A stretch of DNA of 64,000 nucleotides from an uncultured Alphaproteobacteria bacterium (GTDB taxonomy: Bacteria > Pseudomonadota > Alphaproteobacteria > RF32 > CAG-239): contig CALYAW010000002.1 in the NCBI GenBank assembly GCA_944393685.1, positions 79,586-143,585 of the forward strand. The letters are read 5' to 3'. The notes beneath the pieces were generated by a model. The model saw nothing but the letters and a program-made list of their open reading frames with translations, did no database searches and was not told where the DNA came from. The translations under genes were made by a program, and so were the position numbers. Below, one piece after another: positions 1 to 64,000 of this stretch. How positions within the stretch are numbered: the first letter of the stretch is position 1; each line of letters begins with the position of its first letter.

Positions 1-626
1 CTAAAATATTCTTCTAAAATTGGGTTTATGCTATCTTCTTGATTGCCAGAATCCGGTTTCCGAAAAAGTAATTCTTGATATTTTTTCAATGATCGAGGTG
101 ATGTCATGAGATAAAAATTAGCAATTTTATCGGCATCTCGCGCCAAAAATATAATATCCTCAATTTCTTGACGTAACTTCTTATCTGTTATGGCTTGATA
201 CTCAACATCTGCATAAAATTTTTCTATCATATGTCCATGATGTCTTATGGGAATTATTATGCGTGGATCATTATACTCCGGAAACTGAGACAAAAATTCT
301 GCTCCACGTTCGCCGTGATCAAGTAATTGTTTGAATGTTTTATATACACTGCCGGCCTTTTCATAATCATAAATTTCTCTAATTTCAGGAAAACGTCCTA
401 TATCATGTAATAAGTAAGCTAATGTTGCACAACGAATAAAATCGGACGAGCGATTGTGAAATGTTTTTTCGTGCTTCATAATGTAGTTGCCGGCTCCGAT
501 AACCTGCAAAGAGTGTTGTAGTTTCTCCTCACAGTAGACTTTGCACCAACTACTGTCTTTCACATGTTCATATGTTTTTTTATATTCTTGTCGTAATAGT
601 TCTATTTCTTTTTGATATTTTTTCAT
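1..626 (-). CDS. HD-domain phosphohydrolase, partial (C-terminus lies beyond the window start)
   Basis: Minus-strand ATG at 626..624 gives MKKYQKEIELL...; the HD motif 'AYLLHDIGRF' is present and the frame stays open to position 1. I spot-checked the translation at 441..479 (MKHEKTFHNRSSD). The ORF is absent from the supplied track because it runs off the edge. Confidence 0.6.
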   Translation of the reverse strand, partial: MKKYQKEIELLRQEYKKTYEHVKDSSWCKVYCEEKLQHSLQVIGAGNYIMKHEKTFHNRSSDFIRCATLAYLLHDIGRFPEIREIYDYEKAGSVYKTFKQLLDHGERGAEFLSQFPEYNDPRIIIPIRHHGHMIEKFYADVEYQAITDKKLRQEIEDIIFLARDADKIANFYLMTSPRSLKKYQELLFRKPDSGNQEDSINPILEEYF

Positions 627-740
627 CTCTACCTCTATCGCGCGTTTAGGTTAATGAAAAATAATTAATATTGTTTTAACCCTTCTTCTGAAACTTTAGG
701 CTACAAAAAAACACCCGCCTTATTGGACAGGTGTCTTAAA

Positions 741-816
741 TGGTACGCGCGCGGGGGTTCGAACCCCGGACCCACTGATTAAGAGTCAGTTGCTCTACCA
801 ACTGAGCTACGCACGC
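741..816 (-). tRNA. tRNA-Lys (anticodon CTT)
   Basis: The reverse complement reads GCGTGCGTAGCTCAGTTGGTAGAGCAACTGACTCTTAATCAGTGGGTCCGGGGTTCGAACCCCCGCGCGTACCA. It has a canonical D-arm (TAGCTCAGTTGGTAGAGCA), an anticodon stem ACTGA/TCAGT with loop CTCTTAA (U33, anticodon CTT), a T-loop TTCGAAC and an encoded CCA. The acceptor stem carries two G.U pairs. Confidence 0.85.
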
Positions 817-894
817 ATATATCTTCTTTCAAACTAGGGCGAATATAGACTCTATTTTTTTTATTTGCAACATTTTTTTTGTAAAATTTTAAAC

Positions 895-2022
895 TTAAAG
901 TTTATGGGGAAGATAAAGACTAAATACCGTATATTTTCCAACAGATGAGCGCATTTTTATTTTGCCTTTGAGTGTCGTTGTTAGTTTCTTTACAATACTT
1001 AACCCTAGTCCGGCTCCCATTTGGCGATTGTTTGCTATTTTTTGACTCTGGTAAAAATCTTCAAATATTTTTCGAGCATCAATGCTGTCTATTCCAACCC
1101 CATTATCTATTATGCGAATTACTATATATTCTTTCTGTTTGCTACAACTTATGATTATTTTGTTCTTTGTGTATTTCAAAGCATTGCTAAGTAAATTCCT
1201 TATAATTCTTTCTATTAATAAATAGTCGCTGTAAATCCAAACCAAAGGAATATGACATCGAATATGTATATCTTTTTGTGAGGCCGCCGTTTTATACTCT
1301 GAGCACAAACGTTTCAAAAGCGCTGTTAGATTAATCTCTTTGTATTCAGGCGTGATTTTATCAAATTCTATTTTGGATAAATCCAACATATTATCCAACA
1401 TAAAACGAAAATTCACCACCGAATCATCTATTTTTTTAATCAATGTTTTTTGCTCCGGACTAGGATTGGTATCTCCTAAAGCATCGGTAAATAATTGGAG
1501 GGCCTGTAAAGGTTGTCGCAAATCATGGCTGGCTTGTGCTAAAAAATAAGATTTGGATCTACAGGCGTCTTCTGCCTTTTTTTGAGCTCTTTGTAACACT
1601 TGAAGTTGATGTATCCAATCACTGATGTTTTGAAATGTTCCTGCAACTCTGTTTCCTCTGATATCTGCCGTAAATCTACAATAAATTATTTGTCCGCTCA
1701 AATGACGAATACGGATTTCTCCTTGAACAGGATTTTGATGCTTTATCAACTCAATGATTTTTTGCTTATATATAGGCATATCTTCCGGCAAAATCTGCTC
1801 TCGGAAAAGATTTTTTCTGCTACTTATCTGAGTTCCTTTGATTCCAAAAATTTGGTACATCTCTGATGACCAATAAAATCGTTTGGACTGTAAATCAAGT
1901 TCCCAATACCCTATCCTTGCCAATCTTTCTGCAAATCGCATTCGTTGCAATACTGAAAAATGATTTTCTGCATTGCAAAAATTTACATGGGTTTCTCTTT
2001 TTTCTGAAACTGTTTGTGTCAT
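895..2022 (-). CDS. Cytoplasmic PAS-domain sensor histidine kinase (no transmembrane segment, no adjacent response regulator)
   Basis: It has an N-terminal PAS-like segment (YWSSEMYQIFGI), a HisKA H-box 'SHDLRQPLQALQLF', and HATPase_c motifs (NLLSNALKYT; IDNGVGI; GAGLGLSIV). Confidence 0.8.
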   Translation of the reverse strand: MTQTVSEKRETHVNFCNAENHFSVLQRMRFAERLARIGYWELDLQSKRFYWSSEMYQIFGIKGTQISSRKNLFREQILPEDMPIYKQKIIELIKHQNPVQGEIRIRHLSGQIIYCRFTADIRGNRVAGTFQNISDWIHQLQVLQRAQKKAEDACRSKSYFLAQASHDLRQPLQALQLFTDALGDTNPSPEQKTLIKKIDDSVVNFRFMLDNMLDLSKIEFDKITPEYKEINLTALLKRLCSEYKTAASQKDIHIRCHIPLVWIYSDYLLIERIIRNLLSNALKYTKNKIIISCSKQKEYIVIRIIDNGVGIDSIDARKIFEDFYQSQKIANNRQMGAGLGLSIVKKLTTTLKGKIKMRSSVGKYTVFSLYLPHKL

Positions 2023-2030
2023 ACATCCTC

Positions 2031-3008
2031 TTATATTAAGGACGAGGGTGAAAGTATTTTGGATGTTTCTGGAGATAATCTAAAATACCATCCCTCATAC
2101 AGAAATTTGTTATCCTTAATATAATCATTGACTATGCTCATTGGAAGAGGTGTTGTCGATAATGTTATATGAAGCCACTCTTCATTGTGTTCATTGTTAT
2201 AAAAATCAAGATAGAAGACTAAGCCTTGAAAAGTGATAATTTCCATTCGTCGTGACAATAAAAATGTTTTTTGAGAAAAAGTATTTTTATCGGCAACATC
2301 TTCGGCTATTAAACGTTCAAGAACATTGGTTAACGCCTGAGCTCTAATTGTATATCCTTGAGTATCTGTAAATTTTTGCGATGCATCCTTGCGACCTATC
2401 GTTGCGATTTTTCCATCTGTATAAAAACGAATAGTTTCTATCAGTGATTCCGGTAATTCCAATATGGGTTGCAACATCCAGGAATACGCTTGTTGCGGCA
2501 TTTCAAAACGACCGCTGATTAACCATATTTCTTGATTTTTTAGTTTGGCGAAATGATAAAGTCCGTTTTCTGTTTGTTTTCCTAATATTATTGAATTTAG
2601 TTGATCTTTTCCGGAATAAATTTCAATTTGTGTTCCTGTATTTAATTTGTCTTTCTCTGGTGAGTTTAAGTGAAAATCTTTTATTGCTTGTGAAGTGCTT
2701 TTCCTTTTACTGAAAAAAACAGATGTATTGAAATCATTCAAAAGCGTGTTAAGAAGGTATGTCCCCGCATAGTACCCACCCTTTTCTTTTACTCTCCATA
2801 AATTATCTCTCAATTCCAACGTGATTGTTTCCTTAGAATTGCGGATAATTATTTTATCCAACTCAGTTCCGTGTTTATATGTTTCTGCAAACACTAATGT
2901 TCCTTGAGATTGTTTCGGAAATTTAAAATTGGTAAACATCATGCTTAGTATCATTAATAAAAACGCAAAAACAGCCAACCCCAAAGCATAATATAAATTT
3001 TTACTCAT
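2031..3008 (-). CDS. DUF4340-like accessory protein of a Gld-type ABC transporter
   Basis: The ORF track gives 2031..3059. I prefer the internal Met (MSKNLYYALGLAVFAFLLMIL, N-terminal TM), which overlaps the upstream stop by only 8 nt. It is co-oriented and contiguous with the GldG/GldF/GldA-like genes. Confidence 0.5.
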   Translation of the reverse strand: MSKNLYYALGLAVFAFLLMILSMMFTNFKFPKQSQGTLVFAETYKHGTELDKIIIRNSKETITLELRDNLWRVKEKGGYYAGTYLLNTLLNDFNTSVFFSKRKSTSQAIKDFHLNSPEKDKLNTGTQIEIYSGKDQLNSIILGKQTENGLYHFAKLKNQEIWLISGRFEMPQQAYSWMLQPILELPESLIETIRFYTDGKIATIGRKDASQKFTDTQGYTIRAQALTNVLERLIAEDVADKNTFSQKTFLLSRRMEIITFQGLVFYLDFYNNEHNEEWLHITLSTTPLPMSIVNDYIKDNKFLYEGWYFRLSPETSKILSPSSLI

Positions 3009-4851
3009 TGATGTATTCCTCTGCTTTTCGACGATTACGTCTAAACATGAACTCAACAACCAAAATCATCACGCCTATAATTCCTACTGTAATTATGAGA
3101 TTGTATATTATGAAACGATTGATAATTTCTTGATATTTTTGGGTAGTTTGATATTCAATACGTTGTTTTTGTTTTTGAAGTTTTAGTTTTTTACGTTGCA
3201 ATTTTTCAATTTCACGCGTGAGTTTGAGAGACGGGATTAATTCGTTATGACCAATCTGCTGAAAAAGCTGTGAAAGCCTTGCTTCTGTTTTATTTAATTC
3301 TTCAACTGTTTTCTGAACATCTTTTGCATAAGCTTGTTGAGCTTGCAAGGCAAAGACATTTGTCAAAGATTGCGATAGAAATGGTGTTTTTTTAGGCTTG
3401 ATATTTAATGCTTTTTTGGATGCAGACAAATAATCTATTGCGTTTAGCAAAAAATCAACATTACCGCTAAAGGGCTCCATATGATACCATTCTTGTTGTT
3501 CCTTAAGTGATTTATTCCACGTACTTGCGAGCAAAATATCACTATCAGCAACAACCAATAAACTGCTTTTATCCAAAGATAAACTCACAAATGGTACTTC
3601 TTTGATTGCACTGATATAGGGTTCTTTGAAATAAGAATTAAATTTTCCTTCCAGAAGCACCGCTAACGGATATTCCCCTTCTGTAGAGTGCAATGTTTTT
3701 AATTCCTGTCCTAAACTTTGATGTGATAATTCAGCGTTGTTTACTTCAACTCCATTGGGCGAAGATGTAAATAAAACTTGAGTATTTATACCTTCTTGCG
3801 GGGTCACTATCAATTTGGATGCCGTATTCATGTTGATATTGGAAACACCTGTCATTATTGTATGATCTGAAAACAAATCAGGTGTAATCTGCAACCAGAA
3901 TGGATAATTGATTGCTTTATTATCAATTTGCACAATTCTGTTTTTATTTAAGTCACCAATAACCGTGTCCGGAATATATGTAATACCTAGGCGTTTAAGA
4001 AATTCGGGCAAATATGAAACCGATAACATTTTTGGAGGCATCAATTGATGGGCTAACATATAATCAGACAAGGAATCCATCAACATAATAACCTTTCCTC
4101 CATACATTAAAAATTGATCAATTGCATAAAGTGCCACATTAGATAATTCTACAGGGTTAACAACCAATAAAACATCCACATTAAATGGAATTTGCCCTGT
4201 TTGCGGACTAACATAAGTTAGGTCATAATCGCGAGCTAATAATTCTGTAATCGGCCATGGTGATGTATGATCAAAAGCGTCCGGACTTGGAATAAGTTTA
4301 AAAGCCGGTGAGAGAATACCTATATCTGTTCGTTGAGAATTGTCCAGATTGCTTAATATACGACTAATATCTTGCTCCAGATATTTTTGTCGTTGCGGAT
4401 TGAGAAATGGTAATGTGCGCATATGTCCGCTATCATCTGAAATGACTAATCCTAAAAAACCTGTCTGATTGGTATTGTTTGAAATTAACTCCTCAATTTC
4501 CAGATTACGAGCTTCTGCTTCTTGTATTGAAAAGGGATCAATGTTTACAATCTGCAAACCTAGATGATTGTGAGAATGTATTTGATATTGTTCCAAAAGT
4601 TTGACAACGTATAAGGCATATTCCGATAAAGAAGGATCTATTCTTTTCAGATCAGATGATTTGTATAGGCGGATGTATATGTCTTTTTTGTTTGTGTTGA
4701 GCCAATGCAATGTTTCCGGCTGTAAAGTATATTTTCTGTCTGCTGTTAGATCAAATATTTGAGAGCTACCAAACAAAAATACCGCTATATTCAGAGCTAC
4801 GAAAGAAAACAGGAGTAATAAAGCAAAGCTGATTATGTGTGTTTTTTTCAT
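3001..4851 (-). CDS. GldG-like ABC-transporter auxiliary component (616 aa)
   Basis: Large periplasmic-type protein with N- and C-terminal TM segments; it sits immediately downstream of an ABC-2 permease and ABC ATPase, as in gldA/gldF/gldG-type operons (COG3225-like). Confidence 0.6.
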   Translation of the reverse strand: MKKTHIISFALLLLFSFVALNIAVFLFGSSQIFDLTADRKYTLQPETLHWLNTNKKDIYIRLYKSSDLKRIDPSLSEYALYVVKLLEQYQIHSHNHLGLQIVNIDPFSIQEAEARNLEIEELISNNTNQTGFLGLVISDDSGHMRTLPFLNPQRQKYLEQDISRILSNLDNSQRTDIGILSPAFKLIPSPDAFDHTSPWPITELLARDYDLTYVSPQTGQIPFNVDVLLVVNPVELSNVALYAIDQFLMYGGKVIMLMDSLSDYMLAHQLMPPKMLSVSYLPEFLKRLGITYIPDTVIGDLNKNRIVQIDNKAINYPFWLQITPDLFSDHTIMTGVSNINMNTASKLIVTPQEGINTQVLFTSSPNGVEVNNAELSHQSLGQELKTLHSTEGEYPLAVLLEGKFNSYFKEPYISAIKEVPFVSLSLDKSSLLVVADSDILLASTWNKSLKEQQEWYHMEPFSGNVDFLLNAIDYLSASKKALNIKPKKTPFLSQSLTNVFALQAQQAYAKDVQKTVEELNKTEARLSQLFQQIGHNELIPSLKLTREIEKLQRKKLKLQKQKQRIEYQTTQKYQEIINRFIIYNLIITVGIIGVMILVVEFMFRRNRRKAEEYINE

Positions 4852-4853
4852 GT

Positions 4854-5585
4854 TCAGCTCCTTTTATACATAACGGCAACAATGTTAAACCACAACACAA
4901 GGACAATGAAGCTTACATAATAAAAAATATTAGCAATACTTATTTGCCCGGATATAATATTCAGAAAGTGTTGTTCAAAACTAAAGACCTGACTAATGCG
5001 TATTATTATTTCGTTTGATATCTCAGCTTTCTGCAAAAAGATACTGTAATCTATACTGCTAAGCAAAAAACAAGACAACAAAGATATTACGAATGAAGTG
5101 ATGGCATGTGATGTTAGTGCGGAAATAGTGGCACAAATGGAGCATAGCGCACCTGACATTAGCAAACATCCTGCAAAATTTATGAGAATCCCTCCTCTAT
5201 CCACATCTATTTCTTGTGCGCTAAAAAAACAAAGTCCGGAAACAGATATTAGCAAACAACCACTTAAAGCCCATGCTGCAAAAAACTTTCCAAACACCAT
5301 CGAACTTATAGAAATCGGCTGGCTTAAAAGTAATTCTAATGTATTTTGACGATGCTCATCGGTCCATAGTTTCATAGTTATTGCCGGTATTATCAATAGG
5401 AGTATCTCGTTTTGCATCTGAAAAAATTGTTGCATGGTTTCTTCTGTATTTGAGAGGAAATCTGTTCCGTAAAAAACCGCCAGCATAACCAAAAGAGCAT
5501 AAATTCCAAGTATAAACCATCCTAGGCGACTGCGAAAGTAGCCGTTGAATTCTTTTTTGAATATTGTGTATGTATGCGTTGACAT
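4854..5585 (-). CDS. ABC-2 family permease (GldF-like)
   Basis: 243-aa polytopic membrane protein; its start lies 2 nt after the stop of the ATPase gene. Confidence 0.7.
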   Translation of the reverse strand: MSTHTYTIFKKEFNGYFRSRLGWFILGIYALLVMLAVFYGTDFLSNTEETMQQFFQMQNEILLLIIPAITMKLWTDEHRQNTLELLLSQPISISSMVFGKFFAAWALSGCLLISVSGLCFFSAQEIDVDRGGILINFAGCLLMSGALCSICATISALTSHAITSFVISLLSCFLLSSIDYSIFLQKAEISNEIIIRISQVFSFEQHFLNIISGQISIANIFYYVSFIVLVLWFNIVAVMYKRS

Positions 5586-5594
5586 CCGTTTTCC

Positions 5595-6311
5595 CTATTT
5601 TTCCATTGTCAGAGACTGAAACGCTTGTTCTATGTCTGTTGATGATGTGTTTTTTATAAGAAGTTGCGGTGTGGTGTCACAAATAAGGCGTCCATGATTT
5701 ATCAAAATCACCCTGTCTGCCATAGCTTCAACCTCCTCCATTATATGAGTGGAAATTATAACCGTGTTTTTTTTGCCATAATTTTTTATAAAGCCACGTA
5801 TAGATTGTTTCTGATTGGGATCAAGTCCTTCGGTCGGCTCATCTAAAATAACTGTTTTCGGACGATGAATCAATGCTCCGGCAATAGCAACTCGACGTTT
5901 GTATCCTTTGGATAATGTTTCACACTTTTGATTAATCACGCTTTCAATGTCCAGTTCTTTTGCCAGACTTAAAAGGTTATCAATAAAACTTTGTTCCGTC
6001 ATGTTTCTTAAGTCTGCCATGTATTTTATATATTCAAAAACACTCATTTCAGGATACAAAGCTCCGACTTCTGGAACATAGGCCGTATTTTGTAAGGCTT
6101 TCAGACGATCTTTCACAATGTTATGATGATTGATTAGTATTTCTCCGAAATCTGGTTGATAAAAACCAACAATTAGGCGCATTAGTGTTGTCTTGCCTGC
6201 TCCGTTCGGACCTAAAAGCGCTACAACCTCGTTATTTCCAATGCAAACATTGAGTTTATCAATCGCTTTTGTTGTGCCAAATGTTTTACATAATTCTTTG
6301 ATAACAATCAT
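5595..6311 (-). CDS. ABC transporter ATP-binding protein (GldA-like)
   Basis: Walker A 'GPNGAGKTT', ABC signature 'LSKGYKRRV', Walker B 'ILDEPTEGLD'. Confidence 0.9.
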   Translation of the reverse strand: MIVIKELCKTFGTTKAIDKLNVCIGNNEVVALLGPNGAGKTTLMRLIVGFYQPDFGEILINHHNIVKDRLKALQNTAYVPEVGALYPEMSVFEYIKYMADLRNMTEQSFIDNLLSLAKELDIESVINQKCETLSKGYKRRVAIAGALIHRPKTVILDEPTEGLDPNQKQSIRGFIKNYGKKNTVIISTHIMEEVEAMADRVILINHGRLICDTTPQLLIKNTSSTDIEQAFQSLTMEK

Positions 6312-6464
6312 ATGCTTTCCTGTCTAATGCGCTTAATTTATTTTTATCTTAACAAAATAATTTTAAATTTTAACAATTATTTTTATTTTTCAAAATCTTT
6401 GGTGACAAAATATTTATTTTACATTATGTATATAGTAGATTTTACTTAAAGGATTAGAAAACAA

Positions 6465-6965
6465 ATGTTAATACGCGAAGTCTATACAAAAGAAGAAACA
6501 AGATATCTTAGAATTGCCTTTTTGGTTTCGCTGGTGATTGTTTTGATTGTCGGACTATGGATTGTAAACAAAAAACGGGTGAGCCATTCCGACGAAGGTT
6601 CTTATTATGCTCTGGATGCCAGATTTAATCGTACTGATGGTCTGTTGGTCGGCGATTTGGTTAGGGTTGCCGGTATTAATGTCGGAAAAGTCATTAACGC
6701 AAAATTAGATGAAAATTTTAAGGCCGTTTTGACGCTTGAAATTAAAGAGAATGTTAAAATTCCTGATGACAGTAGCGCTTCTATTGTCAGTTCGGGCCTA
6801 ATGGGAGCCAAATATATTGAGATAGAACCCGGTGGATCTGAAGATATGTTGGAACCAGGCGCTGAATTTGCCTATACTCAAGATGCTATGGTTATTGAGG
6901 AGCTGCTTGATAGAATTGTGAGCATCGGTAAAGCTAATCGTAAATCCGAAACCAACAAAAAATAA
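6465..6965 (+). CDS. mlaD: MlaD/MCE-domain outer-membrane lipid-asymmetry protein
   Basis: N-terminal TM anchor plus an MCE domain (VRVAGINVGKV...; IPDDSSASIVSSGLMGAKYIEIEPG). A spaced RBS-like GGATTAG lies upstream. Confidence 0.75.
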   Translation: MLIREVYTKEETRYLRIAFLVSLVIVLIVGLWIVNKKRVSHSDEGSYYALDARFNRTDGLLVGDLVRVAGINVGKVINAKLDENFKAVLTLEIKENVKIPDDSSASIVSSGLMGAKYIEIEPGGSEDMLEPGAEFAYTQDAMVIEELLDRIVSIGKANRKSETNKK

Positions 6966-6995
6966 TTAGAGAATCGATTGATAAGGAGACTTTTT

Positions 6996-7457
6996 ATGAA
7001 TAAAAAACCAGTTGAAACAATTATGGGCATTTTGGTATTGTTGGTTGCTGCCTTTTTTGCCTATTTTGCTTATAATGTGTCCGATTTGCAAGTTGTAAAA
7101 GGGTATAATGTTACTGCTCGTTTCTTAAAAGTCGGTGGTTTGACTGTAGGATCAGATGTACGTCTCAATGGTATTAAAATCGGTACCGTAATTGCACAAA
7201 AACTTGATCCTCAAGACTATACTGCTGAGATTAAAATGAGTTTAAGTTCGGATATCAACTTGCCGACAGACAGTATTGCCGCTATTACCGGCGATGGCTT
7301 GGTGGGTGATAAATATATTAAAATTGAACCAGGTCATGCAAAAACTTTTCTTCAAGATGGTGATGTATTCAAAAACACAAAAGATTACAAAACATTAGAA
7401 GATATGGTCGGTGAGATTATTTTTATGGTGACCGATAATGGTTCTGAAAGTAAATAA
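6996..7457 (+). CDS. MlaD/MCE-domain protein, tandem paralog
   Basis: Same architecture (VRLNGIKIGTV; LPTDSIAAITGDGLVGDKYIKIEPG). I prefer the ATG at 6996 with an AAGGAG RBS over the TTG at 6978 in the ORF track. Confidence 0.7.
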   Translation: MNKKPVETIMGILVLLVAAFFAYFAYNVSDLQVVKGYNVTARFLKVGGLTVGSDVRLNGIKIGTVIAQKLDPQDYTAEIKMSLSSDINLPTDSIAAITGDGLVGDKYIKIEPGHAKTFLQDGDVFKNTKDYKTLEDMVGEIIFMVTDNGSESK

Positions 7458-8271
7458 TTTCTTATTTCTGACTACCTTGCTGAGCAGTGTATGTTTGCAA
7501 AATTTGCAAGCTGCCGATATTGAAACAAATACCGCTCGTATGCAAGCTATGGACAAAATAACCGGCAAGGTTAGCGAAATTGACGTTCCGGTTAATGCTC
7601 CTGTCAGGTTTGGAAGTTTTTCCGTTTTAGTACGAAAGTGTGTGACTAAAACTCCTGAAGAAACACCGGAAAATACGGCTTTTGTGGATGTTGTTGATGA
7701 TTATAACAATCAAGAACCCGTAAATATATTTAAAGGGTGGATGTTTTCTTCAAGCCCTGCCCTCAGTGCTGTTGAACATCCTATTTATGATGTATGGTTA
7801 CTGAAATGTTATAATAAAGATAATCCTTCTGTGAAGACTTTGAGTGAAGAGGAACTGCGTCTTCGTGATGAAATCAAAATGATGAGAATCAATCCGAAGA
7901 TTGCTCAAAAAGAAGAAGCTCCTGAGGAAACGCAGACTTCTGAACTAGATGCTATGATAAAGGAAACTATCGCCTCCGCTTCGAAATTACAAGAAGATAA
8001 TTTATCTCCTTTAGAAAAGATAAAAGAAGACAACCCCTCACAAGTTGTTGTCGTTACCTCATCTGAAGCAGATGTAAATTCGGATAATAACGCCCCTCAA
8101 GCATTGTTTGAAATTAAAACAGAGCAAGATAATACGGATAAAACTACAGAAGAAATTGCTTCTCAAGATGAAATTTCCAATGTTGACGAGAAGCCTTTGG
8201 ATACTGTCGTTTTTGAAGTTGAAGATGAAAACGGCTATCCTGAAGATGAGTTTGAAGATGTTATAGAATAA
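7438..8271 (+). CDS. DUF2155-like secreted protein with an acidic Asp/Glu-rich C-terminal tail
   Basis: Signal-peptide-like N-terminus, a conserved core (RFGSFSVLVRKC...AFVDV), then a highly acidic low-complexity tail. It overlaps the MlaD paralog's stop and ends before a terminator hairpin. Confidence 0.55.
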   Translation: MVLKVNNFLFLTTLLSSVCLQNLQAADIETNTARMQAMDKITGKVSEIDVPVNAPVRFGSFSVLVRKCVTKTPEETPENTAFVDVVDDYNNQEPVNIFKGWMFSSSPALSAVEHPIYDVWLLKCYNKDNPSVKTLSEEELRLRDEIKMMRINPKIAQKEEAPEETQTSELDAMIKETIASASKLQEDNLSPLEKIKEDNPSQVVVVTSSEADVNSDNNAPQALFEIKTEQDNTDKTTEEIASQDEISNVDEKPLDTVVFEVEDENGYPEDEFEDVIE

Positions 8272-8291
8272 AAATTTATTTTTATATTTCT

Positions 8292-8330
8292 TAAAGACGG
8301 TGCCATATAGGTTGGAACCGTCTTTTTATT
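8292..8330. terminator. Bidirectional rho-independent terminator
   Basis: AAAGACGGT...ACCGTCTTT stem followed by TTATTT; it sits between convergent genes ending at 8271 (plus strand) and 8326 (minus strand). Confidence 0.6.
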
Positions 8331-9759
8331 TCCAAAAATTTTTGGTAAATATAACCAAAATGGTCATAACTTCTAGACGACCCAGCAACATGGCAAACGC
8401 TAATATATATTTTACCCCAGCGGGAAAAAATCCGTAATTTCCCGCAGGTCCTATGGATGGAACAATTCCCGGGCCTGCATTTGTCATGGAAGCTAAAACG
8501 GCACTAAATGATGTTGTAAAATCATAGCCAAATAATGAAACCAATATTGTTAAGACTACCAAACTGATGCCAAAAGCAATAAATAAAACATATACAGAAG
8601 AAGATACTTCTGAGTTGATTGGCACTGTTCCGACCTTTAGAGGAGACATCCTATTGGGTTCTAAAGTCGTTATTAGAGCTCTTTTAAGCTGTGCCCAAAT
8701 TACTTGCCATCTGAATATTTTGATAGAACCGGATGTCGAACCTGTACATCCTCCGGTAAGACTAAAAATCACAAAAGCCGTTCCCGCAAAAGCTCCCCAT
8801 TGCAAATAATCTGTTGATACAAATCCTGTGGTGGTAACTATAGAAACTATATTAAACGCAGACTGGCGCAATGCCGTTTCAAAATCATATCTTCCGGTAT
8901 ATGTCAGCCAAATAGTCATAAATAATATGTATACAACCAAGACTTTTATAAAGGTATTAACTTGTGTCGAACGAACAGAATGAATATTACGTGTCGCAAG
9001 TAGGCTATGATAGAATGTCAGTGGCAACGCTCCCAAAAACATAAATAGTGTAATTATCCATTCTATTGACGGGCTATGAAAAGCTCCGATAGATTCATTT
9101 TTGGTTGATAATCCCCCTGTGGCGATGCTGCTTAAAGCATGGCACAATGCGTCAAACCAATTCATTCCTGCCAGTTTTAAGGATAATAGACATGCTGTTA
9201 CTAAGATTACATATACCCCTATAATTCTTTTGGCAATATAACTAATTTTGGGCATAAATTTTTCATTAACATCCGAATTCTCTCGTTGAAAAATCTGCAT
9301 GCCGCCTATTCCTAAAAAAGGAAGCATTGCAATGGCAAAAATAACTATTCCGATACCTCCTAAACCATTTAGTAATGCGCGCCATAACAATATTGATCGT
9401 GGCAAGGCTTCTACATCTGAAAAAATACTGGCGCCTGTCGTTGAAATACCAGAAGCTGCTTCAAAAACGGCATCTGCAAAATTTGAGCCATATAACATAA
9501 ATGGAACGGCTGACAATATTGTTATTGCAAACCAAATGATTGATGTTAAAAGATAGGCTTGGCGCAAATTTATATCTCGTATTTTTCCACGATTGGATAA
9601 AAATAGAGATAAGCCTATAAAAAAAGATATTATTGCAGAATTGATAAAAATTGACCATTTTGCGTTGCTGAAATACATATCTACAGCAGCCGGAAAAAGC
9701 ATTGCTATTCCAAGAACACTGATAAAATAACCACTAATCATCAAAACAGGCTGCCACAT
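8326..9759 (-). CDS. trkH: TrkH-family potassium uptake membrane protein
   Basis: 477 aa, polytopic, with the repeated selectivity-filter-like motifs typical of TrkH/KtrB (..TTTGAS..; ..TGGCTGSTSG..). Confidence 0.85.
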   Translation of the reverse strand: MWQPVLMISGYFISVLGIAMLFPAAVDMYFSNAKWSIFINSAIISFFIGLSLFLSNRGKIRDINLRQAYLLTSIIWFAITILSAVPFMLYGSNFADAVFEAASGISTTGASIFSDVEALPRSILLWRALLNGLGGIGIVIFAIAMLPFLGIGGMQIFQRENSDVNEKFMPKISYIAKRIIGVYVILVTACLLSLKLAGMNWFDALCHALSSIATGGLSTKNESIGAFHSPSIEWIITLFMFLGALPLTFYHSLLATRNIHSVRSTQVNTFIKVLVVYILFMTIWLTYTGRYDFETALRQSAFNIVSIVTTTGFVSTDYLQWGAFAGTAFVIFSLTGGCTGSTSGSIKIFRWQVIWAQLKRALITTLEPNRMSPLKVGTVPINSEVSSSVYVLFIAFGISLVVLTILVSLFGYDFTTSFSAVLASMTNAGPGIVPSIGPAGNYGFFPAGVKYILAFAMLLGRLEVMTILVIFTKNFWK

Positions 9760-9776
9760 AGCATTATCCTATTTAA

Positions 9777-10586
9777 TTAATCCAAAGCTACGTTTTGAGA
9801 ATATCCTTGCTCAACCATACGACGGTTAATATTTATATTGTCTACCATGCAGATTGCTGTCGCGATATTCTGGTAGGTGTATGCATTTATTTGGCAATGA
9901 ACTGTCTTTCCCTCTGTTAATCGGCGCAAATAAATCTCGGCTTCTATACCTTTTTGAGAGTTTGGTTGAACAAATATACCATACAAAAATATGATTTTTT
10001 CAGAAATCTTTATCTCATTAGCGTTAAGAATTTCTGCAATTCCTGAAATATTCTCCAGCTCATCAAGGTATCTCAAATTTAATTTGCGAGTTGCTTTGGC
10101 CTTGGTAGGTAGTGGTTGTGGCTGTTCGATTTTTTGCGATGTTGCGACATCTTTTTGAGGTTGAGTATCAGTTTTGTGTTCTGTAATACCAAACGCTTGA
10201 CGATGTGCTTTGCGAGCTGGTTGAGATACCAATTGCGGCTCATTACCATACGATGGCGTTTCTTTTGTTGTTATGATTCCCGGAGCTATCGTGTCGACCG
10301 CTTTGCCTATTGTTTCCATATTGGGCATGACTTGCTGAGCTTTGTTGGTTATTTTTTCTGAGGCCGTTGTCGAAAAACCTTTGATATGATTCCAATACCA
10401 CAAATGTACTTCCGCCGGTTTAACACCTCTAAACGTCGGCGCCAAAAACAACACCAACACAATCGCCAGAAACCACCAGGGCTTACGCAACGGAAAAAGT
10501 AAAAACATCATAAATCTATGAAATAATCCCATAAATCCACGACTGGGGCCTATATAATCATCATCCTTTTTCATTCGTCTTGTCAT
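9777..10586 (-). CDS. Membrane-anchored thermonuclease (SNase)-family protein
   Basis: N-terminal TM segment; the C-terminal segment has SNase-like motifs (AEIYLRRLTEGKTVHCQ...ICMVDNININRRMVEQGYS). Its stop abuts the metG start. Confidence 0.5.
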   Translation of the reverse strand: MTRRMKKDDDYIGPSRGFMGLFHRFMMFLLFPLRKPWWFLAIVLVLFLAPTFRGVKPAEVHLWYWNHIKGFSTTASEKITNKAQQVMPNMETIGKAVDTIAPGIITTKETPSYGNEPQLVSQPARKAHRQAFGITEHKTDTQPQKDVATSQKIEQPQPLPTKAKATRKLNLRYLDELENISGIAEILNANEIKISEKIIFLYGIFVQPNSQKGIEAEIYLRRLTEGKTVHCQINAYTYQNIATAICMVDNININRRMVEQGYSQNVALD

Positions 10587-12284
10587 TTATTTGGCACTTC
10601 CATATTTTTGTTTTAATTCTTCAATCCGTTCGGGAGAAATTCTTTCAAAAAGCATCTCTCCGACTACAAATTTCTGTCCTGCTTTAAGAGACATAATTTC
10701 TTTTTTAACATCAAAACCATTTAATGAAGGTACATCTTTTAAATTAAGCCCTAATTTATCTAGCATTGAAGCAGAAACCTCCGGCATAACGGGAGCGCTC
10801 AATATTGCAAATATGCGAATTAAATTTATGCAAGTGCGCAAAATGGCTGATGCTCTCGCCTCGTCTGTTTTGATGACCGTCCAAGGCTCCGTTACTGAAA
10901 TATAATTATTTCCTTCCACCCAAATCGCTCGAAGTTCATTCATCGCCTTGCGAAATTCCATTTCATCCATATATTTAAGATAGTCATCAACTCTCTTTTG
11001 CAAAACGGAAATCAGTTCATTTTCTGCCGCAGTCATTTCTCCTCCGGCCGGTATGGTATCTCCTATTTTGGATGATGTCATCTTTAGCACTCGAGATACA
11101 AAGTTTCCAAGTACTCCGTTTAAGTCCTTGTTGACAACTCCTGCAAACAAATCAAAACTGAATGAAGCATCTGAGCCTTCAGGAGCGTTGCTCATCAACC
11201 AATAACGCCAGTAATCTGCAGGAAATTCTTTAATTGCATCTTCGGCAAAAACACCCCGCTTCTCTGATTTGGAGAATTTACCTCCCTCGTAGGTTAGATA
11301 GCTCATACCTTTGAGATAATCTACTTGTGTCCAATTTTCACCGGTGCCAAGCAATGTGGCAGGAAAAGTAATCGAATGATATGGAACATTATCTTTGCCC
11401 ATAAACTCCACATGTCGAACATCTTTGGCATTAAGCCACCAATCTTTCCAATCTCGTGTTTCGGGATTTTCATCTGCCCATTGTTTGGTAATTCCGATAT
11501 AGCCTATCGGCGCATCAAACCAAACATAAAAAACTTTGTCTTCATAGCCTGGCTTGTTGACTGGAAAGCCCCATTTCAAGTCTCTGGTAATGCATCGTTC
11601 TTGCAAACCTTCTTTGAGCCACTTTTGAGCTATGGTATAAGCAACATCCGGCCAAAACGGCTCTTTGGTCTTTATCCATTCGGACAAACGTTGTTCCAGT
11701 TTAGGTAAATTCAAAAACAGATGCTTGGTTTCTCTGACTTCTAGGTTAGTAGAGCCAGAAACAGAACTTTTGGGATTAATCAAATCCGTTGGCTCTAAAA
11801 CTTTTGTACAGTTTTCACACTGGTCACCGCGAGCCTTCTCGTAGCCGCAATACGGGCAAGTTCCGGTAATGTAGCGATCTGCTAAAAACATTTTGTCATC
11901 AATTGAATACACCTGTTTGACTGTGCGTTCTTCTATGAACCCGTTTTTATCCAACTGTTCAAATATGTGATAAGTTATTTCTTTGTTCTGCTCTGAAGAG
12001 GTTCTGCCAAAATAGTCAAATGATAAATTGAAATCTTTATAAGTCTTGGCATGACGGGCATGATACATATCGCAATATGCCTGCACATCCATACCTTCTT
12101 TGAGCGCTCCGACTTCGGAGGTTGTGCCATGTTCGTCAGTGCCTGCAATGTATAAAACCTCGTTGCCTTTCATTCGCATGTAGCGCGCATAAATATCGGA
12201 AGGCAATAGACAGCCGACCATGTGTCCTAAGTGTGGAACACCATTTATGTATGGTAATGCTGAAGTAACTAAGATTTTAGACAT
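10587..12284 (-). CDS. metG: Methionyl-tRNA synthetase, short form without the C-terminal tRNA-binding domain
   Basis: 'PYINGVPHLGH' HIGH motif, 'KFSKS' KMSKS motif, and a zinc knuckle CPYCG...CENC; 565 aa. Confidence 0.95.
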   Translation of the reverse strand: MSKILVTSALPYINGVPHLGHMVGCLLPSDIYARYMRMKGNEVLYIAGTDEHGTTSEVGALKEGMDVQAYCDMYHARHAKTYKDFNLSFDYFGRTSSEQNKEITYHIFEQLDKNGFIEERTVKQVYSIDDKMFLADRYITGTCPYCGYEKARGDQCENCTKVLEPTDLINPKSSVSGSTNLEVRETKHLFLNLPKLEQRLSEWIKTKEPFWPDVAYTIAQKWLKEGLQERCITRDLKWGFPVNKPGYEDKVFYVWFDAPIGYIGITKQWADENPETRDWKDWWLNAKDVRHVEFMGKDNVPYHSITFPATLLGTGENWTQVDYLKGMSYLTYEGGKFSKSEKRGVFAEDAIKEFPADYWRYWLMSNAPEGSDASFSFDLFAGVVNKDLNGVLGNFVSRVLKMTSSKIGDTIPAGGEMTAAENELISVLQKRVDDYLKYMDEMEFRKAMNELRAIWVEGNNYISVTEPWTVIKTDEARASAILRTCINLIRIFAILSAPVMPEVSASMLDKLGLNLKDVPSLNGFDVKKEIMSLKAGQKFVVGEMLFERISPERIEELKQKYGSAK

Positions 12285-12491
12285 TGTATTAATTTCTCCG
12301 TTATTGTGTTTTATTTCTTTTTAGCAGGCCGATTTTACAACATTTTATGAATATCTCAAGTACAAAAACCATCTTGAATCAAACAAATCACAAATAATTT
12401 TATTTTCCCCTTGTTTTTAGACAAAATTTGTGATAATGTCGATTTAATTAAAAGTATATATTCTGTATTTATTTACCTAAAATTAATTTTT

Positions 12492-13640
12492 ATGAATGCA
12501 AGAGAACAAGTAAGAGCGCTTTTGGCTGAAAACGGTTGGAAGTGCAACGCTGACGGACGGCGTTATGTAGCAGAACGGATTAATCACTCTTTCTCCCCTC
12601 GAAATCTACGCCTCAAGAAATGGCGGCACGTTTTAAAATATGCCGAACAAGTTGGCGGATGTCGTCCAGAGACCAGCTTTGATTACATCAATGCTCAAAA
12701 AGAAATTGTTGCCGCCGAGGTCTTTGACCTTTATGACATTCCGAGTGGATTAAAAAACCCGTTTGTTGTCTGTTTTTCAGGTTTTATGACCGCCCATCTC
12801 TACACTATGGAGGCGGTTCGGTTCTATGCTAAAACCCATGGCCAATTGTTGCCGATTTATTGCGTCGGCAAAGAAGGAAACAAAGGCCTATTTAAACAGG
12901 TCTTTGATAGAACAGATGGTTTGATGGTGCAAACCGAAGCCGAAGCTTATCTGCGTCCGCTGTCGCTTCTGGCTCCCAAGCTCTGGGTGCGCCTATATCA
13001 GCGCGCTGTGGAAGATACCGACACAAAAGGAAATTTCAGCGAGATGTACAATCTTGCTAAAGCTCTCGGTCTTGACGAAGCAACATTCCTCTTGTGCTCT
13101 GGTAATTTTTCTTATGATAAACGGCTTCTTGCCGAAGGAATGCTGGAGCTGGCCAAGCCGGAATATGCGGATATTAAGATTAATCTGGCTGTGTTGCACT
13201 GCCCGATGTGTTTGAATCTTTCTGTTCCGGAAGGACACTTAAGTGAACTGCTACTTGGTTATGTGGCGGCTTCTCTCGGGCCCATGCTTAAAGATACGAC
13301 ACCTTTGTCGACAGATATCTTGCCAGATTTTACCAAAGAGCGTTATCTCTTGCCAGGAACTGAAGACGAAGACTGGGGATGTTTCAGAGAACTGATTACG
13401 GAGTATTCGAATATGGGGTGGCCCAATTATCAGGAACTGATATATGGGATTGACCACGAAACGGCCGTCGAAAATATTATCCTCGCAGATCTTCATGCAC
13501 GAAGCAGTTTCTCTCCGGAAGGATATGACGAAGCTCTTCGGGCAGATATCAAAAAATACCAGGAATTTGTCGGAGAATATAAACAAGGAACTCCGTTCTT
13601 AGAATTTCTGATAAACTCTCCGGACGAAGGTTTCTTTTAA
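12492..13640 (+). CDS. Hypothetical protein with markedly higher GC than its flanks (possible horizontally acquired gene or effector)
   Basis: The ORF track gives 12411..13640; the first 27 codons are AT-rich, so I prefer the Met at 12492 (MNAREQV...). Coding GC is ~50% against ~33% around it (12541..12600 is 31/60 GC). No domain recognisable by eye. It is followed by a perfect terminator hairpin. Confidence 0.55.
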   Translation: MNAREQVRALLAENGWKCNADGRRYVAERINHSFSPRNLRLKKWRHVLKYAEQVGGCRPETSFDYINAQKEIVAAEVFDLYDIPSGLKNPFVVCFSGFMTAHLYTMEAVRFYAKTHGQLLPIYCVGKEGNKGLFKQVFDRTDGLMVQTEAEAYLRPLSLLAPKLWVRLYQRAVEDTDTKGNFSEMYNLAKALGLDEATFLLCSGNFSYDKRLLAEGMLELAKPEYADIKINLAVLHCPMCLNLSVPEGHLSELLLGYVAASLGPMLKDTTPLSTDILPDFTKERYLLPGTEDEDWGCFRELITEYSNMGWPNYQELIYGIDHETAVENIILADLHARSSFSPEGYDEALRADIKKYQEFVGEYKQGTPFLEFLINSPDEGFF

Positions 13641-13659
13641 TTTGTCCGAGTACTGATAC

Positions 13660-13694
13660 AAAAAAGGTTCATCCACACAGGATGAACCTTTTTT
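13660..13694. terminator. Bidirectional rho-independent terminator
   Basis: A6-GGTTCATCC-acaca-GGATGAACC-T6: a perfect 9-bp stem flanked by A and T runs. Confidence 0.8.
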
Positions 13695-13779
13695 GTATAC
13701 GGGCACTTGACTTTTGTGATACACGTATTCATAATGCCAGATATATTTCATCCTATTAATCAATTAAAAATATACCATT

Positions 13780-14103
13780 ATGAACATTTATTATCCGATT
13801 GTCGGTATACTGTTGCTTGCAATCATAGTGTTTGCACCACAGTTGAATGAAATTTTTTCCAGATTTTATTGGTATAAAAATTTTAGAAAACTTTCCTGCT
13901 ATCAACAGGCATTTTTTCTGTATACACTTATCCGATATTATCGCATTCATCCTGATGCATATACCGCTTCTCGGGCCGACAGGCTTAAAGTCTACCTTCG
14001 TTTATATGTTACATATAAGTATCCGGGGTGCGAGGCTGAAATAGAAATGCAGTCTCGGATGCTCAACCTCTGGTATCTTTTGAAAGAACAAAAAACTTTC
14101 TAA
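13780..14103 (+). CDS. Small hypothetical membrane protein (107 aa)
   Basis: ORF with a hydrophobic N-terminus (IVGILLLAIIVFAP), bracketed by two terminators; no homology recognisable by eye. Confidence 0.3.
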   Translation: MNIYYPIVGILLLAIIVFAPQLNEIFSRFYWYKNFRKLSCYQQAFFLYTLIRYYRIHPDAYTASRADRLKVYLRLYVTYKYPGCEAEIEMQSRMLNLWYLLKEQKTF

Positions 14104-14104
14104 C

Positions 14105-14140
14105 AAAAAAGCCCCGAAATAAATATTTCAGGGCTTTTTT
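14105..14140. terminator. Bidirectional terminator hairpin
   Basis: A6-GCCCCGAAAT..ATTTCAGGGC-T6 (one mismatch) between convergent ORFs. Confidence 0.6.
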
Positions 14141-14141
14141 C

Positions 14142-14723
14142 TTATTCAATACAACAGTCAACAGCTTTGCGTACAAACGCTTTCATTTTGGCTAGCGCAC
14201 CGCCCTTCTCTGGCGATGCAGCTTCTTTAATTTTTTCTGTCGGAACTGCTTCTAATTTAGCTGAAATCTTTTTGATATCATCAATATTGTCCTCAACCCA
14301 TTTTACATCATCGGTTGAAAGCATTTTCATATTTAAGCCCCAAAACAAACAATATAAATCATAGGCTTGATTAAATAATTTGTATGCCTCTTCTTTGTGG
14401 CCCAATGATTGTTGCTTGGTTCCGACTTCCATTAAACGCATGGAAGATGCCAATAAATGTTTGGATATGCACCAAACTTCTCCCTCATATTCGGGAATAA
14501 CTTTTTGCATCAAATTCTTGCGAAGCTCACGCACATCTTCAACCAAATCATAAAACGAATTTTTACCTGTCTTGGCTCCTGAAAAAACCAGATGCTCTTC
14601 AATAGAAATCAAATTCATAATAGCAATGGTCAAATCCTGATCCGATGACAAATCTTTTGGATTTACCTTCTTGGTGGCATCTATTTTTTCAACAAATTCT
14701 TTTACACTAGCAACTTTTTTCAT
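14142..14723 (-). CDS. Hypothetical soluble protein (193 aa)
   Basis: Its start codon overlaps the stop of the upstream membrane-protein gene (ATGA at 14723), so the two are probably co-transcribed from the Fur-box region. Confidence 0.5.
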   Translation of the reverse strand: MKKVASVKEFVEKIDATKKVNPKDLSSDQDLTIAIMNLISIEEHLVFSGAKTGKNSFYDLVEDVRELRKNLMQKVIPEYEGEVWCISKHLLASSMRLMEVGTKQQSLGHKEEAYKLFNQAYDLYCLFWGLNMKMLSTDDVKWVEDNIDDIKKISAKLEAVPTEKIKEAASPEKGGALAKMKAFVRKAVDCCIE

Positions 14724-15349
14724 TATTTTTCTCCTGAAAATTCATATAATTCCGCAGTATCGCTTAAAATGTCAATTGATTCCGAACTTATGGGAAAATA
14801 ATTAAAATAGACACTCAGCAACGCAAGCGCAGCTACCGGTAAGACTACCTTTTCAAAAGGGAAATGAGCATGACCTCCGTTACGAGCTTTCATCCATTGA
14901 TAAAATTTTGAAACATAAATAAAAGTCAAAGCGCCTAATATTGTACTAAATAGCAATGGATCAAGATAAAAAATTCCTATTACCTGAGGAGAATATGGCA
15001 TTTCTGAAATATACATAAAGCCTATTGAACCAACGGAAATCCCCATTAACAAAGCATCTCGACCCCAAAAATACCAATCCTTTTTATTAAACCACAAAAT
15101 TAGCCAATAGCCCAACAGAGCGAGCAATGCTCCTGCCCAAACACCGACAACCGTGTCTTCGACACCATAGTATCTGGCTATCTCAAGTGAGGCTCCGACA
15201 GCAACAGTACATACCGCGCATGCGGGATTGGCATATGCTTTTATTGCAAAAAACAAACTAATAAATAAAGCTGTAACAGCAACCATTTGATATTCCTTTC
15301 TTGTTAATTCTGCGCATATTAGAAAGTAATTATTTCCAAAATGCAACAA
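14723..15349 (-). CDS. Hypothetical integral membrane protein with a CAVC motif
   Basis: 4-5 predicted TM helices. The true start is probably the internal Met at ~15286 (MVAVTALFISLFF). It is divergent from fur across a shared Fur-box promoter region. Confidence 0.5.
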   Translation of the reverse strand: MLHFGNNYFLICAELTRKEYQMVAVTALFISLFFAIKAYANPACAVCTVAVGASLEIARYYGVEDTVVGVWAGALLALLGYWLILWFNKKDWYFWGRDALLMGISVGSIGFMYISEMPYSPQVIGIFYLDPLLFSTILGALTFIYVSKFYQWMKARNGGHAHFPFEKVVLPVAALALLSVYFNYFPISSESIDILSDTAELYEFSGEK

Positions 15350-15453
15350 GTATTATATATATAAACATATATCAAAAACACTATATAGTAAATACCATAT
15401 ATATTTAAATTGCAATTAATTTATTTTCATGTTGACAATTTTTTTATATTACA

Positions 15454-15475
15454 ATAATGATAATTATTATCATTT
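15454..15475. promoter_or_regulatory. Fur box overlapping the -10 region of the divergent fur/rubrerythrin and membrane-protein promoters
   Basis: AATAATGATAATTATTATCATT matches the GATAATGATAATCATTATC Fur consensus (19-bp palindrome). TTGACA lies at 15432..15437. Confidence 0.7.
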
Positions 15476-15487
15476 ATATGAGTAACA

Positions 15488-15871
15488 TTGATGAAATATT
15501 CAAAACAACGTGAAATAATATTGGAAACCTTAAAACAAAACATGATTCATCCTACCGCGGATCAGGTTTATGCTTTGTTGCATGAAAAGAATCCTAATAT
15601 TAGTCTTGCTACAGTGTACCGTAATCTTAATCAATTAGCAGATATGAACATTATAAGAAAAGTTACGGGACTTGATAATGCAACTCGTTTTGATCATAAT
15701 ACTCACAAGCATCATCATTTTGTTTGCTCAAAATGTCATAAAGTGTATGATATCCCTTACAACATTGCTCCCGATTTGAGCGCTCAAATTGAAGCACAAA
15801 CAAGTGTAAAGATAGAATCGTGCGATATCACTTTTCGTGGAGTGTGTCCCGATTGTATGACAAAAAATTAA
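15488..15871 (+). CDS. fur: Fur-family metalloregulator (Fur/PerR-like)
   Basis: 127 aa; winged-helix N-terminus (TADQVYALL...ISLATVYRNLNQL), an HHHF..C..C metal-binding region and a C-terminal CPDC. Confidence 0.85.
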   Translation: MMKYSKQREIILETLKQNMIHPTADQVYALLHEKNPNISLATVYRNLNQLADMNIIRKVTGLDNATRFDHNTHKHHHFVCSKCHKVYDIPYNIAPDLSAQIEAQTSVKIESCDITFRGVCPDCMTKN

Positions 15872-15903
15872 ATTTTCAAAACTAATCATAAGGAGTAAAA
15901 CCC

Positions 15904-16443
15904 ATGGAACTTAAAGGTTCAAAAACAGAAAAAAACTTAATGGAAGCCTTTGCAGGAGAATCTCAGGCTCGCAATAAATATACTTATTATGCTTCAAAAG
16001 CTAAAAAAGAAGGCTATAATATCATTGCCGATAAATTTGAACAAACAGCCAACAATGAAAAAGAGCATGCTAAAATTTGGTTCAAATTATTACATGGCGG
16101 TGAAGTGCCTTCAACCATGGATAATTTGAAAGATGCAGCTGCCGGTGAAAATTATGAATGGACCGATATGTATGCGCGTATGGCTCAAGAGGCAAAAGAA
16201 GAAGGCTTTAATAAAATTGCTGCATTGTTCACAATGGTCGGAAAAATTGAAAAAGGACATGAAGAACGTTACAGAGCTTTGCTTGATTCTTTGGTCGAAG
16301 GCAAAATCTTTGAACGTCCTACTAAGGTTATTTGGGAATGCGCCAATTGTGGTTGTCGTGTTGAATCTCCCAAGGCTCCTGAAAAATGCCCTGTTTGCGA
16401 TCATCCGCAGGCTTATTTCTTTGAGCTCCAAGAACAGTTCTAA
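15904..16443 (+). CDS. rbr: Rubrerythrin (ferritin-like diiron domain plus C-terminal rubredoxin-like Cys4)
   Basis: An E..EH diiron motif appears twice (EKEHAKIW; EKGHEERY); C-terminal CANCG...CPVCD. A strong AAGGAG RBS lies upstream. Confidence 0.9.
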
Positions 16444-16458
16444 TAAATTGTTAATTAT

Positions 16459-16489
16459 AAAAAAACGCTCTTCAAAGAGCGTTTTTTTT
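16459..16489. terminator. Bidirectional rho-independent terminator (ends rbr and the 24-gene minus-strand operon)
   Basis: A6-CGCTCTT-caa-AGAGCG-T8. Confidence 0.8.
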
Positions 16490-16502
16490 GCAATCTATTT
16501 TT

Positions 16503-17915
16503 TTATAAAATCTGTTTAAACATTTTTACTAAATTTTTAGTGTTTTTCTCATGAGAATAATTAGGAAAAAGATGTTGAAAATTTTTCTCTGAAGAAACAA
16601 TTCCTTCATAACATTTTGAACAAAATTCTGAGGCTTTTTTTTCTAATTCTTTATGATCTATACGCGTTTCTATCATTTTTTGAACATCAAGATTGGGAGA
16701 ATATTTAAATACTCCTGGACATGAATGCCACCATACTTTTCCAAAAATTAAGGCTGGTTTTCCTCCTCTTATGGATTCAAAGGCTGCTGTTCCTGATATG
16801 GTCGCTACAAATTGTGAATGCTCTAGTAATTTGTATGTATTTTCCTCTCTAGGAACAAAAAAGGTGTTTTTCAACAATTTAAAACGCTCAAAAAAACTCT
16901 TGGGACGATAAAAGCTTGTTTGTTTTGGATTTTCTTTTACATAGATTATCCAATCGGTAGGAATTAATGCCCTTAATTGTTCAAGTGCTAATATTTGATC
17001 GTTGTAATATTTTTCTCCCATAATAGAAGTTGTCATTTCTGGTTGTAAATGAAGAGGGAAATATACATATTTCTTTTGATAATCTACTTTTCTAATAAGA
17101 GACTTTAATGTTGTTATATAACACATTGCCAGATAAAATTTTCTAAAATTATGGAAAAAATAAAGAAACATAGGATTCCAGAAAAAGGTATTTTTTATTT
17201 TTTTTAGTCTTATAGCATTTTTTAAAATGTTAAGAGACATAATTATCATTTTTTTCCTTTTTACATTTATATTCGGTGTAAAATATTTTATATTATGCAT
17301 ATAAAATAAATCTTTTTTATATCCTTCTTCTAAACAAATTTTAACATTTCTTACTTTTTTCTTCATACTTTGATAATAGCATTTATCATTTTCATCATAA
17401 TAATATGTAATTATCGGAAGAAAATTATCTGGTTGAAATTCCTGTCCGAGTAAAAGAGTTTTTATTCCTAAATATTTAGCCACGAGATATAACATATTAT
17501 CCACACCTGAATGTGGTACTTCCCAAAAAACTATTTGTTCTATTTTCTCTTTTGTTAAATAACCATATGCAAATCTTAAAGCGATATTTACAGCATGTAT
17601 AGAATCATGAAAACTGAGCACTGGTTCTAGATGTTCATGACGTTCAAAACATTCTATATAAAAATAAAGTTTTTCATACATTTTTGCGTATAAATCTTCT
17701 GGAATAACAAGGTTATCCGTATATTTATGTACCAAATCTTGCGTTGCTCTATTTAACCCATGCCATGGTGAAAAAAATCCTGCTTGCCTAATTAGTTTAG
17801 GATGGTCATCTGCAAATTCTGCAAAAAAATTAATTAACTCTATTTTTCCCTGCCTTTCTAGCTCAAGAAAAGCATCCAGCATAACTGTTGTATAAGCATA
17901 AAAAACCGTTCTCAT
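16503..17915 (-). CDS. Capsule-polysaccharide-biosynthesis-family (KpsS/LpsZ/RkpZ-like) transferase, last gene of the operon
   Basis: 470 aa; the C-terminal segment 'ISGTAAFESIRGGKPALIFGKVWW' resembles the Capsule_synth (KpsS/KpsC) nucleotide-sugar-binding region. The assignment is from memory of that family, not a search. Confidence 0.4.
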   Translation of the reverse strand: MRTVFYAYTTVMLDAFLELERQGKIELINFFAEFADDHPKLIRQAGFFSPWHGLNRATQDLVHKYTDNLVIPEDLYAKMYEKLYFYIECFERHEHLEPVLSFHDSIHAVNIALRFAYGYLTKEKIEQIVFWEVPHSGVDNMLYLVAKYLGIKTLLLGQEFQPDNFLPIITYYYDENDKCYYQSMKKKVRNVKICLEEGYKKDLFYMHNIKYFTPNINVKRKKMIIMSLNILKNAIRLKKIKNTFFWNPMFLYFFHNFRKFYLAMCYITTLKSLIRKVDYQKKYVYFPLHLQPEMTTSIMGEKYYNDQILALEQLRALIPTDWIIYVKENPKQTSFYRPKSFFERFKLLKNTFFVPREENTYKLLEHSQFVATISGTAAFESIRGGKPALIFGKVWWHSCPGVFKYSPNLDVQKMIETRIDHKELEKKASEFCSKCYEGIVSSEKNFQHLFPNYSHEKNTKNLVKMFKQIL

Positions 17916-17927
17916 CTTATTTACTTT

Positions 17928-18947
17928 CTATAAAATATCTTCTTGTTGTAGTGGAGTTCCTAGGGTTAAATCACGCCTCGCCCTTTTTCCTATAATCTTT
18001 TCATAATAACGAGGATGTAAACCTTTAGAAGGACGAATAGATCGTATGTTTTCTGAAGTAAATTCCTCCCCTTGCTTAATTTCTTTTACAACGTAAAGGG
18101 ATCGTCCTAGTTGCCTGTTTTGCTCATTGACCGTATAATCAACCTTCCCAATGGCTTTTTCCGTCTCTCTTACAGCTTTTACCATTGCTGAAAATTCTTC
18201 TTTATTTAAAGAGAAACCACTATCCGCTCCGCCTAAAGAGCGATCTAGCGTAAAATGCTTTTCTATAACAGATGCTCCCATTGAAACAGCCACAATCGGA
18301 GGAACAATACTCATTGAGTGATCAGATAATCCCACTTTTACTCCTTGCGGACCAAATCTATCTCTCATATCTTGAATTGTTAACAAATTCATGTCTTCAA
18401 CTTTTGAAGGATATGCTGAAGTACATTTTAGCAAGGTAATATCTTTGTTTCCCACGGACAAACAGCTGTCTACGGCTTCTTGAATTTCGTCCAATGACGA
18501 AATTCCTGTTGAAATAATCATCGGTTTTCCGTGTTGAGCAGCGTATTTTATCAAATGATAATCGTAGGCTTCAAAACTGGCAATCTTATACAAGGGAACA
18601 TTAATCGTTTCTAAAAAATCAACGGCTGTAGTATCAAATGGTGTTGAAAATAATGGGATACCTAGCTCGTCTGCATAATCTTTTAATTCTCTTTGCCACT
18701 CCCAAGGAGTATATGCTTCAGAATATAAATCGTATAAATATTTTCCATCCCATAGACCTCCATTTAATCTAAATTCTGTATTGTGACAATTTATGGTTAA
18801 GGTATCTGCCGTATATGTTTGAATTTTTACAGCATCGGCCCCCACCTCTTTTGCCGCTTTAATAATTCCTTTGGCTAGTTGTTTATTGCCGCAGTGATTA
18901 GCGGACATCTCGGCAATAATAAATACCTTAGACATCTTGATCTCCAT
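17928..18947 (-). CDS. pseI: NeuB-family nonulosonic acid synthase (pseudaminic acid synthase PseI-like) with a C-terminal SAF domain
   Basis: 'KVFIIAEMSANHCG' N-terminus, a TIM-barrel NeuB core, and a C-terminal SAF/antifreeze-like domain (GRSLYVVKEIKQGEEFT). Confidence 0.85.
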   Translation of the reverse strand: MEIKMSKVFIIAEMSANHCGNKQLAKGIIKAAKEVGADAVKIQTYTADTLTINCHNTEFRLNGGLWDGKYLYDLYSEAYTPWEWQRELKDYADELGIPLFSTPFDTTAVDFLETINVPLYKIASFEAYDYHLIKYAAQHGKPMIISTGISSLDEIQEAVDSCLSVGNKDITLLKCTSAYPSKVEDMNLLTIQDMRDRFGPQGVKVGLSDHSMSIVPPIVAVSMGASVIEKHFTLDRSLGGADSGFSLNKEEFSAMVKAVRETEKAIGKVDYTVNEQNRQLGRSLYVVKEIKQGEEFTSENIRSIRPSKGLHPRYYEKIIGKRARRDLTLGTPLQQEDIL

Positions 18948-19608
18948 AAATTTTCAGAATATATTTTTTCCCTTTCATTTCAAAAAATGCAGGATAGTTT
19001 TCGTTATCTACAATCCTTAATAGATTAAACTGATTTGCAATACTTTGGTGAATATCAAGTTTGCTATCTACAGGACTACGCTTAGCGTAAAATGTTTCCA
19101 CCCCCGTTTGCTCTTTTCCTGTTTGAATAATCGACGGATAGCTAGAGACGAAGGAAATACACATTTCTACGATTTTTTTACCCATTTTTTCTTGCCACTC
19201 ACTTATCAATTCTGAGCCGTCTAATAAGACTGAATCTTGTATATATATTTTCCCGGCATCTACTTTTTCATCTGCTTCAAATAAAGTTAGTGGAATACTG
19301 TCCTTTCCCTCTAAAATTTGCCAACTAGCTGGAGACCATCCTTTTCCTGACGGTAAATTGCTTGCATGCACTACAATATTGTGTCTATTTAGCGCTAATT
19401 TTTCTTTTTTTATGATTTCAAAACAACTCAAAAAAAAGGCTATATCTCCTTTTTGTAGTTGAATTTTATTATCTATTAACCTGACTTCATGTCCTTGGCA
19501 TGTCAAATACTCTTGCAAGGTTAGATTATATTTATTCATCCAACTGGTTTTATCTGTTAATATCGTGATCTTAAGCATTTTATTGCACCTCTTCAAATAA
19601 ATCCGCAT
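18928..19608 (-). CDS. Formyltransferase-domain protein (Met-tRNA formyltransferase / PurN-like N-terminal domain)
   Basis: 'HNIVVHASNLPSGKGWSP' matches the formyl_trans_N catalytic region (HxSLLPxxRG-like). 226 aa. Confidence 0.6.
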   Translation of the reverse strand: MRIYLKRCNKMLKITILTDKTSWMNKYNLTLQEYLTCQGHEVRLIDNKIQLQKGDIAFFLSCFEIIKKEKLALNRHNIVVHASNLPSGKGWSPASWQILEGKDSIPLTLFEADEKVDAGKIYIQDSVLLDGSELISEWQEKMGKKIVEMCISFVSSYPSIIQTGKEQTGVETFYAKRSPVDSKLDIHQSIANQFNLLRIVDNENYPAFFEMKGKKYILKIYGDQDV

Positions 19609-21631
19609 CTTTCAATCTTTTGGCAATCTGGGACAATTCTGAAACAGAAACATTTATGCGATTACTGATATCAATTAAATCATTTGTTCCATCGCTATAA
19701 GCTATTAAATCCATCATGTGTTGAACAATTGATTTTGTGTCTTTTGTGCTTGTAGTTGGGTAAAGACCTCTCTTTCCAAGCTGTGGTTCTCCCAAACATT
19801 TTATTTTATACTTTTTATTTCCTTCTATCGTTGTAATTAATTCTTTATATAACTCAAAAGTTTCTTGCAAGGCATCTGCTGTTACAAAGTTTAAATTGTC
19901 TCCTGAGGTATGATATTCTGGATAAGTTCCATATTTACTTCTTATTACAGAACAGAACGGTAAATCAACTCCTGGAGCACAATATTGTCTCTCGTCAGAG
20001 CCTCTGTCTAAAAAAGTATAAGATTTATAATCTGATGTATTATTACACAATACATTTAGCGCGACTTTGTCTGCAAAAGTATTGCCATATCTGCTTGGAA
20101 TATAAGAAAATTTTCCAGGATCTCCAACACAGGTCAAAATAAAACCCGCCTTTACTTTTTGTTTCAAATGGTGCAAATGTTCTGTAATATATGTGATACT
20201 TCCTATGGTTTCCGGCGCAAAAACAAAACGATAGGTATAATGATTAGGATGAACACTCAGCCACTTTGCTAAAAAGATTGCCAATACAGGACCTGATAAT
20301 TCATTGTTGGCCATGGAAGGATGGCATACATACGTAGAAAACATTATTTCTTCATCAGTTTCTCCCGGAATAACCAAATCCGCGTATGTTAGGGCTCCTT
20401 CTTTTAATTCAGAGTCTATAAAAATTTCATATACATCTTCTTTCAACGACAATCTTTGTGTTTCTGTCATGCAAAAACCGTAGCGCTCTTTATAATAAGA
20501 GGTAATGTAAGGAATCAAGTTCGGTTGTTGGGGTAATGTATATATGATTTCATTCAACTCTTTTAGTGAGACCTTTTTATGAACAGGGATTGAATAGCCG
20601 ACGACATGCAAATTATTTTCTTTAAAATCAATAATTTTATTTCCTGTACTATCTTTAATCCACGCATCTTTGATATTCCATTCTTGAGGAATAACCCAGT
20701 CTTGAACTTGTGTTCCACTGGCTTTCTCATGAATTTGAAGGTGGGGCATAATCTTTTGAAGCTCTTGAAGTGTTTGACGAACGCCATTTCCTGTTAGTGA
20801 ACGGCATATGGGAAACAAACGCTTTATCCACGAATAAATGACCTTACCTTCTCCACCTTGATACAACGCTGCCTTATCGCAAGAATTGTTTTTTATATTA
20901 TCGTCAATAGCATCACACGCTTGTTTCATATCAATTAGTTTTATAAATGAATTTCCTACATAACTTTTCTTTTCTATGTTCCTTTGGCCAAATTCATTAA
21001 ATAATATATAGCCTAATGAAATTAAATCTCTATCTAGATAACGAACATACATTGAATATGTTTTGCTTGAGCGAGTTCCTTCTTCATTAATATAATCTGC
21101 AGTAAATTCTTTTGAAAAACGATATGGAACTAAATTACATGTTTCTACATAGTGGCAAAATGTTGCAGAATCAGAATAGTCAATATTAATAAATAAATTT
21201 TTTGCCCCTATTGCATAGAACCAGCCAAAAATAGAATCTGCGCCAAAAGAATCTTTGTAATCTAAAGAAGTAAGATAGTCTTTGTCTTTCCCATAAACTG
21301 CAAATGAATAAATTGGGTGTTTTGTTCTCTTAAAATCATTTCTCTGTAATGCTTGTTTTGATAAGATACCTGTTTTAGAGGTGGTTTTGTTATAATCGAA
21401 TGTCTTCCCTTTACAAAAACCCCAGTTATATGTCGGAAAAACCAAATTTCCATTATCGCCGACAACTTCTTTTAATGTATCTATAATCATATCTAAAGAA
21501 AGGTCTTCTTTTCGTTCCTGTGCATCACAAAGCAATTGCGTAACATCTGAAGATACAAATAAAGTATCACCCTTTTGAAGCCCCATGTTGATAATATTTT
21601 TTTTAAAGTCATCTATAAGCATATTACACAC
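19580..21631 (-). CDS. Fusion protein: N-terminal AAC(3)-family N-acetyltransferase plus C-terminal M28-peptidase/DUF4910-like domain
   Basis: N-terminal 'MGLQKGDTLFVSSDVTQL' resembles the AAC(3) (Antibiotic_NAT) motif 'GDxLxVHSSL'. The C-terminal half (HPSMANNELSGPVLAIFLAKWL...FVFAPETIGS) is M28/aminopeptidase-like. 683 aa. Confidence 0.5.
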   Translation of the reverse strand: MCNMLIDDFKKNIINMGLQKGDTLFVSSDVTQLLCDAQERKEDLSLDMIIDTLKEVVGDNGNLVFPTYNWGFCKGKTFDYNKTTSKTGILSKQALQRNDFKRTKHPIYSFAVYGKDKDYLTSLDYKDSFGADSIFGWFYAIGAKNLFINIDYSDSATFCHYVETCNLVPYRFSKEFTADYINEEGTRSSKTYSMYVRYLDRDLISLGYILFNEFGQRNIEKKSYVGNSFIKLIDMKQACDAIDDNIKNNSCDKAALYQGGEGKVIYSWIKRLFPICRSLTGNGVRQTLQELQKIMPHLQIHEKASGTQVQDWVIPQEWNIKDAWIKDSTGNKIIDFKENNLHVVGYSIPVHKKVSLKELNEIIYTLPQQPNLIPYITSYYKERYGFCMTETQRLSLKEDVYEIFIDSELKEGALTYADLVIPGETDEEIMFSTYVCHPSMANNELSGPVLAIFLAKWLSVHPNHYTYRFVFAPETIGSITYITEHLHHLKQKVKAGFILTCVGDPGKFSYIPSRYGNTFADKVALNVLCNNTSDYKSYTFLDRGSDERQYCAPGVDLPFCSVIRSKYGTYPEYHTSGDNLNFVTADALQETFELYKELITTIEGNKKYKIKCLGEPQLGKRGLYPTTSTKDTKSIVQHMMDLIAYSDGTNDLIDISNRINVSVSELSQIAKRLKDADLFEEVQ

Positions 21632-22391
21632 CTAAAAGAAAAGATACGTCTTTTGCAAAGTCATCAAGATTTTCTTTGCTGTTTTTATTTGTTTCTATGG
21701 ATATTATCGCATCTGCCGGAAAAACTTCTGCCTTCAAATATTGAATATCCAGTCGGCCTGTTCCTAAATGAGGGTGCGCATCATACGGAGAAGTCATATC
21801 TGAAACGTCCGATAAATGAAACATCTGAGGGTGAAATTGTAATAAATCTTTTATATAAAAATATGCTTCTATACCTTGTGAATTTGCAGAACAAATCGCA
21901 TGCCCTATATCTAAACAAAAACCACATTTCGCAATTTCTTTAATTAAGGAGATTTCTTTGATTGTTGATCCTCGGCAATATTCTCCTCCCATTTTATTTG
22001 GCAAGGCCACAAATGGTTTGTTTTCAATTAAGGCTCGTGATTCTTTTAATTTTGACAGTTGACGAGCCGTCTCTTCGACAGTCCCGTCAATACCTCCATG
22101 AAAAATTATGTATTTTGCCTCCAATTCGTCAGCAAAACGTTTTGTTTGTTCATAGATTTCTATATTGCGTTTTTCATGATCTTTTTTGGCAAGATTAAAA
22201 CCATGCGCAAAATGTGGATTATGAATGATAAACGGAATTTGTAATTTTTTCCATAAATCTAAGGTTTCCTGTGTATCCGGAACAACATATAACTCTATAT
22301 AATCATAAACTCCGCGCTCATATAATTTTTCTGCTTCGTGCAGATAAGAATCGGTATTAATCGACCATAATTTTAGCCCTAGTTTATACAT
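21624..22391 (-). CDS. Xylose-isomerase-like TIM-barrel sugar phosphate isomerase/epimerase
   Basis: 255 aa; AP_endonuc_2-like pattern (FHGG...; HLGTGRLD). Confidence 0.6.
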   Translation of the reverse strand: MYKLGLKLWSINTDSYLHEAEKLYERGVYDYIELYVVPDTQETLDLWKKLQIPFIIHNPHFAHGFNLAKKDHEKRNIEIYEQTKRFADELEAKYIIFHGGIDGTVEETARQLSKLKESRALIENKPFVALPNKMGGEYCRGSTIKEISLIKEIAKCGFCLDIGHAICSANSQGIEAYFYIKDLLQFHPQMFHLSDVSDMTSPYDAHPHLGTGRLDIQYLKAEVFPADAIISIETNKNSKENLDDFAKDVSFLLGV

Positions 22392-23064
22392 TATGCATAA
22401 CCTTATATTTTATTTCTGCCATTTTCCAATCTTCAAGTGTATCAATATCTTGTATTTGACTTTCATCCATCTCAAAAAAAGAAGTTCTATTTTCTTTTCT
22501 TTGAAAAATGTAGTTTTTCATAAAGTAAAACATTCCAACATCATGGTACAATGGCTCTAAATCTTGAGATCGCTTGGAGGCATTTTCTGGTTCACGATAT
22601 TCAAGATATCCTTGTTGGTTAATTCGGAAAGCTCTTTGAATCGGAAAAGAAAATCTTACAACTGGCGTTAATGCATCACAATCTTTATAATAAAATTCTT
22701 CATAGGCTCGCCTTAATATTTCCCCTGTTAAAAAAGGAACACACGGATAAATACAACAGATTGTATCAAAATTCTTACCTTGTTCTTGATACTTTTCAAT
22801 CACTTCTTTCAATACATCTGCTGTTGTCGCATAATCATTGGATGTTTGTTGTGACCTCATAAACGGAATTTTTGCGCCATACTTTAGAGAAATATCAGCA
22901 ATTTCTTCATCTTCCGTCGAAACCATTATCTCACTAAAAATTTGGCTATCTTGTGCAGCTTTTATTGCATAAGATATCATTGGCTTTCCCATAAATTCTT
23001 TGATGTTTTTGCGTGGGATTCTTTTAGAGCCGCCTCGCGCTGTGATAATAGCTACAGAAGACAT
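22384..23064 (-). CDS. pseF: Acylneuraminate/pseudaminic acid cytidylyltransferase (CMP-nonulosonic acid synthetase, PseF/NeuA family)
   Basis: 'AIITARGGSKRIPRKNIKEFMGKPMISYAIKAA' is the canonical CTP_transf_3 N-terminus. Confidence 0.85.
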   Translation of the reverse strand: MSSVAIITARGGSKRIPRKNIKEFMGKPMISYAIKAAQDSQIFSEIMVSTEDEEIADISLKYGAKIPFMRSQQTSNDYATTADVLKEVIEKYQEQGKNFDTICCIYPCVPFLTGEILRRAYEEFYYKDCDALTPVVRFSFPIQRAFRINQQGYLEYREPENASKRSQDLEPLYHDVGMFYFMKNYIFQRKENRTSFFEMDESQIQDIDTLEDWKMAEIKYKVMHNV

Positions 23065-24164
23065 TACTCTATCTCCTTTACCCTCTTTATAATTTCTTCC
23101 AAATCAGTATCCGTTAAACTAGGATAAAGTGGAAGAGATATACATTGTGAGTAATATTGTTCCGCTTTGGGATAATCCCCTCGCTTGTAGCCAAAGCGAG
23201 TATAGTATGGCTGAGTATGAACCGGAATATAATGAACTTGAAGATTTAATCCGTTTTCTCGTGCTTTAAAATAAAAATCACGACGATTTTTAACTAATAT
23301 CGGATATAAATGAAAACAGGCATTAGAATATTTTCTTTCTTGAAGATGTTTTATTCCTAAGTTTTTATTATAAAAATCAACGATTTCACGACGGCGTTTT
23401 TTGAATACATCTAGTTTCTTTAGTTGGCTTATTCCTAAAGCTGCTTGAATATCTGTCATGCGATAATTATAACCAAGTTCCCGCATTTCATATTCCCAAG
23501 TTTCTACCATGTCTTTATCTTTGTGCATTCCATGAGATCGTAGTGCACAAAGTTTTTCGTATAATTCTTTGTTATTGGTAGTAATTGCTCCTCCCTCACC
23601 CGTGGTGATAGTTTTGACCGGGTGGAAAGAAAAAACCGTCATATCCGAATAAGCGCAAGATCCAACCTTTGTATCTTTATAATCTGAACCAATTGCGTGA
23701 GCGGCATCTTCTATAACATACAAATTATGTTTATGAGCTATTTCAGAAATTGCTTCCATGTCACAGGATTGCCCTGCAAAATGAACTGGTATCAATACCT
23801 TTGTCTTATCTGTAATGTGCCTCTCAATTTCTTGCGGTGATATATTTGCTGTTTCTTCTTCTATATCTGCAAATACAGGTGTTGCCCCCGTATAACATAT
23901 ACAATTGGCTGAAGACAAAAATGTTATGGGTGATGTTATTGCCTCATCGCCTTTGCTTAGTCCTGTGGCCATTGCCGCTATATGCAATCCCGCCGTAGCA
24001 TTTGAAACTGCAACACAATATTTGGCTCCTGTATATTTGCAAATCTCTTGTTCAAATTCCTTAATCTTAGGTCCGCAAGTAAGATAATCGCTCTTTAAAA
24101 CATCCATTACTGCCGAAATGTCGCTATCATCTATTGTTTGATGCCCATATCCGTATTTAATCAA
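23064..24164 (-). CDS. pseC: PLP-dependent DegT/PseC-type aminotransferase (UDP-4-amino-4,6-dideoxy-N-acetyl-beta-L-altrosamine transaminase-like)
   Basis: DegT_DnrJ_EryC1 family: N-terminal 'GYGHQTIDDSDISAVMDVLKSDYLT', the PLP region 'SFHPVKTITTGEGG' and a C-terminal SPAT signature. Overlaps pseB by 8 nt. Confidence 0.85.
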   Translation of the reverse strand: MIKYGYGHQTIDDSDISAVMDVLKSDYLTCGPKIKEFEQEICKYTGAKYCVAVSNATAGLHIAAMATGLSKGDEAITSPITFLSSANCICYTGATPVFADIEEETANISPQEIERHITDKTKVLIPVHFAGQSCDMEAISEIAHKHNLYVIEDAAHAIGSDYKDTKVGSCAYSDMTVFSFHPVKTITTGEGGAITTNNKELYEKLCALRSHGMHKDKDMVETWEYEMRELGYNYRMTDIQAALGISQLKKLDVFKKRRREIVDFYNKNLGIKHLQERKYSNACFHLYPILVKNRRDFYFKARENGLNLQVHYIPVHTQPYYTRFGYKRGDYPKAEQYYSQCISLPLYPSLTDTDLEEIIKRVKEIE

Positions 24165-25161
24165 TGTCTAAATCCTTTATTAAATTTTTCATATCATCTA
24201 CACTTAGCCACCATGTGTTTGTTCCAGAATTATATGAGAACCTTGGCGCCACCGGTTTTCCTCCCATTTCTTTGGCATGCTCATGCCACCATGGCGTATC
24301 TGGATAAATGACATAGTACCTATCAAACTCCATGGTATGATGAGCGTCTTCTTCTGAGATCATTTGCTCGTGTATCTTTTCTCCTGGACGAATGCCTATT
24401 TCTCTTATCGGCAAATCTGGTGCAATCGCTTGAGCAAGTTCTGGCATCCGCATAGAGGGAATTTTTTTGACAAATAATTCTCCTCCTTGCATTACTTCAA
24501 AAGCATTAATCACCATTTCCACTGCTTCTTCCAGCTTTAGCCAAAAACGTGTCATGGAACAATCTGTAATGGGAAGATATTCTGCTTTTTCTTTTACAAG
24601 ATTCAAAAAGTACGGGATTACAGAACCTCTTGAGCCTGCAACGTTGCCATATCGTACAACGGAAAACTTTGTCCTTTTATCCCCTCTGTATCCATTGGCT
24701 GCAATAAAAAGTTTGTCTGAACATAATTTTGTTGCTCCATACAAATTAACCGGAGAACTTGCTTTGTCCGTTGATAACGCAACAACTTTTTCAACATTGC
24801 TTTCAAGTGCAACATCTATAACATTTTGGGCTCCTAGAACATTGGTCTTGATTGCTTCAAAAGGATTGTATTCACAGGCTGGGACCTGTTTTAAGGCGGC
24901 GGCATGAATTACGTAGTCCACATTTTCCATAGCTAAACGTAGCCGTTCTTTATCCCTAACATCGCCAATAAAAAATCTTATTTTTGGTAAATATTTTTTT
25001 AGTTCAGGCATATTAGACATCATAAACTGTTTAAACTCGTCTCTTGAGTATATGATAATCTTTTTAACGTCCGGATTGCTTTCTAAGACTGTTTTTGTAA
25101 ATTTTTTACCAAAGGATCCCGTGCCACCTGTGATAAAAAGAGTTTTTCCGCTAAAATCCAT
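24157..25161 (-). CDS. pseB: UDP-N-acetylglucosamine 4,6-dehydratase (inverting), PseB/FlaA1 family
   Basis: Near-colinear with C. jejuni/H. pylori PseB as I recall it: 'LFITGGTGSFGK', 'IIYSRDEFKQ', 'FFIGDVRDKERL', 'YNPFEAIKTNVLGAQNVID', 'LSTDKASSPVNLYGATKLCSDKLF', 'RYGNVAGSRGSVIPYF'. Confidence 0.95.
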   Translation of the reverse strand: MDFSGKTLFITGGTGSFGKKFTKTVLESNPDVKKIIIYSRDEFKQFMMSNMPELKKYLPKIRFFIGDVRDKERLRLAMENVDYVIHAAALKQVPACEYNPFEAIKTNVLGAQNVIDVALESNVEKVVALSTDKASSPVNLYGATKLCSDKLFIAANGYRGDKRTKFSVVRYGNVAGSRGSVIPYFLNLVKEKAEYLPITDCSMTRFWLKLEEAVEMVINAFEVMQGGELFVKKIPSMRMPELAQAIAPDLPIREIGIRPGEKIHEQMISEEDAHHTMEFDRYYVIYPDTPWWHEHAKEMGGKPVAPRFSYNSGTNTWWLSVDDMKNLIKDLDID

Positions 25162-25168
25162 TTTTCCT

Positions 25169-26341
25169 CTACTCTACCCTTATATTTCTTGATATTGTTC
25201 GAACGATATCATACCCGTCCCAAAACACGCCGATATCCATAGCTTTGCCTATGGGAACGATGCGATCTATCCCTTTGACATTGGAATTTATCAAGCTATC
25301 ACAAAAAAAACTTGAGTCAACTCCAAAATAGGTAACGGTTTGAAATCTATCACTAATAATATGTAAAAGTTCTTTTATATCTGATAATGAATATTCATAA
25401 AAATATCCACTCTTTCCTCGATGGTTAACAACTCCATCATCTAATTTTGAAAGCTCTTCGCGATAAATCAAATTCTCTTCTCTGGTACAGCTCAAAAAAT
25501 TCGGATTATTTATCGCCTCCTCACACATTAGTGTATATTTGTCTATTGCTGAAGCATCTTGCAATAAATATTTTTGCTTAGACGCCTCATAGATTGCCTC
25601 CCAAAATATATCTCTGGCTTTGGATGAATCATTTTGCCATAAAATAAGTTGTGGAGAAGAGCAAGCGTTTTGATCCATTAAATATGTATCATTATAAAAA
25701 TTATCTGCCAACCTTTTAATTTCTTCAGAACTTGCTTCTATGATGCTGTGACCATCTATTATAGCTAAGGAATATCTATCAGCAAATGTGATATCTATGC
25801 ATCTCGGTTTTGTCGGCATTTGTTTGATTAAAGAAATCGTTTCATCTCCTCCCCATATCATACGAACATCTGCCATCTTACAAAATACAGATGTAATCTC
25901 ATCATCTCGAGGATATGTTATAAATGCTGTTCTTGTTTCTATTTCAGGATATTTTTTTAATACGTCCTTAAATATATCGCATAAAATTTCTACCTGCGGA
26001 TATTTCTTGCTGGGTAAACGCACAATGTTAGCATTACCAGCCAGTAATCCAAACAAAAAAGTAAATGCGAAATTAATCGGTATATTAGATGGTGCTATAT
26101 GAAAGCATAATCCTCGTCCCAACCATCTGTTGCATTCTCCGAAGTCTCTTTTTAACTTTTCTATATTTTTCTTTCTTCCCCAAAATGCTAACGCGGATAA
26201 ATCCGGATATTGACGGATTAAGGAAGATGTCATTATTTTCTCAGATACATTGGTTATAAAACTGCAAACATCTTCATTATACACCGATAATGGTGTTTGA
26301 ATGATATTTTCTGAACCTATAATAAAATTAACGTTTTTCAT
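25169..26341 (-). CDS. LuxC-like acyl-CoA/acyl-protein reductase
   Basis: 390 aa. LuxC family by length and overall pattern; compare V. cholerae O1 RfbO. Confidence 0.55.
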   Translation of the reverse strand: MKNVNFIIGSENIIQTPLSVYNEDVCSFITNVSEKIMTSSLIRQYPDLSALAFWGRKKNIEKLKRDFGECNRWLGRGLCFHIAPSNIPINFAFTFLFGLLAGNANIVRLPSKKYPQVEILCDIFKDVLKKYPEIETRTAFITYPRDDEITSVFCKMADVRMIWGGDETISLIKQMPTKPRCIDITFADRYSLAIIDGHSIIEASSEEIKRLADNFYNDTYLMDQNACSSPQLILWQNDSSKARDIFWEAIYEASKQKYLLQDASAIDKYTLMCEEAINNPNFLSCTREENLIYREELSKLDDGVVNHRGKSGYFYEYSLSDIKELLHIISDRFQTVTYFGVDSSFFCDSLINSNVKGIDRIVPIGKAMDIGVFWDGYDIVRTISRNIRVE

Positions 26342-27404
26342 ATGTGTCGCTACATCCTCTCAATTCGGCATTTTTTATTCGACCGTAAATTTTAAAGTAT
26401 TTTCCTTTTCGCCCGCAAGGACAATCGTCTTCTCCCAAGATTGCTCCTTCATCTTCTGTTAAAATAATATGTCCGGGATAACTTGTCGGAAGAACGGACA
26501 AAAGCTCAATCAAGCCTTTCTCTCCTATATTTGCTTCGGAAAAATCTTTTGCTCTACGAATAATCACATCAGAATAATTGGAACAATGCATGTGCCCGTG
26601 CTCACATTCAACAAAAACAGATCCTAATTGTTCTGCCATTCCGTAATAATTATATACCTTCACGTTTCCTAAACATTTTTGTATTCGACGATTAAATTCT
26701 AAAACATCGACTGCCTGATCTTTTAGTTTTTTCCAGCCGCCTATGTGAAATAAAATCGCGTTTTTGATATTAAACGAGATATTATTTTCTTCTAATGCTC
26801 GAACAACAAATTGCCATATCATATACGTGTATCCAAACATTAAGATTGGCTCATTTTCGTGCTCTTTGATAAAATCAGAAACTTTTTGGATATTAATATT
26901 CATATTCTCATCTAATGCATATGTACTATTTCTGCCAAAAATCGAAAAACCTATAATCCCGGCTCCTCGAGCAGAATACATCGTCCGATCTTTTTTTATC
27001 ATTTCTGTATCTAAAAGCAATAATGGCAACCTAGACTTACCAATAAAAGAAGAAATAATTTCATTCAATGTTTTGGTTTGATTGCGAACATTCTCTGCAT
27101 CCAAAAATATTTTAGAAACCGCCTGTCCGGATGTCCCTGATGATGTAAGCGTTTTGGTAATCTGTTCGTCCGAAACACTTTTTAATTCAAATTGTTTGAA
27201 AAGTCTGACAGGGATAAAAGGTAAATCTGCACTAGAAAAAACTTCTTGTGGATTGTACCCCAAGGCTTTAAGAATTTTGGCATATTCAGGACAATTTTTA
27301 TAATGTTTTACCGTAAGTTCTTTGAGAATTTGCGTCAAAACTTTATTTTTCTCGGATTTTGTTAATGAATATGGGGCTATCTGAAACAAGTCATTTAATG
27401 TCAT
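26328..27404 (-). CDS. LuxE-like acyl-protein synthetase
   Basis: 358 aa; LuxE family by N-terminal 'TKSEKNKVLTQILKELTVKHYKNCPEY' and a C-terminal Cys-containing region; compare V. cholerae O1 RfbN. Confidence 0.55.
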   Translation of the reverse strand: MTLNDLFQIAPYSLTKSEKNKVLTQILKELTVKHYKNCPEYAKILKALGYNPQEVFSSADLPFIPVRLFKQFELKSVSDEQITKTLTSSGTSGQAVSKIFLDAENVRNQTKTLNEIISSFIGKSRLPLLLLDTEMIKKDRTMYSARGAGIIGFSIFGRNSTYALDENMNINIQKVSDFIKEHENEPILMFGYTYMIWQFVVRALEENNISFNIKNAILFHIGGWKKLKDQAVDVLEFNRRIQKCLGNVKVYNYYGMAEQLGSVFVECEHGHMHCSNYSDVIIRRAKDFSEANIGEKGLIELLSVLPTSYPGHIILTEDEGAILGEDDCPCGRKGKYFKIYGRIKNAELRGCSDTYEKR

Positions 27405-28059
27405 CTTTTATTTCCTTTATAAAAACATCTTTCGGCTCAGAAAAGATTGCTCCCAATGCAGTATATAGATTCAAAACAGCCATATTTTGCGAGCTTATAC
27501 GCCCATTTAATTTCTTGTAGCCTTTTTCATATGCTGTTTTGCAAGCCGTTGCATATAATGCCATCGCAGCTCCGCTCATGCGATATTTTTCATCTACGGC
27601 GGCCAAATACACAAATAGCGAAGAAATATCCTCTTCTTGCAATGCTAAAAATCCTATAGGCTTATCCTTAAAGATGGCAACTAATACCTTATCTAGGTTG
27701 TTGACATATTCTTTTAAAACATATCTCGAAATATCTTTTGAACATAATGGAGCCACATGAAAACGCCTATCATAAAGAAATGAATCTTCTGCTATCTGTA
27801 AAATCTCATTTTTATATTCCGATGTTTCAATGATAGGTAAACGTATAAATTTATCCAAATCTATTGAACATTTATTTAAACTTACGGAGGCTTTTATGGT
27901 TCTGTCTGCAAAATAAAAGCCCTGCTGCTGCATCAATATTTCCGAATTAGCGGAACTAGGCAATTCAACACGCAAATATTGAGCTCCTGACGCATTCCAA
28001 TCTTGAATTTGTGCTGCATCATCGTTAAATACCTTAAAAGCTCCATAATCTTTTAACAT
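27391..28059 (-). CDS. GNAT-family N-acyltransferase (candidate PseH-like or acyl-group transferase)
   Basis: 222 aa; acetyl-CoA-binding-like region 'LAAVDEKYRMSGAAMALYATACKTAYEKGYKKL'. Confidence 0.5.
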   Translation of the reverse strand: MLKDYGAFKVFNDDAAQIQDWNASGAQYLRVELPSSANSEILMQQQGFYFADRTIKASVSLNKCSIDLDKFIRLPIIETSEYKNEILQIAEDSFLYDRRFHVAPLCSKDISRYVLKEYVNNLDKVLVAIFKDKPIGFLALQEEDISSLFVYLAAVDEKYRMSGAAMALYATACKTAYEKGYKKLNGRISSQNMAVLNLYTALGAIFSEPKDVFIKEIKDDIK

Positions 28060-29456
28060 AGTTTATTCAACTCCGCATATAAAACTTTTCCGGCTTCATT
28101 TTTGGGAATTTGTTTTAGATATTGAACATGAAATGCTGTAAAATTCAAATGTGTTTTATTGGCTACGAAACTTTGAATCTCTTTTATTCTTTTATCATCT
28201 GTAATAAAAATTGTCATAGCATCATCTTTTCCGGCACATACACAATCCAAATCTTGATATTGCGTTTTTATCAATCTCTCTGTTTCATCCAAATTAACTC
28301 TATTTCCAAAAATTTTCAAAAATCTTTTTTTTCGCCCGACAATACTATATACCCCATCTTTGTCAAACTTTGCCATATCTCCTGTCTGCAGCAATCCATG
28401 GCGCTCGTCTTCTTTGATTAGATCTTCTCCCTTTTCCGCATATCCAAGGGCCACATTATCTCCCTCATAAACAAGTTCTCCCACTGTTTCCGGTGTCGTA
28501 ATCGTTTGACCCTGCTCGTCTATCAAATGAAATTTTCCTCCCGGAATTGCAATTCCCATACAACCAAATTTTTCTAAGGAAATATTTGATGGAAGGTATC
28601 CCATCCGTGCCGTTGCTTCTGCTTGACCATACATAACGACAAACTCTTTTCCTTCTTTTTGGGCGTATTCGGCAAATTTTTGGTGCAAAATCGGCAATAT
28701 TTTTCCGCCGGCTTGCGTCATTGATTTTAAATATGGAAGTTTGCGCCTAAAAAACATTAGCTTATCAAGCATTTCATAGGTATAAGGAACGCCGGCAAAT
28801 GATGTAGCCTTCTGTTCACTAAACAATGTCCAAAATTCACGCTGCATTAATGTCTTATCTGTTAAAATTAATGTAGCGCCTACAGCCAGATGCGTGTTTA
28901 TTACCGATAAACCATATGTATAATTCATCGGTAACGTGGTAATTGGTCGTTCAGTTCCGTTTAAATGCAAATATTCAACTATAGAATGCGTGTTGGCTTC
29001 TAAGTTTTTGTAACTCTGACGAACAAATTTCGGAGAACCGGTGGAGCCAGATGTCGTTATTAGCAACGCTAATTCGTTGTACATTGGATAAGATGCTGTA
29101 TCCAATCTTTTAATCAGAGCATAATTACAATCTCGATAAACTTCTTCTCCTTCAAATTCACAAACTCGATTTTCTGGAAGCCATAAAAAATCTGGTTTAT
29201 AAAGATGTAAAAACGAAACCAATAAATCCTTATCTAGCTGCTCGTCCAGCATTAAAGGGACAATACCATGGTTGATAAATGCTGTATATCCTAATAAAGA
29301 GCCTATAGAATTTCGACATAAACAAAAGACTAAACATCTTTTGCCTACGGCAGCAGCCAATTTATCACCTTGTTGAGCGAGAAAAGCGTATGAGTAAGAT
29401 TTTCCCTCATCCGAAACAGCCGCTATCTTTGCTCCATATTGGCTAAAATTCCACAT
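28053..29456 (-). CDS. Stand-alone AMP-dependent adenylation enzyme (acyl-CoA/acyl-ACP ligase, DltA/RfbL-like)
   Basis: AMP-binding core motif 'LITTSGSTGSPKFV', and later 'YGQAEAT', 'GELVYEGDNVALGY', 'LQTGDMAKFDKDGVYSIVGRKK'; 467 aa. Confidence 0.85.
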   Translation of the reverse strand: MWNFSQYGAKIAAVSDEGKSYSYAFLAQQGDKLAAAVGKRCLVFCLCRNSIGSLLGYTAFINHGIVPLMLDEQLDKDLLVSFLHLYKPDFLWLPENRVCEFEGEEVYRDCNYALIKRLDTASYPMYNELALLITTSGSTGSPKFVRQSYKNLEANTHSIVEYLHLNGTERPITTLPMNYTYGLSVINTHLAVGATLILTDKTLMQREFWTLFSEQKATSFAGVPYTYEMLDKLMFFRRKLPYLKSMTQAGGKILPILHQKFAEYAQKEGKEFVVMYGQAEATARMGYLPSNISLEKFGCMGIAIPGGKFHLIDEQGQTITTPETVGELVYEGDNVALGYAEKGEDLIKEDERHGLLQTGDMAKFDKDGVYSIVGRKKRFLKIFGNRVNLDETERLIKTQYQDLDCVCAGKDDAMTIFITDDKRIKEIQSFVANKTHLNFTAFHVQYLKQIPKNEAGKVLYAELNKLC

Positions 29457-30144
29457 TTCTTATCTCCTTAATCTCAAAAACTCTTCCGTGTCCAGGAAAA
29501 ACCTTCATAAACTCAGGCATGCTATTAAGAAAAGGCTTTGTTTTTGAAAGATATTTTTGTGAATTTCCACCCGGAAAACGTGTGATTACAGGCGTATTAT
29601 AAATTAAAGAATCTCCTGTAAAAATTGCCACATTATTTAAAATAAAGCAACAACTTCCTGGTGAATGTCCCTCACAGTGTTTGCAAAAAATCTCTTGCTC
29701 TTGCCAGATAAGAGACAACTCTTCTCCAAAGGTTTTATCCGCTGTTATACAAAAAGGAAAAATATCGTCAGTCTGTTCCAAAAACTCTTGTGTTAGATGT
29801 GTTCCTTCCTTTTCATCTTTGTATTCTAACGCTATTCTTATCAGGCTGGGATAATTGTTTCGACTATCAACAATAAATTCGGCACAGTTTTTTTGGCAGA
29901 TTAACTCTGTCGCATATCTCTTTTGTAAACGAGGATAACCTATAACATGATCAATATGTTCATGTGTTAAAAGTATCGTTATCTTTTGGGGAGAATATTG
30001 GGTCAAAAATTTATCCAACTCTTTACTCTCATTAGGATCAATAACCAGAGCTTCTTTGTTGGCACATAAAACATATGAGTTTGCATCAATGAATTTTGAT
30101 GCAAACTTATATATGTTTAATCCGTTTAAAACAATTTTTTCCAT
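29443..30144 (-). CDS. MBL-fold metallo-hydrolase
   Basis: 'LLTHEHIDH' HxHxDH motif. The ORF track start (30228) would overlap the ACP gene by 71 nt, so I prefer the internal Met 'MEKIVLNGL'. Confidence 0.7.
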   Translation of the reverse strand: MEKIVLNGLNIYKFASKFIDANSYVLCANKEALVIDPNESKELDKFLTQYSPQKITILLTHEHIDHVIGYPRLQKRYATELICQKNCAEFIVDSRNNYPSLIRIALEYKDEKEGTHLTQEFLEQTDDIFPFCITADKTFGEELSLIWQEQEIFCKHCEGHSPGSCCFILNNVAIFTGDSLIYNTPVITRFPGGNSQKYLSKTKPFLNSMPEFMKVFPGHGRVFEIKEIRNVEF

Positions 30145-30157
30145 ATTCTCTCGAGAT

Positions 30158-30394
30158 TTAAAAAGTGATGTCGTATTTGGCCAAAATTTCCTGACCTTTT
30201 TCAAAACTGGATAAATCAACAATATCATCTGGCTCTAACATAATATCAAAAGCCTCTTCCAATTGAGCAACCAACCCCATATGTCCAACAGAATCCCAGG
30301 CCGGAATATCTTGAAATTTTAGTTTTTTTGCAGCTTCTTCATCAATATCAAATGCCTGACAAAACGCTTGCGTATACTTTTCAATATTACTCAT
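30158..30394 (-). CDS. Acyl carrier protein (ACP #1)
   Basis: 78 aa; a phosphopantetheine attachment serine in 'DIPAWDSVGHMGLVAQLEEAF'. Confidence 0.8.
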   Translation of the reverse strand: MSNIEKYTQAFCQAFDIDEEAAKKLKFQDIPAWDSVGHMGLVAQLEEAFDIMLEPDDIVDLSSFEKGQEILAKYDITF

Positions 30395-31369
30395 TTAACA
30401 TATCTCCTTATAAGTATTTTCAATTTTTAATGCAATTTTCTCTGGCGTAAGGCCCGCCTGTTCCAATAGATATGAATAGCTTGCCGCATGTGGATATTCC
30501 CCTTGTGTCCCAATTATTAAATGAGGCGGGCGCTTCTTTAGCAGAGAAAGATTTTCTGCAACCGCACCTCCCAATCCGCCATATATTGAGTGTTCTTCAA
30601 CTGTAACAATTAATTTATGACTGAGACTTTCCTTAACGGCTTGTTTGTCCAACGGCTTGATGGTGTGCATATCCATAATTGTAGAGCTTATACCCTTTGA
30701 GGATAATATTTCTGCTGCTTTTAGAGAATTATAGACCATACTTCCTGTCGCTATAATTGCAACATCTTTTCCTTCGCGTAAAGTAATAGCCTTACCTATC
30801 TGAAAATCAAAGTCTTCCTTATATACAATAGGTAAATTATTCGGGCCTCCTATACGAATATATGTTGGACTAAAAACTTCTGATGTCGCTTGTAGTACCT
30901 TTACCATTTGTGTTGCATCACTTGGCGATAAAACCGTAACCTTGGGAAAAGACCGATATAAGGCTATGTCATGTAAAGCATAATGCGTCGGTCCACAATC
31001 TCCTTGTGTTAGCCCCGAAAAAATTCCTATCAGTTTTATATTAAGTCCCATATAGGCCATAGCAACATGTGTTTGATCTGCGCAACGGAGAGAGGTAAAC
31101 GCCGCTTGAAATGCTAAGAAAGGAATATAACCTTCATTAGATAACCCTGCTGCAACTCCAATGGCATTTTGTTCTGAAATTCCCATGTTGATAAAATTAT
31201 CTGGATATTGATTTTGTATTCTATGAAAACCGATCAATGCTCCTTGATCTGCAGTCATGGCTATAATATTCTTTCTTTCGCCAATCATATCATAAAGAAC
31301 TTTGCCTAATGTTCCTCGTTGTCCCAATAAAGCCCATGTCCTTATGTCTGTGGAAGAAAATTTATACAT
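30395..31369 (-). CDS. Transketolase C-terminal section (Pyr plus C-terminal domains), split-transketolase subunit B
   Basis: 324 aa; 'ADQTHVAMAYMGL', 'GPTHYALHDIALYRSFP' and a C-terminal domain. It pairs with the adjacent N-terminal subunit gene. Confidence 0.85.
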   Translation of the reverse strand: MYKFSSTDIRTWALLGQRGTLGKVLYDMIGERKNIIAMTADQGALIGFHRIQNQYPDNFINMGISEQNAIGVAAGLSNEGYIPFLAFQAAFTSLRCADQTHVAMAYMGLNIKLIGIFSGLTQGDCGPTHYALHDIALYRSFPKVTVLSPSDATQMVKVLQATSEVFSPTYIRIGGPNNLPIVYKEDFDFQIGKAITLREGKDVAIIATGSMVYNSLKAAEILSSKGISSTIMDMHTIKPLDKQAVKESLSHKLIVTVEEHSIYGGLGGAVAENLSLLKKRPPHLIIGTQGEYPHAASYSYLLEQAGLTPEKIALKIENTYKEIC

Positions 31370-32180
31370 TTTTTAATTCCTCCATTGCTTGTTCATATTG
31401 TTGCTGTGTTAAAGGATGAACGTGCCATTCTGGATTATTTTCAATGAATGAAACACCTTTTCCTTTGATTGTCCTTGCAATAATGGCTATCGGCTTTTTT
31501 GTTGAACGATGCGAAAAAGCGTTGACTAAATCAGGAATATTATGCCCATCTATAGTTAATACCTCAAATCCAAAAGATTGCCATCGTTCTGATAGCTTAT
31601 CTTTATTCACAATATCTTGCGTTGGGGCGTCTAGCTGGAGCTTGTTCTCATCAATAATAACCGTTATATTATCTAATTGGTGATGTGAAATAAAAGATGC
31701 TGCTTCCCATATAGAACCTTCATCACATTCTCCGTCTCCGATAACAACATAAATATGAGCATTATTATTTTGTTTTCTTAAAGCTAAGGCTGTGCCTGCC
31801 GCCAAAGATAGCCCCTGTCCTAAAGAACCTGATGAAAACTCAATACCAATAGTTGGATCTTTTCTTGGATGTGTCCAAAAATTTTTACTATCTTGTTTAA
31901 AAGAAAATAACTCATTTTCTGAGATGAAACCGGCTTCTTTCAAAACTGCATATAGTGCTATTGCTCCATGCCCTTTACTTAAAATCAGTCTATCTCTTTC
32001 TGGATTACAGACGTTTTTGGGAGATATATTCATAGTATGTAAATATAAGGTTGTTAGAATTTCTGAAAGCGATAATCCCCCTCCTATATGAGCTCCGTAA
32101 CTTCCTGCATGGAGTGTCATCCTCAATATATTTTTACGAACTTGCTGAGCGGTATTTATCAGCATTTTCATGTCATTCAT
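31362..32180 (-). CDS. Transketolase N-terminal section (TPP-binding), split-transketolase subunit A
   Basis: 'GAHIGGGLSLSEILTTLY', a ThDP-binding 'VIGDGECDEGSIWEA' (GDG...E...N-type motif), and 'SKGHGAIALYAVL'. Confidence 0.85.
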   Translation of the reverse strand: MNDMKMLINTAQQVRKNILRMTLHAGSYGAHIGGGLSLSEILTTLYLHTMNISPKNVCNPERDRLILSKGHGAIALYAVLKEAGFISENELFSFKQDSKNFWTHPRKDPTIGIEFSSGSLGQGLSLAAGTALALRKQNNNAHIYVVIGDGECDEGSIWEAASFISHHQLDNITVIIDENKLQLDAPTQDIVNKDKLSERWQSFGFEVLTIDGHNIPDLVNAFSHRSTKKPIAIIARTIKGKGVSFIENNPEWHVHPLTQQQYEQAMEELKNV

Positions 32181-32917
32181 ATTTTCCCTCCATTTGCAAT
32201 AATCTCCATTCCATTGATAAAAGAAGAATTATCACTCGCTAAAAAGGCTGCTATTTCTGCAATCTCGTAAGGACTTCCTTTTCTTTTTAAGGCACATTCT
32301 TCAATCATACGTTTTTCAACAAAATCTTTTACCGATTTGCCCATTGATGTCTCTATCAAGCCTGGTGCGATAGCATTAACACGAATGTTAAAAGCACCTA
32401 ATTCTGCTGCTAGTGTCTTTGTCCATGCTGCCAATGCCGCCTTTGCTGTACCATAAGCTGAATTACCCGCTGATAAATCTATGCCGGAAACAGATGTGAT
32501 ATTTATAATAGAACCTGATTTTTGTAAACACATTTTTCGCAAGACAATTTGAGTAATTTCCATGGCGGAAAAAAGGTTAATATCGTATACTTCTTTTATT
32601 TGAGAAACTGGTGTTCGCAGAAAACTAACTCCATGACCCACACCGGCATTGTTAACTAAAATATCAATATTATTTTTGCCTAAGACAAATTTTTTTAGCT
32701 CATTGCGCATAGATAAAGTATCTCTCAAATCAAAAAAAACCATGTCTATGGTGGTATTGCAGGATGTTTCTGTTTTTTTTACAAATTCAATAAAATCTTC
32801 TGTCTCTTTTCTAGCATGCGCTATAATATGTGCCCCTTTTTGAGCAAAAATTTCTACCATTGCTCTACCTATTCCTCGATTGGAGCCTGTGATAAGAGCT
32901 GTCTTGTTTCTAAGCAT
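32177..32917 (-). CDS. Short-chain dehydrogenase/reductase (FabG-like 3-oxoacyl-ACP reductase) #1
   Basis: 'ALITGSNRGIGRA' Rossmann motif, 'NNAG' and a YxxxK catalytic dyad (YGTAKAAL). Confidence 0.8.
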   Translation of the reverse strand: MLRNKTALITGSNRGIGRAMVEIFAQKGAHIIAHARKETEDFIEFVKKTETSCNTTIDMVFFDLRDTLSMRNELKKFVLGKNNIDILVNNAGVGHGVSFLRTPVSQIKEVYDINLFSAMEITQIVLRKMCLQKSGSIINITSVSGIDLSAGNSAYGTAKAALAAWTKTLAAELGAFNIRVNAIAPGLIETSMGKSVKDFVEKRMIEECALKRKGSPYEIAEIAAFLASDNSSFINGMEIIANGGKI

Positions 32918-34070
32918 TTTGCCCTCTCTTAAAATATTCTATCCAATATTTTATTTTCTCTTCCCTATTTAATTTACCTTCCGGGGTTTTATATTTGCTT
33001 ATTCCGTTTGTTTTTACATCTTTAAAATCGACAACTCCAAATCCCCACGATAATCCTACGCCAAAAGATGCTAAACAAAGATATTGATGTTTCTTCTCGG
33101 AAAGTTCTCTGCATATATCTGTAACTATAGAAGCTGTTCCACAGTTACCATACAAAGAAAAAGTATCCGTTGACCATTTTTCTTTTGGTAATCCGGCATA
33201 CATAGCTACTGTTTTCACAATTTGCTTATTAGCTTGATGAAAAGCAAAATAATCAATATCTGATATTTCTTTACCGGTATAATTTAGAATTTTCTCAATT
33301 CCTTTGGGACCTACATCGGTCGTAAATTTAAAGACATCAATTCCTTTCATTATTTCATCCCATAAATGCCACACATTTCCGGATTGATCTTTTTCTTCAA
33401 TGTCGATTATGTCTTTTTGAATGGGCAATGCCCAACCTCCAGCAGGGGCAATTATCTTGTCCCAATCTTTTCCTCTTGTTCCCGTGTAAAAATAAGCTGT
33501 TTTTTCTTCTGCTGTCCACTCTAGAAGAGTGGCTGTTCCCGCATCACCAAACAACATATTGGAATTGCGGTTGCGTCTATCTGAGTGTGTGCTCGAAATT
33601 TCTCCCGCAAGCAACAAGCATTTTTTCGAAGCGCCGCTTGATATTAACGAATGAGCTAACCATAATCCATGCACATAAGCAGAGCACGCCAATCCTGTAA
33701 TATCAAAACAGGTACAATCTTCACTCAAATTTAAACGCCCTTGTAAAATACATGCTGATGCTGGATATTTATAATCTAGTGATGTTGAAACCATAATTAA
33801 TGTATCGATTGAATCCTTGTCTATATTTAAAAATTCTATCAAATCACGTGCTGCTGCTTCGCATAGATCACAGTTCGTCGTTCGTTCATCAGCAACATAA
33901 CGGGTTCCTAGCCCTAAAATTTTTTTATTACGTTCCAATAGTTTCGGATCGTTGTTAAAAAATTCTATTTCATCATCTATATTAATGAAATGTTCAGGAA
34001 CAACAGCCGTAATCCCACTAATCTTGACGTGACTAAATTTTGATTTAGGCATTGCTATATTGCTCCACAA
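32910..34070 (-). CDS. KAS III (FabH)-like ketoacyl-ACP synthase #1
   Basis: 386 aa; 'GLACSAYVHGL' active-site Cys region and a C-terminal 'HQANKQIVKT' (ACP_syn_III_C His/Asn region). Confidence 0.75.
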   Translation of the reverse strand: MWSNIAMPKSKFSHVKISGITAVVPEHFINIDDEIEFFNNDPKLLERNKKILGLGTRYVADERTTNCDLCEAAARDLIEFLNIDKDSIDTLIMVSTSLDYKYPASACILQGRLNLSEDCTCFDITGLACSAYVHGLWLAHSLISSGASKKCLLLAGEISSTHSDRRNRNSNMLFGDAGTATLLEWTAEEKTAYFYTGTRGKDWDKIIAPAGGWALPIQKDIIDIEEKDQSGNVWHLWDEIMKGIDVFKFTTDVGPKGIEKILNYTGKEISDIDYFAFHQANKQIVKTVAMYAGLPKEKWSTDTFSLYGNCGTASIVTDICRELSEKKHQYLCLASFGVGLSWGFGVVDFKDVKTNGISKYKTPEGKLNREEKIKYWIEYFKRGQNA

Positions 34071-34789
34071 TCAATTATATAATTTTGGGCTGTTATCCAT
34101 TCTGCTTGTTTGGATAGTAAAAATACAACAGTATTAGCAACATATTGGGGTTTCCCTATACCCATAGGATATTTACCTTCTGCAAAAGATCTGGAAATTT
34201 CATCTGCCATGTTGGTAGAAATCAGAGATGGCGAAACACAATTTACGCGAATATATGATGGCGCTAGCTCTCGAGCAATTGCTTGCATCGTTGCTATTAA
34301 AGCTCCTTTTGATCCGGCATATTCTGTCATTCCCGGATCACAATGGACTCCTCCACTTGAAGCAATACAAACTACAGAGCTACCTTTGCCATTATTATTA
34401 CGTTTATCTGTAAATCCTTTTGTCATAAAAACAGGAGAAAAATAATTAATATTAAATAATTTCTGCATCTCTGTAAAATCGATGGATTTTAGCGGCAGTA
34501 TCCTCCCTACTCCCGCACAATTTGCTAGTCCTTGAAATTTTCCATATTTATCCTTTAGTTCTTTTACATAACTTGGTAGCTGCTCTATATTTTCTGCTAA
34601 ATCTTTTATCTCTATATAGATATTCTCAGGATGCTTGGATTTTGTCTTCATTCCCAATAAACGTTCTTCATTTCTGGCTATAGCTATTACGCTTGCTCCT
34701 AATTCATTCAATCGTAGCGCAACCGCTTCTCCTATGCCTGATGAAGCCCCCGTTACAATAAATCTTTGTTCTTTGGTAAATTGTATCAT
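34055..34789 (-). CDS. Short-chain dehydrogenase/reductase #2
   Basis: 'FIVTGASSGIGEA', 'NCAG', 'YAGSKGAL' YxxxK. Confidence 0.8.
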   Translation of the reverse strand: MIQFTKEQRFIVTGASSGIGEAVALRLNELGASVIAIARNEERLLGMKTKSKHPENIYIEIKDLAENIEQLPSYVKELKDKYGKFQGLANCAGVGRILPLKSIDFTEMQKLFNINYFSPVFMTKGFTDKRNNNGKGSSVVCIASSGGVHCDPGMTEYAGSKGALIATMQAIARELAPSYIRVNCVSPSLISTNMADEISRSFAEGKYPMGIGKPQYVANTVVFLLSKQAEWITAQNYIIDCGAI

Positions 34790-35007
34790 TATAGTCCCGC
34801 CTTTTTTGCTATGTCTCCAATCGTTTTCATCTCTTTATAATCTTTCATTGTCGTCTTGATATTAAAGTTCTTTTCCAAAAAGGCCATCGTTGCCATAACA
34901 GATAGAGAATCCCATTCATCTAAATCTTCTAAAACCGTTTCATAGTTCAAGTCTTCTTCTGTTTGTAATACATCTTGCATGTTTGTCAAAAATTCTTCTT
35001 TATTCAT
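34789..35007 (-). CDS. Acyl carrier protein (ACP #2)
   Basis: 72 aa; 'LDEWDSLSVMATMAFLE' with a DSL phosphopantetheine site. Confidence 0.8.
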   Translation of the reverse strand: MNKEEFLTNMQDVLQTEEDLNYETVLEDLDEWDSLSVMATMAFLEKNFNIKTTMKDYKEMKTIGDIAKKAGL

Positions 35008-36134
35008 TCTTCTGCTCCTTTAAAATAGTTAGTCCAATATTCTAGTTGTTGTTTGCGAGTTGGTGTATTTTTAGGGGTAATATACTTTGAAACTCCACCA
35101 TTATACATTCCCGATAAATCAAGTGCGGCACCTCCCCATGACAGCCCTATACCAAATGTACATAAAATCACTTTCTTCATCTCTTTATCTTGATCGCACA
35201 AAACCGTTGCAACTGAATTTGTCGAATTATTGGCATATTTGGAAAATACATCTATGGGGGCCTTTTCTGCAGGAATTTCTGCTTTGGAAATGATATTTTC
35301 AACAATTTGCTTATTGGCTTGATGAATTGCAAACAAATCAATATCATCCTTATCCCAAGCCGCCGCTTTCATTGTCTCTTTTAATAATGTGGGGGCAACA
35401 TCCATTGTAAAATTAAAGACATCTTCTCCCTTTAATATCCCTTGGCTTAACAAGGTCTTGTTGCCAGACACATCTTCAACATATAAATCTATGGTATCTT
35501 TACTTAAAGGCAGACGCGTTCCTCCTAACGGATGAACTATTTTGTTCCACCCCAAACCATCCGTTCCCGTAACAAAATACGCTTTTCTTTCTTCTGACGT
35601 GTATTTCAAAATGGTTGCTGAAGCAGTATCTCCAAATACTGGCGCTACCTTTCGATTCGTCTGATCATTTATTTTAGCGCACAAATCCCCGGCCAATAAT
35701 AAACATGTTTTGAAAGCTCCTGTCGAAACAAAGGCATGAGCTGTCATGAGAGCGTGGATATATCCCGAACAACCTAAATTTATGTCTAATGTTGTACAAC
35801 TCTTTTTTAATCTTAATCTTCCGTGAGCAACACACGCATCACATGGCTCTGGATAATCCGGCTTCTGATTAACAAAAATCAATAAGTCAATATCTCCTCG
35901 GTCAATACTCATTTCTGTCAATAGTTTTTCTGCTGCATCAACAGCCATATCAGTCACTGTTGTCAATTCGTCCGCAATATAACGTCGACCATATCCCATC
36001 ATTTTTTTGGCTCGAGCTAATTTTTTGGGATTGTTGTCAAAATATTGCATTTCATCATCTATATCGATGAAATGTTCCGGAACAACCGTTTTTATACCTG
36101 ATATTTGAACATGTGTGTAAGAAGATACTGTCAT
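35004..36134 (-). CDS. KAS III (FabH)-like ketoacyl-ACP synthase #2
   Basis: 376 aa; 'LGCSGYIHAL' Cys region and 'HQANKQIVEN'; paralogous to 32910..34070. Confidence 0.75.
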   Translation of the reverse strand: MTVSSYTHVQISGIKTVVPEHFIDIDDEMQYFDNNPKKLARAKKMMGYGRRYIADELTTVTDMAVDAAEKLLTEMSIDRGDIDLLIFVNQKPDYPEPCDACVAHGRLRLKKSCTTLDINLGCSGYIHALMTAHAFVSTGAFKTCLLLAGDLCAKINDQTNRKVAPVFGDTASATILKYTSEERKAYFVTGTDGLGWNKIVHPLGGTRLPLSKDTIDLYVEDVSGNKTLLSQGILKGEDVFNFTMDVAPTLLKETMKAAAWDKDDIDLFAIHQANKQIVENIISKAEIPAEKAPIDVFSKYANNSTNSVATVLCDQDKEMKKVILCTFGIGLSWGGAALDLSGMYNGGVSKYITPKNTPTRKQQLEYWTNYFKGAEE

Positions 36135-36871
36135 TTCTTATTCTCTTCATATAGTTTACGTAATACATACATTTCTTTGATGATTATTTTTCCAAAATGC
36201 TGATAAATTCTAAGCATCGGCAAATTATTTGAGGATATGACGGTCTTTAATTTAACGCTTGATCTATCTCCGGAAAGAGATAAACCATAACCAATGTGTT
36301 TGAACTCTGCAAAGACACCTCCCAGTATTCCTTCATCGATTTGCTTTTCTTCATTACGTATATTTATACCAAACGCAACCTCATCTTCCCTTACTTTCAT
36401 TACCCACATCCACGAATTCGGATTATTATATAAATCCAAACACCAATTTTGATAACGTTTACAAGCAATCTCTTTTCCAAAATAAGGATCCAAACTTATT
36501 CTGTCGGTATCAAACATATCTGGAGTAATTTTAGATATTATTCGTTCCCATTCCTTTTTATCCTTGGAAACAACTACTCTTTCGGCTTCTTGCATAAATT
36601 CAGAGATATCTTCTGATGTTTCTTTGGGCTCAAAATAATCTTTAATATGGAATTGTGTCTCCATAAATCTAAAGCCTTCATCTTCCAGTTTATGTAATGC
36701 TTGCAAGTTACCAACGGGCATCTTAATTACAACATAGGCTCCTGAAAAATTTTGTTCATGAATTACTTTTAAAGTCTGTTTAAAATCTTTCAAGTCTCTC
36801 CGTTCGAGGGTAATTTCATATGCATCACGATTTAAATTTCGATTTTCCCAAAATGCCTTTATGATTTTCAT
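36131..36871 (-). CDS. WecD-like (TDP-fucosamine N-acyltransferase-like) GNAT protein
   Basis: 246 aa; N-terminal region 'NLQALHKLEDEGFRFMETQF' resembles the WecD N-domain 'LDALQQLGFSLVEGEV'. From memory of E. coli WecD; weak. Confidence 0.35.
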   Translation of the reverse strand: MKIIKAFWENRNLNRDAYEITLERRDLKDFKQTLKVIHEQNFSGAYVVIKMPVGNLQALHKLEDEGFRFMETQFHIKDYFEPKETSEDISEFMQEAERVVVSKDKKEWERIISKITPDMFDTDRISLDPYFGKEIACKRYQNWCLDLYNNPNSWMWVMKVREDEVAFGINIRNEEKQIDEGILGGVFAEFKHIGYGLSLSGDRSSVKLKTVISSNNLPMLRIYQHFGKIIIKEMYVLRKLYEENKK

Positions 36872-38289
36872 AATCCCAGTTCCTTGAAATGGTAATTTCC
36901 TTCTATTGTTTTTATGTCAAAATCATTCGGCATATCAATATGTTCAATAACCTCACACAAACGACTTTTGACGATACTGCCTTCATAGCTATTTAAATAG
37001 TGCTGATAATTTTGAGTAACGACTCGTTGACATTCTTTCTTATCTGATAGTAATTTTTCTACTCCCAATAAGAGTTCTTCTGCTTTCTCATACATATATG
37101 GAAAATTTTGCATCTGGTATTCATGAAAAGACCAATGAGAATTCTCGCGATTAATTTTGACAACATACGGAACTCTTAAACGCATTAAATCAATCATTGT
37201 CAAAGCTGATGATACTGGAAAACTGTCAATAAATACATCTGCACACTTAAAAATAAGCTCATATTCTTGTGAAAAGGGAATAAAAATTAAACGGTTCTTA
37301 CAATTCGAATCACAGAATATTTTATCTATAATCACTTGTTGCTTATTATTTATATTGGATATTATAATGTGTTTTACAGATGGATTTCTTTCCAATAATT
37401 TCTTGATTGTATAAAAATATTCTGAACCCGTACTATCAAAAAACTTATAAGCACTTGCTCCGGACATTGTGCATAAATCACCTTCTTCAATACCTAATTC
37501 TTTTCTTTTGGCGCTTATTTCTTCATTTGTAAATGATGGGAATTCTTCAACTCTTTTGCTTAACATCGGGATAAAAACCGTTTTATTAAAATGGCGCAAG
37601 TGTTGCGTTATATAGGCTGATGTCGGCAATGCTTCCAAAGATATATCTGCAAAACTTATGCCTAAATTAGGATAATGAGATGCATGCGGACAATAGATAA
37701 TCTTTATGTCCGTATACTTTTTTACTAAAGACAAAGTCATCGTTCCAAATATATCATCAGGATTAATAAAAACAAATAAGGCTATTGGATTAAATTTTGT
37801 TATTTGACTATATAAATTTCTCAATTTTTTTTGCCAACATAGAAATGAAAAATTTTCTCCTGATATAATCGCATTTTCTGACAAACTCAACATCTGCTCC
37901 TGAGCAATATTATAGCTGCGACTTATTTTTGTAAAAAATATCTGCTGTTTATAAGTATCGTTCAGAGCTGTTGTTTGTCTTTCAATGCATTTTGTATGGC
38001 CCCCACTGCTATATATCTCTGTTACTAAATAACCAACACGATTTTTATGAGGCTTAGTTTTGCTATAATCTATTATAGGGCATAAACTACTAATTTCAGC
38101 ATCCAATAAATGAGTGTCAAAATCTTTATTTTCCCTTATTTTTTCTATTATCGCTGATAATTTTGTTCTTTTGCTCCAAACAGGAATGTCAAAAATGCGA
38201 ATAAAAATCTTACCTTTTTTCTCTTGTAAACGAATAATCGATAATCCTAAAATCTTAAAACTGTTATTTACCCATCCAAAAAGTTTCAT
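36868..38289 (-). CDS. Putative glycosyltransferase (GT-B-like; possibly WecF/PseG-like)
   Basis: 473 aa; 'EIYSSGGHTKCIERQ' resembles the G-x-GH-x-x-R nucleotide-sugar motif of MurG/PseG/WecF-type enzymes, but only weakly. Confidence 0.3.
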   Translation of the reverse strand: MKLFGWVNNSFKILGLSIIRLQEKKGKIFIRIFDIPVWSKRTKLSAIIEKIRENKDFDTHLLDAEISSLCPIIDYSKTKPHKNRVGYLVTEIYSSGGHTKCIERQTTALNDTYKQQIFFTKISRSYNIAQEQMLSLSENAIISGENFSFLCWQKKLRNLYSQITKFNPIALFVFINPDDIFGTMTLSLVKKYTDIKIIYCPHASHYPNLGISFADISLEALPTSAYITQHLRHFNKTVFIPMLSKRVEEFPSFTNEEISAKRKELGIEEGDLCTMSGASAYKFFDSTGSEYFYTIKKLLERNPSVKHIIISNINNKQQVIIDKIFCDSNCKNRLIFIPFSQEYELIFKCADVFIDSFPVSSALTMIDLMRLRVPYVVKINRENSHWSFHEYQMQNFPYMYEKAEELLLGVEKLLSDKKECQRVVTQNYQHYLNSYEGSIVKSRLCEVIEHIDMPNDFDIKTIEGNYHFKELGL

Positions 38290-39416
38290 CGTTTACTCCA
38301 AAATTCTATCGTTTTATCGATGACTTTTGTTTGAGCATCTTCACTCAAATTATAATACATCGGTAACCGAACCAACGTATCGCTAACTTTATTTGTTACT
38401 GCCATATCCCCATTTGCACGTCCATATTTTTGTCCAGCAACTGATGAATGAAGCGGAATATAGTGAAAAACACACAAAATACCATTAGATTTCATAAAAT
38501 CTATATATTGCGTTCTAGATGCCAAATCAGGACAACGTAGATAATATATGTGAGCATTAGGCTCGCATTCTGAGGGAAAACTTGGTCGTATAATCCCCTT
38601 TTCTTCCAATTGTGCAAAAGATGAATGATAATTATTCCACAAATGCAACCTCTTTTTTTTAATATCATCCGCGATTTCTAGAACAGAATATAGGTAAGCG
38701 CCGATTATATCACTGGGAATATATGAAGAGCCTTTGTCTACCCATGTATACTTATCCACTTGTCCTCTTATAAATTTATTGCGATTTGTTCCTTTTTCAC
38801 GGATGATTTCTGCTCGTTCTGCCAGACACTCATCATTTGTAACAAATAAACCACCTTCTCCTGAAGTAATGTTTTTTGTCTCATGAAAACTGAAACACCC
38901 CATATCTCCTATTGTTCCCAGAGGTTTTCCTTTGTAATAGGCATCAAACGCATGAGCCGCATCTTCAATTACTAATAATTTATGACGTTGAGCTATATCC
39001 ATTATAGTATCCATCTCACAGCCCACTCCCGCATAATGCATCGGTACGATTGCTCTGGTTTTCGGAGTAATTGCCGCTTCAATTTTATTTTCGTCAATAT
39101 TTAGGGTGTCCGCTCTGATATCTACAAAAACGGGAGTAGCACCCTGCATTACAAAGGCATTGGCTGTGGTACAAAAGGTAAAAGATGGCATAATAACTTC
39201 ATCGCCTGATTTTATGTCCGCCAAAATTGCTGCCATTTCTAGAGCAGCCGTGCCCGAATGAACTAATGCCGCCGTTCTACAGTGCAGTTTTTCTTTGAAG
39301 CTCTCACTACATAGTTTAGAGTATTTCCCATTTCCCGATGTGTGGCCTGTTTTTAGAACATCTGATATATATTCTATGGTTTTATTTGTGTATACTGGGA
39401 CATTAAAATTTATCAT
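38286..39416 (-). CDS. WecE-like TDP-4-keto-6-deoxyhexose 4-aminotransferase (DegT family), first gene of the operon
   Basis: Long colinear similarity to E. coli WecE as I recall it: 'AALEMAAILADIKSGDEVIMPSFTFCTTANAFV', 'IVPMHYAGVGCEMDTIMDIAQRHKLLVIEDAAHA', 'GCFSFHETKNITSGEGG', 'AEIIREKGTNRNKFIRGQVDKYTWVDKGSSY'. Confidence 0.8.
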   Translation of the reverse strand: MINFNVPVYTNKTIEYISDVLKTGHTSGNGKYSKLCSESFKEKLHCRTAALVHSGTAALEMAAILADIKSGDEVIMPSFTFCTTANAFVMQGATPVFVDIRADTLNIDENKIEAAITPKTRAIVPMHYAGVGCEMDTIMDIAQRHKLLVIEDAAHAFDAYYKGKPLGTIGDMGCFSFHETKNITSGEGGLFVTNDECLAERAEIIREKGTNRNKFIRGQVDKYTWVDKGSSYIPSDIIGAYLYSVLEIADDIKKKRLHLWNNYHSSFAQLEEKGIIRPSFPSECEPNAHIYYLRCPDLASRTQYIDFMKSNGILCVFHYIPLHSSVAGQKYGRANGDMAVTNKVSDTLVRLPMYYNLSEDAQTKVIDKTIEFWSKR

Positions 39417-40130
39417 TTACTTTGCTTCAAACACACATATTCAAGTGAAATACATAATGACGCGCTTGAAGAATTAAGAAGAGTATATGTAAATAACTAC
39501 TCAGTCTTGTAGCTCTGAACACCTTCAAACTCCTCAATCCGTCAATTGAAGATAGATTTCTCAACTCTTTTACCAAAGAGCTTGAGACTATCGACGCTAT
39601 ATCATACGCCGTGCTGTAAAAAAAGAGCTTCTTACGACTCTGTGCATTATAATTATACAATGCATTGTCCCCTAAACTAGAGGCTAATCATATTTTTGTC
39701 AAGCCAATATAAAACCACACCATATCTTTGTGTAATATTTAAATATCTTGTTTTGGTTGTAATTTGTTGATTTAATGCGATGTGTGAATTGAAATTATTT
39801 TTTTACAAAGAAACACCCGATTGGAGGTGGTCGGAGAGTTAAGAAAAGCATTACAGCAGTATGCTCCTTTAAGTCTTTAAGATATATATCTCTGAACATA
39901 CACTTAAAGCTCCCCGACCCAAAGCTGGGGATATATTATCGGTGCAGAATAATTAAACCGTTCTGCTTCCAATTGTCGACGTCATTCCCTACGCCGCACT
40001 AAATAAAAAGCTTGTCAAGTCTCCGTACCTTGTAAGATACTAAACGAAACTGTGCCTCGTTTGTCGCTAAAATTAAAGCCTTGTTATGATTTTGTCAAGC
40101 AGATACAATTTATATCAAGACGACTTTTAT

Positions 40131-40162
40131 AAAAAAACCTCCGGTTCTCATCCGGAGGTTTT
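40131..40162 (-). terminator. Rho-independent terminator of the cold-shock gene
   Basis: A7-CCTCCGG-ttctcat-CCGGAGG-TTTT; it reads as a hairpin plus U-run on the minus strand, 20 nt past the csp stop. Confidence 0.75.
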
Positions 40163-40182
40163 GTAATTTGCAGCAGAGAAAA

Positions 40183-40386
40183 CTAAGCCAGCTTTAACTC
40201 ACCTGCAACAGTCTTACCTCTTTCAGACATTAATTCATAGCTTATCTTTGCTCCCTCTTCTAGAGTGCGCAGGCCTGCTTTTTGTACTGCAGAAATATGA
40301 ACAAACACATCTTGTTCTCCTTCATCCGGTGTTATAAAGCCATAACCTTTTTTCTTGTTAAACCATTTAACTGTTCCTGTTGCCAT
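40183..40386 (-). CDS. cspA: Cold-shock protein (CspA family)
   Basis: 'GTVKWFNKKKGYGFITPDEG..DVFVHISAV' with RNP1/RNP2 motifs; 67 aa; the ~170-nt upstream leader is typical of csp genes. Confidence 0.95.
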   Translation of the reverse strand: MATGTVKWFNKKKGYGFITPDEGEQDVFVHISAVQKAGLRTLEEGAKISYELMSERGKTVAGELKLA

Positions 40387-40668
40387 TGCTAATATCCTTA
40401 TAAATAACAGGTTAATAAAATGGGTCTTAGTCTGTCCTTTTGTTATAAAAGGGTGCTTTGCCCCATATAACTATTTTGTCGGTGGTAAGCTGTTGATATC
40501 ATTTGCTAAAAAACTACGTCATCATTAAACCACAGAGGCTTAGTTATGGTTTGAGTCTACTACTTTTTATTTTGTTTGCAAGTGATATTTGCTTTCTTCC
40601 CTCTTGTAATTAAAATGAGCCTGATTATCTCTTTTTCTGATAAAAACACCTTTGGAAAGGATTGTATA

Positions 40669-41214
40669 ATGAAAAAATTTTGCTTCTCTTTGGCTATTGC
40701 CATTCTTGCTCCTGCCATTATTCTTTCTGTTGTAACTTCCGCTTCTGCCCAACGTCGAAACACCACTTCTCATGACGTTATCTCTGCTCAAAAAACTGAC
40801 AACATTAATAAAAATTCCGCAGATAAACTTACAAATGGGCATATTTCTCAATATAACAACCTTGATTGTAACTGTAAAACAAAAGAGGACTGCCCAAAAC
40901 ACTGCAAAGCAAATATACATAATAAACATGATAAAAAGAAACATCATAAAAAAACAGATGAATATTATGAAGATTTAGATGATTATTACAATGATGCTAT
41001 AGAAAAAATAAATTCTTCACACTTATCGTCTGCACAAAAAAATTTATTAATTTCTCAAGCAGAACAAAATAAAGAACTGATGATCAAGCAATTTAATGAA
41101 AAGCAAGAACTTATAAAAAAACATATGCAACAATATGATGAGAGTGATTTTCCTATGAAAAATAAAGAAAATCGAAAAATTATCAAAAAAATCAGAAAAA
41201 TTCTCTCAGATTAA
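40669..41214 (+). CDS. Secreted Cys/His/Lys-rich hypothetical protein
   Basis: The ORF track starts at 40576; I prefer the Met at 40669 (MKKFCFSLAIAILAPAIILSVVTSASAQ, a signal peptide) with a GGAAAGGA RBS. The mature part has CNCKTKEDCPKHCK and HNKHDKKKHHKK clusters and a K/E/Q-rich tail. Confidence 0.55.
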   Translation: MKKFCFSLAIAILAPAIILSVVTSASAQRRNTTSHDVISAQKTDNINKNSADKLTNGHISQYNNLDCNCKTKEDCPKHCKANIHNKHDKKKHHKKTDEYYEDLDDYYNDAIEKINSSHLSSAQKNLLISQAEQNKELMIKQFNEKQELIKKHMQQYDESDFPMKNKENRKIIKKIRKILSD

Positions 41215-41360
41215 GTCTTCTTTGACGACGGCGGATAAAATTCTGTCGTCGTCAAAACAAAAAACTTCACAAATAAAATTAATTCTGCTAAATTGTCTCG
41301 GCAAGTCTGCAACAATGGGGTTGTGGACATTTCATTACGTTATGAAAAGGAATAAATATC

Positions 41361-42878
41361 ATGGCTCTTAAAACAAGCAGAAAAAACAACTATCCCGAAT
41401 GGTATCAAAGTGTTATTGCTGAAGCCGATATGGCTGAAAATTCATCGTCTCCCGGATGTATGGTCGTTAAACCTTGGGGATACGGTATATGGGAACGTAT
41501 TCGTGATGTCTTTGATGAAAAAATTAAATCAGCGGATCATGAAAACTGCTATTTTCCAATGTTTATTCCTCTATCTTTCTTTCAAAAAGAAGCTGAACAT
41601 GTTGATGGGTTTGCTAAAGAAATGGCGGTTGTCACTCATTCTCGCCTGTCTATGAAAGATGGAAAGCTGGTTCCTGATTCAAAACTTGAAGAACCTCTTG
41701 TTGTACGCCCTACTTCTGAGGCTATTATTGCAGACTCGTTTTCTAAATGGGTTAAGTCTTATCGTGATTTGCCTGTTCTGGTAAACCAATGGGCTAACGT
41801 CGTAAGGTGGGAAATGCGTCCTCGTCTGTTTTTGCGCACTCGTGAGTTCTTGTGGCAAGAAGGTCATACCGCTCACGCCAGCGCTAAAGAAGCCGAAGAG
41901 GAAACCAAATGGGCTCTCCTAGCATATCGTGAACTATGTGAAGATACTTTGGCTATGCCTGTTTTGATGGGGCGTAAGCCTGAGCACGAAAAATTTCCCG
42001 GAGCTGTCGATACATATTGTGTTGAAGCAATGATGCAGGATGGAAAAGCTCTGCAAGCAGGAACATCTCACTTTCTGGGACAAAATTTTGCTAAATCTGC
42101 CAATATTTCTTTTATTAATAAACAAAATCAGTCTGAATATGCTTATACTTCTTCTTGGGGGGTATCTACAAGACTTATCGGTGGAGTTATTATGACGCAT
42201 GCTGATGATGAAGGAATGGTGGTTCCGCCAAGAATTGCCCCTTATCAGGTGGTTATTGTGCCTGTCATCAAAAAGCCTGAAGATGAAGATGCTGTTATGT
42301 CTTACATCAAAAACATTCAAAATGACTTGCTTAATAAAATGCCTTTTGGTGAAAAAATTCGTATTAAACTTGATAAAAGAGATAAAAACTCGGTTGATAA
42401 ATTCTGGGAATGGACACGTAAAGGGGCTCCTATCATTCTTGAAATCGGTAAACGTGATGCTGATGGTAATAATGTCATGCTCAAGACAAGAATTAAACTT
42501 GGAAAACCTGATGGCAAAATTGTTTTAAGCCGTGAAGATTTGGAAAATAGTATTGTGGAACGCCTGCAAGACATTCAGAAAGAAATGTTTGAAACGGCTA
42601 AAAAACGTTTGATATCTAACATCCGTACCGACATCAAAACTCCGGAGGATTTTGAAGCATATTTTAAACAATCTAATGAGTGGATTGAGGATGGTAAAGA
42701 AGGAAAAGTTGCTTTTGTCCGTGGAAAATGGTGTGCCGACCCTCAAACGGAAGAAATTCTTAAAGCTATGAAAATTACCATTCGTTGCATTCCTTTTGAT
42801 CAACCTAATGACGAAGGAGTTTGCCTTTTAACCGGAAAACCGGCAACCCTTGACGTTATTTATGCTCGTTCATATTAA
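41361..42878 (+). CDS. proS: Prolyl-tRNA synthetase, archaeal/eukaryotic-type architecture
   Basis: The N-terminus 'NYPEWYQSVIAEADMAENSSSPGCMVVKPWGYGIWERI...ENCYFPMFIP...KEAEHVDGFAKEMAVVTH' follows the archaeal-type pattern (FSEWY...KGC...FPMLIP...KEAEH..GF) and not the bacterial INS-containing type. The C-terminal domain ends in Tyr (...IYARSY*). 505 aa. Confidence 0.85.
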   Translation: MALKTSRKNNYPEWYQSVIAEADMAENSSSPGCMVVKPWGYGIWERIRDVFDEKIKSADHENCYFPMFIPLSFFQKEAEHVDGFAKEMAVVTHSRLSMKDGKLVPDSKLEEPLVVRPTSEAIIADSFSKWVKSYRDLPVLVNQWANVVRWEMRPRLFLRTREFLWQEGHTAHASAKEAEEETKWALLAYRELCEDTLAMPVLMGRKPEHEKFPGAVDTYCVEAMMQDGKALQAGTSHFLGQNFAKSANISFINKQNQSEYAYTSSWGVSTRLIGGVIMTHADDEGMVVPPRIAPYQVVIVPVIKKPEDEDAVMSYIKNIQNDLLNKMPFGEKIRIKLDKRDKNSVDKFWEWTRKGAPIILEIGKRDADGNNVMLKTRIKLGKPDGKIVLSREDLENSIVERLQDIQKEMFETAKKRLISNIRTDIKTPEDFEAYFKQSNEWIEDGKEGKVAFVRGKWCADPQTEEILKAMKITIRCIPFDQPNDEGVCLLTGKPATLDVIYARSY

Positions 42879-42882
42879 AATA

Positions 42883-42920
42883 AAAGCCGCTCTTTTAAGA
42901 GCGGCTTTTATTATTTTTTA
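42883..42920. terminator. Bidirectional rho-independent terminator
   Basis: Perfect palindrome AAAGCCGCTCTT-TT-AAGAGCGGCTTT followed by a T-run; it sits between convergent proS and the DHH-family gene. Confidence 0.85.
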
Positions 42921-43774
42921 TTCAAAAATTCCGGAAGTTTTCTAAGTTTTGATGCGCCTGCCGCTCTGATGTGTCCGCCTCCCCCAAATGTGGCGGCTAT
43001 TTTTGAGACATCTATATTGTCTTTATTGGTGTAAAAAGACAGGTTCCAACTATTCTTTTTATTCATAAAGAAATTGCACATAAAATCATATTTTTCTAGC
43101 TCCGGAACAGAATCAAAAAATTCTGAATATCCTTGCGGCATGTTGGCACATATACATTTATATCCCATATATTCGCTTTCAAATGCCATGCTATGTGATA
43201 AACGAACATTTCTTACCTTTATCCACGATAAAATGGCTTTTCCTGTTTCAACCATTTCGTCTATATTTATGCGGCCAGAAAATAAATCATCCCAAGAACT
43301 GTCTGTCGGACGATTTACTCCCAAAGACTGAAATGCGTATTCAAACGGACGAACCCGCGGATCTCTTAAATCAAAAATATCATTAAGTGCAAGCAATTTT
43401 ATTCCTTCCGGAGTATCTTCCTGCGGATGAAAATATTGCCATGTCAACCATATGGCCGCCGTGCCGATTTTTCGTATACCTTTTATTTCTTTCGCTCCGT
43501 GGCTAAGCGCTTCATTATACGCATTAATAACTGAAGCATGGTGATCTATCCAGGTCAAATCTTTGGTTTCATTTAGTTCAAACATAAAATCTAATGGAAG
43601 AGCTATATCACATACAACGATTTTATCATGTTTTTTTATTTCTTCGTAGGGAATTTCCATGTCATGATTCAACCCCAAAAGCTCTGTTTCGGGAAATTGT
43701 CTTTTTACTATGGCTCCTGAACCTTTTCCGTCATGATCGGCAATGTGATATATACATAACATCTTGTTCTCCAC
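42911..43774 (-). CDS. DHH/DHHA1-family phosphoesterase (NrnA-like nanoRNase / pAp phosphatase)
   Basis: 'LCIYHIADHDGKGSGA' (DHH motif region) and a C-terminal DHHA1 'GGGGHIRAAG'. Confidence 0.65.
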   Translation of the reverse strand: MENKMLCIYHIADHDGKGSGAIVKRQFPETELLGLNHDMEIPYEEIKKHDKIVVCDIALPLDFMFELNETKDLTWIDHHASVINAYNEALSHGAKEIKGIRKIGTAAIWLTWQYFHPQEDTPEGIKLLALNDIFDLRDPRVRPFEYAFQSLGVNRPTDSSWDDLFSGRINIDEMVETGKAILSWIKVRNVRLSHSMAFESEYMGYKCICANMPQGYSEFFDSVPELEKYDFMCNFFMNKKNSWNLSFYTNKDNIDVSKIAATFGGGGHIRAAGASKLRKLPEFLNKK

Positions 43775-43776
43775 TT

Positions 43777-44562
43777 TTATAATTCTATTAACATATTATC
43801 ATAGGCTACTTCAACATTATTCGGTGTTGCTCGCATAATTTCATCATAATCGCATTCACTGGCCAAATGATTTATTACAGCTTTTTGCGGCGCTATTTGC
43901 GTAATTATATCCAAAATTTCTTCCAAACAAGCATGATATTTGTGAACATACGGCGTCGTTAGCGGAATAATCAATAATTTCGGTTTTATTTTTATTTGTT
44001 CTAAGCCGCTTTTATCAATACTGCGAAAATCAGCTATGTGCACGATTTCACCATCATTAAAAACATATCCTTCGGATGGAACATTGTGCCCTATTAGTCG
44101 TATTGGCGTAATTTTTATGTTTTTGATGTAAAAAGGAATATTATGGTTCACTATATGAGGTATCAAATGGGGCTGTGTCATAACATCACAATACTTATCT
44201 GCAGATGCTAGAAGATAGCCAAACCGTTGTGAAATAACAGACATTGTCTCTGAAACAGCATAAATGTCCAGACCACAACCGCTTATACGATTTATTTCTC
44301 GCAAATCATCTATTCCATGCAAATGATCGGCGTGTGAATGGGTATATAATACACCGTCTAAATCCCTAATATTATTTTTCTTTAGTCCCCACAACATGTC
44401 CGGAGATGTATCAACTAAAATTTTGGCAGTGCCAAAATCATAGTATGTTGACGTCCGATGACGATAATTTTTTATATTGTTGGGATTGCAATTTCCCCAG
44501 CCGTTACTTAATGACGGAACGCCTGGTGCTGCTCCCGCTCCCAGTATTGTTACTTTAGTCAT
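43777..44562 (-). CDS. MBL-fold metallo-hydrolase
   Basis: 'LYTHSHADHLHGIDDL' HxHxDH motif; 261 aa. Confidence 0.75.
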   Translation of the reverse strand: MTKVTILGAGAAPGVPSLSNGWGNCNPNNIKNYRHRTSTYYDFGTAKILVDTSPDMLWGLKKNNIRDLDGVLYTHSHADHLHGIDDLREINRISGCGLDIYAVSETMSVISQRFGYLLASADKYCDVMTQPHLIPHIVNHNIPFYIKNIKITPIRLIGHNVPSEGYVFNDGEIVHIADFRSIDKSGLEQIKIKPKLLIIPLTTPYVHKYHACLEEILDIITQIAPQKAVINHLASECDYDEIMRATPNNVEVAYDNMLIEL

Positions 44563-45362
44563 TTTTGTTGATACTCTCTACGGCCTTTGTCACTTGCTTT
44601 GCGAAATAAATTGCAAAAATTATCTGATGTTATTTGAGCTATTTCTTCAAAAGATACATCCCTTAATTGAGCCAGCTTTTCTGCCGTATAGCGAACATAA
44701 GACGGTTCGTTGCGATGTCCTCGTTGCGGAATTGGAGCTAAAAACGGTGAATCTGTTTCTACTAAAAGACGATCCATCGGTATCGTTTCAAATATGGCTC
44801 TAATATCCGCGCTTTTATTGAATGTTATAATCCCTGATGCGGAAATATAAAATCCTATTGATAAAGCAAAATCAGCTAATTTTTGTGTCGAGCTGAAACA
44901 GTGAATTACTCCAGAAAATGCTTTTTGACGATATGATTCATCCAAAATATTTATCATATCATCATCCGACTCTCTATTATGAATAATTAATGGAAGGCCT
45001 GTCTCTTGGGCTGCTTTTATATGCTCTTTTAGCAACTGTATCTGTAAATCTCGAGGAGCATAGTCATAGTAATAATCTAATCCGCTTTCCCCTATTCCAA
45101 CTACTTTCGGATGAGAGGTTTCGGCTATTAATTCTTCTGCTTTGAGATCAGGATATTCTTGTGCATTGTGCGGATGAACACCTACCGCTGTATAGATAAA
45201 AGGATACCTTTCAGACAACACCAATTGGTTTTTCAACTCTTTTAAATTATTTCCCGCATTTAATATTAGGCTGACACCGCTCTCTCGGGCTCGTGCGATG
45301 ACTTCATCCATATCGTCTTCAAAATCGTTAAAATCCAAGTGACAATGGCTGTCTACTAACAT
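44559..45362 (-). CDS. tatD: TatD-family metal-dependent DNase/hydrolase
   Basis: 'MLVDSHCHLDF', 'VGIGESGLDYYY', 'PLIIHNRESDDD', 'GVIHCFSS', 'ETDSPFLAP'. Confidence 0.9.
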   Translation of the reverse strand: MLVDSHCHLDFNDFEDDMDEVIARARESGVSLILNAGNNLKELKNQLVLSERYPFIYTAVGVHPHNAQEYPDLKAEELIAETSHPKVVGIGESGLDYYYDYAPRDLQIQLLKEHIKAAQETGLPLIIHNRESDDDMINILDESYRQKAFSGVIHCFSSTQKLADFALSIGFYISASGIITFNKSADIRAIFETIPMDRLLVETDSPFLAPIPQRGHRNEPSYVRYTAEKLAQLRDVSFEEIAQITSDNFCNLFRKASDKGRREYQQK

Positions 45363-45372
45363 ATTATTCCTC

Positions 45373-46431
45373 TCAAAATTGTTTGCTTATGTTTACAATA
45401 ATATTCATCAGAGCTTGTCTCTTATCCATATTTAGAGTTTCTGTTTCTCTGAAAGTCTTCAGGGCTATCTCCCAAGCCTCTGACAAGCCTTGAGGATTTG
45501 AAGATGTTTTGACTTTTTCACTCAAAAACTTAAATAAAAGTTCTTTGCTCAATTCAAAACTTTCTTCTCCGCTGACCGCCTCATTGCAAAAATCTGTTAA
45601 TGCGGAAATCTTAAATTGACGACCTGATAAAATAATCTTGCATAAGTCATCATAACGAGTAATCGCTTCATTATCAATATAATTTAAGGCTTTACCTATA
45701 CTCCCTGAGCTAATTGCAACAACTTTTTTTATCTGTGCCTCAGAAAGGTGCGGACGATATCTTCTGAGCAAGCTGGCAACCTGATTGTCCTGCAAAGGCT
45801 TTAATGCCAATTTGGCACATCGAGAACGAATGGTTGCTAACAAACCTCCCGGATTATGACTGATTAGCAACATCAGCGCTCGATGCGGCGGCTCTTCCAA
45901 AATTTTTAATACTGCGTTAGCTGAAGCCGTATTCATATCATCAACGCTGTCTATCAGGACAACACGCCATCCATCTTGTGATGAGCAGCGCGATAAAAAC
46001 TCATTTATGGTGCGAACATCATCAACTCGGATAAATGATGATTTTTTCATTTCTTTGAGCTCGCTTTGACTTAATTGTTCCCCATCTTTGATTGCTTTTA
46101 AGATTTTTTTGCGTTCGGTATCTGTGTAGTCTCGCTCTAATACTTTGAAGTCTGGATGAGAACCATTAGAAATCAGTTTTATTACCGATGAATTGGGGGA
46201 TACATCAAGCGATGTATAATTGTCTTTATTCGAAAAATCCGCAGAAAGGATAAATCTTGCCAAACGATACGCCAAGGTTGCTTTTCCAACACCTTTAACG
46301 CCAGATATCAGCCACGAATTATGAAGTGAGCCTTTTTGCCACGCATTCAAAAAAATGCGCTCAGCTTCTTCGTGACCAAGCAGGTATGTATTATCACGCG
46401 GCAATAAAGTCTCTGATACTTCGTTTTCCAT
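45373..46431 (-). CDS. holB: DNA polymerase III delta' subunit (HolB)
   Basis: 'HNSWLISGVKGVGKATLAYRLARFIL' degenerate Walker A, the 'LKILEEPP' and 'SRC' motifs typical of delta-prime. Confidence 0.8.
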   Translation of the reverse strand: MENEVSETLLPRDNTYLLGHEEAERIFLNAWQKGSLHNSWLISGVKGVGKATLAYRLARFILSADFSNKDNYTSLDVSPNSSVIKLISNGSHPDFKVLERDYTDTERKKILKAIKDGEQLSQSELKEMKKSSFIRVDDVRTINEFLSRCSSQDGWRVVLIDSVDDMNTASANAVLKILEEPPHRALMLLISHNPGGLLATIRSRCAKLALKPLQDNQVASLLRRYRPHLSEAQIKKVVAISSGSIGKALNYIDNEAITRYDDLCKIILSGRQFKISALTDFCNEAVSGEESFELSKELLFKFLSEKVKTSSNPQGLSEAWEIALKTFRETETLNMDKRQALMNIIVNISKQF

Positions 46432-46436
46432 TAGAA

Positions 46437-47081
46437 CTAAAATTTAAACCTTTCCGTTATGACATCTACTATATCTTTGTGTAAATCTTCTATACTCTTA
46501 TCTGCATCTAAAACTACACATCTTTGCGGATCCTGTGCCGCAATTTCCAAAAAACCATTGCGTAAACGCTGGTGAAACGCAAGTTCTCGACCTTCAAAAC
46601 GTAATTCTTTTACTGCCATTGTATCTGCTTTTTTGAAAGAACGAGCCAAGCCAACCTGTGGATCTATATCAAGTATCAGCGTTAAATCAGGCTTAAAATT
46701 TCCAACGGCAATTTTATATAAACAATCTAAATCTTCTCTGGAGACTCTTTTATCATAACCGTAGTATTGATAAGCTACCGTTGAATCTGCAAACCTGTCG
46801 CTTAGAACCCATTCGCCTCGTTCCAGTGCGGGCCATACTTTTTGAACCATGTGAATATGACGATCGGCAAAGTACAATAGAGCTTCTGCTGTGGCATCAA
46901 ATTTATCCTTATCTCCTGTTACAAGGATACGACGCAATTCTTGACCGGTATCTGTACCTCCGGGTTCCTTTGTCGGTATGCTTTTTAATCCTTTCTTGGC
47001 CAAATATTCACTCAAAAGTTTGAGCTGAGTTGATTTGCCGGTCCCTTCTCCTCCTTCAAATGTAATAAACTTGCCTCGCAT
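46437..47081 (-). CDS. tmk: Thymidylate kinase
   Basis: 'GKFITFEGGEGTGKSTQ' P-loop, 'DRFADSTVAYQ' DRx motif. Confidence 0.95.
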   Translation of the reverse strand: MRGKFITFEGGEGTGKSTQLKLLSEYLAKKGLKSIPTKEPGGTDTGQELRRILVTGDKDKFDATAEALLYFADRHIHMVQKVWPALERGEWVLSDRFADSTVAYQYYGYDKRVSREDLDCLYKIAVGNFKPDLTLILDIDPQVGLARSFKKADTMAVKELRFEGRELAFHQRLRNGFLEIAAQDPQRCVVLDADKSIEDLHKDIVDVITERFKF

Positions 47082-47085
47082 GTCT

Positions 47086-48240
47086 TTATTGTTCTCCGAG
47101 TAACAAGTACTTGATATTTTTTGAAATTTTACCCCAGATACCTACTTTGGCAACATCTTGAGAAGCTATCAGCGGAATCTCCAAGTCTTCTTGTCCGGGT
47201 ATCTCTGCTTTTACGTATCCAAGCTGTTGACCTGCCTTGACTGGTGCTTTTACCGGCTTGTCGTATACTGCTGTTAATTTAATCTTGTCTGACTTATTCT
47301 TTTTTAGCGTCCTGACAACATCTTGGCTAACTAACATATCAACTTTTTGACTTTGTCCATACCAAACAGGAATTTCGGCTACTTTGGTATCTTTTTTTAG
47401 AATGGTATAGTTATCAAACTCTCTAAAACCCCAGTTCATTATTCTGTCTGCTTCTTCTGAGCGTTCTTTGTTGGACTTGAGCCCTGTCATTACACTAATC
47501 AAGCGGCGCTCGCCTCGTTTTGCTGAGCCTGTCAGACAAAAACCGGCTTCTTCCGTGTGGCCTGTTTTTAAACCATCGGCTGATGGCATGCTGTATAAAA
47601 GAGGATTGCGGTTGCCTTGACGAATATTATGGTATACATATTCTTTTTGAGAAAAAAGATGATAAAATTGAGGATATTCCGCAATAATTCTGCGTGCTAA
47701 TAAAGCCAAGTCTTCAACCGACATCCGATGATCGGGATGCGGCAATCCCGTTGAGTTGGCAAAATGTGAATTCTTGAGACCTATCTCTTTGGCTTTTTTA
47801 TTCATTTCTGAAGCAAAATCATCTTCAGAACCACTTAGATTCTCTGCTGCAACTATACAAGCATCATTACCTGACTGAATAATAATGCCTTTTAATAAAT
47901 CCTCTACGCGAACCTTGTCTCCTATTGATAAAAACATAGTTGAACCGCCGCTGGCAGCTCCGCCTTTGCGCCACGCGTTCTCACTTACTGTAAAAGTATC
48001 ATCAAGTGAAAGACTTCCGTCTTTGAGCTTGCTGAATATCATATAAACCGTCATTAATTTGCTCATGGAAGCCGGAGGTATCATTTTTTGGGCATCTTTG
48101 GAATACAAGTATTGACCGGTATCATAATCCATCAAAATTAAATTTTTTGCCTTCGTTTCTATCGCATGTGCATTAAAGGCATACATACTCAACGAACTTA
48201 ATAAAGCAAAACCAAATATGATGTTATTCTTTGAATTCAT
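47086..48240 (-). CDS. D-alanyl-D-alanine carboxypeptidase (PBP5/6 family, DacA/DacC-like)
   Basis: Signal peptide, 'ASMSKLMT' SxxK, 'SGND' SxN, 'KTGHT' KTG motifs, and a C-terminal PBP5_C domain. Confidence 0.9.
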   Translation of the reverse strand: MNSKNNIIFGFALLSSLSMYAFNAHAIETKAKNLILMDYDTGQYLYSKDAQKMIPPASMSKLMTVYMIFSKLKDGSLSLDDTFTVSENAWRKGGAASGGSTMFLSIGDKVRVEDLLKGIIIQSGNDACIVAAENLSGSEDDFASEMNKKAKEIGLKNSHFANSTGLPHPDHRMSVEDLALLARRIIAEYPQFYHLFSQKEYVYHNIRQGNRNPLLYSMPSADGLKTGHTEEAGFCLTGSAKRGERRLISVMTGLKSNKERSEEADRIMNWGFREFDNYTILKKDTKVAEIPVWYGQSQKVDMLVSQDVVRTLKKNKSDKIKLTAVYDKPVKAPVKAGQQLGYVKAEIPGQEDLEIPLIASQDVAKVGIWGKISKNIKYLLLGEQ

Positions 48241-48257
48241 TTTTCACCTTCTACTTT

Positions 48258-49172
48258 CTAATCTTGTACTACCTTGGCATCATAGACACCATAGTGCTTC
48301 ACTCTTGCCAAAGCTACTTCCGCTTCTTGTCGGTGGCTGTATGGTCCCATTCTGACCCGATATAATTGTCGACCATTAACCGTTACATAATAAACATTGG
48401 TTGCTCCGTATTTATCCAATTTACGACTTAAATCTTGAGCTGAGGATTGTTTACTGTATGCTCCTGCTTGCACAAACCAACTGTTCTTGGGATAAGATAT
48501 TGCGCCAGTCCCCAAATAACCGGCTCCTTTTAGTTCTAATGGTTTGGTCGGCGCACCTGTCGCCTTGCTAACAGATGCTGTTTGTACTGCCGAGGTTGCT
48601 GATGCTGGGCCATCGTATTCTTCTCCAAGAAGAGCTGCTTTTAAGGCCTTGCTTTCTTCCGGCAAAATTTCCACTCGAACTTTTGCAACTCCTTGTGTTT
48701 GATAACCTAAAAGCTGAGCTCCTCGTTTGGAAATATCAATAATACGATCTTTTGCATAAGGACCTCGATCATTAACACGCAAAACCAATGAACGGCCATT
48801 TTCAAGGTTAGTAACTCTGACTATTGAGGGTAAGGGTAATGTTCGATGTGCTGCTGTTAGCGCATGCATGTCATAATTCTCGCCGTTTGCGGTTTTTTTT
48901 GCATGAAAATCTTTTCCATACCATGAGGCCATCCCAACTTCCGAATAGCTATAATCTTCTTTGGGATAATACCATTTGCCCATAATCTTGTATGGATTAC
49001 CTATTTTATATGTCCCTCCTTGCCCTTTTATGGCTGCCGCCTGTGTATAGTGTCCGTTGCCGGCGCCTATTCTGCCATAGGTACAGGCTCCAACAGAAAC
49101 TAATGCGGCAAGTAGCACTAGTTTACATAAATCTTGTCGAAAAGTTATCATCCGCTTCTCTCTGTAGTTCAT
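48258..49172 (-). CDS. rlpA: Septal ring lytic transglycosylase RlpA-family protein with a C-terminal SPOR domain
   Basis: DPBB_1 domain (ASWYGKDFHAKKTANGENYDMHALTAAHRTLPLPSIVRVTNLENGRSLVLRVNDRGP) plus a C-terminal SPOR (WFVQAGAYSKQSSAQDL...YRVRMGPY). Confidence 0.9.
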   Translation of the reverse strand: MNYREKRMITFRQDLCKLVLLAALVSVGACTYGRIGAGNGHYTQAAAIKGQGGTYKIGNPYKIMGKWYYPKEDYSYSEVGMASWYGKDFHAKKTANGENYDMHALTAAHRTLPLPSIVRVTNLENGRSLVLRVNDRGPYAKDRIIDISKRGAQLLGYQTQGVAKVRVEILPEESKALKAALLGEEYDGPASATSAVQTASVSKATGAPTKPLELKGAGYLGTGAISYPKNSWFVQAGAYSKQSSAQDLSRKLDKYGATNVYYVTVNGRQLYRVRMGPYSHRQEAEVALARVKHYGVYDAKVVQD

Positions 49173-49219
49173 TTATTTTGCACCATAATTTATACTGTTT
49201 TTAGTTCTTCGTAAAGTAT

Positions 49220-50506
49220 TTAATCCGGCTTGTGTAATTTTCTTGGCGGCACGGGAATGCTAAATCCTATTTGCGGATTATAATTCTTTATTTTTTGCAA
49301 AAGACGTCTGTCGGGATAACCATCTTGCGGAAGATTGGCTTTCTTTTGTACTTTTTTGACAGCCTCGCGTGTGCTGCTGCCAAGTTGTCCATCCTCTTCA
49401 AGATGTCCGCCGAATACCTTGTTTATAAAATTTTGAACTTGCAAAATATCATCTGTTCTCAAACGTAACGCCGGATCCTCTGTTTGCGCTTGCCACTCTT
49501 TGGTCGAAATAATATAATCGGATAATACTCCTATTGCCAACGCATAGTTTTCCGAACGATTCCAATGCATAATCTTGTTAAAATTATTTAATACCAAATA
49601 GGCCCGACCGTTTTTGCCTTCTGGTGTAATAATTGCTCCTTTAAAAGAAGAATCTAGCTTCAATTTTTGGTTCTTTGTGCTACGAACACCCAATTTGCTC
49701 CATTCTTTGATGCTTTTAATATTGTTGCGACCCGTTTGTGAAAAATCAAAATTCCATGGCAAACTCACCTCTACTCCCCATTGAGAATCTTTTTGCCAGC
49801 CTATTGACGAAAGATAATTCGCGGCTGATGCTGCCGCATCTTCAAACGAGTGCCAAATATCTATTGTCCCATCATTATTAAAATCAACAGCATAGGAATT
49901 AAACGTCGAGGGCATAAACTGAAAATGCCCCATTGCCCCTGCCCAGGATCCCTGCATTTGCGTATAATCAACTTTCCAGGTGTCGATGATTTTTAGTGCC
50001 TCGTATAATTGACTGCGGAAAAATCTCGATCGCCGTTTGTCATAGCTTAGATTGGTTAATGAGGAAATTACATTATATTGTCCGAAATTACTGCCAAAAT
50101 TTGTCTCAACTCCCCAAAAAGCTATTATATATTGCCCAGGAACACCGTATTTTTCCTCTATTTGCTTGAGCAATGGCTGCAAGGTCTGATAATAATATCT
50201 TCCTTTGCGGACTCTGGTGGAAGTAACTACTCGATTAATATAAGCTGTTGATGTTAAGGCAAATTCTATTTGTTTACGATCTCTTTTTACTACTTCTGGA
50301 CTCGGGCTATAGTAATCTTGAGCATAAACAAGATCTAACGTTTGTTGTGAAATTCCTTTGGCATACATATCTTTTTTTAAATCTTCCAACCATGATATAT
50401 ACTCCGGTGGCGCGAAAGACGTCACATTGGCTTGCGCTGCGGCGCAACCTGCCGTACACAGTAATAATGCCGCCAAAGAAAATCGAGAGATAAACTTGTT
50501 CATCAA
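49220..50506 (-). CDS. Lytic murein transglycosylase (MltB/SLT_2-like) with a C-terminal peptidoglycan-binding domain
   Basis: Signal peptide, then an SLT_2-type core (FWGVETNFG...; AGAMGHFQFMPSTF) and a PG_binding_1 domain (QLGSSTREAVKKVQKKANLPQDG). Confidence 0.85.
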   Translation of the reverse strand: MMNKFISRFSLAALLLCTAGCAAAQANVTSFAPPEYISWLEDLKKDMYAKGISQQTLDLVYAQDYYSPSPEVVKRDRKQIEFALTSTAYINRVVTSTRVRKGRYYYQTLQPLLKQIEEKYGVPGQYIIAFWGVETNFGSNFGQYNVISSLTNLSYDKRRSRFFRSQLYEALKIIDTWKVDYTQMQGSWAGAMGHFQFMPSTFNSYAVDFNNDGTIDIWHSFEDAAASAANYLSSIGWQKDSQWGVEVSLPWNFDFSQTGRNNIKSIKEWSKLGVRSTKNQKLKLDSSFKGAIITPEGKNGRAYLVLNNFNKIMHWNRSENYALAIGVLSDYIISTKEWQAQTEDPALRLRTDDILQVQNFINKVFGGHLEEDGQLGSSTREAVKKVQKKANLPQDGYPDRRLLQKIKNYNPQIGFSIPVPPRKLHKPD

Positions 50507-50622
50507 ACATCCATTTTGCGTATAATTTAAACTTTATCTTTGTTATAAAGCAAACTTGTAAATAAATAATAAAAAAATACTTGACGAAAACATAAGTTTC
50601 GGTTATTGCTCTATCTGTCTTT

Positions 50623-50714
50623 GGAGAGTTGGCAGAGCGGTTGAATGCACCTGACTTGAAATCAGACGAGGGGCGTGAGTTCCTCCCGGGGTTCGAATCC
50701 CTGACTCTCCGCCA
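50623..50714 (+). tRNA. tRNA-Ser (anticodon TGA), long variable arm, encoded CCA
   Basis: GGAGAGTTGGCAGAGCGGTTGAATGCACCTGACTTGAAATCAGACGAGGGGCGTGAGTTCCTCCCGGGGTTCGAATCCCTGACTCTCCGCCA: a 7-bp acceptor stem GGAGAGT/ACTCTCC, anticodon loop CTTGAAA, class II variable arm, T-loop GGTTCGAATCC. Confidence 0.9.
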
Positions 50715-50716
50715 AT

Positions 50717-50749
50717 TAAAAACACCCTCTTTGAGGGTGTTTTTCTTTT
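50717..50749. terminator. Bidirectional terminator after tRNA-Ser
   Basis: AAAAACACCCTC-tttg-AGGGTGTTTTTCTTTT. Confidence 0.75.
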
Positions 50750-50750
50750 A

Positions 50751-51137
50751 TCAGCACCTGACTTTTTGAGATGCGTCAAAACTTTTTATCTGCCCCACAT
50801 ATCCACTCTTTTTTGTTGTGGCAACAAATCCTCGACGACGAGACTTGGGCATGGATTTTTCTACATTTTCACGATAGTCTTTTCTGGCTTGAAGCGCCAT
50901 GCCGACTTGGAGCCTTGATATGCTGACAGATTCAAAATCCTTAAAATCTATGTTGCGAAAACTCGGTGATACTTCTTGATATATATAATCCCGCATCTGC
51001 TGCAAATCCTGAGCAGACTCTACATTAAAATTTGAAAATACAGCCTCCTCTCCTTCTGTGAGCTTTTTGTATTCGCTGCCATTAATAAAATCCAAATAAA
51101 TTTGGTATTCTGTTGCGTTTTGCGGATTGTTTGCCAT
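50751..51137 (-). CDS. Hypothetical protein (128 aa)
   Basis: An ORF with good coding periodicity, bracketed by the terminator and an AT-rich promoter region; no recognisable domain. Confidence 0.45.
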   Translation of the reverse strand: MANNPQNATEYQIYLDFINGSEYKKLTEGEEAVFSNFNVESAQDLQQMRDYIYQEVSPSFRNIDFKDFESVSISRLQVGMALQARKDYRENVEKSMPKSRRRGFVATTKKSGYVGQIKSFDASQKVRC

Positions 51138-51293
51138 TGTTTTTTCCTATCAAGATATTATTTTATATTATGTATATAATAATACATAAATTTTAATAAT
51201 AAGTAATCAACTCTCTTTTTTTATGACACATTATGTTGACGATACCTTTAATCCGTGTTCTTATCATAAGAGTAGTTTTTATGGAGAAATAGA

Positions 51294-51956
51294 ATGTCCG
51301 TAATACAACTGTTAAACAAAAGACCTTATACAATTAAAGAAGAAATTTGGAATTGTGTCATTCACGGGCTGGGAATTGCCTTAAGCATTGCCGCCTTGAC
51401 AATACTTGTTATCTTCTCTTCTTTGGAAGGGAACGTGTGGGCCGTGGTTTCAACATCCGTTTTCGGCACATCTATGATTCTACTCTACAGCGCTTCAACA
51501 ATTTATCATGCGGTTTCAAATCCGGAACGAAAAAAGAAACTCAAAAAATTTGATCATATTTCAATTTATTATCTTATTGCCGGCTCTTACACTCCGTTTT
51601 TGTTGGTTAATATGCGCGGAGTTGTCGGCTGGACATTGTTCGGTATTATATGGGGGTTGGCGATTTTGGGAACTTGTCTTAAACTGATGACTTCCGGCAG
51701 TGGTACAAAAGCATGGTCTATCGGTCTTTATATTCTTATGGGATGGATGATTATTTTTGCATCCAAAGAATTATTTGCAAACCTTTCCGAAATTGGCGCT
51801 GTTTTCTTAATTTTGGGTGGAATCTTTTATACATTTGGCATCTTGTTTTATATATGGAAAAGTCGCCAATACACACATGCAATATGGCATTTGTTTGTCC
51901 TTATCGGAACAACTATGCACTTTTTTGCAGTGCTTTACGGCTGTGTCTTAATCTAA
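51294..51956 (+). CDS. Hemolysin III / PAQR-family membrane protein
   Basis: 7 TM segments; conserved 'EEIWNCVIHGLG', 'LLYSASTIYH', 'DHISIYYLIAGSYTP', 'HAIWHLFVLIGTTMHF' motifs. Confidence 0.85.
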   Translation: MSVIQLLNKRPYTIKEEIWNCVIHGLGIALSIAALTILVIFSSLEGNVWAVVSTSVFGTSMILLYSASTIYHAVSNPERKKKLKKFDHISIYYLIAGSYTPFLLVNMRGVVGWTLFGIIWGLAILGTCLKLMTSGSGTKAWSIGLYILMGWMIIFASKELFANLSEIGAVFLILGGIFYTFGILFYIWKSRQYTHAIWHLFVLIGTTMHFFAVLYGCVLI

Positions 51957-51960
51957 CACA

Positions 51961-52368
51961 TTAAAATATTTTACGCCTCTTTACAACACAATCATCACCA
52001 TTGAAACTATAATCTGTGACAACTCCTTCCGTAATCGTAAATAGCGTCTTGCAATAATGAACATCATATTGCGGTTGTGTCGGATATCCAAAGTCTGGCA
52101 TGGATATGGCCGGATAATACACCTCATTTGAATAGGGATCATTACTCAAGGCATGGGAAGATACTTCAAGATATGTCCATACTTTTTTATTGGGTGTTAT
52201 GTAAAAAATATTATAAGGTATTCCCCATGCTTGTTGTAAACGCTGTTGTGACTGACCAAGCCATGGCTGAAGAGTGGACCCATAATTTTGAGGCGCTTTT
52301 TGGCAAGATGAAACCATTATCATCATTACTAAAAGAAAGACTCTTTTCATTTTTTGTTTCCTTATCAT
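51961..52368 (-). CDS. Hypothetical lipoprotein
   Basis: Signal peptide with lipobox 'MVSSC'; 135 aa. Confidence 0.5.
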   Translation of the reverse strand: MIRKQKMKRVFLLVMMIMVSSCQKAPQNYGSTLQPWLGQSQQRLQQAWGIPYNIFYITPNKKVWTYLEVSSHALSNDPYSNEVYYPAISMPDFGYPTQPQYDVHYCKTLFTITEGVVTDYSFNGDDCVVKRRKIF

Positions 52369-52402
52369 TTTCTACTTGATATATAGGAAACCTTTCTTCT
52401 TT

Positions 52403-53695
52403 TCAAAGAGGCTTTAACATTTTTTGTAATTTTGATTCTGTCACTGAATCTAACTTCAACTTAAAACGAATACGATCTTCTTTCAAATTATGAGCTATAA
52501 CTTCTGTGTTATCATAAATCCACGAAATTAAACGACCGTTTGAAACGCCTATTTCTATTTCTTTTACCTCGTATCCTTGAGATAATTTTTTATCCAGCAA
52601 TAATAAAAATGATTTGCATCCCTCTCCGCTTAATGCTGATAGCGGCGCCATATAGTGTTTTTTATGTTCTGCGATATTTTGTTTTTTATCTTCCGTTAGA
52701 AGATCTATTTTGTTTAGAACCTCAACATAACGGCGGTCTTCTTCTATATTTTCAAAGCCTAAATTTTCAAGAACTTTTATCACATCTTGCTTTTGTTCGC
52801 GGCTGTTTTCTCCTGCAATATCTCGCACATGAACTATTATATCTGCGTTTAAAACTTCTTCCAATGTAGCTCTAAATGCCATTACCAACTCGTGGGGCAA
52901 ATCTGATATAAAACCAACCGTATCAGATAATATGGCCTCTTTTCCCGAAGGTAAAATGATTTTGCGCATAGATGTGTCTAGCGTGGCAAACAATAAATCT
53001 TGAGCAAAAACATTGCTATGTGATAGCCGATTGAACAATGAGGATTTACCCGCATTGGTATAACCGACAAGTGCAATTATCGGGTATGGAACACGAGATC
53101 TGGCCGCGCGTTGTATTGAACGTGTTTGTCTGACTTTTTCTAAATCCTTTTTTATTCGGATTATTTTTTCGTCTATAATTCGACGGTCCAGCTCAATTTG
53201 TTTTTCCCCAGGACCGCCTAAAAATCCTGCTCCACCGCGCTGGCGTTCTAGGTGTGTCCAACTGCGGACCAACCTGCTTCGTTGATATGTCAAGTGGGCC
53301 AATTCTACCTGTAGCTTTCCTTCTTTGGTCTGCGCTCGTTCTCCGAAAATTTCCAATATTAACGCTGTGCGATCAATTACTTTTAAGCCCAGTTTGGTTT
53401 CAAGGTTTCGTTGCTGGATGGGAGAAAGCTGCGTATCTATAATCAAAAGCTCAAGACCTTCTTCAACCATGGGCTTAATCTTTTCTATGCTTCCTTGTGG
53501 CAAAAAAGTTGAAGGTTTTATTGAGCGAACTTTGATAATATCTTTATATATGACTTCCAAATTAATCGCCAAAGCCAGACCGGAAATCTCTTCCAATCTG
53601 GCTTCGCTTGATAAACTGATATATTCCCCTACAACCTCAGGAAAAACAACGGCTGCTTTTATTCGAGGTTTTTTTTCAATATCAATTAAGGACAA
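52403..53695 (-). CDS. hflX: GTPase HflX
   Basis: HflX N-domain, G-domain 'GYTNAGKSSLFNRL', 'DTVGF', 'NKID'; hfq sits directly upstream in the canonical hfq-hflX arrangement. Confidence 0.95.
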   Translation of the reverse strand: MSLIDIEKKPRIKAAVVFPEVVGEYISLSSEARLEEISGLALAINLEVIYKDIIKVRSIKPSTFLPQGSIEKIKPMVEEGLELLIIDTQLSPIQQRNLETKLGLKVIDRTALILEIFGERAQTKEGKLQVELAHLTYQRSRLVRSWTHLERQRGGAGFLGGPGEKQIELDRRIIDEKIIRIKKDLEKVRQTRSIQRAARSRVPYPIIALVGYTNAGKSSLFNRLSHSNVFAQDLLFATLDTSMRKIILPSGKEAILSDTVGFISDLPHELVMAFRATLEEVLNADIIVHVRDIAGENSREQKQDVIKVLENLGFENIEEDRRYVEVLNKIDLLTEDKKQNIAEHKKHYMAPLSALSGEGCKSFLLLLDKKLSQGYEVKEIEIGVSNGRLISWIYDNTEVIAHNLKEDRIRFKLKLDSVTESKLQKMLKPL

Positions 53696-53697
53696 TG

Positions 53698-53916
53698 TTA
53701 TGCTATCTCAACTTCAACAGCTTCATTCGGCATTATGGTCGATACGGCATGCTTATATATCAATTGTGTATGACCGTCTCGACGTAACAAAATCGTTGCT
53801 GCATCAAACCATGTGATGATGCCTTGCAATTTTACGCCATTTACCAAAAATACCGTTACCGCGATTTTGTTTTCTTTTAGGTTATTTAAAAAATCTTCCT
53901 GAACATCTTTACTCAT
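53698..53916 (-). CDS. hfq: RNA chaperone Hfq
   Basis: Sm1/Sm2 motifs: '[44 protein letters not shown]'. The C-terminal 'LLRRDGH.QL.YKHA.STIMP' matches the alphaproteobacterial Hfq pattern I recall. Confidence 0.95.
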
Positions 53917-53983
53917 TGTTTTTTCCTTATATTTATCGTTCTATCAAAATCTAACTACATTTTTTTTAATTAGTAAAGACTTT

Positions 53984-55342
53984 TTAAGCAAAAATCTTTT
54001 CTGCCTGACGAACAGCTCTCGCTTCTACATACAATATTATATCGTCTTTATTTTGTAAAACTGTTGTATTATCGCAATAAATTATTTCTTCTCCTCGTTT
54101 AAGCGCTATTATCTTACTACCTGATGGAAGATTTAACATATTAATCTTTTTACCACTCAATGGCGTTTCTTCTTTGATGCTTATCTCCCAGATTTCCGCG
54201 TTCCCGCGGCTGAGAGAATAGGCATCATTCATTTTTGTCTTGCGAATTTCTTTTAATAGTTTGGATATCGTTATGGAGGCCCTATCTACCAATACGCTGT
54301 TGCCAATATCATCCATCAAATTGCTGTAGGAAGGCGTATTAACAACTGAAAGCGGAATATTAACTCCCCTTTTAGAAGATAGGAGTGATGCTAACAAATT
54401 ATCTTTATCATTGGTGGTCACTGCTATACTTGCATCTGCATGGTTCAAATCTGCTTCCGATAAAATGACGTCACTCATCATTTCTCCGTGGATAACCACA
54501 ACATGACTTAAATCTCTGGCTAAACGACGCGCATTATCAATATTGTCTTCGATAATTCGACAATTTACAACCGTATCATCGTGTTCAATCTGTGAGCCTA
54601 AATAAGCTGCTATTTGATTGCCTCCAAATATAACCAATCTCTCGTTAGTCGGCTTTTCAAGACCAAATGAAGCTATTGTATTATATACTGCATCCTTTTT
54701 GACAATCACATTTATCTCATCTCCGGGTTTAAGAACATCATCCCATTGAGGTATAAAACTCTGATTCTCCCTCAAAATATTAACAATCGCTATATCCAAA
54801 TCTTCATCATTACGAGATATTTGCATAACCGGAACATCCGAAAAAGGACTGTTTTCCGTTATCTTGAGAGTCATAACATAAGCTGCGTTATTAAAAATCG
54901 GCAATATATCAAAACAACCTGGGAATTTTAATATCCGCAATATATTCTCTGCAATTTCTATATCTGGTGAAATTATCAAATCAATCGGTATATTTTTTTC
55001 GTTAAATAACACTCCCCATATGGGATCCAAAAAAACCTCGTTGTCAATTCTGGCAATTTTTCTGGGAACTCCAAATAATGTGTGTGCCACTTGGCAAATA
55101 ACCATATTAACTTCATCCATATCCGTTACTGCGAGAATTATATCGGCATTTTTTATGTCCGCTCGTTCCAATATATCAGGATGAGAGGCATCTCCTAAAA
55201 CAGGTAATACATCATATTCTTTGGCTATTTCATCAAGACGTTTTTGATCCTTGTCAATTACAATAATATCATTACTGCCTTTGACTAAATAACTAACTAT
55301 ACTTCTGCCTACACTCCCGCTTCCACATACGATGATTTTCAT
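53984..55342 (-). CDS. trkA: Trk system potassium uptake protein TrkA (two NAD-binding plus two TrkA_C domains)
   Basis: 'MKIIVCGSGSVGRSI' GxGxxG and a second Rossmann motif 'LVIFGGNQIAAYLG'; 452 aa. Confidence 0.9.
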   Translation of the reverse strand: MKIIVCGSGSVGRSIVSYLVKGSNDIIVIDKDQKRLDEIAKEYDVLPVLGDASHPDILERADIKNADIILAVTDMDEVNMVICQVAHTLFGVPRKIARIDNEVFLDPIWGVLFNEKNIPIDLIISPDIEIAENILRILKFPGCFDILPIFNNAAYVMTLKITENSPFSDVPVMQISRNDEDLDIAIVNILRENQSFIPQWDDVLKPGDEINVIVKKDAVYNTIASFGLEKPTNERLVIFGGNQIAAYLGSQIEHDDTVVNCRIIEDNIDNARRLARDLSHVVVIHGEMMSDVILSEADLNHADASIAVTTNDKDNLLASLLSSKRGVNIPLSVVNTPSYSNLMDDIGNSVLVDRASITISKLLKEIRKTKMNDAYSLSRGNAEIWEISIKEETPLSGKKINMLNLPSGSKIIALKRGEEIIYCDNTTVLQNKDDIILYVEARAVRQAEKIFA

Positions 55343-55358
55343 TTTTACCTCTTAGAGA

Positions 55359-56324
55359 CTATTCTTCAATATAGTTATCAAAATAACGATTCACTTCTGC
55401 TATTGCCTCGTTCAAATTATCTATTCTCACATAATTTTCTCGAAATTTGCGAGCATCTCGCATATTCTTGCAATACCAACACACATATTTGCGAGAAAGT
55501 CCTAATGCAATCTTTTCTCCATAGTAATCCACTAGCCCTTTAATATGTGTTAATAATGTTTGTTTAACAATCTCTTTTGATATCTTAGGCTCTTCTGTCC
55601 CTTGTTCCAAATAATTATGAATTTGTGCAATTAACCATGGATTTCCTAAAGCGGCACGCCCAACCATGACGCCATCCGCCCCTGTATAAGTTAACAGTTC
55701 TTTTGCCTTTTGGGGGGATGTCACATCTCCGTTGCCGATAACCGGTATTTTTACCGCTTGTTTTACCGATGCTATAATGTCCCAGTCGGCTTGACCAGAA
55801 TAAAATTCCGCACGCGTCCTCCCATGAACTGTGATATATGACGCTCCGGCGTTTTCACACATTTGGGCAAACTTAACAGCATTAATGTGTGAAGAATCCC
55901 AACCTTTGCGGAATTTGACACTTACTTTCAAGGGGGTGGCTTGAACTACTTTCTTTATAATCCGTTCTGCAAGCGATATATCTTTCATAAGATACGAGCC
56001 CGAATTATTGCCAACAATTTTTTTGACCGGACAACCCATATTTATATCTATGGAATAAGCCCCAAGTTCATATGCAAATTGTGCCGCATCAACAAATAAG
56101 TCTGGTTCTCCTCCTACCAATTGCACAACAACTTTATAAGGCTCTTGTCTTACATCTGCAATCCGCCACGTCTTTGCATTCTTACGTGATAAAGCATTGA
56201 TTGCCACCATTTCAGAAACAATGTTGCCCGAACCAAATGATGATACCAACCGTCTCATCGGATAATCGGTGATTCCCGCCATGGGAGCTAAAAATACTTT
56301 GCTGTTAAAATCAAGTATCTGCAT
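55359..56324 (-). CDS. dusB: tRNA-dihydrouridine synthase (DusB-like)
   Basis: 'FLAPMAGITDYPMRRL', 'VQLVGGEP', 'IDINMGCPVKK' (catalytic Cys), 'VSVKFRKGW', 'TVHGRTR'. Confidence 0.9.
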   Translation of the reverse strand: MQILDFNSKVFLAPMAGITDYPMRRLVSSFGSGNIVSEMVAINALSRKNAKTWRIADVRQEPYKVVVQLVGGEPDLFVDAAQFAYELGAYSIDINMGCPVKKIVGNNSGSYLMKDISLAERIIKKVVQATPLKVSVKFRKGWDSSHINAVKFAQMCENAGASYITVHGRTRAEFYSGQADWDIIASVKQAVKIPVIGNGDVTSPQKAKELLTYTGADGVMVGRAALGNPWLIAQIHNYLEQGTEEPKISKEIVKQTLLTHIKGLVDYYGEKIALGLSRKYVCWYCKNMRDARKFRENYVRIDNLNEAIAEVNRYFDNYIEE

Positions 56325-56663
56325 TTACACCTTAAAATCAAATTCACGATTGTTGGTAAACATCAAATCTATCAAAACCGTTGATGGTTTATTTACTCTT
56401 GAGACATAGTCATAACTATCGCTAACATAGCTCGCATCAATTTGTTGTCCGGAATAAGACATCATATGGTAAGAGACATCGCTCTTGAGCAATGAATAGG
56501 CTCTTTCGCTTAATTGTCCTCCATAACCGTAAGATGCTACTTCCCCTCGCAGCGCATAATCCTTACTATCCTCAAAAACTTTTTTATACTTTATTTTATC
56601 AACAGAAACAGAGATTTCTTGCTGAAGCGATGACAAATAACTATTTAAGACAGGTGCTTTCAT
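56325..56663 (-). CDS. Hypothetical Ser/Tyr-rich protein (112 aa)
   Basis: Tightly packed between the 1394-aa gene (9-nt gap) and dusB (0-nt gap), so probably co-transcribed; no recognisable domain. Confidence 0.45.
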   Translation of the reverse strand: MKAPVLNSYLSSLQQEISVSVDKIKYKKVFEDSKDYALRGEVASYGYGGQLSERAYSLLKSDVSYHMMSYSGQQIDASYVSDSYDYVSRVNKPSTVLIDLMFTNNREFDFKV

Positions 56664-56672
56664 ATCTTAATC

Positions 56673-59600
56673 TCAATTAAGCTTATCCAATGCTTTAGCT
56701 AAAATATAATAAAGTTTTCCGATATCTGCTCCAGAAATCACAGATAGCAAAACTCCCGAATGTTCATGAGATTTTGCTGCGCTGATTAGAACTTCAAATT
56801 CAGAAAGGTATGAGCTTATTAACCCCCTAAACTCATTATTTTTCTCAAATTCACTGCGAATAGCCGTAATTTGCTGTTTCGTCATGTTTTTAGATAGATA
56901 ACGAATAAATACCCCGCTGTCACCATTATAGAATTTTTTCCATAAATCTTCTTCATCTTTGGGATTAAATATTCTATTAATATCAACCGAAACATTTTGT
57001 AATTTTTCTATAATGCCGGCTGCATCTTTTAAGAAATGCTCAATCTTTATTTCTTGATGCGCTGAACTCAACTCTCCTAATGTCTCATTGGCTTTCTTGG
57101 TGCTTTCATTTAGTTGTTTTATTTGTTTGCCAATAACGTCATTAAAGTGCATACTTTGCTGAACAAGATTATCTCCTTGCAAACCAAAATCTTTTCCGGC
57201 CTCTAACAAAGATCCCATTACGGAATTAATCTTGGCCACTGTATCATCTGTTGTGGCGACCAAAGCTTGTGACTGTTTTACAAAAACTTCCCCTGAGGAG
57301 AATATCTCGTTTGATATTCTTTCGGCATTTGCGGCAATTTCACTAATGGAGGCTCGCAATTTATCTCCGGAAGATGTTAAATGTGTTGCGCTTACTTTTG
57401 CTGCCTCTTCCATCTGCATTCCAAGATTTTTTAAATCCTTGCCCAATCCTTTTACCTTGTCATAAGCATCGTTGGCTCTTTCTGCCAACTCATTGGAGGT
57501 ATCATTAAGTACCGTATTAAAACAATCAACCAGTTTTTTGGTATCATCTGATATTTTCACCATTTTTGCGCTTTGATCGCTTATGAGATTATTTATCTCA
57601 TAAACACTGGTACTGGTTTCTGCTGTTACGGTATTGAAGCCTGCTAAATATTTTTCGTATTCCTTAAATACCTTGGCAAACTCAGCTATTGACGAATTAA
57701 TCGCCTCATTTAAATCTTCCGTATTTTGTGTTAATGTTAAGCTGACTTGATCCATATTCTTCATGGATGCTTTTGATGCCTTGTTTACATCTTCTCCGGC
57801 TTTGATTAATCGATCACTCAAAACATCAAATTCATACGCAAGTTTGGTAGTCATATCAAACATATCTGCAGTATTGTTCTTGAAACTATCATTAACTTCT
57901 TTCATCTTATTCGAAACTTGTAGTGATGCATCTGTCAAATACTGATATTGCTGAGCTAAAGATGTTTCTCCCAAGCGGCTTTGCGTTGCTAATGTATTGG
58001 CTACTTCTACCATGCTCTCAGCTTGAGAAGAAAGCATTCTGTTGATTTCTTCTCCTTGTGCTTGTGCCTTAAGCATTGAAATATCTATATTCTTAGTGTG
58101 CTCATTGATAAGTTTTACCACGTTGGATGTTTCTTTGCTCAAGTTGGTTTGTGCAGCCGAAAGCTCGTTGCAACTTGACAGTATACCAGAGCTAGAGATT
58201 TTTGCTTCCTCTTTTAATTGCTTTGCATTATTTGTAAACATGTTGAGAGCTTCTTGCATTTTGCCTGAAATACTCCGTAGGTTTTCAGACACTTCTTCAA
58301 CCATATGCGAAATATTGGTGTTTTTGGATGCTATCAGTTCTTCTATCTCGTTTAAGCGTTCTATCGACTGTGTCGAGTTGGCAACAACAGAATCCGCATG
58401 CCGAGAGGTATCTTCTTCCAACATGACCATGCGTGAAAATACTTTATCCGCACTCTGCTCTATAATACCAACTTGCTTCTTGAGCGCTTCTTTCATTATA
58501 TCGGCATTTTCTGCTATCTTGTCGCAAAAACTATAAAATTCATCTTCTTGTTGCTTAAACAATATATTAAGAGACGCTGCTTTGGCATCCATCCCTTGAG
58601 CCACTTCTGCAACATATGAAGCTGTGCTTCTTGATATATCATTCAGACCTTTACTTTGTTCTTCAAAGGAATTCATGGCCTTGGTCAAGCTCTCTTGTGA
58701 CAATTGGGTCATATCATTAATATTTTTGTGTTGACGGATCAATATATCTTCAATATTAGCCGCTCGTTCTCCAATGACCTGCATAAGATTATCCATGTTT
58801 TGGTTTTGAACGGTTAAGACACTCTCAAATTGCGTTACTTTTGAAAGTGTGCGATTTGCTGAAGTATCAAATTGATTGGCTTGCTCTGATAAATTATCAT
58901 TAATTGCTTTGCTCTTATTAATAACATCATTACATGATGCCAACATAATATTCAAATTTTGCTTTAGAGTATTAACGGTATCCGCGGCATCACTCTCCAA
59001 CAATGCCGAGGCTGATGACAAATCCTCAATTTGTCGTTTGAGTTCTGATTTGATTTCTTCAACTCTGGCTGCTGAAGCTGTAATATTCTTTTGTTGTTGT
59101 GCCAATGATGTTTCACTTACCTGACTTTGAGCAACAACAACTGTTGTTGCTTCCGTGAGTAGTGCCGCATGTTTCTGCATCGCATCTGCAATCTCGCTCA
59201 TTTGTCGTGATGAATCAGAAGACTGGTTGCGCAGATTTTCTGATGAAGTATTTATTAATTCATTAAGCTCTTGTATCTGTGCATTTACACTGGAAATTGT
59301 TTCTTTGATGTGTTTGTGGCGAGCAAGCAATACATCTCCGGCTTGTGCCGACTTATCTAATACATCCGAACTTAGTCGCTCTAAATCAGATGTCTTTTCT
59401 TGCAAGTCTTCTATATATTGATGCAAATCATCACTTGCCATTGTACTTTTTTCTCGCAATGAGTTTATGTTGGCTTCCATTGACAGGTCAACTCGTTGCA
59501 TTGCATCTATTACTTGAGAAGAAACATTGTTCATCTTTGAAACTTGAGTAGAAATACTGTCCTCAAGGTTGTTACTGCGAACCATTAGTTTGTCTATTTC

Positions 59601-60857
59601 TTGTGCCAAAAGATCACTGTGAACGGATAATTTAGCATTTACATCTTCTGCTTTGGTATCTAATGTCTTTATCAATGTAACCATGTCGTGATTATGTTTG
59701 GTCATCGCAGTATCGACTTTTTTTATCTGCGTATCTATTGAACCGTCCAAACCTTGCACGGTTTTTTGAATTTTATTGTCTATTTCTATTATATTATCTG
59801 CTGCTTTTTTACCCAGCTCATCTATTTTGGATTTGAGAACATCATTTGCAACGGCAATTGATTTTTCAAGTTTTTCTGTATGCGTTTCGACCAATGCTCC
59901 AAGTTTTTCTACTTCTGTCGAAACCGATTTCTTTATAATATTGCCGTTTTCAATGGCGCTTCGCGCTATATTTTGCAGCATGGATGTTTGTGTATCAAGT
60001 GTTTCGCTTAAATTTGCAAGATTAGCCGTTGCCTCACTGTTAAACTGACGCAACTCTTCATTAGCGCGATGCATAGAATGGTTGTTGGCATCAGAAATAT
60101 TATGCAAAAGTTCTGCTGCTTCTTTCAATTCTTTGATTCTTGGCAATAAATTATTAAACAAATTACCAAGATTATTTTCAATATCAGCGGCTTCTTCGCT
60201 AAAATCTTTGTTCATTTCGCTAAATGTGGCAATAGAACTCTTCGTTTTATCCGTTATGTTCTCAAAATTTTGGGAAATAAATTTTACACTCTCACTTAAC
60301 TCTACTATTGTTTTAGATGAATATGTATCTAATGTCGCTATCAATTTGGAGAGTTCTGCAATATTAGATTTCATTTCATCTTTTATGATTGCTGTTTGTT
60401 GTGTCGCTGCCTTGGAGACCTGCTGTAATTCAACAACCTGAGATCTTATTGCGTCTGCCATGGCTTTTGCCGTTTGCGGTGCACCATCTTCAGGATAGAC
60501 AAGCTGATTCATGTACGCACGCAAAAATTTGGCTTCTTGCTTAAAAGAACTACCTCTATCAATATAAGCCATAACAACCCATATGATTGCCAACGGAAGT
60601 GTTATGCCTGCCAAAAATCCGCCAAACTCGTCTGGCATCATCAAAAATAGATTTGACCAACCAAAAAACTGCGTAATATATATTAAAACAACTCCAAACC
60701 ATATGATACTGACACTTATCATTAGTTTGTGCAAATTGTTGTTTAGCCACGATTGTTTTTCTTCAATCTCGGTGTATGTCGGCTGTTCTTTCATAAATTG
60801 TGGAAGAGAGTTGTTCGCTTTGGACCGACTGCTGTCAGTTTGTTGACTGGACATCAA
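56673..60857 (-). CDS. Giant (1394 aa) membrane-anchored coiled-coil protein
   Basis: Two N-terminal TM helices (ISVSIIWFGVVLIYITQFF; FLAGITLPLAIIWVVMAY), then ~1200 aa of low-complexity Ser/Glu/Lys/Asn/Gln-rich heptad-like sequence with recurring '...LSE..N..' modules and a distinct C-terminal ~130-aa domain. The continuous ORF and its strong codon bias support a real gene. Confidence 0.7.
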   Translation of the reverse strand: MMSSQQTDSSRSKANNSLPQFMKEQPTYTEIEEKQSWLNNNLHKLMISVSIIWFGVVLIYITQFFGWSNLFLMMPDEFGGFLAGITLPLAIIWVVMAYIDRGSSFKQEAKFLRAYMNQLVYPEDGAPQTAKAMADAIRSQVVELQQVSKAATQQTAIIKDEMKSNIAELSKLIATLDTYSSKTIVELSESVKFISQNFENITDKTKSSIATFSEMNKDFSEEAADIENNLGNLFNNLLPRIKELKEAAELLHNISDANNHSMHRANEELRQFNSEATANLANLSETLDTQTSMLQNIARSAIENGNIIKKSVSTEVEKLGALVETHTEKLEKSIAVANDVLKSKIDELGKKAADNIIEIDNKIQKTVQGLDGSIDTQIKKVDTAMTKHNHDMVTLIKTLDTKAEDVNAKLSVHSDLLAQEIDKLMVRSNNLEDSISTQVSKMNNVSSQVIDAMQRVDLSMEANINSLREKSTMASDDLHQYIEDLQEKTSDLERLSSDVLDKSAQAGDVLLARHKHIKETISSVNAQIQELNELINTSSENLRNQSSDSSRQMSEIADAMQKHAALLTEATTVVVAQSQVSETSLAQQQKNITASAARVEEIKSELKRQIEDLSSASALLESDAADTVNTLKQNLNIMLASCNDVINKSKAINDNLSEQANQFDTSANRTLSKVTQFESVLTVQNQNMDNLMQVIGERAANIEDILIRQHKNINDMTQLSQESLTKAMNSFEEQSKGLNDISRSTASYVAEVAQGMDAKAASLNILFKQQEDEFYSFCDKIAENADIMKEALKKQVGIIEQSADKVFSRMVMLEEDTSRHADSVVANSTQSIERLNEIEELIASKNTNISHMVEEVSENLRSISGKMQEALNMFTNNAKQLKEEAKISSSGILSSCNELSAAQTNLSKETSNVVKLINEHTKNIDISMLKAQAQGEEINRMLSSQAESMVEVANTLATQSRLGETSLAQQYQYLTDASLQVSNKMKEVNDSFKNNTADMFDMTTKLAYEFDVLSDRLIKAGEDVNKASKASMKNMDQVSLTLTQNTEDLNEAINSSIAEFAKVFKEYEKYLAGFNTVTAETSTSVYEINNLISDQSAKMVKISDDTKKLVDCFNTVLNDTSNELAERANDAYDKVKGLGKDLKNLGMQMEEAAKVSATHLTSSGDKLRASISEIAANAERISNEIFSSGEVFVKQSQALVATTDDTVAKINSVMGSLLEAGKDFGLQGDNLVQQSMHFNDVIGKQIKQLNESTKKANETLGELSSAHQEIKIEHFLKDAAGIIEKLQNVSVDINRIFNPKDEEDLWKKFYNGDSGVFIRYLSKNMTKQQITAIRSEFEKNNEFRGLISSYLSEFEVLISAAKSHEHSGVLLSVISGADIGKLYYILAKALDKLN

Positions 60858-60987
60858 TTTAATTCCCCATTGTATAGATAATATTCCCCTTGCCTTTTCA
60901 GACTGTGCTTATCTTAATCCATAAAATTTAAAAAGGGAAATATTTATACTTCTAGAATCGCATTTTATCCACATGTCAAAATAAAAT

Positions 60988-61170
60988 TTATTCTTCTTCC
61001 GCTCGTTTTCGCAAAACATAGTTAAGACGACTTAGGGCCTGAATTTTCATTTGCTCTTGTGTTAAACCAGCTGGTACAACAACACTCGCCTCTATTCGTG
61101 TCTCCGGCTCTATGGCCGTAACTTTGACGCTTGAACCATGCCTAACAAACTCAAACAGAATTTCACTCAT
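60988..61170 (-). CDS. Small hypothetical protein (60 aa)
   Basis: Overlaps the upstream 274-aa gene by 4 nt (translational coupling). Confidence 0.35.
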   Translation of the reverse strand: MSEILFEFVRHGSSVKVTAIEPETRIEASVVVPAGLTQEQMKIQALSRLNYVLRKRAEEE

Positions 61171-61991
61171 CTTATTCCTCGTGCTGCAGCTGGTGAAAAA
61201 ATTACGGCGGAGGTTAATAATCTTTTTACTTTTACCTCTCGGCTTTTGTATTTAAAATCATTGGTTTTATTAAAAATAACTTTACGTCGGCTATCATCAT
61301 AGCCTCGTGCAACATATCCCTGCTCTATCAATGCTGAAACATTATCTATATCCATTTCTTCATAAGATAGTTCTTGAGGAATATGGCTTATGTTAAACAT
61401 GGTTTCTTTTCCTATCTCTTTTGACATATATATTATGTGACCGCCGTCATCTGGATCTATGGCCGCTTGTGTAATACACATTCCATTACGAAAACCATTA
61501 CGATAACTATAAAAATTTTTAATATCTACCATCGTGACAGCATAACGACGTCCATGTTCCTGATAAGCTATTTTTTGACGTAAGGCATTCATAATTGAGG
61601 CAAGATTATTACCTCTATAAGCCGGATTAACCGAAGCCTGCTCTAAAACCGCGATTTTATCTGCTTCGTAATCTAATGCAAAATTCGGCAAAACATTATC
61701 TATTGTCCTTTGATTAACAAAGTTGGCCGACGCATATGCTATTAAATTTTCTCCACAAAATGCTCCTATGAATAAATGTTGCGGATTTTGAATCATTTTT
61801 CGAAAATCATCCGATGACTTCTTGTGTATAAAACATTCTTGCCCCGGCTTTAAATTATCTAATATAATTTTGTGTAAAGTCGTTATTGCCAATATATCTT
61901 TTTCTTGAAGATGACGAATTTGGTAAGGTTCATTATTCTTGCGTAAACGCGCATTCAAAATCACTGGAGTTGCAGACATAGCTTTCCTCAA
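61167..61991 (-). CDS. GNAT-fold N-acyltransferase-like protein (274 aa)
   Basis: Putative acyl-CoA-binding region 'LEQASVNPAYRGNNLASIMNALRQKIAYQEHG'. The family is not resolved. Confidence 0.4.
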   Translation of the reverse strand: MRKAMSATPVILNARLRKNNEPYQIRHLQEKDILAITTLHKIILDNLKPGQECFIHKKSSDDFRKMIQNPQHLFIGAFCGENLIAYASANFVNQRTIDNVLPNFALDYEADKIAVLEQASVNPAYRGNNLASIMNALRQKIAYQEHGRRYAVTMVDIKNFYSYRNGFRNGMCITQAAIDPDDGGHIIYMSKEIGKETMFNISHIPQELSYEEMDIDNVSALIEQGYVARGYDDSRRKVIFNKTNDFKYKSREVKVKRLLTSAVIFSPAAARGIR

Positions 61992-62204
61992 ATAGAAATT
62001 ATCAATGTTTATTTAGGATAAAAGGCCTTAAACACAGGCTCAAGGGAGCCCCCCTGCCGGAATTTAAATTCCGGCGGTCAGTTTTCGTTTGCATATGTCT
62101 TGCAAAATAAAATACATTAAAAACTCCGACACTTGTATGTTCCGTATAAAGATAATGGGGCTTTACCCTTGTGTCAAGCCCCTTTTCTCTTTAATCTTAA
62201 TTCT

Positions 62205-64000
62205 CTAGCCCATAAATTTATTGTTTTTCGGAAAACCAAACGGCACAAGTTTGCCGACTTGAGCTCGATGCCCAATCCATGTCAACAAATCTGTTTCAGT
62301 CTTCATTCCGCCGGAACGAGCATACTTAAAACCTTCCTCTTTCTTAAATATCTGGACATCAGCCAAACCACCGTCTTTATACTTTTGCAAAGAGACTCCT
62401 CTGCCTCTGGCCATTGTCGGAACCTCTTCAAGTGGAAAAATTAATAACTTACGATTTTCGCCAACAACAGCAACCATATCGCCTTCTATCTTGGTACAGA
62501 AATTGACCTTTTCTCCATCGGCAACATTCATGATCTTGCGACCGCCTCGCGTTTGCGCTATTATATGGTTTTCATCTATCACAAAGCCTCTGCCGCTATT
62601 GGATGCTATCAAATACGATGCTTTTGCCTCAAAAACAAACATACTGACAATATTATCCGTATTACCTAAATCAACCATCAGACGTAGCGGCTGACCAAAA
62701 CCTCTACCACTTGGAATCTCACTGCCGGATATATTGAAAAATTTACCCGAATTATCAAGCAAAACTATCTTATCCGTTGTTTGGGCATGAATTGCCATTA
62801 ATAGACTGTCATCATCCTTAAATTTAAAATCTTCTTTAAGATCATTGTGACCTTTGGTACAGCGAATCCATCCTTTTTGAGATAAAATAACCGTTATGGG
62901 CTCTTTTTCAACCATGGCTTCTATTGAAATTTCAATATCATCGGAAACTTCAGAAAATTCCGTACGACGACGCCCTAAAGCCGTCTTCTTACCAAATTTC
63001 TCTCGGATTGCTTTGACTTCTTCGGCAATTCTTTGCCACAAAAGTTCTTCACTGCCAAGTAATTTTTCCAACCCCTCTTTTTCTGCTGTCAATTCGTCAA
63101 ATTCTTTGCGAATTTCTGCCTCTTCCAACTTGCGTAAATTCCGCAATTTCATATTTAGAATCGCTTCCGCCTGATTTTCACTCAGACTGAATTTATTCAT
63201 CATCACCTGTTTGGGATCTTCTTCCTCGCGGATAATGCGTATAATCTCATCCAAATTGAGATATGCAATCAAATAACCTGAAAGTATTTCCAGACGATTG
63301 TTAATTTTACCGAGACGATAATTGGAACGGCGGATTAAAACTTTTTGGCGATGGTTTAAGTATTCCCGCAACACCTCTTTTATGCTCATAACCCGAGGAA
63401 CTCCATCAGAATCCAATACGTTCATATTCATATTGAACTTGATTTCCAATTCCGTTTGTTTGAACAAAAGTTCCATCAATACATTGGCATCAACATTACG
63501 ATTTTTGGGTTCAAGCACGATGCGAACATCATGTGTCGACTCATCTCTGACGTCGCTTAATAACGGAACTTTCTTATCCTGTAGTAATTGAGCAATTTTT
63601 TCTATCAATTTGGATTTTACAACCTGATATGGTATCTCGGTTATAATAATCTGATATTGCCCCATACCAAGATCTTCTTTTTCCCATTTGGCGCGGATTC
63701 GAAAATTTCCTTTTCCTTGGGTATAAGCGTCTAATATGGTTGAAAACTTATCAACAATAATGCCTCCGGTCGGAAAGTCAGGCCCTTTTATCTTACGTAC
63801 CAAAGGCTCTATTTCAATATCCGGTTTATCTATCAATAACAATAAAGCATCACAAACTTCCGAAAGATTATGCGGCGGAATATTTGTTGCCATACCAACA
63901 GCAATACCAGAGGCTCCGTTACATAACAGATTAGGCACAGCCCCCGGCATAACAACAGGTTCTGATTCCTCGCCGTCGTATGTATCTCTGAAGTCTACAG
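62205..64000 (-). CDS. parC: DNA topoisomerase IV subunit A (ParC), partial; the N-terminus lies beyond the window end
   Basis: 'NGASGIAVGMATNIPPHNL' type IIA topoisomerase motif near the window end; the frame is open to 64000. The C-terminal beta-pinwheel lacks a GyrA box, and the projected length (~745 aa) fits ParC rather than GyrA. Confidence 0.8.
   Translation of the reverse strand, partial: VDFRDTYDGEESEPVVMPGAVPNLLCNGASGIAVGMATNIPPHNLSEVCDALLLLIDKPDIEIEPLVRKIKGPDFPTGGIIVDKFSTILDAYTQGKGNFRIRAKWEKEDLGMGQYQIIITEIPYQVVKSKLIEKIAQLLQDKKVPLLSDVRDESTHDVRIVLEPKNRNVDANVLMELLFKQTELEIKFNMNMNVLDSDGVPRVMSIKEVLREYLNHRQKVLIRRSNYRLGKINNRLEILSGYLIAYLNLDEIIRIIREEEDPKQVMMNKFSLSENQAEAILNMKLRNLRKLEEAEIRKEFDELTAEKEGLEKLLGSEELLWQRIAEEVKAIREKFGKKTALGRRRTEFSEVSDDIEISIEAMVEKEPITVILSQKGWIRCTKGHNDLKEDFKFKDDDSLLMAIHAQTTDKIVLLDNSGKFFNISGSEIPSGRGFGQPLRLMVDLGNTDNIVSMFVFEAKASYLIASNSGRGFVIDENHIIAQTRGGRKIMNVADGEKVNFCTKIEGDMVAVVGENRKLLIFPLEEVPTMARGRGVSLQKYKDGGLADVQIFKKEEGFKYARSGGMKTETDLLTWIGHRAQVGKLVPFGFPKNNKFMG

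Follow-up and report, generated by a model that had tools for sequence, protein, structure and literature searches.

The locus described here raises the question of why a split transketolase should be encoded beside condensing enzymes and carrier proteins among sugar-modification genes, and what such a set of enzymes would make. The window analysed was a 64,000-nucleotide stretch of contig CALYAW010000002.1 from an uncultured Alphaproteobacteria bacterium. Positions 30395-36134 encode a KAS III, an ACP, an SDR, a second KAS III, a second SDR and a split transketolase-like (TK) pair, all with intact catalytic motifs. An earlier sequence-only reading had listed these genes, and each was confirmed, on the minus strand and at the positions it gave; the sugar-modification role it assigned to them was also right. 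They are only the upstream half of a larger collinear unit, which runs a further 5.2 kb downstream, as far as LuxC. The full cassette has 13 genes in about 11 kb (25169-36134), in the order KAS III-a, ACP1, SDR-a, KAS III-b, SDR-b, TK N subunit, TK C subunit, ACP2, MBL, AMP ligase, GNAT, LuxE and LuxC, and reaches 36871 if the leading WecD-like acyltransferase is counted.

Chance is nowhere near enough to explain the arrangement, the identical order having been found in 13 genome loci and in many of 80 from metagenomes. The cassette is widespread and mobile, recurring in at least three phyla, and collinear copies are carried by Alphaproteobacteria, Gastranaerophilales, Bilophila wadsworthia, Mailhella and a Spirochaetia MAG. 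Quite possibly, it serves to put hydroxylated acyl groups, built on dedicated carrier proteins, onto amino sugars.

Gene content and catalytic residues

Table 1. The cassette and its sugar-gene context, with positions numbered from the first nucleotide of the window.
Feature	Position	Strand	Remarks
WecE-type 4-aminotransferase (dTDP-4-amino-4,6-dideoxyhexose)	38286-39416	-	Pfam DegT_DnrJ_EryC1, E 4e-92
473-aa protein, family not recognised	36868-38289	-	Travels with WecE-type gene
unk246, WecD-like N-acyltransferase paralogue	36131-36871	-	Immediately upstream of KAS III-a
KAS III-a	35004-36134	-	376 aa; Pfam ACP_syn_III and ACP_syn_III_C; FabH-like; C-terminal tail of ~35 aa
ACP1	34789-35007	-	72 aa; Pfam PP-binding, E 7e-6; invariant WDS serine motif
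SDR-a	34055-34789	-	244 aa; Pfam SDR families
KAS III-b	32910-34070	-	386 aa from TTG; Pfam ACP_syn_III and ACP_syn_III_C
SDR-b	32177-32917	-	246 aa; Pfam SDR families; FabG-like reductase
TK N subunit	31362-32180	-	272 aa; Pfam Transketolase_N, E 2e-38
TK C subunit (pyrimidine-binding)	30395-31369	-	324 aa; Pfam Transket_pyr and Transketolase_C
ACP2	30158-30394	-	Invariant AWDSVGHM motif; carrier protein of TK/ligase/LuxEC module
MBL-fold hydrolase, putative thioesterase	29443-30228	-	Weak GloB and SolJ matches
AMP-forming ligase	28053-29456	-	With ACP2 in 24/24 loci
WecD-like GNAT N-acyltransferase	27391-28059	-	NCBIfam dTDP-Fuc4N acyltransferase NF008212, E 3e-6, near full length
LuxE-type acyl-protein synthetase	26328-27404	-	Pfam LuxE, E 5e-59
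LuxC-type acyl reductase, aldehyde-forming	25169-26341	-	Catalytic Cys in DQNACSS (alignment to PDB 7xc6)
Pseudaminic acid block	17928-25161	-	Context of cassette
PseB	24157-25161	-	Above NCBIfam equivalog cut-off
PseC	23064-24164	-	Above NCBIfam equivalog cut-off
PseF	22384-23064	-	Above NCBIfam equivalog cut-off
PseI	17928-18947	-	Above NCBIfam equivalog cut-off

Both KAS III proteins look catalytically competent. Alignment to PDB 4efi places the Cys-His-Asn triad in LGCSGY, IHQAN and YANNS of KAS III-a and in LACSAY, FHQAN and YGNCG of KAS III-b, and its residues are kept in 16/16 and 14/14 aligned orthologues, respectively. KAS III-a is 63-80% identical across the 13 genome loci. The metagenome gene calls use an ATG for KAS III-b, giving 380 aa, and this codon, at 34052, is probably the true start. 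ACP1 is the carrier protein of the KAS module and SDR-a, with conserved TGASSGIG and YxxSK motifs, is its ketoreductase. The two paralogous sets proposed earlier are borne out for the condensing enzymes, which are true paralogues (46% identity, E 6e-125), but not for the SDRs or the ACPs, each pair sharing 27% identity. The second ACP of that proposal exists, just beyond the interval in which it had been counted. As also noted before, there is neither a dehydratase nor an enoyl reductase among the genes of the operon.

The ThDP motif GDGECDEG, previously described as intact, is so: it occupies residues 148-155 of the TK N subunit. This subunit retains the His residues and the whole GDGECDEG...DEN cofactor motif, and the C subunit retains the cofactor Glu and a catalytic His. 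At the phosphate-binding positions of the C subunit, Ser, His and Arg have given way to Leu45, Phe117 and Gly, and the Asp that binds the acceptor has become Cys125 (Ser345 to Leu, His416 to Phe, Arg474 to Gly and Asp424 to Cys in human TK numbering), leaving the enzyme without three of four phosphate-binding residues and without that Asp. The positions of His416, Asp424 and Arg474 are canonical in 0/13 orthologues and 0/120 closest homologues, and in 89 of the best 150 cluster representatives none of the three residues is present. By these residues, the TK-like enzyme is judged to be divergent, with its sugar-phosphate donor site lost. With that site gone, hydroxypyruvate, pyruvate or a non-phosphorylated ketose could serve as the C2 donor.

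The catalytic Cys residues of LuxC and LuxE are conserved, that of LuxE in a C-terminal RGCSD. The AMP ligase presumably loads ACP2; its best PDB relatives are oxalate-CoA ligases, at a weak E 6e-18. The MBL-fold hydrolase, which probably starts at 30144, is an optional part, present in 9/24 metagenome loci.

The WecE-type gene is the first of the operon. It scores 567 bits against NCBIfam NF008687 (cut-off 375), is syntenic with RmlBACD in a Bilophila locus (L013; L numbers denote related loci), and its product likely supplies an amine acceptor. The 473-aa protein has no match in Pfam or NCBIfam, and its homologues adjoin the WecE-type gene or the KAS III-a trio in L010, L011, L013, L015 and L030. 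The product of unk246 has no Pfam match, is 23% identical to the cassette GNAT over 213 aa (BLASTP, E 2e-5), and is conserved in L011, L013, L060 and L070. Besides the Pse enzymes of Table 1, the pseudaminic acid block holds a TIM-barrel protein, a 683-aa AAC(3)-like fusion and a formyltransferase-like protein; nothing in it matched the PseG or PseH models.

Separable modules in related loci

Across about 100 related loci the cassette resolves into two separable modules. Co-occurrence was counted in the 24 metagenome loci whose sequence extends 6 kb or more in both directions from ACP2. Every one of these encodes the AMP ligase and LuxE, with LuxC in 22, an SDR in 21, TK in 17 and KAS in 12; nine have TK and no KAS. 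The core of ACP2, AMP ligase, LuxE and LuxC is also found without KAS, and nearly always with a ThDP enzyme beside it. KAS-free versions adjoin sugar 4,6-dehydratase, aminotransferase and acyltransferase genes. Their order is SDR-SDR-TK-ACP2-ligase-LuxE-LuxC in L063, L065 and L103; L107 has the same genes with ACP2 first, and L070 has one SDR. The KAS-ACP1-SDR trio, for its part, stands alone with a WecE-type gene in L010.

SDR-b lies directly upstream of the TK N subunit in 44/56 TK pairs, KAS-free loci among them, and belongs with the TK pair; the earlier assignment of a separate SDR to each KAS is therefore not supported. Nor is a split transketolase with an ACP the rare pairing it was taken for, since ACP2 directly follows the TK C subunit in 40/61 cases and this ACP2 type is encoded on 519 metagenome stretches. 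The TK-like enzyme goes with a carrier protein and with a carboxylate-to-aldehyde reductase, not with fatty-acid-type enzymes. Most TK-free loci have, in its place, a ThDP enzyme of the ALS family, a NeuB-like synthase or both. The reaction of NeuB enzymes joins PEP to an aldehyde, so the NeuB-like replacement fits a LuxC-made aldehyde as electrophile. Many relatives have an Ldh/Mdh-family gene after LuxC, in keeping with the chemistry proposed below.

Proposed chemistry and its alternatives

A scheme with two modules is the best explanation of the locus, although we hold it tentatively and infer its substrates, order of steps and products. By analogy, KAS III-a, ACP1, SDR-a and KAS III-b would form a minimal type-II fatty-acid-like line, in which one or two decarboxylative malonyl-ACP condensations and ketoreduction would give a short 3-hydroxy or 3,5-dihydroxy acyl-ACP1, the prediction following from the missing dehydratase and enoyl reductase. 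The second module would comprise the nine genes from SDR-b to LuxC. Its AMP ligase would charge ACP2 with a small acid, hydroxy- or dicarboxylic, and LuxE/LuxC would turn a carboxyl into an aldehyde by activation and reduction. The TK-like enzyme would form a C-C bond on that aldehyde by adding a two-carbon ketol, and SDR-b would reduce the new ketone. Malate, for example, would yield 2,4,5,6-tetrahydroxyhexanoyl (3-deoxyhexonoyl). The WecD-like GNAT would then transfer the polyhydroxyacyl group to the amino group of a 4-amino-6-deoxy sugar or a pseudaminic acid precursor; in this window the acceptor is likely the PseC product, leading to N7-acyl pseudaminic acid.

The two WecD-like acyltransferases and two aminotransferases of the window favour two separate acyl groups. 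Many two-module cassettes, on the other hand, have a single acyltransferase (eg L025, L026, L039, L046), and Bilophila shows a single amino-sugar pathway upstream of its cassette, both of which favour one composite acyl chain. In that case the polyhydroxylated starter from the ACP2 module would prime first KAS III-b and then KAS III-a, each lengthening the chain on ACP1 by a C2 unit from malonyl, with ketoreduction to follow, and one acyltransferase would move the resulting C8-C10 polyhydroxy chain to the sugar. Such a serial route agrees with the linkage and conserved order of both modules, seen in more than 20 loci, with a second ACP wherever one was looked for in KAS loci (ACP1 was matched in 10/12 KAS-bearing loci, and inspection by eye showed divergent ACPs in three others, L037, L045 and L048), and with the one-KAS cassettes, which retain the KAS III-b type adjoining the TK module (L025, L028, L031, L069). 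We nevertheless consider it unlikely, as the modules also occur singly beside sugar-amine genes (KAS in L010; TK in L063, L103 and L107), so that neither needs the other in order to supply an acyl donor.

The ThDP enzyme, TK-like here and ALS-like elsewhere, might instead decarboxylate a 2-oxoacyl species, either oxalyl-ACP2 loaded by an oxalate-CoA-ligase-like enzyme or a free 2-oxo acid, and couple the acyl-anion equivalent with the aldehyde made by LuxC. A 2-hydroxyacyl-ACP2 would then form directly, by the logic of 2-hydroxyacyl-CoA lyase or DXS and not by ketol transfer, with no external oxidant required. The solved relatives of the ligase point this way, weak as that similarity is, as do the adjacency of ACP2 to TK, the ThDP enzymes of the ALS/oxalyl-CoA-decarboxylase superfamily that replace TK, and the NCBIfam DXS score of the TK C subunit, which nearly equals its TK score. 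In L027, two TK pairs and ACP2 stand with no ligase or LuxE/LuxC nearby, which fits TK acting directly on, or loading, ACP2. In L088 and L101, two LuxE-LuxC sets and two SDR-TK sets surround a single ACP2; these are hard to account for with a single dicarboxylate starter, whereas a donor carrying a new carboxylate could explain them. Set against this chemistry are the retained His residues, which hold the dihydroxyethyl intermediate in true transketolases, and the nearest solved structures, namely split TK (6yak/6yaj) and then human TK. To our knowledge, no TK-family enzyme acts on thioesters. On balance we regard it as decidedly improbable.

TK-like enzymes feed glycolyl-ACP in quinocarcin-type pathways, and the sequence-only reading had the split TK convert a glycolaldehyde C2 unit to glycolyl-ACP, priming two parallel KAS III/SDR sets to make glycolyl-derived dihydroxyacyl-ACP or 3-hydroxybutyryl-ACP. 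The intact ThDP motif and His residues, the ACP gene directly after the TK genes and the KAS III genes adjoining TK in this window all accord with it. However, going from dihydroxyethyl-ThDP to a glycolyl thioester is a two-electron oxidation for which the precedent needs a lipoyl/E2 component, and neither this nor another oxidant was found among the operon genes. The loss of the ketose-phosphate donor site and the attachment of SDR-b to TK, and not to KAS III-b, also count against it, as do the flanked loci with TK and no KAS. The AMP ligase and LuxE/LuxC, with which TK travels except in L027, would have no role. This starter is very unlikely.

The proposition that a pentose-phosphate transketolase and copies of FabH, FabG and AcpP came by chance to lie in a glycan locus, or that they make a long-chain 'liposugar' as proposed for flagellar glycosylation islands, can be given hardly any credence, for although the Pfam and NCBIfam names are transketolase, FabH-like and FabG-like and a fatty acid or liposugar role was suggested for the Aeromonas and Enterobacteriaceae islands (PMC7874193, PMC4875605), the NCBIfam scores fall below their cut-offs (287 and 212 versus 488 for TK, 183 and 175 versus 249 for FabH), phosphate-binding residues have gone from the TK-like enzyme, strict synteny with sugar-amine genes holds from phylum to phylum, and an elongating KAS I/II, a dehydratase and an enoyl reductase are all absent from the window, so long saturated chains could not be made here.

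Comparison with known systems

The KAS/ACP1/SDR-a module resembles the wfpC-wfpG set of Flavobacterium psychrophilum, a set with two KAS, a single ACP, a single KR and, as its predicted product, 3,5-dihydroxyhexanoyl (PMC6519341). With this precedent, the short 3-hydroxyacyl-ACP products expected by the sequence-only reading remain a natural prediction. For the two-module scheme, a parallel in chemistry alone is offered by Treponema denticola, whose flagellin pseudaminic acid bears a 2-methoxy-4,5,6-trihydroxyhexanoyl group (PMC13439194), ie the skeleton predicted from malate plus C2, followed by O-methylation. In Aeromonas islands, genes for ACP, reductase, AMP synthetase, LuxE and LuxC lie beside pse genes, and the Aeromonas flagellin pseudaminic acid derivative has a mass of 376.14 Da (PMC7874193), which by our own arithmetic is that of Pse5Ac7Ac in which C4H6O3 takes the place of one acetyl.

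The operon and its genes

The genes are tightly packed on the minus strand, from about 39416 to 16503, with stop and start codons that overlap or abut. The sequence-only reading had described a unit between 36134 and 30395, and the genes, coordinates and motifs listed there were all correct; the real unit does not end at 30395 but is a cassette of thirteen genes which continues to LuxC, in the order KAS3a-ACP1-SDRa-KAS3b-SDRb-TKN-TKC-ACP2-(MBL)-ligase-GNAT-LuxE-LuxC. Here KAS3a and KAS3b are KAS III-a and KAS III-b, and TKN and TKC are the two subunits of a split transketolase-like (TK) ThDP enzyme. LuxC is followed on its 3' side by PseB, PseC, PseF, a TIM-barrel protein, an AAC(3)-like fusion, a formyltransferase-like protein, PseI and a putative transferase. 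The operon is flanked by housekeeping genes, of which prolyl-tRNA synthetase was confirmed by Pfam; methionyl-tRNA synthetase, tmk, holB and tatD are putative, being read from translations. Between the operon and the putative methionyl-tRNA synthetase gene is an ORF with a TTG start, which gave no Pfam match. The Rfam scan of the window gave two tRNAs and nothing else, and scans of the operon ends for promoters and terminators did no better than on shuffled sequence. The contig recurs in several metagenome assemblies, and the genomes nearest to the window are gut and rumen Alphaproteobacteria MAGs.

Features of the operon and its surroundings, in window coordinates
Feature	Position	Strand	Basis or remark
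WecE-type 4-aminotransferase	38286-39416	minus	567 bits, cut-off 375
473-aa protein	36868-38289	minus	no Pfam/NCBIfam family match
246-aa protein	36131-36871	minus	no family match
KAS III-a	35004-36134	minus	Pfam/NCBIfam
KAS III-a C-terminal tail	35004-35110		
ACP1	34789-35007	minus	Pfam/NCBIfam
SDR-a	34055-34789	minus	Pfam/NCBIfam
KAS III-b	32910-34070	minus	Pfam/NCBIfam
KAS III-b C-terminal tail	32910-33020		
SDR-b	32177-32917	minus	Pfam/NCBIfam
Transketolase N subunit (TKN)	31362-32180	minus	Pfam/NCBIfam
Transketolase C subunit (TKC)	30395-31369	minus	Pfam/NCBIfam
ACP2	30158-30394	minus	Pfam/NCBIfam
MBL-fold hydrolase	29443-30228	minus	Pfam/NCBIfam
AMP-forming ligase	28053-29456	minus	Pfam/NCBIfam
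GNAT	27391-28059	minus	Pfam/NCBIfam
LuxE	26328-27404	minus	Pfam/NCBIfam
LuxC	25169-26341	minus	Pfam/NCBIfam
AAC(3)-like fusion, 683 aa	19580-21631	minus	in Pse block
Putative transferase, 470 aa	16503-17915	minus	last operon gene
ORF, 409 aa	12411-13640	plus	no Pfam match

Two paralogous sets of KAS III, SDR and ACP had been proposed. This holds for the KAS III pair, which is 46% identical including a common C-terminal tail, but not for the SDRs or the ACPs (27% identity in each case); the second ACP exists, but lies just outside the span 30395-36134. Both KAS III proteins contain ACP_syn_III and ACP_syn_III_C domains (58-65 bits, Pfam cut-offs 24-27), and neither reached the cut-off of the FabH models NF006829 (183 and 175 bits, cut-off 249) and TIGR00747 (159 and 150 bits, cut-off 292). 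Their best NCBIfam model, NF009519, gave 250 and 269 bits, below its cut-off of 436. Alignment to PDB 4efi, the closest solved structure, placed the Cys-His-Asn triad in both proteins, and it is kept in 16/16 KAS III-a and 14/14 KAS III-b orthologues aligned; with the triads intact, the KAS III proteins were rejected as non-catalytic decoys. The alignments to 4efi end before the tail, an extension of about 35 aa ending in a conserved YW..YFKG-like motif, which is also present in the relatives whose C-termini were read (L008, L009, L010, L012 and L039; L-numbers denote related loci from the genome and metagenome scans). SDR-a and SDR-b carry the TGxxxGxG cofactor motif and the Ser/Tyr-x3-Lys catalytic motif, and neither reached a FabG equivalog cut-off of NCBIfam. 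Against the PP-binding cut-off of 20.8 bits ACP1 scored 26.6 and ACP2 17.7; ACP2 can be aligned with ACP1 and its WDS motif is invariant, and the predicted phosphopantetheine-attachment Ser is conserved in both. The window contains no dehydratase or enoyl reductase, as had been stated.

PseB, PseC, PseF and PseI scored 502, 488, 283 and 479 bits, all above their equivalog cut-offs, and the NCBIfam PseG and PseH models had no match among the operon proteins. Candidates for taking over the PseG and PseH steps are the WecD-like GNATs, the AAC(3)-like fusion and the 473-aa protein. The fusion joins an AAC(3)-like N-acetyltransferase to DUF4910/DUF2172 (aminopeptidase-like) and HTH_47 domains, and may replace or remodel N-acyl steps; an Antibiotic_NAT gene precedes SDR-TK in L024. 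The 473-aa protein may be a glycosyltransferase or a nucleotide-sugar hydrolase; in L010, L011, L013, L015 and L030 its homologues have either the WecE-type aminotransferase or the KAS3a trio as a neighbour. The last operon gene gave weak matches to Capsule_synth (KpsS-like) and to BFO_1060-family glycosyltransferases, and its product could be a pseudaminic acid transferase. Genes for flagellin, Maf, Wzx and Wzy are absent from the window.

The transketolase-like enzyme

An intact ThDP motif had been read in the split transketolase, and GDGECDEG was indeed found at residues 148-155 of the N subunit, with the His residues kept too. Among solved structures, the split transketolase of Carboxydothermus hydrogenoformans (PDB 6yak/6yaj) came closest, with 241 bits for one subunit and 200 for the other, and human transketolase came next. 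The likeness to these extends to the ThDP motif, the cofactor Glu, the catalytic His and the two-subunit layout. The residues kept are GDGECDEG...DEN, the cofactor Glu (GISEQN) and the His of GAH, SKGH, THP, EWH (N subunit) and GPTH, and the catalytic and cofactor residues are conserved in the orthologues with minor exceptions. The substrate side differs: hydrophobic or small residues in the cassette enzymes stand where canonical transketolases have the phosphate-binding Ser, His and Arg and the GEDG Asp. In the window, the phosphate-binding residues Ser345, His416 and Arg474 of the human enzyme correspond to Leu45, Phe117 and a Gly, and the residue which binds the acceptor hydroxyl (human Asp424, yeast Asp477) to Cys125. 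The position of human Arg318 is Arg in the window and Cys, Ser or His in most relatives. His416, Asp424 and Arg474 were found in none of 13 cassette orthologues and in none of the 120 closest database homologues, where the position of Asp424 is taken by Leu, Cys, Phe or Tyr, with Ser in one.

A wider search covered 1.84 billion cluster representatives, and the residues were scored in the best 150. The full canonical set was absent from all 46 best-scoring representatives, and 89 of the best 150 (clusters at 50% identity) have none of His416, Asp424 and Arg474; the canonical set, as in the Carboxydothermus enzyme, is present in 29. The transketolase model NF004559 gave 287 bits for the N subunit and 212 for the C subunit, with a cut-off of 488, although the split layout alone would lower the score per subunit. 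The TK-like enzymes are a large and diverse subfamily with a remodelled, mostly hydrophobic substrate pocket. Since the substrate-binding residues are lost and the catalytic machinery is intact, we filed the enzyme as a predicted ThDP carboligase of the transketolase fold, not a sugar-phosphate transketolase. The pocket residues differ by subtype (GDCG, GILG, GQYG, GMFG), and conservation within the cassette is lowest in the TK subunits and SDR-b (39-72% identity); together these points suggest that the TK subunits and SDR-b determine product diversity.

Modules, synteny and spread

Co-occurrence was counted in 24 metagenome loci with at least 6 kb on either side of ACP2. The AMP ligase and LuxE were present in all 24, LuxC in 22, an SDR in 21, a hexapeptide acyltransferase in 18 and the TK pair in 17; KAS III was present in 12, ACP1 in 10, MBL in nine, an Ldh/Mdh-like gene in eight and a NeuB-like gene in seven. 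Second, divergent ACPs in the KAS-bearing loci L037, L045 and L048 were missed by the search and spotted by eye. KAS was absent from 9 of the 17 TK-bearing loci. The gene order in L063, L065 and L103 is SDR-SDR-TKN-TKC-ACP2-ligase-LuxE-LuxC, with no KAS; L107 has the same genes with ACP2 first, and L070, also KAS-free, has a single SDR. These five loci directly adjoin PglF/PglE/PglC/PglD-like or WecE/WecD-like genes. Conversely, L010 contains only the trio KAS3a-ACP1-SDRa, beside a WecE-type gene and the 473-aa protein. Over all loci, 44 of 56 TK pairs have a gene of the SDR-b type immediately before TKN, ACP2 lies directly downstream of TKC in 40 of 61 cases, and a ligase or MBL gene lies directly downstream of ACP2 in 52 of 97 cases. 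On these counts the TK pair and SDR-b belong with ACP2, the ligase and LuxE/LuxC and not with the KAS III genes, and the pairing of SDR-b with a KAS III enzyme put forward in the sequence-only reading is not supported.

Most TK-free loci have a 592-aa ThDP enzyme of the ALS/POX family and/or a NeuB-family synthase in place of the TK, so that a C-C-forming enzyme of some kind is nearly universal. TK-free variants were seen in L039 (10244-13553), L035, L038, L041, L047, L054, L060, L084 and L093; in L039 a FabA-like dehydratase, the 592-aa enzyme and a NeuB-family synthase lie between ACP2 and the ligase. The NeuB-like gene was rejected as a direct replacement for the TK: TK-free loci usually have the ALS-like ThDP enzyme too, and this is the closer functional counterpart. 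The NeuB-like proteins of the cassettes are 53-67% identical to each other (85-100% among the closest copies) and 31% identical to PseI of the window. The FabA-like dehydratase is an extra tailoring gene in several loci. Two TK pairs occur in L022 and L027, the latter as TK-TK-ACP2 with no ligase or LuxE/LuxC nearby, and L088 (1916-14689) and L101 (1878-15669) contain iterated SDR-TK-LuxE-LuxC followed by SDR-TK-ACP2-ligase-LuxE-LuxC. This arrangement of genes suggests either repeated cycles of reduction and extension or a TK which might act directly on ACP2.

Scanning one genome per species for KAS III-a gave 13 loci, onto which all the window proteins were mapped. Collinear cassettes occur in Alphaproteobacteria MAGs, Gastranaerophilales (Cyanobacteriota), Bilophila wadsworthia ATCC 49260 (a cultured pathobiont) and Mailhella (Desulfovibrionaceae). 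A Spirochaetia MAG shares this gene order, with hexose 2,3-dehydratase, oxidoreductase, aminotransferase and ABC-transporter genes alongside; in Bilophila the cassette is preceded by GT2-RmlB-RmlA-RmlC-RmlD-WecE-473aa-246aa. With such different sugar neighbours in Bilophila, the Spirochaetia MAG and the window, the cassette would serve differing amino sugars according to the host, as a portable acyl-group factory and not one specific for pseudaminic acid. Metagenome contigs were scanned with an ACP2 alignment (invariant AWDSVGHM), and 80 loci were kept, their ORFs being annotated against the cassette proteins and extra families; ACP2 relatives are encoded in at least 519 metagenome stretches from gut, rumen and other sources. 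Identity between L017 and the window is high in the core half (ACP2 97%, LuxE 91%, ligase 85%, LuxC 74%, GNAT 70%, MBL 67%) and lower upstream (SDRb 45%, TKN 46%, TKC 47%, KAS3a 63%; 62-81% for the KAS module overall), a mosaic which implies recombination with a predicted breakpoint between TKC and ACP2. Some relatives have a fusion protein of 814-842 aa inside the cassette (L008, 9394-11922; L023, 4835-7279). The L023 protein has ferredoxin, FrhB/FdhB-like and polysaccharide pyruvyl transferase domains by Pfam, and that of L008 is a homologue by BLAST only.

Predicted products and known counterparts

The presence of two carboxylate-activating enzymes in the core argues for a ligase substrate with two carboxyl groups, of which one would be attached to ACP, and LuxE would activate the other for reduction to an aldehyde by LuxC. 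The conserved catalytic Cys of LuxE and LuxC (RGCSD, DQNACSS), the nearest solved relatives of the AMP ligase, which are oxalate-CoA ligases, and the Ldh/Mdh gene that follows LuxC in relatives are cited in its support. In TK-bearing cassettes the aldehyde would be the natural acceptor for the ThDP carboligase: a C2 ketol and 2-hydroxy-4-oxobutanoyl-ACP2 would give 2,4,6-trihydroxy-5-oxohexanoyl-ACP2, and reduction by SDR-b the 2,4,5,6-tetrahydroxyhexanoyl group. Both the WecD-like GNAT of the cassette and its distant paralogue, the 246-aa protein upstream of KAS III-a, are therefore candidate N-acyltransferases using acyl-ACP. Lying beside PseB and PseC, with no PseH found, the GNAT could take the PseH step and yield an N7-acyl pseudaminic acid. 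An Ldh/Mdh-family gene lies directly 3' of LuxC in many relatives (L020, 20987-21122; L022, 15823-16749; L023, 14850-15800; L025, 11641-12528; L026, 15595-16581), and its product may supply or modify a 2-hydroxy or 2-oxo acid for the pathway; the window has no such gene, and PseB follows LuxC.

How the products of the two modules are used is a separate matter. Part of the evidence favours two separate acyl groups, one per module: each module is also found alone beside sugar-amine genes, and the window has two acyltransferases and two aminotransferases. A single composite chain, in which the ACP2 product primes KAS III-b, would account for the fixed order of the modules across loci, for the many two-module cassettes that have just one acyltransferase and for the one amino-sugar pathway seen in Bilophila, and we consider it rather unlikely. 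With the phosphate site lost, a decarboxylative ThDP route from a 2-oxoacyl species, eg oxalyl-ACP2, also has to be weighed. It would be the better fit to the lone TK-TK-ACP2 of L027 and to the iterated sets, and we consider it improbable. A housekeeping transketolase or fatty acid synthase copy was rejected on scores below the cut-offs, the lost phosphate site and strict synteny, and a long-chain liposugar on the lack of an elongating KAS, dehydratase or enoyl reductase.

Reduction of a carboxylate to an aldehyde by LuxE/LuxC, carboligation by a TK-family enzyme without a phosphate site on, or destined for, a dedicated ACP, and ketoreduction would form a chain logic that glycans are not known to use, which could be iterated (L088, L101) or combined with KAS III. 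We put it forward tentatively as possibly the route so far lacking for 3-deoxy-aldonoyl N-acyl groups, of which the 2-methoxy-4,5,6-trihydroxyhexanoyl on Treponema denticola flagellin is one, and for the 376-Da pseudaminic acid (Pse) derivative of Aeromonas. Of the sequence-only interpretation, short hydroxyacyl products and sugar modification are retained, and the role and partners given to the transketolase are not. Where nonulosonic acids and 4-amino-6-deoxy sugars bear unusual N-acyl groups, these shape how antigenic flagellins, S-layers and O-antigens are, and their enzymes are largely unknown; a Tannerella Pse study calls knowledge of nonulosonic-acid-modifying enzymes scarce and makes no mention of such cassette genes (PMC5378307). 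If correct, the proposal would give a function to a large TK subfamily now annotated plain 'transketolase' (of the best 150 clusters at 50% identity, at least 89 are without the canonical residues) and a route to the acyl group that T. denticola carries on its flagellin and requires for motility. It would also supersede an earlier view of flagellar glycosylation islands, in which the ACP, ligase, LuxE and LuxC genes serve fatty acid synthesis and perhaps make a liposugar (PMC7874193, PMC4875605). A carrier-linked ThDP enzyme which extends aldehydes could be of use in biocatalysis. Full-text literature searches found no paper tying a transketolase to O-antigen or polysaccharide ACP, FabH or LuxE genes, and a search for T. 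denticola with transketolase or LuxE, or TDE0954-TDE0959, gave nothing useful.

Several known systems resemble parts of the cassette. The Lux fatty-acid reductase (LuxC-LuxE, PDB 7xc6) has the same Pfam families, with catalytic Cys kept (LuxE 200 bits, LuxC 96 bits); the sequence relation is distant (LuxC against 7xc6, E 7e-8) and, unlike the Lux system, the cassette has no LuxD or luciferase. With NCBIfam scores of 48 and 75 bits against Lux equivalog cut-offs of 750 and 550, the cassette LuxE and LuxC are relatives and not orthologues, and the context implies short polar acids as substrates, not myristate. The glycolyl-ACP system of quinocarcin and naphthyridinomycin likewise couples a TK-family ThDP enzyme genetically to a dedicated ACP. 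There, the TK-like E1 uses ketose phosphates, and oxidation of the C2 unit depends on a lipoyl-bearing E2. The cassette has lost the phosphate site and has no lipoyl/E2 gene, no lipoyl or 2-oxoacid-dehydrogenase domain being found in any operon gene or in the Pfam lists of related loci, so the glycolyl-ACP logic suggested earlier does not carry over.

The rfbK-rfbO genes of Vibrio cholerae O1 and orf1-orf5 of the Aeromonas group II island also lie beside amino-sugar or pse genes and include a dedicated ACP, an AMP-forming ligase, LuxE-type and LuxC-type proteins, an N-acyltransferase and a reductase that forms an alcohol, a likeness of gene composition and not of compared protein sequences. 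Unlike the cassette they have, as described, no ThDP enzyme and no KAS III, and their products are C4. Morona et al., in Gene in 1995, reportedly proposed that rfbK-rfbO make tetronate (2,4-dihydroxybutyryl) on perosamine; the pathway in both sets is itself a prediction. Tetronate-acylated perosamine is found in V. cholerae O1 (PMC6479008), and the Aeromonas set of ACP, ligase, LuxE, LuxC and reductase adjoins pse genes in group II flagellar glycosylation islands (PMC7874193). The flagellin of A. piscicola carries a Pse derivative of 376.14 Da, and also an unexplained terminal moiety of 102 Da (PMC7874193). A dihydroxybutyryl group derived from malate fits the former mass: Pse5Ac7Ac (316.13) less acetyl (42.01) plus C4H6O3 (102.03) is 376.15. 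In T. denticola, where TDE0960 was confirmed as PseI, the flagellin glycan has a mass of 450.2 Da (PMC9481697) and the N7 acyl group of its pseudaminic acid is 2-methoxy-4,5,6-trihydroxyhexanoyl (PMC13439194). Matched on chemistry and not on T. denticola genes, the predicted 2,4,5,6-tetrahydroxyhexanoyl has exactly this skeleton, apart from the O-methyl group.

The KAS module is likened, by gene composition and not by KAS orthology, to wfpC-wfpG of Flavobacterium psychrophilum, which combines a pair of differing KAS genes with a single ACP, a single ketoreductase and an acyltransferase, lacks a dehydratase and an enoyl reductase, and, like the cassette, would N-acylate a 4-amino-6-deoxy sugar; its predicted product is 3,5-dihydroxyhexanoyl on Qui2NAc4N in the O-polysaccharide (PMC6519341). 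One ketoreductase there for two condensations is consistent, by analogy, with SDR-a serving both KAS III enzymes. The acyltransferase of F. psychrophilum is PglD-like (hexapeptide) whereas that of the cassette is WecD-like, and the TK, ACP2, AMP ligase and LuxE/LuxC are unreported there. The two-KAS set is known, then, from F. psychrophilum and the ACP, ligase, LuxE and LuxC set from flagellar glycosylation islands; the cassette is of the glycan N-acyl side-chain type, probably with new enzymology inside.
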